Source: an uncultured virus (IMG/VR IMGVR_UViG_3300025133_000075) (Duplodnaviria; Heunggongvirae; Uroviricota; Caudoviricetes). From it: a stretch of DNA of 20,000 nt. The stretch is from the IMG/VR virus record IMGVR_UViG_3300025133_000075; one strand, 5' to 3'. Position 1 is the first letter of the stretch; each line of letters begins with the position of its first letter. The notes beneath the pieces were generated by a model that worked only from the letters and a program-made list of their open reading frames with translations, ran no database searches and was not told the DNA's origin. The translations under genes and the position numbers were made by a program. This document shows, in pieces, positions 1 through 20,000 of the stretch.

Positions 1-484
1 GCATGTTATCAATATCTTTGATCTTTGGCATAGCCCCTCTGATGAGAGTGCCTTCACCGGCTTCCATGATCCCATGAAGCTCCCGGCACAGTGTCTTCAT
101 TGAATGCTCATCAAGAGACAGCTTCTGCGTGTCCACCCCTTTGATTGATTCTGATTGAAAACCAGTGTTCTGTTTGAGGAACGAAAGCAACCGACTTTTC
201 AGCCGCTCATCTTTGTCCAACTGGTCTTCGACGATCACAAGACATTCTTCCGGCAACACTTTGATCAGCATGCCAGGAACTCGTGGCAGTGAAGCCAAGG
301 ATCGAGACTGATCTGCTGGGACCAACGCATCGCCAGAACCCTGGTCGATCACAGGACGAGTGCCTTCGATCGCACTTCTCAGCCGAAGACCTGGGATGTT
401 CTGAATGAGCAAATCGCAATTTCGCGGATGGTCTGCTTCCATCGTGAAAGAGGAAATCATTGTGTGTTCTGCTGTTTCTGCCAT
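1..484 (-). CDS. Hypothetical phage protein downstream of the major capsid gene (partial, runs off the window edge)
   Basis: Not in the ORF track. Manual translation from ATG at 484 (AGGA upstream) gives MAETAEHTMISSFTMEADHPRNCDLLIQNIPGLRLRS...KIKDIDNM with no stop to position 1. Confidence 0.75.
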   Translation of the reverse strand, partial: MAETAEHTMISSFTMEADHPRNCDLLIQNIPGLRLRSAIEGTRPVIDQGSGDALVPADQSRSLASLPRVPGMLIKVLPEECLVIVEDQLDKDERLKSRLLSFLKQNTGFQSESIKGVDTQKLSLDEHSMKTLCRELHGIMEAGEGTLIRGAMPKIKDIDNM

Positions 485-532
485 TGTTTCAATTCCTGTT
501 CTTGTGAAATAGTTGCTGTTCGTTCTGTTCTG

Positions 533-572
533 AAAAGATGCCCGTTCCGGCGAACAGAAAACCGGAACGGGC
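533..572 (-). terminator. Putative intrinsic terminator after the major capsid gene
   Basis: Perfect 11-bp GC-rich inverted repeat GCCCGTTCCGG (540-550) / CCGGAACGGGC (562-572), followed on the minus strand by ATCTTTTC, ~30 nt after the capsid stop. The U-tract is weak. Confidence 0.6.
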
Positions 573-601
573 GAGTACCGCGATACTTAACCGCACGTCC
601 C

Positions 602-2251
602 CTATACAGGGGCTGTAGTAGTTCGAGCACAAACTGCCCCACGTTCCAGCTGACCGCCATAGCGAGCCATTGCAACGATAAGCATCTCATTTGCCCGGAT
701 GAGCGTATCACCTTCAGTGGAGGTCCGCATGGTCAGACCACGTCGTCTGTACATGCGGTATCGAGCCAGGATCACATAAGCGATCTGAGCATTCGTCAGA
801 CTCTCATTGATCTTGTAAGGCCGCTGCATCCAACTGTAGTCGTCATAGGTCATTCCACCCAAACGACGAGCGTCAGAGGCTCCCACGGGGATAGCACGAG
901 CACGCTGGTAGCTGGTCTCTGTACCAATCCACACAGCACTACTCTTGACAGAAGCACGATGCTCTGCCTTGGCAACACCGAATCGAGTAGATTCGTAGTT
1001 ACCGAGAGAAGTAGCTCCACCCCAAGCAACAGAAGTTGCTCCGGTCTTGTTCATCACACCTTCTGGCTGAGTCGTGCCGTTACCGACAGCGATCACATCA
1101 TCCAGATCTTCCATCAGACGTTCACCATACTGAGAGGTGATGTGCTGGCCGAAATCGATCGGTGTATCAGACAAGAAGTCCAAACCAATGCGAATGGCAC
1201 CTTCCCAGCGGAAGATGGTGGTATCGAACGCTGACACATACGATGCTGTGTTGAACAGACTGATGGCAGAGTCATCGACACCACCCCAGCTCGCTGACAC
1301 AGTACCAGTGGCCACACCTTCAACACGTCGACCACGATCAAGCGGCTGGGTGCTGACGAGCGGGTACAGCTCACCATGGAGCAGAGGAGTCTGAATCACC
1401 TGATCGTCGAATACGATCGGTGCGGCTTCCAGTCCACCAGAAGTAGCGTCGTCGATCAGAGCCTTCTGCTCTGAAGGAGACAACTTGCGATCTTTGATGT
1501 CGGCTGAGTCGCCACCATCAGAAGCACCGCCCCACTTCTCGTTTTCCATGGCATAACAAAGGAGTTCTTTGCTGTGCTGTGTCAGCTGGTCGAATGCCAG
1601 TCGACGACTTTTCATTCGAGATCGATTGATCTCAAACTGAGCGAACGCACCGGCAACAGCCTTGTCGCGATCGGAAGAGTCATCAAGAGCCCGACCCGTG
1701 GCTTCGTCACGCACTCGACGACCGGCCTGAGGATGAGCAAAACCTTTTTCCGTCATTTCAGGATAGTGAAGAGCTGACTTCGTGGAGTCGTAAGAGTCGG
1801 CAGCTTCCTTGACTCGAACAGTGAAACTCTTTTCGCCGTCTTCGTCTTCGGAAATGTGAGCACCAACAGAAACGATCATCTTCTGCAGTCGAGAGGGTTT
1901 CATTGATTTATCTCCAGAAGGCTCAGTGGATTTGCCTTCTTCCACATCGGCTTCTTCTGTGCTGTCGTCAGCATCAGTTTCATCGTCAGCTTCTTCGTCT
2001 TCTTCAGAGGCATCTTCTTCAGATGCGTTCTTCAGATCAACGACAGCGTCTTTCAGATCGACCAGAAGGTCTTTGAAAGCAGAAGCTTCTTCGTCTTCGT
2101 CTTCTTCGGACAGGCTCTTCAGCTTGTCTGGAGTCAGGTCACCAGCCACCAACGCTTTCGCGGCGGCTGCCTTGAACTCGTCATCAGTGGCGTCGACATC
2201 GACATCACATTCTTTGACCAGCCAAGACTTAAAATTGCGTGTGAGATTCAT
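602..2251 (-). CDS. Major capsid protein, HK97 fold, with long acidic N-terminal scaffold/delta-like region
   Basis: 549 aa directly after the prohead protease. The C-terminal half has HK97-like signatures (KALIDDATSGGLEAAPIVF, FLSDTPIDFGQHI, VIAVGNGTTQPEGV, ARYGG). Confidence 0.9.
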   Translation of the reverse strand: MNLTRNFKSWLVKECDVDVDATDDEFKAAAAKALVAGDLTPDKLKSLSEEDEDEEASAFKDLLVDLKDAVVDLKNASEEDASEEDEEADDETDADDSTEEADVEEGKSTEPSGDKSMKPSRLQKMIVSVGAHISEDEDGEKSFTVRVKEAADSYDSTKSALHYPEMTEKGFAHPQAGRRVRDEATGRALDDSSDRDKAVAGAFAQFEINRSRMKSRRLAFDQLTQHSKELLCYAMENEKWGGASDGGDSADIKDRKLSPSEQKALIDDATSGGLEAAPIVFDDQVIQTPLLHGELYPLVSTQPLDRGRRVEGVATGTVSASWGGVDDSAISLFNTASYVSAFDTTIFRWEGAIRIGLDFLSDTPIDFGQHITSQYGERLMEDLDDVIAVGNGTTQPEGVMNKTGATSVAWGGATSLGNYESTRFGVAKAEHRASVKSSAVWIGTETSYQRARAIPVGASDARRLGGMTYDDYSWMQRPYKINESLTNAQIAYVILARYRMYRRRGLTMRTSTEGDTLIRANEMLIVAMARYGGQLERGAVCARTTTAPV

Positions 2252-2317
2252 CGTATCACTTTCGTTCTCAACACCCTAAAAACCACGCTCGCGACCGCCG
2301 CTTGCAGTGGTGTGTTT

Positions 2318-3817
2318 CTACTCGATGATAGAAGTGACTGCTTTTTTGTAAAGAGCAGTTGTCTTCTTCATGTCTCGAATGTTCTTCATTGCCTCCAGCA
2401 CTGTCAGCATCTGATCCAGATCAGCAGCATCGGCTTTCGTCAAGAAAGTCTCAGCAGCCTTTGCAATAAGCTCTGGCTCAGAAATTTCAACTTCAGTACC
2501 TTTGCCATCATCTTCATAACCGGCAGACTTCACTACTGATTGAACAGTCTTGAAGCACTTGTCACACAAAGCTTTGCCAGATCGAGTGCTGACGTGATCT
2601 TTGTGCAACTCCTCCATGTCCTTGGTCACATCCAGCAGCTTGTTGTAATTTGATTTGCTGAGGACTCGACCGGCTTTCTCTCCATCAAAGCTCTTGTCTT
2701 CTTTTTTGTCATCCTTGCCATCGTCGTTGCCCTGTGGCTTTTCTTTTGGCATCTTTTCACCACACTTGGTGCAGACCCCATCAACCACTTTGCCTTTACA
2801 CTTCGGACAAATCATTTCCGATTCTTTGGCATCGTCTTCTTCTCCGTGTCCGTCTCCGACGCCTTTGTCGGCATCGTCATCGGTTTTTTCTGATGCACAG
2901 GGACAGGTTCCTGGAGTTTTTCCAAGAGGGCATTTTGTTGAGCTTGACTTGGTTTCATCTTCTGTCTCTTTCACATTGAGTGTGATGTTGAGGTCCAGCC
3001 CACCCGCTGAGACAGTAGACTTCCGATCGGCTCTCAACTTCTTACCAAAGGACTTCATCATCGAACTCGACAACTTGTCGGATTCGATGAGATCCAGGTA
3101 GACTTCAACAACTTCTGAATCAGGATTGGCAGGAACACTGACCCCTGATTCTTCCATGATTTCAAATGACTTGATATCGAAACCACCAGGCTTGGTAGTC
3201 TTGCCTTCGTCCTGTTTGATCGCTTCGAATTCAAGAGCTTTGAATCCATGCGAAAATCGAAGCATGTCATTGTCAACCATCACTGCCGCATCATGCGACA
3301 ACTCATTGAGGTCGATGATCGCTGTGTACATGTCGAGGTATTTGCTGGTGTGCTCAGCAACACCTAACGCTTTACCGATCGGCAGTGTGTGAACGTGCTG
3401 CCAAAGCAGAAGCATTTTGGGGTCAGGTCGAGCCCCCTGTGTTCTGAGGATATCTCCATCTCTGTCTTTTCGAGGAGTCGTCAATCGATTCCGAAACACC
3501 ATCAAAGTGTTCTTCGGCAACTCGATCGAAGTGTCTCCCATTGAATTATGGAGCGTCCGATTCTTGCATTCCCCATACTTGTCCTGAACTTCCATTTCAG
3601 GATTGGAATAAGTGAGGACACCGCTGGCTCGCTTCACGGCATCATGGAACGATACATTCTTCACCGAAGCGTATCGATTGCACAAATCCGAGCCTACGCA
3701 CTGTTGCAGGTTCTTTGCGTAAGCATCGCCTGTAGAAATGCCGTAATTGAATTCCGTTTTCTTTTCTTGACGAGTTCGGATCGATCCGAGCAGCTCGTCA
3801 TTTGAAGTCTGCGGCAT
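2318..3817 (-). CDS. HK97-family prohead (maturation) protease with Cys-rich/acidic C-terminal extension
   Basis: Motifs KDRDGD, LLWQH (catalytic His), PIGK, FSHGF (catalytic Ser), EESGVSVPANP and KAGRVLS; lies immediately upstream of the capsid gene. Confidence 0.9.
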   Translation of the reverse strand: MPQTSNDELLGSIRTRQEKKTEFNYGISTGDAYAKNLQQCVGSDLCNRYASVKNVSFHDAVKRASGVLTYSNPEMEVQDKYGECKNRTLHNSMGDTSIELPKNTLMVFRNRLTTPRKDRDGDILRTQGARPDPKMLLLWQHVHTLPIGKALGVAEHTSKYLDMYTAIIDLNELSHDAAVMVDNDMLRFSHGFKALEFEAIKQDEGKTTKPGGFDIKSFEIMEESGVSVPANPDSEVVEVYLDLIESDKLSSSMMKSFGKKLRADRKSTVSAGGLDLNITLNVKETEDETKSSSTKCPLGKTPGTCPCASEKTDDDADKGVGDGHGEEDDAKESEMICPKCKGKVVDGVCTKCGEKMPKEKPQGNDDGKDDKKEDKSFDGEKAGRVLSKSNYNKLLDVTKDMEELHKDHVSTRSGKALCDKCFKTVQSVVKSAGYEDDGKGTEVEISEPELIAKAAETFLTKADAADLDQMLTVLEAMKNIRDMKKTTALYKKAVTSIIE

Positions 3818-4104
3818 TATATGTCTCTCCCTGCAAAGTAATGTACGTTCAAGACCGCATCCGCACCACCAGATCGAATGAACTTGATGGCTTTCAGATC
3901 TGCGATCAAAAACGATTTTGGTTCAGAGGTAGTGAGCAGAACCATGCCCGCTGTGACAGTTGGAGCTGTTCCATCCATCGTGTACCGGATGTTCTGCGTG
4001 TCTGCCTGCAACTCGCAATGAGTAGCATTCGCAGGGGGAGCCAAATCAGATACAGTCTTGACTACAGTGGATATGGCTTCTTGTTCGTACAGAAGGTATG
4101 GCAT
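3817..4104 (-). CDS. Small phage protein, possibly virion-structural
   Basis: 95 aa, beta-rich with IRYTMDGTAPT; TAATG overlap with the protease start and TGATG overlap with the upstream ORF. Confidence 0.7.
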   Translation of the reverse strand: MPYLLYEQEAISTVVKTVSDLAPPANATHCELQADTQNIRYTMDGTAPTVTAGMVLLTTSEPKSFLIADLKAIKFIRSGGADAVLNVHYFAGRDI

Positions 4105-4481
4105 CAGTCAGCTTCCCGAATTACTTGCTTCCGGAACTTATCAGAAACTCGCCCCTCCAGAACCGCCAACAGCTGCTTCACATAGTTGGCATCTTCATGC
4201 CCACCATCTTCAATCGAATCCAACCAGAGCTGGATATCATGAATGTGTGGAAGCGTCTGTGCGGCGTCAGAAGGTACCTTCAGAGCCCCTTTGGCCTTGC
4301 CCTTGACTCTCTGAGCCACTTCTCTAATGAGTCGATACAGCGGCTGGATCTTATCCTGACCGCCATTGAAACAAAGACAATTGAGAGCGTCTTGGTTCAC
4401 ATGCACAGTCCGAGGAGATCCCAACTCTTGTGAAGCTGGATCCTCGCTCGGTGCTGTGACTGGTCTCTTTCTTGTCGCCAT
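4104..4481 (-). CDS. Hypothetical protein
   Basis: 125-aa ORF coupled to the next gene by a TGATG overlap. Confidence 0.65.
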   Translation of the reverse strand: MATRKRPVTAPSEDPASQELGSPRTVHVNQDALNCLCFNGGQDKIQPLYRLIREVAQRVKGKAKGALKVPSDAAQTLPHIHDIQLWLDSIEDGGHEDANYVKQLLAVLEGRVSDKFRKQVIREAD

Positions 4482-4530
4482 AATTCCGATTTCTGTCTAA
4501 AGGACCAAGAGCTTACGAGCTGCTGGACGA

Positions 4531-4905
4531 CTATGAAGAACTGCTTGAGCTGGACTGTGAACTTGAGGAGCTAGAGCTGCTTGAGCTTGAGCTTGACAGG
4601 TCTTCCATCGACAGAACTCGGAAGAGTCCGTCGTCAGCTACAGGTCCGTTGTACTGCAATTCCCCTGTGTGGAAATTCAAAACCTTGAGAGGTGGCGTCT
4701 CACCAGAACTCAGCACATCAGCAAGAGTAGCCTGCCAAATCGTAGAGCTTGGGAGATTGACTGACACGTTTTCGTTCGCACCAGCATCTGCATTGTGCTG
4801 AGCAGAAGGAGCTGAATCATCGCCAGCTCGATGAAACCGCGTAATGACCAGTGTTCGCGATGCCAATCCGGAAACAGGCCCCAGGTAAAAATTGACTCGT
4901 TTCAT
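4531..4905 (-). CDS. Hypothetical beta-rich protein with C-terminal poly-serine tail
   Basis: 124 aa ending S13-Q-S7, encoded by mixed TCN/AGY codons. Confidence 0.7.
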   Translation of the reverse strand: MKRVNFYLGPVSGLASRTLVITRFHRAGDDSAPSAQHNADAGANENVSVNLPSSTIWQATLADVLSSGETPPLKVLNFHTGELQYNGPVADDGLFRVLSMEDLSSSSSSSSSSSSSQSSSSSSS

Positions 4906-4925
4906 GACTCACACTTTCTTAACAG

Positions 4926-4973
4926 AAAAAGCCTCTGACGGCTGAAATGGTTACAGATCAGGAGTCGAGGCTT
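4926..4973 (-). terminator. Extended hairpin plus U-tract (terminator or leader attenuator)
   Basis: Minus strand AAGCCTC-GAC..CTGA-loop-TCAG..GTC-A-GAGGCTT-TTT in the 4906-5043 intergenic gap. Confidence 0.45.
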
Positions 4974-5043
4974 GTGAGCTTAGACGATTCAAATTGTGAC
5001 TATCGAAGAACGGTATTGGGTGCTACCAAAACAGACAAGAGCA

Positions 5044-5274
5044 TTACCTGTTTTTATTTGGATTTTTCGGTTTTTCAATCTCATCCAAATAGCAGCGAAC
5101 ATGAAGCACTCGACGATTGTTTCCGTGTACTTCGAGCCTCACAGTAAAATCCCTACCAGCTGTCATGTTCTCGCAAAACCGATCTTGGAATTTCCTGAGT
5201 CCTGTTAGCATCTGCCCTAAAGACTCATCATCATTTTCCAACACCTTCTGCAACGTGTTTATTTGTTGGTTCAT
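5044..5274 (-). CDS. Hypothetical protein (~76 aa)
   Basis: Track ORF 5044..5322. The likelier start is ATG 5274 (MNQQINTL), which forms an ATGA overlap with the upstream stop. Confidence 0.6.
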   Translation of the reverse strand: MNQQINTLQKVLENDDESLGQMLTGLRKFQDRFCENMTAGRDFTVRLEVHGNNRRVLHVRCYLDEIEKPKNPNKNR

Positions 5275-5711
5275 GAAACTCTCCAAGGCACTCGGAGAAC
5301 CATCACATCTTCCCCAGCCCACCGTTGAATTCCATCCAGGATCGTTCGGATCTCTGTCGGATCGTCTGTTTTCAATGCCACTTCCAGCAGATCAGTGGAG
5401 CACAAAGGGACTCTGGAACAACTCAATTTCACTTCGTTAGGATGAGCTGACAGCACAAGAAAATCAATACCAGCTACCAGCATCGGCGGCTTCGTTCTGC
5501 TTCTTTTGATGATCTCCACTTCAGCACAATTGACAATCAAAGTATTGACGTGCTCTCTGGTGTAATCATCAACACCTCTCAACACTTTCTTTCTCTGATC
5601 TGCTTTCAAATCGACTGACACCCTGGCCACCATTCGGTCCCCTGGATAATACTTTGTCTGTGTCGATTCTATGTCTGAGAGTAACGGCACGGCTCTGTTC
5701 ATGACTGCCAT
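5271..5711 (-). CDS. Hypothetical protein
   Basis: 146-aa ORF overlapping both neighbours in a tightly packed operon. Confidence 0.65.
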   Translation of the reverse strand: MAVMNRAVPLLSDIESTQTKYYPGDRMVARVSVDLKADQRKKVLRGVDDYTREHVNTLIVNCAEVEIIKRSRTKPPMLVAGIDFLVLSAHPNEVKLSCSRVPLCSTDLLEVALKTDDPTEIRTILDGIQRWAGEDVMVLRVPWRVS

Positions 5712-6007
5712 TCTATTTTAGGTTTCTTTTGATTCCGAAGCTCCGCATTGATTTCAAGCGTCCATTCTGCGAACTCTTTCAATGCCTGTTCTTCTTCCTG
5801 CGAGCTTCGAAGATCCCCTGTTCGATGACGCACCACCATGGTTCGCCACAAGATCATCGCACTGTCCAACTCTACTGGTATTGGAATCTCTGTGTGCCGA
5901 ACCCTTTCATGTAGACCGGCGACATCCAGAAAACGATCCTGAACTGCCTCACTCAATCCAATGGTATCTTGACTGGATGGGTAAAGGACATTCTTATGCA
6001 GTTCCAT
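5699..6007 (-). CDS. Hypothetical protein (~102 aa)
   Basis: Track ORF 5699..6064. The likelier start is ATG 6007 (MELHKNV) with GGAG upstream. Confidence 0.6.
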   Translation of the reverse strand: MELHKNVLYPSSQDTIGLSEAVQDRFLDVAGLHERVRHTEIPIPVELDSAMILWRTMVVRHRTGDLRSSQEEEQALKEFAEWTLEINAELRNQKKPKIEWQS

Positions 6008-6524
6008 CTGTTTCTTCTCCCTGTTCTTCATTGTGGACCACAACATCAGGAAGCATAGCCCCAACCGTAGCTGGTGACAAACCTATAAACGCATTTGTAT
6101 AGGTCTCAAACACAGCCTCCATCATCCATTCCCATTCTTCATCTTTAACATCGTCCTCTCCCGCAATTTCAGCGACCTTTGCGACAGCATCAAACAGCAT
6201 CAAACAGCAGTGCTCCATGATCTTGGTTGAATCTGTTTCTGATGATCCCAGGAACTTGGCACAGTAGTCATCAATGACGCCCGGCTGATTCCACCTATAA
6301 GCAGCTCGATAATCTTTATGCTCTCCGAGGAGAATTTTAGCCAATCGCTTGCAGAGCTTTTTATAATCATCTGGAGTGTCTATAAACTGCGATACGTAAT
6401 ATCGAAGCAGATTCTTTACTGTGTGGACATCCCCCAGGTACACAGGGTCTTTCGACTCCTTTAATGCACTGCGAAAAGGTTTATCTAAACCAACGTCTCT
6501 GAATGTGCTCTCTTCTGTCATCAT
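5994..6524 (-). CDS. Hypothetical acidic helical protein; candidate immunity partner of the upstream kinase/ART
   Basis: 176 aa, starting 7 nt after the stop of the 807-aa effector with GGAG-poor but tight spacing. Function is inferred from position only. Confidence 0.6.
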   Translation of the reverse strand: MMTEESTFRDVGLDKPFRSALKESKDPVYLGDVHTVKNLLRYYVSQFIDTPDDYKKLCKRLAKILLGEHKDYRAAYRWNQPGVIDDYCAKFLGSSETDSTKIMEHCCLMLFDAVAKVAEIAGEDDVKDEEWEWMMEAVFETYTNAFIGLSPATVGAMLPDVVVHNEEQGEETDGTA

Positions 6525-6531
6525 TTAATTT

Positions 6532-8955
6532 CTATGGAGGGCAGCATTGCCCTTCAAGTGTGGGTAGTGCCGTAGCAAATATGATTGTATCTATCGTACC
6601 AGGGGCATCGAACTTGCCCATGCCTTTGTCGCTCTTCTTTTGTACCCTTGTCACCAGAAGCCGTTGATTGGATGGCAGCAAAACTTCTTTCTCACCACCG
6701 TTCGCAGAATGCTTATCTACCGGCAAGCCCTTGACGCCTTCCCCTGCCGTGATCTTCCAAAGATTATTGCCCGACATCTTTCCGTACGGATCTGAAGTAG
6801 TAGACATCACACCTTTATCTGACACCACCAACCCCGGCTTCATGCCACTCATGTCTCCTGAGTGCTTGCGAGTTACCGTCACACCTGGATCGATTGGGAT
6901 GCTGTATTTGTGGACTCCAATGGCAACACTATGTGCTCGTTTGCTAGTATCCGCCGATCCGGTTTCTTCTTGGCGAAGCACACGATTCATAGGACCGTAC
7001 CCAGATCCCGTATATGATTTGATTGCAGTCTTATGCCCAACTGCCTTCTTGAAAGCTTTAGATCCAGCCTCATGTAAAGCATCAGCGTTGCTCCAATCCA
7101 AAATGTTAATTGGCGTATGAGCCCCCTTGCCTTCTTCTTCTGCGATCGATCCCAACACATCCCACTTGCCAACCTTACTAAGTCCTTTCTGTCCTTTTGC
7201 TGATTGTATTGAATTCACCAAATTCGCTGATGTCTCTGACATCGGCTTTGGTGGAGCTGGTGGATTCAATTGACTCTCTACGTTATTGATCAAGGCATTG
7301 ATGTGATTTTTTACCTTTGGTGATTTGACTTCTCCAGTAGCAATCATACTCTGGAGCTGGGAGATATTACCTTTCAGAGCAAATATACCAGCCTTTTGTA
7401 ATTGCCCTTTGTTGATAGCAGCATGAGTTGCGTTCTGATCAGAATGGAATTCTGGCTGTTCCGGAAACTTGTTTGGATCAATTTTGATCGGTTTGGGCTC
7501 GGCTTTTGGCTTGACGTTAGAAGGCTTCACTGTTGGAGATTGGTTGCTCTTCATCGCTGCCTTTGCAGCTTCTTTGTAAGCATGCACAGCTTGACCTGCC
7601 TTCGTCGTCAAGCCGCCTGTTGCTACCGTTTGGAGCTTATCCAAAGAACCTTCATTGATGTACTGCTTGATCACTTTCAACTTCATTTTTGCTGTCGTTA
7701 GCCCCACTTCAGTACCTTGAAAAACAGGCTCTGGTGGCATCGCTGTGTGAGTCTTCGGAGCTACTGGTTTCTCATCTTCCACACCCGCTTTCTTGATGAT
7801 CGAGTCTCTTCGTGATTTCAAGAGGGCTTTGATAGAGGCCCTGTGAGCGTCGTCAGAGCTTCCGAACTGATCCACGAGCTTATCGATGTCTTTGTCTTTG
7901 ACGTTCTTTAGCTTCGAAGCTGTGTGCTGTATCTCCTTATGAGACATCTCACCAAACACTTTGGCCATCGTCTCGTTTTTGCTTGGATCCCGCAACGACT
8001 CGAACTCTGAAGCCACCGCATCAAAGTTCTTTTTGCCAGCACCACCCCCACCTTTCCAGTCGAGTCCCCCTCCAACATCGATAGCGACCATCCCAGTCTT
8101 GGACTTGTCCTTCCAGTGGATATTGTCCATTGGATTTTCAGATCCAGCACCAACTGCATCCCTGTTATTCAGCCAAGCATGGACAGCAAAGTCCTTTCCT
8201 GCGATCGATTGAGCATGTACCGAATTCCAGTTTGGCTTCGCTGAATCATCCAACCACTCGCCCGCGACACCCACCTTTCCATCGATATCAACCAGATGCA
8301 TCTTCTTGGTGCCGCCTCCGGCCAACTCATAGAGCTTGGCTGTGAGCACTTCGTTCCTGGCTCGCTCTGGATCATCCGGAATCTTCACATAATACTTTTT
8401 GCCACCCATCATATAGGTGCCACCTTTTTCCGTTCCGAGCTTGCCTCCGATCTTCTTCCAGTTCTGACCATCTGCGATCTCTGGTGGATCTGAAGCGATC
8501 GCTCCGTCTGGTAGTCCGAACAGCCCCTTGGCTTTCATGTCAAGAAGATTCTGCTGGACTTTGGCAATCTTCTTGTTGATCCCCTTCGGATTCTTGTTCT
8601 TGCTCATGTTCTTTTCGAAAGCGTCCCAATCGCCTTCTTCTGCGAGCTTCTCCAGCTTGTCAACTTTCTTGAGCCAGTTATTCAACCAAGCTTTGGTCTT
8701 GGGAGTGCCTGCTGTGTGCTTGCTGAAATCGACTCCAGAGAGCCCTCCCACAGATCCCGGCACAATGTGCCCATCAGCATCGTACTGAGCCGCTGAGTAC
8801 CCACCACCTTTGCCTGAGCCCTTACCAGATGAATGGGACATCTGATCGTGATGTCCTGGCATGTGCTTCTCTTCAGAAAGCTCTGCGTCTGGCTTTCCCT
8901 GAGCGGCCAATCGATCGTATTCTGCTTGTGTGAAATCTTCTTCTAAAAAAATCAC
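6532..8955 (-). CDS. Two-enzyme effector: HipA/PI3K-like kinase plus C-terminal VIP2/Alt-like (R-S-E) ADP-ribosyltransferase
   Basis: GTG start with GGAGG RBS. Kinase motifs: LGTEKGG, YYVK, NEVL, WLNNRDAVG..DNI, AIDVG. ART motifs: IKSYTGSGYGPMNRVLR, VTRK, GVMSTT, GEKEVLLP. Variant tag KHMPGHHDQMSH at aa 30. Confidence 0.8.
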   Translation of the reverse strand: MIFLEEDFTQAEYDRLAAQGKPDAELSEEKHMPGHHDQMSHSSGKGSGKGGGYSAAQYDADGHIVPGSVGGLSGVDFSKHTAGTPKTKAWLNNWLKKVDKLEKLAEEGDWDAFEKNMSKNKNPKGINKKIAKVQQNLLDMKAKGLFGLPDGAIASDPPEIADGQNWKKIGGKLGTEKGGTYMMGGKKYYVKIPDDPERARNEVLTAKLYELAGGGTKKMHLVDIDGKVGVAGEWLDDSAKPNWNSVHAQSIAGKDFAVHAWLNNRDAVGAGSENPMDNIHWKDKSKTGMVAIDVGGGLDWKGGGGAGKKNFDAVASEFESLRDPSKNETMAKVFGEMSHKEIQHTASKLKNVKDKDIDKLVDQFGSSDDAHRASIKALLKSRRDSIIKKAGVEDEKPVAPKTHTAMPPEPVFQGTEVGLTTAKMKLKVIKQYINEGSLDKLQTVATGGLTTKAGQAVHAYKEAAKAAMKSNQSPTVKPSNVKPKAEPKPIKIDPNKFPEQPEFHSDQNATHAAINKGQLQKAGIFALKGNISQLQSMIATGEVKSPKVKNHINALINNVESQLNPPAPPKPMSETSANLVNSIQSAKGQKGLSKVGKWDVLGSIAEEEGKGAHTPINILDWSNADALHEAGSKAFKKAVGHKTAIKSYTGSGYGPMNRVLRQEETGSADTSKRAHSVAIGVHKYSIPIDPGVTVTRKHSGDMSGMKPGLVVSDKGVMSTTSDPYGKMSGNNLWKITAGEGVKGLPVDKHSANGGEKEVLLPSNQRLLVTRVQKKSDKGMGKFDAPGTIDTIIFATALPTLEGQCCPP
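8830..8868 (-). repeat. Effector tag copy 8 (variant KHMPGHHDQMSHS)
   Basis: aa 30 of the 807-aa ORF, followed by a Gly-rich linker. Confidence 0.7.
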
Positions 8956-11900
8956 AGCTCGCCTCCACTCACAATTGAAAACAAGCCCATCACATCATCT
9001 CCGTATTTCTTTCCTGATCGAGTACCGGCATACACTTCAGCCACAAATTCCAAAGCATTCTTTGTCGCATACCTTGAAACTTTGGTTTCTATCACAGCCA
9101 ATTGCTCTTTGCTGAATTTGTGATTTTTTACACTAGAATACATGCTGCCTTTTTTTGATGAATGCCACTTGTGTCCCAATTCATGCAGCACTGGATTCGA
9201 TTGAGCACTCCACTTGCTATCTACAGAAGCTGCTGCTGCTTTACGAGTACCCGCTCCGTTCATTTTCCGAGCAACATACAATTGATCATTACTTTGGCGA
9301 TACATCCCCAAAGCTCTCATCTTGTTTACAGACACAGTCTTGGGCAATGGATCCCCATTTTCAATCGCCACTGTGTACGCATCTTCCACATCCTTTCTGA
9401 TCAACTTTTGTGTAATATGAGCAGCCGCTGCCACCGCTTGCTTTCTCGCTGCTCCCCTTCCATGGGTAGACTGATCGTGATCTGCGTGCTTCAATATGAG
9501 CCGACCTTCATCATCGCTTTGCTCTCTTAGTTCGTGCAACCATCCTTGATGGATGCCATCATCTACTTTAACCGGAAGTAATGTCTTCTCCGGCTTGGTT
9601 GCTTTTAACCACTCTTCTACGTTATCCCTAGAAGCTGCCCTGGAACGTCCGTCAAGTGTCATTCTAGAGCCAACCAACACTTTCGCTTTCTGGCGACGAC
9701 CCAACAACACCACTTCAGCCTCTCCCACTTGTCCGATCCCTGTGATCGCAGTAGAAAACACATCTTTAGCAGGCACCTTAGTTTTCACCATGAGCGAATT
9801 CTCTGGACTGCTCACATGCTTAGCTGTGAACTCACCAGCGACTACTGAAGACAACGAGTGGCTCGTGATCGCTCTGCTTTCAATGACAGCATCTACCCGA
9901 CCAACCCGTGACCCATAGGGCTTTCCTTCCGCATACGCCCCCACAGTATCTGCTGCCGCTACCAAATCTTTAACAAACTTTGGAGGTGGTGTGTCTGGAA
10001 AATGATCCCCACGTCCATCCCCAGAAGATCCAGATCCCTTATAACTCAAACCCCTAAACGCAGAAACTTCTGTGACTCCGGCAGCAGCTAATTTCTCTTG
10101 CGTGTTCTCATAAATCGCCTTCGTGAGCTTGTCGATCGTGGCATGGTGCTCTTCCGTCAACCCCAAAGAATCGCCCTTGGAAGAACGACCTGAATCTGGA
10201 GCAAGCGTCCTCTCTACTGATTGATTCATAGCTCGTGGCAGTGCTGTACTGTTGTCTTTCATCCACTGGGCACTGGCTTGGTTCGCTAGATGATGGACTC
10301 CAGTAGAACCCACTGATTCTGGAGTCATATCATGAGGCTCTACACCCAACTTCGACAATACTGAATCTGCTTCTTCGTCAGTAACCCCAGCCTTTCGCAT
10401 GCGATCGGTGACTTCATTCACTACTGTATCAAACTGCTTCTTGAATCCATCTAGAGACTCTGGCTCTTTCACTCCAAGCCTAGACTCTGACAACCCACCT
10501 CCAGATTGCTGAGCCAATTCTGACTCCCATACAGCATCGATTGAAGCACCTCCTCCTCCAGCTCCCCGACCTCTTCCATGGGTCAACTGATCATGTGATC
10601 CGTGCTTCAGTTGTGTGTCGGTTACTTTGGTGAAAGAAGTAAGATCTACGATCTCGGAAGTGCCCCGCTTATTCACAGTCACAATCGCATCGTAACCATC
10701 AGCGACTATTGCCTTAGACAAGCTCTTCCCTGTCTTGTTGTACTTAGCTTGCAGCCGCTTCTTCCAACTACCTTCGCCATAGATTCGATCGCCTGTTGAG
10801 AGCTCCATGACAATCGGTGATTTGAATTTAACAGAACCCTTTTCCCACCCAGGCATCGGATCTCGTTTAGGATCGTAATCGTGCGACATATAACGACCAG
10901 CAGGCTCTATGCTCTGCTGAAAAGAGTCCCCACCTACCGATTGAGAAGAAACTGTGTTGCGAACAAAATTAACTTTGACTGGCTTGCCAGTTTCAAACTC
11001 TACCCCGTATTCTGAGACAGCAGTCAGGGCAAGCGGGCCTCCCGAGGAACTGCCTCCCCTTCCGTGGGTCAACTGATCATGTGATCCGTGCTTCACTCTG
11101 AGCACAGCGTCTTTTTTCAGCATACGCTTGGCATAGTCACTGATCAGATCATCCGCAGAATCATCCTGCAGACCGTACATCATGATCACAGTGCATTGGC
11201 AGTTGATCCTCTCACCAGCACTCAACCTGGAATCACTTGGCCAGCGGCACTTCACTCCACCAAGAACCCATTCTCCATTTGAGTCCTCTGGCACTCCATC
11301 CAGATTTGCATGAGTGTCCCGTGTTGTGCTGCCCAACACCGACAACCAACCCCGACGCATCGGCAACTGATCACCCACTTCATCTTTGAGGTGCTGCATC
11401 GCTTCCGATCGAGCTCCATTCAATGCGTGCCCAATTTCAGTTCTTGCGATCCGTCGACCTCTCATCTTGGCATATCGACTGTCACCAACGAATTGGCTCA
11501 TCATATTGATCGCCATCTGCTCGATGCTCAAACCTTCGACTGCTCCCACTCGTAGAAATTTCGTGATATCTCCGAGAGTGGTCATGTTGACCTCTGTCCA
11601 ATAGTCCTGTGAAAAGGTCTCTGTCAGGTACTCTTGGATTGACTTCTTCATCCACTCTGGGTACTCAGAAACGAATGCCATCGAGTGCTCACCAAACGGT
11701 GTGGTGAAGCTGAGCTCTTCGAGTGGGCTATCGTCAAACGTCGCTATGTACTCTGAGGCTGTTGAGGCTTTTTCAACAGATTTGGATTCTACCGCATTCC
11801 AAGCTGAACTGATCTCTATTGCCGGAATCGTTTTTCTGCCTTCTTTTTCATAAGCTAACTGGTTGTGTGATCCGTGCTTTTCTCGCTGTCGATGTTGTCC

Positions 11901-12932
11901 CAGATCGAGTCCAGGATGTCTTCGTCCTTTTTCTCCATCTCTGGTGGATTTTCCACTTTCTTCCCCGAATCTTTGCTTGACATAACTGTCTAATACCTTT
12001 CTTGATTGTGAGCCTGGGCGAGTGTCAAAAGACCCGAAGAAAGTGCCACCGTTCTCTTTCCACGCAGTTCTCCCTTCTTTGCTTTTCATCAAATCAGAAA
12101 TACGAACTGCCTCGGGAAATTCAGACTTCAGCTTCTTGCTATCAGTTGTGTGAGCTGATCCAATCCTCCCATCATAACCTAACCGAGCCCAAGTATAGTA
12201 GCCATTGAAAGAGGGAGTCTGCTTTGCTCCCATCGCTTCAGTTTCAATAGACTCAATACCTAGTTCTGCAGCTTTCTTGACTTGGCGATGGAGCAACTTC
12301 GTGCCGATGCCCTTGCCCCTGTTGGCGACACGATGCACATAAAATGTTGAATTCATCATCGACTTTTCGCCAGTGTCAGAATCGATCGTCACGATTCTGG
12401 TGGCGTCGTGGGTGTCGTCTTTACCAGTGAGCTCGATGATAGCTTCATGGTCTCCGTCAGAATTCTTAGAATACGAAATCTGGATATCGTCACCAGGAGC
12501 ACCGCCAGCAAGAGCAGCAAGATCCTGGGAGCTGCCCCCCAATCCTTTCAGAAACTGCTTGCCTCCTTTGCCATGCTCAGTCACGTTAAGAGCTCCACCA
12601 GCTCCGCTCCCTCTCCCCCGGCCATGACTCAGCTGGTTGTGGCTGCCGTGCTTCTCTTCTTTCTCGATCCCCCGACCCTTGACGTAAGCCCCTACCTCTT
12701 CGAACATCGCTTTGGCATAGGCTTTAGCCAGAGGAGGGGCGATCGTATCAATGAGCTGTCGGTGCCAATCCGACGATTCAAAAACGACAGATCCGTCGAG
12801 TGATTTTGTGCCATGAGATTTTCCACCGACGACAGCAACAGCATCGTCTTCTTCATAGACGAATTCATGACGACCTATGTTGACTTCACTGAGCCAAGCC
12901 GCTTCTTCTGGAGTCTCGTCCAAAGTAATCAT
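8952..12932 (-). CDS. MuF/SPP1 gp7-like head morphogenesis polyvalent protein: GNAT + MuF + ART-like + R-S-E ART + zincin metallopeptidase
   Basis: MuF: RIARTE...WLSVLGSTTRDTH..LDG...WPSD...ERINCQC. GNAT: NRGKGIGT, NGYYTWARLGYDG. ART-like: GRYMS..KSPI..GYDAIV..SEIV. ART: FRG/TSHS/EAEVV. Zincin: HELGH..SRYA..N..EFVAE. Confidence 0.85.
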   Translation of the reverse strand: MITLDETPEEAAWLSEVNIGRHEFVYEEDDAVAVVGGKSHGTKSLDGSVVFESSDWHRQLIDTIAPPLAKAYAKAMFEEVGAYVKGRGIEKEEKHGSHNQLSHGRGRGSGAGGALNVTEHGKGGKQFLKGLGGSSQDLAALAGGAPGDDIQISYSKNSDGDHEAIIELTGKDDTHDATRIVTIDSDTGEKSMMNSTFYVHRVANRGKGIGTKLLHRQVKKAAELGIESIETEAMGAKQTPSFNGYYTWARLGYDGRIGSAHTTDSKKLKSEFPEAVRISDLMKSKEGRTAWKENGGTFFGSFDTRPGSQSRKVLDSYVKQRFGEESGKSTRDGEKGRRHPGLDLGQHRQREKHGSHNQLAYEKEGRKTIPAIEISSAWNAVESKSVEKASTASEYIATFDDSPLEELSFTTPFGEHSMAFVSEYPEWMKKSIQEYLTETFSQDYWTEVNMTTLGDITKFLRVGAVEGLSIEQMAINMMSQFVGDSRYAKMRGRRIARTEIGHALNGARSEAMQHLKDEVGDQLPMRRGWLSVLGSTTRDTHANLDGVPEDSNGEWVLGGVKCRWPSDSRLSAGERINCQCTVIMMYGLQDDSADDLISDYAKRMLKKDAVLRVKHGSHDQLTHGRGGSSSGGPLALTAVSEYGVEFETGKPVKVNFVRNTVSSQSVGGDSFQQSIEPAGRYMSHDYDPKRDPMPGWEKGSVKFKSPIVMELSTGDRIYGEGSWKKRLQAKYNKTGKSLSKAIVADGYDAIVTVNKRGTSEIVDLTSFTKVTDTQLKHGSHDQLTHGRGRGAGGGGASIDAVWESELAQQSGGGLSESRLGVKEPESLDGFKKQFDTVVNEVTDRMRKAGVTDEEADSVLSKLGVEPHDMTPESVGSTGVHHLANQASAQWMKDNSTALPRAMNQSVERTLAPDSGRSSKGDSLGLTEEHHATIDKLTKAIYENTQEKLAAAGVTEVSAFRGLSYKGSGSSGDGRGDHFPDTPPPKFVKDLVAAADTVGAYAEGKPYGSRVGRVDAVIESRAITSHSLSSVVAGEFTAKHVSSPENSLMVKTKVPAKDVFSTAITGIGQVGEAEVVLLGRRQKAKVLVGSRMTLDGRSRAASRDNVEEWLKATKPEKTLLPVKVDDGIHQGWLHELREQSDDEGRLILKHADHDQSTHGRGAARKQAVAAAAHITQKLIRKDVEDAYTVAIENGDPLPKTVSVNKMRALGMYRQSNDQLYVARKMNGAGTRKAAAASVDSKWSAQSNPVLHELGHKWHSSKKGSMYSSVKNHKFSKEQLAVIETKVSRYATKNALEFVAEVYAGTRSGKKYGDDVMGLFSIVSGGEL
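9459..9491 (-). repeat. Effector tag copy 7 (KHADHDQSTHG)
   Basis: aa 1148 of the 1326-aa ORF, before the zincin domain. Confidence 0.9.
10575..10607 (-). repeat. Effector tag copy 6 (KHGSHDQLTHG)
   Basis: aa 776; DNA identical to the copy at 13958-13990. Confidence 0.95.
11061..11093 (-). repeat. Effector tag copy 5 (KHGSHDQLTHG)
   Basis: aa 614; one nucleotide differs from the copies at 10575 and 13958. Confidence 0.95.
11856..11879 (-). repeat. Effector tag copy 4, truncated (KHGSHNQL)
   Basis: aa 352; lacks the final xHGRG. Confidence 0.85.
12621..12653 (-). repeat. Effector tag copy 3 (KHGSHNQLSHG)
   Basis: aa 94 of the 1326-aa ORF, before the GNAT domain. Confidence 0.9.
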
Positions 12933-14275
12933 TCATCGCTCCAGAAGGAAGAAGAGAATTCATGCTGCCGCTGCACTACGTACCCACCATCAAAACCCAC
13001 GTCCAGATCATATTCCCGATCATGCTTAAAAGTGCGAGCCTTCATCTTTCTACTTGAATTGTGCATCACTACGACTTCAGCTTCCACAAGTGTGCCAATC
13101 CCTGATCTTCCTACTGAAAAGATGTCTTTAGCTTTCACCACTCCCCCAATTATGTCGCCATGCGTTTCATCGCCTGTTCCGCCAGAGAAGATTTCTGCTT
13201 GAGACACTGAAGTAGTGTATGACGATAATCTATTCTGAGACACAGCGTCAACTGTTGACTTTCCATATCCCTTTTTGGCCGACTGCTCTCTGCGAGGAAT
13301 GCCCCGATAGACGACCAGCGACTCCACCCCGTTCTCTTTTAGATGTGCTTGCGTGTTCTCATAAATCCCCTCTGTTGCAGCTTCGATCACTTTCCTGTTT
13401 GATCCCAACTCCATCCACTTGTTAGCTCTCTCAGCATTGATTGGACGAGCCCCTTCAATTCCATACTTCTTCTCAGCAACCACCTGTAACGACATCCCCA
13501 TGATCGAATTGGAATCTGAATTCCAACTTTCAATCACAGTATCTATTGCATCAGTTGGAGTCTTCAGCCCCATCTTCCTCCCCCTACTGTTCGTGAACTC
13601 TTCTGCATCGCTATCTGACAACTTGTCCCCTACCCGGTTCGCTATATCTATGGCTGTTTCTCTCTGCATCGATTTAGACGCAACCCAACCTTGGTTCTTG
13701 TTTGCTGGTTTGCTCGCAAAGACCCACCTTCCATGCGAAGTCTCAAACTCTGGGAAATCAGCAAGCTTCCCAACATCAGGAGCTCCTGCCGCAGCAGCTG
13801 AAGCAAATACGCCTTCTTTCGTCTTCTCACCAGCATCTGTCTTCATCCATGCGTTCATCGAATCTGCCGATTCATTCAAGTAGGCAGCATTTGATGTTTT
13901 TTCTACCTCTGCTGCCGATTTACTAAAAGCAGCCACAGAACCAGCAGATCTTCCCCGTCCATGGGTCAACTGATCATGTGATCCGTGCTTCTCAGCGAAA
14001 ATAGAGACAGTCCCACGCTTCTCCGTTGCGTCTGAGAGAGCCCGCAGATCATCCGCGACAGATGTGATCTGTTTGTTGAAGAACGGAGTCAGAGCTGCCA
14101 CTATGGAGTTCTCAGCAGCTCTCCGTTGTTTTTCATTCCTTCGACGGGCAGCAGAAAAAGACTTCTGCAGATACTGGCTCTGCTTCCGCCTGCGATCCTG
14201 GATCTTCTTGGAAATCCCATTGATCGCATTCGTGGCTTTTAGAATGCTGAGCTTCTTTTCAACGGTCAGAGTCAT
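12929..14275 (-). CDS. MuF-type N-terminal helical leader fused to an R-S-E ADP-ribosyltransferase-like domain
   Basis: 448 aa; tag KHGSHDQLTHGRG at aa 96; ART motifs VVYRG, LSSYTTS, VEAEVVV; ATGA overlap with the 1326-aa gene. Confidence 0.75.
   Translation of the reverse strand: MTLTVEKKLSILKATNAINGISKKIQDRRRKQSQYLQKSFSAARRRNEKQRRAAENSIVAALTPFFNKQITSVADDLRALSDATEKRGTVSIFAEKHGSHDQLTHGRGRSAGSVAAFSKSAAEVEKTSNAAYLNESADSMNAWMKTDAGEKTKEGVFASAAAAGAPDVGKLADFPEFETSHGRWVFASKPANKNQGWVASKSMQRETAIDIANRVGDKLSDSDAEEFTNSRGRKMGLKTPTDAIDTVIESWNSDSNSIMGMSLQVVAEKKYGIEGARPINAERANKWMELGSNRKVIEAATEGIYENTQAHLKENGVESLVVYRGIPRREQSAKKGYGKSTVDAVSQNRLSSYTTSVSQAEIFSGGTGDETHGDIIGGVVKAKDIFSVGRSGIGTLVEAEVVVMHNSSRKMKARTFKHDREYDLDVGFDGGYVVQRQHEFSSSFWSDE
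13958..13990 (-). repeat. Effector tag copy 2 (KHGSHDQLTHG)
   Basis: aa 96 of the 448-aa ORF, before the ART module. Confidence 0.95.
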
Positions 14276-14411
14276 TTCGTTCCTCCACCCAGCAGATAAG
14301 TCCTCTACTTTGGGCTCTGATCGCTTTGGCGTATTCTTCAGAATCGGCTTTGTCGTGAAAAGATCCGTATGTGGTACAAGGTCCTACGATCATGAAAACC
14401 TTATCAGACAC
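14259..14411 (-). CDS. Small hypothetical protein (50 aa)
   Basis: Below the track cutoff. GTG 3 nt after the portal stop with GGAG upstream; VSDKVFMIVGPCTTYGSFHDKADSEEYAKAIRAQSRGLICWVEERNDSDR fills the portal-to-448aa gap. Confidence 0.45.
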   Translation of the reverse strand: MSDKVFMIVGPCTTYGSFHDKADSEEYAKAIRAQSRGLICWVEERNDSDR

Positions 14412-14414
14412 AGG

Positions 14415-16064
14415 CTACGCTCCCACTGTGACCCTCAGCAATTTAACAGCTTCCGCAAGCTGCCCTTCTACGTCTTCATCTGAAAGCTCTTCTGGGGCCG
14501 CTGGTGCCTCAAGTTCATTCTGAATAGGATTCCCCTCTTCATCGACTTGGGGCTCTCCTGGAACACCTGGGGGAGCTTCTTCGCCTTCTGGTGGACCTTC
14601 CCCAGCTACAGCATCGGCCAGATCACTTGGTAGTCCCATCCCCTGTAACAAAGCAACTCCCTGCTCAGGTTGCAGAGCTCCAGCCGACACCTTTTCAGCG
14701 ATCGTTACCGCTTGGGCAGCTATCGATTGGCCGATGTGACTCTGATTGGAATCTTCATCTGGAGGCAATCCCATATATTCACGGTACTCATTCTGAGAAA
14801 CATCTCCAGCTGATCGAGCTGCTTTCCATTTGGCTGATTCTTCAACCGGATTGATCGCCACCTTGGGCTCGTACCAAATCTTGTACCCATCTTCAGCATT
14901 CTCGAACAGCCCCGGCACGAAATCGGTGGTGATGGTCGACAGCAGATCGAGAAACGTATTCACCTTATCGTAGAATTTCTCTTTGATGATCCGAGCCTGA
15001 GCTTCTGATCCAGGAATCTCTTCGCCCAGCACGAACGGATGTACTCCGAACGCTGACAAGATTCTCCCTCTAACCGTTTTTTCGCTCTTCTCCCATCCCA
15101 TCTCATTCTGAGAGGCACTAACTCGATCGATGCTTTCGATCAGCCCATCCACGATCGCTGGATTTCCATAGTTGGATGTACCAGCCTGGACCTTCTTGAT
15201 CGCTGCGTAGATCTGACGCCGCTGCTTTCCCGTCAACCTGGGTCTGATTGCTGTGCCTGCCAATTCCGGATGTGGATTCTTCCCGATCGTCACAACCACT
15301 GAAGGGAAAATACCATTCTCGAAAAATGCCATCTGAGAGGTCTGGATATGATCATCGATCTTAATGGCAGCTGATTGAGATGATGCTGGAGCGATCGCCG
15401 CCAATGGATTGGATGGATCCGGAAGGTACGCAAATCGAACTTGGCTCTGATCCAACAGCTCGTCATCAGAAGCTTCCGATTGTGAATTATTCGGATCCGC
15501 GATCTTGAAGTGACTGAATGGCCCATCTTTGTGAACAGGCTTCACCCAAGTAGTGGGCAGAGAATAAACCTCTGGCATCCCATCCTCAGATTCACCGGCA
15601 ACCAAATAGCCGTATCCCGTCAAACAGAGATTGGCAATGAAACTGTAGGTGTACTGCCATCGATACTGGATTGGGTTCGGCTTCTCCAGCAAATCAAGAA
15701 TGCCGTGATCTGTGACGATCTCCATTTCATCTTTAGCTGCTTTGGTTCGCAGCGATGTGATCTTTCTGTTGCCTGGGGCTTTCTTGCCTTTCTTCAACTG
15801 CTTTCTCTGACCAAGATTCACAGGCTGTCCAGCCGCACACTCAGCGATCGCATTCACAGCAGCATGAACCCAACCTCGAAACAGAGAATACCTCCGTCGA
15901 TTGGTTGCTCGCTCACCAAACCCAGCGAACTGAGAATTCGCTGCCGCTGGTGTGACGTTGTCGACCCCAAAACCTTTAGAAGCCAAGACCGCAGCATCGG
16001 ACTTGGCAACAGAAATGATGGACCGGCTTCGGCTGAGACCTTTGGTCAGAGTTGATTCTCTCAT
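14415..16064 (-). CDS. Phage portal protein, HK97 family
   Basis: WVHAAVNAIA, LLEKPNP, LCLTGYGY, FFENGIFPS, ILSAFGVHP and NEYREYMGLPP motifs; acidic Pro-rich tail. Confidence 0.9.
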   Translation of the reverse strand: MRESTLTKGLSRSRSIISVAKSDAAVLASKGFGVDNVTPAAANSQFAGFGERATNRRRYSLFRGWVHAAVNAIAECAAGQPVNLGQRKQLKKGKKAPGNRKITSLRTKAAKDEMEIVTDHGILDLLEKPNPIQYRWQYTYSFIANLCLTGYGYLVAGESEDGMPEVYSLPTTWVKPVHKDGPFSHFKIADPNNSQSEASDDELLDQSQVRFAYLPDPSNPLAAIAPASSQSAAIKIDDHIQTSQMAFFENGIFPSVVVTIGKNPHPELAGTAIRPRLTGKQRRQIYAAIKKVQAGTSNYGNPAIVDGLIESIDRVSASQNEMGWEKSEKTVRGRILSAFGVHPFVLGEEIPGSEAQARIIKEKFYDKVNTFLDLLSTITTDFVPGLFENAEDGYKIWYEPKVAINPVEESAKWKAARSAGDVSQNEYREYMGLPPDEDSNQSHIGQSIAAQAVTIAEKVSAGALQPEQGVALLQGMGLPSDLADAVAGEGPPEGEEAPPGVPGEPQVDEEGNPIQNELEAPAAPEELSDEDVEGQLAEAVKLLRVTVGA

Positions 16065-16459
16065 TCTTCACTCCTTGGAGCATCAGCAAGAACACCCCGC
16101 ATGACAGCGATTTTCGTTTCTGCTTCCCAGCGACTGATCAGCACTTCATGAGAGGCAATCAGCCCTGGAATCGTGATCTCTTTTGCTGTTCTTAGCTCGT
16201 CCCTAGCCGTAGCCAGAGCTTCTTCCAGCCGTTCGATGTCTATCCGACTCTGCTTCAACTCCTGCTGAGCTTGCTTCTGAAGCTCCCCAAATCGATTCTG
16301 AAGTACTTCCATTTGCCCTGTGCTTTGTGTCAGCTTTGCTCTCGAACGCCCTGAGCGTTTGAGCAGATCACTCAGGTGAGCTTCTGATGACAACACCCGA
16401 GTTTCCACAGAATTGATTTTTCGATCCAAACCAAACAGCTCTTTGATGTACCCAAACAT
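16061..16459 (-). CDS. Hypothetical coiled-coil protein
   Basis: 132 aa with heptad-like L/E/Q/K pattern; ATGA overlap with the portal start. Confidence 0.7.
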   Translation of the reverse strand: MFGYIKELFGLDRKINSVETRVLSSEAHLSDLLKRSGRSRAKLTQSTGQMEVLQNRFGELQKQAQQELKQSRIDIERLEEALATARDELRTAKEITIPGLIASHEVLISRWEAETKIAVMRGVLADAPRSEE

Positions 16460-16460
16460 G

Positions 16461-16784
16461 CTAGACCTCGATGATCCCAGGAAGGACAGTCCAACCTAGA
16501 TCAGCTATTTTCTGTTTCAAAAAATCTGCTCTGGCTGTGCCATCACGAAGACCTGCGTCGTTGTCGTGATAGTCTACGCCACACTGTTCATCGTATGAAA
16601 GCAGATACTCAGTGCTCGCATTTTGGATGATAGCCGTGGAATGGAAGTAGACAACAGCAGAAGCCTCTGAATCATCGTAGTTTATCGACACACGAACGCA
16701 GTTCTCGAACAGCTCCTGTCCCGTCCCTTTTGCGTGTACCAAGTTGGCTATGTAATCATCGATAGACTCGCATCGGATCCTCAT
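16461..16784 (-). CDS. Hypothetical protein
   Basis: 107-aa ORF tightly packed between its neighbours. Confidence 0.65.
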   Translation of the reverse strand: MRIRCESIDDYIANLVHAKGTGQELFENCVRVSINYDDSEASAVVYFHSTAIIQNASTEYLLSYDEQCGVDYHDNDAGLRDGTARADFLKQKIADLGWTVLPGIIEV

Positions 16785-16786
16785 GG

Positions 16787-16948
16787 CTACTCTGCTGGGA
16801 TATCAAGCACCCAACCCTTTCGCTTTGCTTCGGCATGGTCTTTTTTGATCCCCCGTTTGAATGACTTTTCTTCCGCATTCTTTGCAGTGTCCGGCTTGTC
16901 AAGAATGACTTCTTGAGCCAGCTTTGCTTGTCTGTCTGTGAATATCAT
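16787..16948 (-). CDS. Small protein (53 aa) coupled to the zeta-like kinase; candidate antitoxin
   Basis: Below the track cutoff. GAGGTG RBS and ATGA overlap with the zeta stop; MIFTDRQAKLAQEVILDKPDTAKNAEEKSFKRGIKKDHAEAKRKGWVLDIPAE. Confidence 0.65.
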   Translation of the reverse strand: MIFTDRQAKLAQEVILDKPDTAKNAEEKSFKRGIKKDHAEAKRKGWVLDIPAE

Positions 16949-17979
16949 CTAATCACCTCTTTCCCTTTCTTCGTGAACCGCTTGAACTTCACTGAATCGT
17001 GAATCTGGAGCTTCGTCCCTTCCGCACTCGCCACTTTGACCGGCTTCCCATTCGTGTCCCAAATGGTGATCTTATCGTACAGACCGGCTTTGATCGCTTT
17101 GGGAACCACCGCAGAAACTGCTTTGTGGGTATTCTTCAGCATCGTCTCTGGAGGCAACCGGCCCGTCTTGGCTGCTCTCTTTCGATTCCGCTTGATCGCC
17201 ACTTTTGTGGGAACCGAGACATAATGAGCGACAACTGTGCCGCCCCCGTCACGAATCTTCTTCACCTTTTTCCCGAGAGAATCCAGACCGCTATCCCCAG
17301 TGCCATCCAGCAGCGAATTGAAAGACCCCTTAGTGGCTTTGGAATGAATCTGCTTGGATAGGTAGCTGGATTCTTCATGAGCGAAAGCAGCAGCAGTCGA
17401 GTCTTTGCCCACAACCCCTTTTCGGTATTCTGGCAGCAATGATTTGATATGATCGCTGTCGATCGTGACTGTGTTTTTCGGGACTGATACCTGTCCTGAC
17501 TTTATTATACCAGATTTTCCCGAAGCTGGACCCCCTCCCATCAGATAACCTGTCGGCTTACTGACTGGAGTCTTCCCCTCGAAATGGGCATCAATGATCT
17601 CTTTGTGCAAAGCTTGTCGAGCTTTTGAGTAGCCGCCAGTCCGAGAGGAGTGCTGCCCTTCGCTGTCCTTCCCTTTCGGATTGACCGGCTTGTAAGCTTT
17701 CGGATCTTCAGATGATTTGAATTTCCATTCTGGAAGCCTGGCTTTCTTCGTCTTCGCTTTCCAACTCGCAGAATCAACCGATTCCCCACCTTCAGCTTTT
17801 GGTGGTTCTTTACCCGCACCTCCAGCAGCTCCAGCAGCTCCTGATCGACTTGGTCCACCTCTTCCATGGGTGGACTGATCATGTGATCCGTGCTTGCTCG
17901 CCCAAAGAACGTCAGCTGTCACATCGATCACTTTTGCCAGTGCTTTTATTCTCTTTTTCTTGGAAAGCATTGCACACAC
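16945..17979 (-). CDS. Zeta-toxin-like P-loop kinase with N-terminal KHGSHDQSTHG tag
   Basis: Walker A GGGPASGKS, IDSDHIK, HEES, LLDGTG and R..KTGR..P, typical of the zeta toxin/PezT family; tag at aa 29. Confidence 0.8.
   Translation of the reverse strand: MCAMLSKKKRIKALAKVIDVTADVLWASKHGSHDQSTHGRGGPSRSGAAGAAGGAGKEPPKAEGGESVDSASWKAKTKKARLPEWKFKSSEDPKAYKPVNPKGKDSEGQHSSRTGGYSKARQALHKEIIDAHFEGKTPVSKPTGYLMGGGPASGKSGIIKSGQVSVPKNTVTIDSDHIKSLLPEYRKGVVGKDSTAAAFAHEESSYLSKQIHSKATKGSFNSLLDGTGDSGLDSLGKKVKKIRDGGGTVVAHYVSVPTKVAIKRNRKRAAKTGRLPPETMLKNTHKAVSAVVPKAIKAGLYDKITIWDTNGKPVKVASAEGTKLQIHDSVKFKRFTKKGKEVIR
17863..17895 (-). repeat. Effector tag copy 1 (KHGSHDQSTHG)
   Basis: aa 29 of the zeta-like kinase. 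Confidence 0.95.
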
Positions 17980-17996
17980 ACCTTTTGTTAATCACT

Positions 17997-18383
17997 CTAA
18001 TTGAATCGAGAACTGGAAGAAGCATTACACTCCACTCGCCACACCACCCCAAGCCCCGCTGAAGCGTCTGGATTCGGACTGGATATTACATCAAACACTT
18101 GTTGATCCGCTGAAGCAATGGCTGTCCCGTTCTGCTCTGTCATCCGAAGCGTCATGCCTTCGTGTACACCTGGGTCATCCGAAAAGAAGACTTTTCGGTT
18201 CACGTTGATCCCCCGCTTCTGAAATTCATGAATTTCAGAAGCAGACATCTGCTGCACCCAGCACTCCACATCAGAAGAGATCACTGTGGTGGTTTCTCTT
18301 GGCAGACCATCCCCACCGGAAACTTTAACTCGTTCCCGTTTGGATATCGATACCTTATGTGGCAAATCATTGAGAATGCTCAT
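17997..18383 (-). CDS. Putative head-closure (SPP1 gp16-like) protein
   Basis: 128 aa, beta-rich (HKVSI, VECWVQQMS, KVFF, WRVEC); coupled to the adaptor gene. Confidence 0.55.
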   Translation of the reverse strand: MSILNDLPHKVSISKRERVKVSGGDGLPRETTTVISSDVECWVQQMSASEIHEFQKRGINVNRKVFFSDDPGVHEGMTLRMTEQNGTAIASADQQVFDVISSPNPDASAGLGVVWRVECNASSSSRFN

Positions 18384-19234
18384 AAAGCAATCATCCCGCC
18401 AAAGTTGATAAAGGGCTCCAAACGATCAGCGGTGGAAGCCAACACATCCGCACCAGAGCCCATCAATGAGCCTATGATGGTCCCATCTGCAGAATACGAA
18501 TAATCTCCCAGATTCTCCGAAGTCAGAGCTCCTGTGCCGTGTCCCGTCCTGTCTTTGCGTCTGGACCAAGCCGACTTGAATTTACGAACAGCTTCATCCA
18601 TAACAGATTCTCTGATAGGAGATGCGTCTATCGATAAATCTTCACCGGCAAACTCAGTGGCTGTGTAACCTGCCACATAAACGATCTTAACCGAATTTGC
18701 GATAGATGGCCAAGAGCCCTGTGAGCGAATGATGCCATCCCCGGCCACTTTATAGCCGTTGGAATCCTCCATGTCGTAATTAGGCCAAAAGTCTGTGCCC
18801 ACCACTTGCAGCGTGTCTGTACTAAACGATCCCGATCGTGTTCCCGATCGACCATCATAATCGACCCTCAGATCAATACCATTCGCTCCCAATTCGTCAA
18901 ACTCTCTGATCGGCAGTCGCTTCACTTGCAACTCTTCGGAAACAGTTCCAGCCAATCGCCGGATGTGAGCTTGTGTAGAATCCACCTCCCAGATCTTAGC
19001 GTCCCCAGATGATGAAAAATCGATCTGTGGATAGTACTCCGTCTGGACCGCCATCACAGGATTGTATTGAAGCAACCGAAACACAGCCCCTTCCGCTTTC
19101 TTCAGAGAAGCAGTAGCAATCTCTGTCTCTGCAGATGATGGGGACGTGATCCCAAGGTACGTCAACAAATCCGCCAATGTGACGATCTGTCCAATTAGCG
19201 ACGAAGCTTCCGAACCGCCTGTGACATCTACCAT
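18380..19234 (-). CDS. Putative head-tail adaptor (HK97 gp6/SPP1 gp15-like)
   Basis: IVTLADLLTYLGI, AEGAV..L, VKIVYVAGY and SENLGDYSYS motifs. Confidence 0.65.
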   Translation of the reverse strand: MVDVTGGSEASSLIGQIVTLADLLTYLGITSPSSAETEIATASLKKAEGAVFRLLQYNPVMAVQTEYYPQIDFSSSGDAKIWEVDSTQAHIRRLAGTVSEELQVKRLPIREFDELGANGIDLRVDYDGRSGTRSGSFSTDTLQVVGTDFWPNYDMEDSNGYKVAGDGIIRSQGSWPSIANSVKIVYVAGYTATEFAGEDLSIDASPIRESVMDEAVRKFKSAWSRRKDRTGHGTGALTSENLGDYSYSADGTIIGSLMGSGADVLASTADRLEPFINFGGMIAL

Positions 19235-19243
19235 CGTAAACTC

Positions 19244-19804
19244 CTATGTGATCGTTGCCGATCCCGCCGAACTGACCGTAACCGTAGCTGGATTGGTAAA
19301 ATTAAATCCTGCTTTTTGTCGCCAGAGATAATATGTACCTGCGTCCAGATTGAAAACACAAACAGCAGATGAATTTGACCGAACTGAGGCGTATACATCT
19401 GTTGCCGGATCCCCATCTGAAGTAGTCAAGACCACATCACACTCAGGAACCAAAGAACCACCTGACAACTTAATTGTCAAAGATACCTCGAAAGCCCCCA
19501 CCCCAGAAGAATCGGTGGTCGCTGTACCAGGTAGCGTATCATGACACAAATATGTGCCAGTGTCGTCCACCAAAACTTCAGTAACACCAGTCACAATCGT
19601 GTTATCAGATGCATCAGTCACTCGGTACTCATGAATGCCCACAAGTGCCTGCGTGACAGTAGCCGTACCCCTAGACTTGTTGTTTGTCCGACGAGTGATC
19701 GCATCGCCAGTACCATTAACCAGGGTGTCTCCATTGACAGCATACAATTTCAAAGTGAACGTACCCGTGTCTGGAATTTCACATTGAATAATGGTACTGG
19801 GCAT
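19244..19804 (-). CDS. Thr-rich beta-sandwich protein, probably virion-structural
   Basis: 186 aa; C-terminal prealbumin-like pattern (FNLDAGTYYLWRQKAGFNF). Confidence 0.6.
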   Translation of the reverse strand: MPSTIIQCEIPDTGTFTLKLYAVNGDTLVNGTGDAITRRTNNKSRGTATVTQALVGIHEYRVTDASDNTIVTGVTEVLVDDTGTYLCHDTLPGTATTDSSGVGAFEVSLTIKLSGGSLVPECDVVLTTSDGDPATDVYASVRSNSSAVCVFNLDAGTYYLWRQKAGFNFTNPATVTVSSAGSATIT

Positions 19805-19845
19805 AAATATCTCTCACTCTTTACAGAATTGCAGAAAGACCTCAC

Positions 19846-19974
19846 TTCCACCGTGATGCTCGATTCTTTGGCCTGTCATCCATTACGATTCAGGATCGTT
19901 CGTAGGACTGTTTACAGCCTTGAAAGTGATGCCCACGACTACGGCAGTTCCACCGTGATGATCGATTCTTTGGC
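19846..19974. repeat. 27-bp direct repeat, two copies
   Basis: TTCCACCGTGATG[C/A]TCGATTCTTTGGC at 19846-19872 and 19948-19974, one mismatch. Confidence 0.85.
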
Positions 19975-20000
19975 TATGTCGGCGGCCCGCCTTACTTCAG

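Follow-up and report, generated by a model that had tools for sequence, protein, structure and literature searches.

We describe here a short linear motif of consensus V-x-K-H-G-x-H-D-Q-x-x-H-G-x-W-A-x-G (hereafter the tag) that is widespread in proteins of uncultured phages, where it stands close to the N-terminus or between modules. Its carriers are head-module proteins, among them ADP-ribosyltransferases (ARTs), acetyltransferases, zeta-kinases, zincins, MuF proteins and prohead proteases. Our preferred explanation, to which we give a probability of roughly 55%, is that the tag acts as a portable signal for loading cargo and/or cutting it free, recognized in trans by the machinery of head assembly and there probably by the prohead protease.

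The window (the whole stretch of DNA analyzed, 20,000 nucleotides of an uncultured virus of the Caudoviricetes) contains K-H-x-x-H-[DN]-Q-x-x-H-G eight times, in four genes of the minus strand (Table 1), as an earlier note on this DNA had described, with positions within a few bases of ours. A regular-expression scan in six frames returns seven of them, every one on the minus strand, the eighth being looser, and the strict DNA pattern matches six times, against an average of 0.00 (maximum 0) over 200 shuffles that preserve dinucleotides. The scan of open reading frames (ORFs) also bears out the claim that portal, S78 protease, capsid and adaptor lack the motif, which is absent from all other ORFs of the window. 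The portal, MuF, S78 protease and capsid genes share one strand, the terminase lying outside the window. By gene order, the tagged genes are located as those of polyvalent proteins are, beside the portal-terminase head module and often with MuF.

Table 1. Head-module genes of the window, and the tag copies that four of them carry.
Feature	Coordinates	Scan position	Strand	Remarks
Major capsid protein, untagged	602..2251		-	Phage_capsid E 2.2e-12; acidic N-terminal region of ~270 aa
Prohead serine protease, untagged	2318..3817		-	phrog_80 E 3.9e-8; S78-like core ~residues 100-270; candidate tag reader
Tagged cargo gene, 807 aa	6532..8955		-	N-terminus atypical-kinase look-alike; C-terminus ADPrib_exo_Tox
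Tag copy 8, loose K-H-M-P-G-H-H-D-Q-M-S-H-S-S-G	8824..8868 (about)		-	Residue 30 of 807-aa protein
MuF-type polyvalent protein, 1326 aa	8952..12932		-	Five tags, six modules; Phage_Mu_F; phrog_2468 'head morphogenesis' E 3e-27
Tag copy 7, K-H-A-D-H-D-Q	9460..9491	9462	-	Residue 1148 of 1326-aa protein; C-terminal H-E-x-x-H module follows
Tag copy 6	10576..10607	10578	-	Residue 776 of 1326-aa protein; paralogue of the ART region of the 448-aa protein follows
Tag copy 5	11062..11093	11064	-	Residue 614 of 1326-aa protein; 162-aa module follows, ART-PolyVal look-alike (a lead)
Tag copy 4, degenerate K-H-G-S-H-N-Q-L-A-Y-E	11847..11879	11850	-	Residue 352 of 1326-aa protein; MuF core follows
Tag copy 3, H-N-Q variant	12622..12653	12624	-	Residue 94 of 1326-aa protein; GNAT-like module follows
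Tagged cargo gene, 448 aa	12929..14275		-	DRAT-like ART match below Pfam cut-off (21.7 bits vs 25)
Tag copy 2	13959..13990	13961	-	Residue 96 of 448-aa protein; MuF-N-like helical leader before, DRAT-like ART after
Portal protein, untagged	14415..16064		-	Phage_portal E 1.6e-24
Tagged cargo gene, Zeta_toxin-family kinase, 344 aa	16945..17979		-	Pfam Zeta_toxin E 5.6e-23; phrog_16619 'minor head protein' E 3.5e-49
Tag copy 1, K-H-G-S-H-D-Q-S-T-H-G	17864..17895	17866	-	Residue 29 of zeta-kinase protein

The proposal that every complete copy opens a different cargo module holds in part. The zeta kinase and the C-terminal ADPrib_exo_Tox domain of the 807-aa protein (E 3e-12) are solid, but the GNAT match of the 1326-aa protein (17.8 versus 20.7) and the DRAT-like ART stay below their cut-offs. 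The 'second ART-like fold' (residues 614-775) and the 'HipA/PI3K-like kinase' take their names entirely from language-model look-alikes (scores 0.88-0.93), and the 'zincin' its name from an H-E-x-x-H string only, Pfam giving no match at E up to 1. The copy that the note had placed at 11856 is present, but it had been overlooked that the MuF core follows it: Phage_Mu_F matches this module (residues 352-613) with 30.5 bits, versus a Pfam cut-off of 29.6, and the whole protein with 28.1 bits. Module 776-1147 is a paralogue of the ART region of the 448-aa protein (BLASTP E 3e-7), and a PDB sequence search with the 1326-aa protein gave no matches at E up to 1. Combining a MuF core, a GNAT-like module, the ART paralogue and the H-E-x-x-H module, this protein counts by its domain match as a MuF / SPP1 gp7 minor head protein, for which Phage_Mu_F at or above the Pfam cut-off is the mark. 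Together with the 807-aa protein (kinase-like module and ADPrib_exo_Tox), it also counts as a phage-type polyvalent protein, with at least two unrelated effector or enzyme domains per chain.

Motif and profile searches of the kind that the note had called for show a portable tag that marks module borders and is borne by head-module cargo and by proteases. It is nearly absent from 185,579 cellular species genomes, in which 55 stretches matched and about four were accepted. The profile recovered 860 protein clusters among 1.84 billion representatives, and hundreds of other protein families from uncultured phages have the tag; the largest number, 20 copies, is reached in a protein of 7,059 residues. 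In 270 IMG/VR instances, positions outside the search pattern are conserved as well (V at -6, 56%; W, 83%; A, 74%; G, 75%), and in 873 profile-aligned instances from 266 proteins the successive residues K, H, H, D, Q, H, G and W are found 815, 841, 850, 827, 870, 872, 852 and 742 times. In thirteen cellular stretches that we examined, the match comes from reading a conserved cellular gene (A-G-N-M-D-S-M-I-N-x-Y-T-A) in its +1 frame, and many other cellular matches were out-of-frame, Arg-rich reads. When 50,697 phage records were searched by tblastn with three short natural tag pieces, nothing matched up to E 10, which is weak evidence that cultured phages lack tags, because such short queries barely reach threshold; full-length carriers gave single-domain matches only in the same records, and tags are absent from three Bacillus/Geobacillus phages whose portal and MuF genes are homologous. 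String searches of the literature returned unrelated papers only, and we found no description of the tag in print.

The position of the tag is linked to module edges. Across 209 carrier ORFs, the ORF start and the first copy are separated by about 22 residues (median), copies are spaced by 130-429 residues, and the last one is nearly always at least 40 residues before the C-terminus. When carriers are compared by BLAST, 1,611 of 2,591 internal block starts fall within -5 to +4 of the tag lysine, and 702 of 1,540 internal block ends at 10-24 residues past it. An AlphaFold2 model of a two-tag protein (mean pLDDT 74.9) places both tags in segments of pLDDT below 50 (48-85 and 220-278) that separate well-folded domains, so that the tag is predicted to sit in a flexible, disordered linker. 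Also, the tag persists in free-standing proteins that have no carrier domain, where short and variable leaders precede it; it must therefore be more than a spacer between fused domains. At the other extreme, chains of 1,880 to 7,059 residues bear 8-20 tags and tandem ART modules, and are hard to picture as a single ejected unit.

Prohead proteases are among the carriers. Pfam searches on 50 representatives returned ADPrib_exo_Tox, GNAT, MuF, Topoisom_I, Peptidase_S78 and Peptidase_S78_2, and in 10 annotated loci the tag is on 26 of 116 proteins, with none on the portals (0/7), capsid proteins (0/5), large terminases (0/2) or adaptors (0/3). In 13 of 24 related loci it directly follows the S78 domain, at residue 167; as far as the tag these proteases share 83-93% identity, and beyond it their modules differ. 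XkdF-type proteases are embedded within tagged chains. The tag occurs with two different protease/scaffold/capsid sets, S78 and XkdF, which makes a single common reader an assumption. Tagged cargo is optional: among 20 relatives with the window's protease family, tags are missing from those whose MuF is plain and which lack cargo. An address would be unnecessary for fused modules, since a MuF-ART fusion in one relative (L243) shows cargo riding on MuF alone. The core of the window's protease is conserved in 17 relatives, and its C-terminal part is acidic, Cys-rich and helical; co-folding of this core (residues 90-270, 18-row alignment) with a 42-residue tag peptide (60 rows) gave a score of 0.02 (mark 0.32), to which we give no weight in either direction. 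The AlphaFold2 model of a protease-tag-domain protein (L014/L245; mean pLDDT 48.2) is too poor for naming a fold, and its apparently helical C-terminal part is a lead only.

In the lineage of L014 and L057, R-[VI]-K-R-[ST] forms the end of the protease protein and is also found ahead of tags in L067, a lead towards scaffold-tail mimicry; such a likeness was seen neither in XkdF-type phages nor in the window. A hydrophobic-x-Lys cut code was rejected, as this site is not enriched in any head protein of the window (z -1.2 to +1.1); a hydrophobic residue stands two positions before the lysine in one of the eight window copies only.

The earlier reading had also overlooked that a wider class of junction motifs exists, to which the tag belongs as one variant. 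In close relatives it is replaced at the same joints by K-Y-S-x-D-Q-P-R-D-x-x-G-R-F-G, and the core common to the tag and its relatives is K ... D-Q ... H-G-x-[WF]-x-G. Like the tag, the second motif has a lead-in lysine, the D-Q core, H-G-x-aromatic, a small residue and a Gly/Ser linker, and it stands after portal, MuF and protease and before zeta-like kinase and ART; unlike the tag, it has two extra residues (R-D) and one frequent histidine only. The exchange is seen between L014 and L067, whose proteases are 93% identical: at joints where the His-rich tag stands in L067, L014 bears the one-His motif K-Y-S-E-D-Q-E-R-D-D-H-G-R-W, and K-S-[IL]-K leads into both. The idea of one tag type per phage, and hence one reader per lineage, was rejected, L014 and L003 carrying both types. 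Literature searches with strings and consensus forms of the second motif found unrelated papers only.

We propose that the tag would mark the N-terminal edge of each head-carried module (ADP-ribosyltransferases, zeta-type kinase, acetyltransferase, zincin, atypical kinase), and that its reader in trans would be the head-assembly machinery, with the prohead serine protease, itself a part of the procapsid core, as the likeliest candidate. By binding the tag, the reader would recruit free-standing tagged proteins to the assembling head; once active, the protease would cut at or beside the tag and free the module from its carrier, be it MuF, portal, protease or a neighboring module, and the freed enzymes would leave the head with the DNA. 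The comparisons show the tag, its spread, position, carriers, modularity and predicted disorder; packaging of the cargo, reading by the protease and a cut are what we infer. The earlier note had read the tag as an address and/or processing site that might also bind metal: the former has gained from its portability, from its place at module edges on head-module cargo and proteases, and from its never being found on shell, portal or terminase, whereas the latter is weakened. If the tag were a protease site, it would not be the shell-maturation site, since the scaffold-like and capsid proteins of tagged phages that we examined carry no copy. Against our proposal, its 14-18 conserved residues far exceed the need of known prohead-protease sites; that of T4 is given as I/L-x-E in the available part of PMC12991175.

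Other explanations have to be weighed. Processing by an embedded peptidase has been proposed for polyvalent proteins in the available text of Iyer et al. (PMC5512222), and the tag could be the cutting site of the zincin-like metallopeptidase module present in many chains, with no role in loading. Indeed, tagged ORFs contain 11 H-E-x-x-H strings per 31.4 thousand residues examined, versus 0 in the 43 thousand residues of other ORFs of the same loci, the last module of the window has it, and carriers include matches to ATLF, SprT-like and DUF6782 peptidases. However, it is found in a tagged ORF in only 10 of 19 loci of at least 9 kb, these loci being fragments, a 353-aa chain of L014 has its tag after an S78 protease and no zincin, and a pure inter-domain site would not explain the tag of free-standing proteins, so that we hold this explanation unlikely. 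Equally improbable to us is that the tag acts after assembly, as a threading or exit signal through portal and tail, or by being read in the infected cell (host protease, localization, toxin activation). Being at the N-terminal edge, it would stay on the module if the cut precedes it, and the G-R-F-type motif is also present in an ORF matching tape-measure families (L407); tape measures leave the virion at infection. But proteases, which act inside the procapsid, are tagged at the edge of their domain, and nothing hints at a host partner. The hosts of the tagged phages also appear to be very diverse (WhiB-encoding actinophage-like contigs and others), which disfavors a host-specific reader.

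The three near-invariant histidines and the aspartate suggest metal binding (H-x2-H-x4-H), which could cross-link tagged proteins into an inner body or hold enzymes inactive, and multivalent chains with Gly/Ser spacers resemble a sticker-and-spacer design. Yet the middle histidine is glycine in 21 of 873 instances, including copies in the 20-tag protein, and the AlphaFold2 model gives the tag no defined fold. The His-poor motif takes its place at identical joints in phages with proteases about 90% identical, so the histidine triad is not essential and a metal site becomes quite unlikely; conservation of all ligands wherever the element works, as in zinc-knuckle-like elements, does not seem to apply. 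We give still less credit to a tag that is chiefly a recombination joint, a short shared DNA for swapping modules between genes and phages. Tags are break points of homology blocks, and four window copies have 36-40 identical bases in common (identical-codon fraction 0.78). Outside the window, however, codon sharing within a genome barely exceeds that between genomes (0.53 versus 0.49), which argues for conservation at the protein level, and we regard module swapping as an effect of having the tag more than as the reason for it. The least probable alternative, and a very improbable one, is a tag that cuts itself through Asp/Asn-centered chemistry aided by the neighboring histidine. Self-cleavage at asparagine is known from other viral capsid proteins, and the [DN]-Q core is invariant with a histidine before it, but the related motif has proline or glutamate, not histidine, ahead of D-Q, and a stretch of 16 residues predicted to be disordered would be an unlikely catalyst.

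A load-and-cut signal has to be compared with the capsid targeting sequence (CTS) of T4 internal proteins and Alt, which, according to the available text of PMC12991175 and PMC9026906, is removed by the prohead protease gp21 at I/L-x-E; Alt is described as a packaged ART in that of PMC5512222. Like the CTS, the tag is a short peptide on unrelated proteins, ARTs included, that are head-internal in T4 and would be packaged here, and its genes lie among head genes with a prohead protease present; its first copy tends to lie near the N-terminus. Unlike the CTS, its 14-18 residues are nearly invariant across hundreds of protein clusters, many copies are internal to polyproteins, and the conserved part comes after a variable leader rather than being the leader. 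Removal at a consensus site also used in shell or scaffold proteins, as in T4, does not appear to apply, because no capsid or scaffold-like protein examined has the tag and hydrophobic-x-Lys is unenriched in the window's head proteins. The tagged chains also resemble phage-type polyvalent proteins (Iyer, Burroughs, Anand, de Souza, Aravind 2017; PMC5512222, available sections) and MuF-fused effectors (Jamet et al. 2017; PMC5576092), being multi-domain, adjoining portal and terminase genes, and built of MuF, ART, GNAT, zincin and assemblin-like peptidase modules. Unlike polyvalent proteins as published, their joints carry a defined motif, which free-standing single-module genes have too. A junction motif is not described in PMC5576092 (linker, conserved motif, cleav-, junction, glycine and pre-toxin occur 0 times) nor in the available sections of PMC5512222 (0 times for linker, boundar-, disordered and HDQ).

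More tentatively, the tag and its G-R-F-type relatives might form one widespread cargo code of tailed phages, which would dock any protein on the prohead protease or core and set its cut point. Entire effector cassettes could then be exchanged freely among HK97-fold phages of many host phyla, and the same peptide could be used for loading chosen proteins into phage heads; we think this possible but doubtful. Phage enzymes carried in the head disarm the host at the moment of entry, and to our knowledge T4 and some further models are the only phages for which the choice of head proteins for packaging is understood. The tag would also explain the building and reshuffling of polyvalent proteins, since the breaks between homology blocks fall exactly on it. 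If our preferred reading is true, a near-invariant, portable peptide on hundreds of cargo families would be a sequence rule that predicts injected phage proteins, and a means to chart the effector arsenals of uncultured phages. Tag-reporter fusions would then be a simple handle for packaging and cutting tests.

The minus-strand genes of the window form the head module of a tailed phage (see the table), and the matching IMG/VR-type viral record is classed as a linear fragment. All eight copies of the tag K-H-x-x-H-[DN]-Q-x-x-H-G reported in the earlier note are present where it had placed them: a six-frame scan finds seven Lys-preceded copies of H-x-x-H-[DN]-Q-x-x-[HY], and the 807-aa protein has an eighth, looser one at residue 30. 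The strict DNA pattern of the tag has six matches in the window against 0.00 expected from 200 shuffles, and downstream of every copy there is a Gly/Ser/Ala-rich stretch that leads into a module. Among the names that the note had given to this cargo, those of the zeta kinase and of the C-terminal ADP-ribosyltransferase (ART) of the 807-aa protein hold, with solid Pfam matches, whereas the DRAT-like ART and the GNAT fall below Pfam's cut-off, and the second ART-like fold and the 807-aa kinase are language-model look-alikes.

Head-module genes of the window in transcription order, with the modules of the 1326-aa and 807-aa proteins (in residues)
Feature	Position	Strand	Remarks
Head-tail adaptor-like gene	18380-19234	-	phrog_442, E 2.2e-8
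Zeta_toxin-family kinase, 344 aa	16945-17979	-	Pfam E 5.6e-23
Portal	14415-16064	-	E 1.6e-24
448-aa protein	12929-14275	-	DRAT-like ART
MuF-type polyvalent protein, 1326 aa	8952-12932	-	
GNAT	residues 94-351		below Pfam's cut-off
MuF core	residues 352-613		behind degenerate tag copy; 30.5 bits, cut-off 29.6
ART-PolyVal	residues 614-775		lead only
Paralogue of the ART region of the 448-aa protein	residues 776-1147		BLASTP E 3e-7
807-aa protein	6532-8955	-	C-terminal ART
Atypical kinase	N-terminal part (residues 60-400 searched)		lead only
Several small ORFs	between 807-aa gene and prohead protease	-	
S78-like prohead protease	2318-3817	-	
Major capsid protein	602-2251	-	last of the listed head genes

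A 124-aa ORF (4531-4905, minus strand) located downstream of the cargo genes and ahead of the protease has a C-terminal run of about 20 serines (S12-Q-S7) and no family match. The protease itself carries, within its acidic C-terminal part (residues ~330-360), a Cys-x2-Cys ... Cys-x2-Cys insert with a weak double-zinc-ribbon match, replaced by other inserts in relatives (an AAA ATPase in the related locus L226). The 162-aa module behind the fifth tag is homologous (43.8% identity) to the C-terminus of an untagged 960-aa protein that a podovirus (MW202647.1, 5502-8384) encodes among its large putative internal proteins.

IMG/VR contigs have at least 225 stretches that match the back-translated tag pattern; removal of overlaps among the matched stretches listed leaves at least 152 loci and at least 270 instances. 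In these, positions outside the search pattern are also conserved (V at -6 in 56%, W in 83%, A in 74%, G in 75%), giving a fuller consensus, V-x-K-H-G-x-H-D-Q-x-x-H-G-x-W-A-x-G, of which the window tags show the minority form, R-G replacing W-A. A profile built from 146 instances retrieved 948 of 7,999 scored candidate proteins in one database and 860 clusters among 1.84 billion representatives in another (275 at E <=1e-10, 30 at E <=1e-30), with up to 20 copies, in a protein of 7,059 residues. The best 120 of the 948 proteins bear only generic source names (hypothetical protein, GNAT acetyltransferase and similar). K, two His, D, Q, His and G are each kept in 94-100% of 873 aligned instances. 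Because codon sharing is hardly higher within a genome (0.53) than between genomes (0.49), selection acts on the peptide. The window is the exception: the shared-codon fraction of 0.78 and the 36-40 identical bases of four of its copies suggest that the tag has recently multiplied inside this phage. Among 185,579 cellular genomes the pattern matched 55 times and only about four matches were accepted, the rest being out-of-frame reads. The 13 cellular matches examined all fall in one conserved cellular gene, and the false matches L297-L329 lie in the +1 frame of a conserved gene (A-G-N-M-D-S-M-I-N-x-Y-T-A) of Planctomycetota and Gammaproteobacteria.

The tag is a linear motif, predicted to be disordered, that is kept on unrelated modules and limited to virion-module cargo and proteases. 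In 209 carrier ORFs its first copy lies a median of ~22 residues after the start, the spacing between copies is 130-429 residues, and 40 or more residues almost always separate the last copy from the end. Homology between carriers begins at the tag: 1,611 of 2,591 internal homology-block starts fall at -5 to +4 of its Lys and 702 of 1,540 ends just past it; the leaders upstream of N-terminal tags have no homology among them. For a two-tag protein, the AlphaFold2 model (mean pLDDT 74.9) places both tags in segments of pLDDT <50 between well-folded domains. Pfam matches on 50 representative carriers comprise ADPrib_exo_Tox (the commonest), GNAT, MuF, Topoisom_I, HAD, Peptidase_S78 and Peptidase_S78_2, and long tagged chains add NUDIX, Zeta_toxin, ART-PolyVal, SprT-like and DUF6782. 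The association with head-module cargo that the earlier note had seen in the window recurs in 10 annotated loci, where 26 of 116 proteins are tagged, their genes lying between portal/MuF and protease/scaffold/capsid genes or directly past the adaptor. In the same loci the tag is absent from 7 portals, 5 capsid proteins, 2 large terminases and 3 adaptors, and no scaffold-like or capsid protein among those examined has it. ORFs of ~77 aa with the tag at residue 12 and an acidic D/E/S-rich tail (L050:10743-10838; also L007, L010, L028, L037 and L053) are encoded between the protease and capsid genes and may represent small internal head proteins.

The tag tracks cargo rather than head lineage, because plain-MuF relatives of the window's protease have no tags; only one of its 20 non-identical relatives, L231, has tag-like copies. 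There, the MuF gene (L231:4551-6221) contains an apparent intein (Intein_splicing, E 3.4e-5), and the gene upstream has a tag-like K-H-L-A-D-R-H-N-Q-M-T-H-G only 21 residues short of its stop. Of 24 loci related to the phage locus L014, 13 have the tag at residue 167, behind the S78 domain; the proteases are 83-93% identical as far as the tag, and the modules past it vary in number and kind. The L057 and L014 proteases end in R-[VI]-K-R-[ST], a string also found immediately before tags in L067:3-1262, and N-terminal leaders are alike in this lineage (L-A-V-x-R); a tail-like address could thus precede the tag there.

Two of the L014-related proteases have K-Y-S-x-D-Q-x-R-D-x-x-G-R-F-G-S-G-G-G exactly at the tag position. 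This second motif matches at least 138 IMG/VR stretches, with conserved unselected positions (K, Y/F, P, G/A, a Gly/Ser run) among the matches listed, and stands past portals, MuF domains and one protease, and ahead of zeta-like kinases and one ART. L243, which is related to the window phage and shares its protease family, has it at both joints of an ART-MuF-X chain, without any copy of the first motif. In L014 the first motif occurs once and the second four times; L067, whose protease is 93% identical, has 11 of the first, and both share a K-S-[IL]-K lead-in. With K, D-Q, H-G-x-[WF] and G in common, we read the two motifs as variants of one element. This reading, together with the replacement of the middle His by Gly in the 20-copy protein, weakens the earlier suggestion that H-x2-H-x4-H binds metal. 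Head-module proteins also have a third short motif, similar in composition (G-H-P-F-R-G-N-Q-F in a C-terminal extension, L243:8902-11100, and G-H-G-F-G-G-N-Q-W in L362), which may belong to the same class.

Searches of open-access running text for strings of either motif gave nothing relevant. By the definition of Iyer et al. (PMC5512222) the tagged multi-domain proteins are polyvalent proteins, and the passages and word counts of that paper, like those of Jamet et al. (PMC5576092), contain no mention of any junction motif.

The tag would have to be read in trans. Free-standing tagged proteins keep it without a carrier domain, which favours an address; chains that MuF, portal or protease already anchors have it at each of their joints too, and it occurs in chains as long as 7,059 residues, which favours a cut. 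Cutting at the tag by the zincin has some support, as H-E-x-x-H occurs 11 times in tagged ORFs and never in other ORFs, but it is found in the tagged ORFs of only 10 of 19 loci. A single reader that both loads and cuts would reconcile address and cut signs, and the natural candidate is the prohead protease: it forms part of the procapsid core, the two protease families that occur with the tag both bear the annotation Caudovirus prohead serine protease, and proteases are embedded within tagged chains. Against this reading, a hydrophobic-x-Lys site is not enriched in the window, and the capsid and scaffold-like proteins examined lack the tag. The tag would follow the principle of the capsid targeting sequence and packaged Alt of T4, and we infer that the prohead protease would read it for both loading and cutting.

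Follow-up and report, generated by a model that had tools for sequence, protein, structure and literature searches.

A MuF open reading frame of 1326 aa, carrying several enzyme-like modules, is located within the head gene cluster of an uncultured tailed phage. The features found in the window (the whole stretch of 20,000 nt that was analysed) are listed below; in tags and junctions, a slash separates the preceding residue from what follows.

602..2251 (-): HK97-type major capsid protein; maturation junction K263/A264 at 1460-1465, inferred by alignment
2318..3817 (-): prohead protease of HK97 type (S78), probably the cutter; matched in three profile libraries
5994..6524 (-): orphan of 176 aa, a candidate for immunity to the 807-aa module
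6532..8955 (-): downstream gene of 807 aa; carries a tag, a domain that resembles kinases in motif only, and an Alt/VIP2-type ART
8827-8868 (-): tag on the 807-aa gene
8952..12932 (-): MuF polyprotein, 1326 aa; own ribosome-binding site, overlapping the neighbour genes at both ends
8955..9440 (-): predicted zincin module, H1250-E-x-x-H1254 ... E1295; motif, standalone and portal-fused relatives
9459..9491 (-): tag 5, K1148/HADHDQSTHGR
9633..10325 (-): ART2 (predicted), R960, S1024, E1071-x-E1073; paralogous to the 448-aa gene's cargo
10572..10607 (-): tag 4, K776/HGSHDQLTHGR
10617..11036 (-): ART1 (ART-like), aa 633-772, R658/Y681/E760; family relatives, AlphaFold2 model, fold matches, conservation
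11058..11093 (-): tag 3, K614/HGSHDQLTHGR
11121..11768 (-): MuF core, aa 389-604, start K388/ASTASE; PHROG 2468, E 3e-27
11850..11879 (-): relic half-tag K352/HGSHNQ, no cargo behind
11943..12596 (-): GNAT module (predicted), aa 113-330, G206-x-G208-x-G210; Pfam PF00583, PHROG 3810
12618..12653 (-): tag 1, K94/HGSHNQLSHGR
12663..12788 (-): MuF N-terminal block 2, aa 49-90; profile (E 0.0028) and alignment
12929..14275 (-): 448-aa upstream gene; MuF block 1, tag, DRAT-like R-S-E ART
13955-13990 (-): tag on the 448-aa gene
14024-14206 (-): MuF N-terminal block 1, on the 448-aa gene; profile, E 8.9e-9
14415..16064 (-): HK97-type portal protein, by profile matches
16945..17979 (-): zeta-toxin-family kinase, 344 aa; Pfam PF06414, E 5.6e-23
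17857-17895 (-): tag on the 344-aa kinase

The MuF gene and its neighbours

The 1326-aa frame, proposed in a first-pass annotation of this DNA, is a real gene. A GGAG ribosome-binding site lies 7 nt upstream of its ATG, the same frame occurs at the same place in another IMG/VR assembly, and partial copies were found in two further IMG/VR assemblies, with the MuF core matching at 100% in each case. A single frame fusing the 448-aa and 1326-aa ORFs was considered, but a stop codon in frame immediately precedes the ATG and a ribosome-binding site is present, and the two ORFs are therefore read as two coupled genes. Both are also present at a second locus, L100. As judged from sequence, the 448-aa gene is the first piece of a split MuF chain and holds the first helical block of MuF; the N-terminal block profile was built from 8 short MuF proteins of the same family of phages. 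MuF genes are split close to the cargo insertion sites at three other loci (L121, L131 and L175).

The MuF core falls just below the cut-off of Pfam PF04233 (E 3.6e-6, 28.1 bits against 29.6), which is cleared by relatives at 40-60% identity. No close relative of MuF was found in cultured phages, the best matches being at about 30% identity. Searches of solved-structure sequences with the whole 1326-aa protein gave nothing credible, NCBIfam gave no match to it, and an Rfam search of the window gave nothing at E<=0.1. A single-sequence fold of aa 615-1148 was unusable (pLDDT 35.9).

The prohead protease was matched by PHROG 80 (E 3.9e-8), TIGR01543 (E 4.6e-4) and PF04586 (E 0.0023), the Pfam and NCBIfam matches being below cut-off and the three libraries concordant on S78. 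The ART of the 807-aa gene matches Pfam PF03496 (E 1.6e-10), and homologues of this gene are fused to MuF in relatives. The 176-aa orphan was found only in the 4 of 80 loci with the 807-aa module, directly behind it. Weak hints of the host come from four GTDB matches to the capsid protein, of which two (74% and 51%) lie in planctomycete bins and one (77%) in a Georgfuchsia bin, while the fourth is weak.

Modules carried by the MuF chain

The 1326-aa ORF contains five tags of the form K/HxxH[DN]QxxH, the MuF core and four separable modules, predicted from sequence to be a GNAT, an ART-like fold with an R-Y-E triad, an R-S-E ART and a zincin. The five tags had been noticed earlier, and begin at Lys 94, 352 (shortened after HNQ), 614, 776 and 1148. 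The motifs then quoted are likewise all in place: NRGKGIG at aa 204, RIARTE at 494, HANLDG at 541, NCQC at 577, GRYMS at 679, GYDAIV at 746, SEIV at 759 and HELGH at 1250 (nt 9185). The proposal of four effector domains holds in that separable, tag-delimited modules of the predicted kinds are present, three of them with relatives standing alone or on other carriers, but the family support is uneven.

The GNAT module matches PF00583 below cut-off (E 0.0033, 18.1 bits against 20.7) and PHROG 3810 at E 0.011, and its search in cultured phages gave no match. The loop G-x-G-x-[GA] is kept in 14 aligned modules (the window copy and 13 homologues), and a tag, of three kinds in all, precedes the module in 14/14 copies. 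Across relatives the module changes place among MuF positions.

ART1 belongs to a large family for which Pfam has no dedicated model; the domain is present in 143 of the best 149 relatives, with gene 167 of Gordonia phage Skog as a cultured representative. Weak but consistent fold matches point to an ART-like domain. The AlphaFold2 model has a pLDDT of 95.5, and the ART superfamily accounts for 25 of the 34 fold matches listed and for 15 of the top 16, as judged from entry titles, with a weak best match (Z 4.2, rmsd 4.7, 116 aligned). Viral models labelled ART-PolyVal appear from E 0.02, and in the ESM Atlas the domain scores 0.91 against a cluster that is 20% PF18760. Foldseek against PDB gave nothing at E<=0.001, a profile search of solved-structure sequences gave nothing credible, and no Pfam family was matched. 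The domain lacks the H-Y-D triad and the profile match of ART-PolyVal (PF18760), which matches one of the 61 family members (E 0.0065). Among these 61, position 658 is R in 46, H in 10 and K in 4; Y681 is present, and E760 is found in 61/61.

ART2 is predicted to be an R-S-E-type ART from its motif (R960, S1024-H-S1026, E1071/E1073) and its link to a DRAT-like neighbour. It is similar to the cargo of the 448-aa gene (pairwise blastp, E 9e-9), which itself matches Pfam DRAT (E 2.9e-4), and is linked by similarity to DRAT-like and PF03496 proteins; ESM Atlas places it with ART clusters at 0.89-0.90, and Pfam gave no match to ART2 on its own. The range first assigned to it (10570-9640) extends too far, since the catalytic part covers about 10325-9633. 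The zincin is predicted from its motif, of which H1250, E1251, H1254 and E1295 are invariant in 3/3 aligned sequences. Its relatives include a 177-aa standalone form and portal-fused forms, one relative (P0075) matching ATLF at E 0.049. The module on its own matched nothing in Pfam, and its profile nothing credible among solved-structure sequences.

The cargo had been placed both N- and C-terminal of the core. This is correct for the C-terminal modules, but the GNAT is an insert inside MuF, between the second helical block of MuF and the core, and is not N-terminal of MuF. Cargo is inserted at two fixed sites inside MuF and at its C-terminus, and inserts within the MuF N-region were detected in 29 of the 42 relatives having a match there. 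Nor is there support for an exceptional layout, as first supposed: among 49 long MuF proteins, 22 (the present one counted) have tagged cargo on both sides. MuF proteins with several effectors, contrasted at first with a typical single C-terminal toxin, are a known class, the polyvalent proteins.

The tags and the residue before them

The tag is no chance motif. It forms a 5-copy DNA repeat family, and the same tag is carried by three neighbouring genes (448-aa, 807-aa and 344-aa); the 75-kb contig has 8 tags, all within the head cluster. Seven tag patterns, partly derived from the same 49 MuF proteins, gave 96 matches in these proteins, whereas 200 shuffles averaged 0.07. One MuF clade uses the seven unrelated tags interchangeably, and every kind carries His or a Cys pair. 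Tags were also found on portal fusions, protease fusions and small basic proteins. Neither MuF nor ART1 needs a tag, because 15 of 28 related head clusters with MuF or a tag have none of the seven, and just 5 of 143 ART1-bearing relatives have one. The half-tag at K352 is likely a deletion scar, to judge from its sequence; in one relative, P0017, the same GNAT tail passes straight into the MuF core. A tblastn search with the short tag against cultured phages, which is of low sensitivity, was blank apart from one chance match. No description of the tags was found in the mainly non-subscription literature covered; such architectures may appear in the supplementary lists of PMC5512222.

Of 289 distinct HDQ-tag contexts, 286 have Lys at -1, the search pattern being without Lys. 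For all seven kinds in the 49 MuF proteins, a Lys lies at most five residues from the tag in 94 of 96 cases (background 32%), at an offset mostly fixed per tag kind; a small number of tags come after Arg or Glu, or have no evident site before them. The MuF core also begins after Lys in 33 of 37 proteins, with 3 beginning at the start Met and 1 otherwise. At the capsid junction, as placed by alignment, 60 of 68 distinct relatives have Lys in position -1, and the remaining 8 have it at -2. Two unrelated types of sequence lie upstream of this junction, and Lys is nonetheless kept.

In phage G001, 10/10 tags follow [LV]-x-E, not Lys, and its protease-capsid fusion reads LSE/A exactly at the start of the Pfam capsid domain. 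The tags and the capsid junction of this one genome thus switch together to Glu, indicating that the residue before the tag likely follows the head protease of each phage. The capsid of G001 is gpT-like, and PF03420 was not found there (0/1); the HDQ tag is located elsewhere beside an XkdF-type protease, and here beside HK97/S78. HK97 gp4 and T5 pb11 cleave after Lys, as reported in PMC13517437. From these sequence comparisons, the Lys before each tag is likely a head-protease site.

A model for packaging and processing, and known systems

We consider it fairly probable that the MuF chain is packed with its four predicted enzymes, cut by the protease after the Lys before each tag, and its enzymes injected. 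The 1326-aa chain is likely packed into the procapsid via MuF, SPP1 gp7 being brought to the procapsid by the portal (PMC6316719). The HK97-type head protease of the phage itself likely then cleaves after the Lys ahead of each tag. The released enzymes probably enter the host with the DNA, and would there modify host proteins or disarm host defences. Portal-mediated packaging, Lys specificity of S78, ejection and the enzyme activities are proposed by analogy with known families.

The same cut could be made by the head protease with the tag serving instead as a T4-like lock-and-key signal for loading, which one of the head proteins (portal, capsid, scaffold or protease) would recognise. The tag is indeed found near the N-terminus of standalone head-cluster proteins, and one kind dominates per genome, being the single kind in 11 of 13 tagged loci and in 34 of 40 tagged MuF proteins. 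On the MuF tree, however, the kind changes 18 times (minimum 7, shuffled mean 32.8), and a single origin is rejected for HDQ (p-AU 2e-7) and NPxH (p-AU 7e-4). The HDQ tag moreover occurs beside unrelated head machines (HK97/S78, XkdF-type protease and, in G001, gpT-like capsid), and the T4 signal, as PMC5694885 describes it, is a removed propeptide, whereas the tag here lies after the cut. Such a signal is rather unlikely. An uncut chain, in which Lys would simply belong to a docking motif and the polyprotein would act whole, has a precedent in N4 virion RNA polymerase, packaged uncut according to PMC5512222; we give it little credence, as the same tag takes Glu where the capsid junction has Glu, the seven unrelated tags have only the upstream Lys in common, and the MuF core starts after Lys or at Met.

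The zincin of the chain might itself be the processing enzyme, in the head or after injection, with the tags marking its sites. Its HExxH...E motif is intact, and PMC5512222 proposes this role for polyvalent proteins. But the pre-tag residue tracks the capsid junction, K or E; no homologue of the zincin was detectable in the other 48 long MuF proteins, of which 39 are tagged; and the zincin is itself tagged, movable cargo on portals, making this very unlikely. Most improbable is a tag acting only as a DNA homology anchor for cassette swapping, with no role as a peptide. Its copies in the window share codons to an extent that points to recent copying (of 201 codon pairs for identical residues, 48 differ, or 24%), and the relic half-tag is present. 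Synonymous sites across loci are nevertheless near saturation (44% within locus, 50% pooled), and H, Q, H and G are 96-100% invariant, which for matched copies is partly forced by the search pattern; by these comparisons the tag is conserved at the protein level. Recombination at tags may be a side effect that aids shuffling.

Returning to cleavage by the head protease, it is a guess, and a tentative one, that the tag is kept as the new N-terminus and acts as a self-associating handle, probably metal-bridged. Self-association would hold the freed domains in the head, and would allow tagged proteins from separate genes to travel with a tagged MuF, portal or protease fusion. Equally speculative, and in our estimate doubtful, is a portable cargo code consisting of the P1 residue of the protease, a His/Cys-Gly peptide of which at least seven unrelated kinds exist, and any enzyme, the peptide being independent of protease family and head proteins and serving as a new N-terminus for metal self-association. 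If so, a phage could load and inject any set of enzymes by copying a tag in front. If the junction grammar is right, it shows where and by what the polyvalent head proteins are cut, which was left open in the original account (PMC5512222), and gives a rule for delimiting injected enzymes, whether for anti-defence or host takeover, where phage polyproteins are unannotated. The tag would also be a short handle to try when proteins are to be loaded into capsids of HK97 type. Owing to the K-to-E switch the cutting step can be tested directly, and with seven interchangeable tags the range of possible readers is narrower.

The closest known systems include the polyvalent proteins of Iyer et al. 2017 (PMC5512222), which have 2-15 domains of disparate activity and are encoded among virion or portal genes: MuF and the predicted GNAT, two ART-type domains and zincin are joined here, beside portal, S78 protease, HK97 capsid and head-tail adaptor. 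Shared features are a single chain that joins ART, GNAT and zincin to a virion structural domain, a location among head genes, and predicted packaging, processing and injection. In the part of that account covered here, the zincin is the main agent of processing and junction tags are not described, whereas each module in this chain lies behind a conserved tag after a capsid-junction-like Lys; ART1 is R-Y-E and theirs is of H-Y-D type.

The MuF polymorphic toxins (Jamet et al. 2017, PMC5576092; Zhang et al. 2012, PMC3482391), as there described, also have MuF with a C-terminal ART or metallopeptidase extension in the packaging module. Here the extension has three modules, and besides it MuF carries internal inserts and is split over two genes; no small (<150 aa) immunity ORF lies directly downstream, the next gene encoding 807 aa. 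T4 internal proteins and Alt, and the SPN3US and phiKZ ejection proteins, share head-packaged effectors including an ART, cut by the prohead protease (gp21 in T4) at the capsid-protein motif, according to PMC5694885. The T4 capsid-targeting sequence is, in the same source, an N-terminal propeptide removed by cleavage after Glu, in contrast to a peptide that follows the predicted site, is mostly internal in polyproteins and is associated with an S78-type protease.

With HK97 gp4 and T5 pb11 the phage shares the HK97-type portal-protease-capsid module and Lys at the capsid junction; those proteases serve scaffold removal, and release of tagged enzymes from MuF is not described in the part of PMC13517437 covered. 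MuF is located beside the portal as in SPP1 (gp7, PMC6316719). Polyvalent phage proteins with ART, GNAT and zincin and MuF-effector fusions are already in print (PMC5512222, PMC9503650). A multi-effector MuF is known, and what is of interest here is the junction grammar, a tag preceded by a Lys that matches the capsid junction.

Tagged MuF chain and its modules

The 1326-aa MuF ORF is part of the head cluster on a phage contig of 75 kb, alongside an HK97-type portal, an S78 protease (HK97-type prohead protease family) and the capsid protein. A short His-rich tag, K-H-x(2-4)-H-[DN]-Q-x-x-H (HDQ tag), is present in five copies in this ORF, one of them truncated, and in a single copy in each of three neighbours, the 448-aa gene upstream, the 807-aa gene downstream and a 344-aa kinase gene of the zeta-toxin family; over the whole 75-kb contig, it was not found outside these four ORFs. 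Since a locus with an identical MuF core is present in other assemblies, one of which holds the whole ORF, misassembly across the short tag repeats is unlikely. All sequence motifs quoted in the first-pass annotation were found in place within the following features.

8952-12932, minus strand: MuF polyprotein ORF, 1326 aa
aa 113-330: GNAT module (Pfam E 0.0033, under the cut-off)
aa 389-604: MuF core (PHROG E 3e-27; Pfam just under the cut-off)
aa 633-772: ART1, member of a large family, with conserved R658, Y681 and E760
R960, S1024, E1071-x-E1073: ART2, paralogue of the cargo on the 448-aa gene (pairwise E 9e-9)
HELGH and E1295: zincin module, with standalone and portal-fused relatives

GNAT, ART1, ART2 and zincin are predicted enzyme modules, judged by family, motif or fold likeness. 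For GNAT, 13 homologous modules were found in 9 relatives, placed on either side of MuF. ART1, without a Pfam match, was carried by 143 of the best 149 new matches in a search with aa 632-1326, many of them standalone proteins of 130-190 aa. Its model, built from 61 sequences, reached pLDDT 95.5; most of the structural neighbours, 25 of 34 rows judged by title, belong to the ART superfamily, with a best Z of only 4.2, and Foldseek against PDB gave nothing significant. With moderate confidence, ART1 is considered ART-like, not a member of PF18760. The ESM Atlas neighbours of ART2 include ART clusters at 0.89-0.90, and its paralogue on the 448-aa gene matches DRAT (E 2.9e-4). Gene 167 of the cultured Gordonia phage Skog (L199:4812-5420), an ART1 homologue with 37% identity, adjoins tail genes and two genes annotated as glycosylases, and offers a practical handle on this family.

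Residue before the tag and tag kinds

Scanning IMG/VR with a tag pattern that contained no Lys gave 119 stretches, and 111 partly overlapping loci were analysed. Lys was found at -1 in 286 of 289 distinct tag contexts. Pfam analysis of 44 tagged proteins detected ARTs, zeta kinases, SprT-like zincins, PI3/4-kinase-like domains and XkdF-type proteases, about half of the 44 being without a match. In 33 of 37 relatives aligning to its edge, the MuF core follows a Lys; in 3 it begins with Met and in 1 otherwise. The 80 loci examined gave 68 distinct capsid proteins of the family; at their inferred junctions, the Lys before the HK97 core stands at -1 in 60 proteins and at -2 in the other 8. The S78 proteases of HK97 and T5 cleave after Lys, according to PMC13517437.

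All three non-Lys contexts come from a single phage, G001, in which [LV]-x-E precedes 10/10 tags and the protease-capsid fusion reads LSE/A where the Pfam capsid domain starts (slash, inferred cut). Because Glu replaces Lys at the tags and the capsid junction together, the preceding residue is read as protease P1, not as part of the tag; this joint switch, in one genome and at inferred junctions, is the strongest evidence for that reading. Tags preceded by Arg, Glu or longer spacers were observed in proteins of other phages (P0055, P0075, P0152, P0107).

A MuF-core search among proteins of 729-2321 aa gave 49 proteins, including the 1326-aa protein, and internal-repeat analysis of these revealed six further tag kinds.

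K/CGGxGGxxGPCP
K/NCGTGAGGFxPGNxC
K/xFCPTGxGGGxDxxC
K/[FY]NPxH[DG]xxGRF
K/GGPGSGNFGHxGRPG
K/GDxPGHEFxGNQW

At least one tag occurs in 40 of the 49 proteins, with two kinds mixed in 6, and Lys is no more than 5 residues away in 94 of their 96 tags (background, 32%). One GNAT family stands behind three tag kinds, all 14 copies being tagged, and one zincin family behind two. On the MuF tree, tag kind changes 18 times against 32.8 after shuffling, clustered beyond chance yet switching frequently; a single origin was rejected both for HDQ and for NPxH, with all 49 rows used. Synonymous sites of tags are near saturation across loci (44% vs 50% pooled), and therefore selection acts on the tag peptide. 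The tag copies of the window are more alike at this level (24%), suggesting recent copying. Against universality, none of the known tags was detected in 15 of the 28 related head clusters, and a tag is carried by only 5 of 143 ART1 relatives.

In the 75-kb contig, the HDQ tag occurs eight times and the CGG tag once. Beyond the window, a 380-aa Lys-rich, histone-like ORF between tail genes (G000:C1:50461-51603, minus strand) is headed by a second tag kind, K/CGGRGGKPGPCP, and small basic tagged ORFs lie downstream of the capsid gene in six related loci (L117, L124, L137, L138, L191, L194). These basic proteins are candidate internal DNA-binding proteins.

Cargo insertion into MuF and division of the chain

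More than 200 aa lie on both sides of the core in 25 of the 49 long MuF proteins, and tags on both sides in 22. Cargo on both sides is thus common in this MuF clade; the tagged chain described in the first-pass annotation was confirmed, and its interpretation is supported in part, though not the idea that the layout is exceptional. In eight short MuFs from the same phage family, two helical blocks, 1 and 2, precede a Lys and the core. The profile of these short MuFs locates block 1 at aa 24-84 of the 448-aa gene product (E 8.9e-9) and block 2 at aa 49-90 within the 1326-aa protein (E 0.0028), which places cargo at three sites: between the two blocks, between block 2 and the core, and C-terminal to the core. 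Among the 42 relatives that match in the N-region, 29 have such internal inserts. Here the chain is divided over the coupled 448-aa and 1326-aa genes, and the 807-aa gene is likely its third piece, since its homologues are fused to MuF in relatives. Four long relatives (P0002, P0018, P0043, P0048) carry a precomputed match to PF14890, which we take to be an intein family, and in two of them, P0002 and P0048, the core match is broken into two parts.

The central part of the 807-aa protein (7771-8478, minus strand) contains NEVL, HAWLNNRD and IDVG, presumably kinase-like motifs; it gave no kinase Pfam match and is strongly kept in 11 long MuF relatives. Directly behind this module lies a 176-aa orphan (5994-6524, minus strand), restricted, among 80 loci, to the 4 that have the 807-aa kinase-ART module and without a meaningful Pfam or PHROG match, a candidate immunity protein.

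Proposed path of the cargo and known systems

Most likely, by analogy with SPP1 gp7, which reaches the procapsid by means of the portal (PMC6316719), MuF would carry the chain into the procapsid via the portal. The S78 protease would cut after each Lys while removing the scaffold, and the folded modules would remain in the head, be ejected with the DNA and act on proteins or defences of the host. That the head protease makes the cuts is highly probable; the whole path, from MuF/portal loading through S78 cutting and ejection to action in the host, is somewhat favoured.

After the cut, the tags might associate like-with-like through metal bridges, a guess that we consider rather doubtful. It is favoured over a head protein reading the tag as lock and key, because the HDQ tag is used with unrelated head machines and is freely exchanged, yet a single kind prevails in each genome, and because His or a Cys pair occurs in all kinds. 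One of five small ORFs between MuF and the protease (121, 146, 92, 124 and 95 aa; 3817-6064, minus strand), which are retained in 21-27 of the 80 related loci but have no useful family match, could be a tag reader or a head factor. G001 has a ferritin-like gene inside its tagged head cluster (L201:16016-16663, Pfam E 7.9e-18), of interest if tags bind metal.

Tags were nowhere described in the largely open-access literature searched. As read from sequence, the new features would be the switch between K and E before one and the same tag, the seven tag kinds within one MuF clade, and cargo inserted into MuF at sites where the gene is also split. The 1326-aa protein is a polyvalent protein of phage type (PMC5512222), and would work like MuF toxins but departs from their pattern of a single toxin with a small immunity ORF (PMC5576092). 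Like T4 internal proteins (PMC5694885), it would be processed by the head protease, but here a conserved peptide follows the cut.
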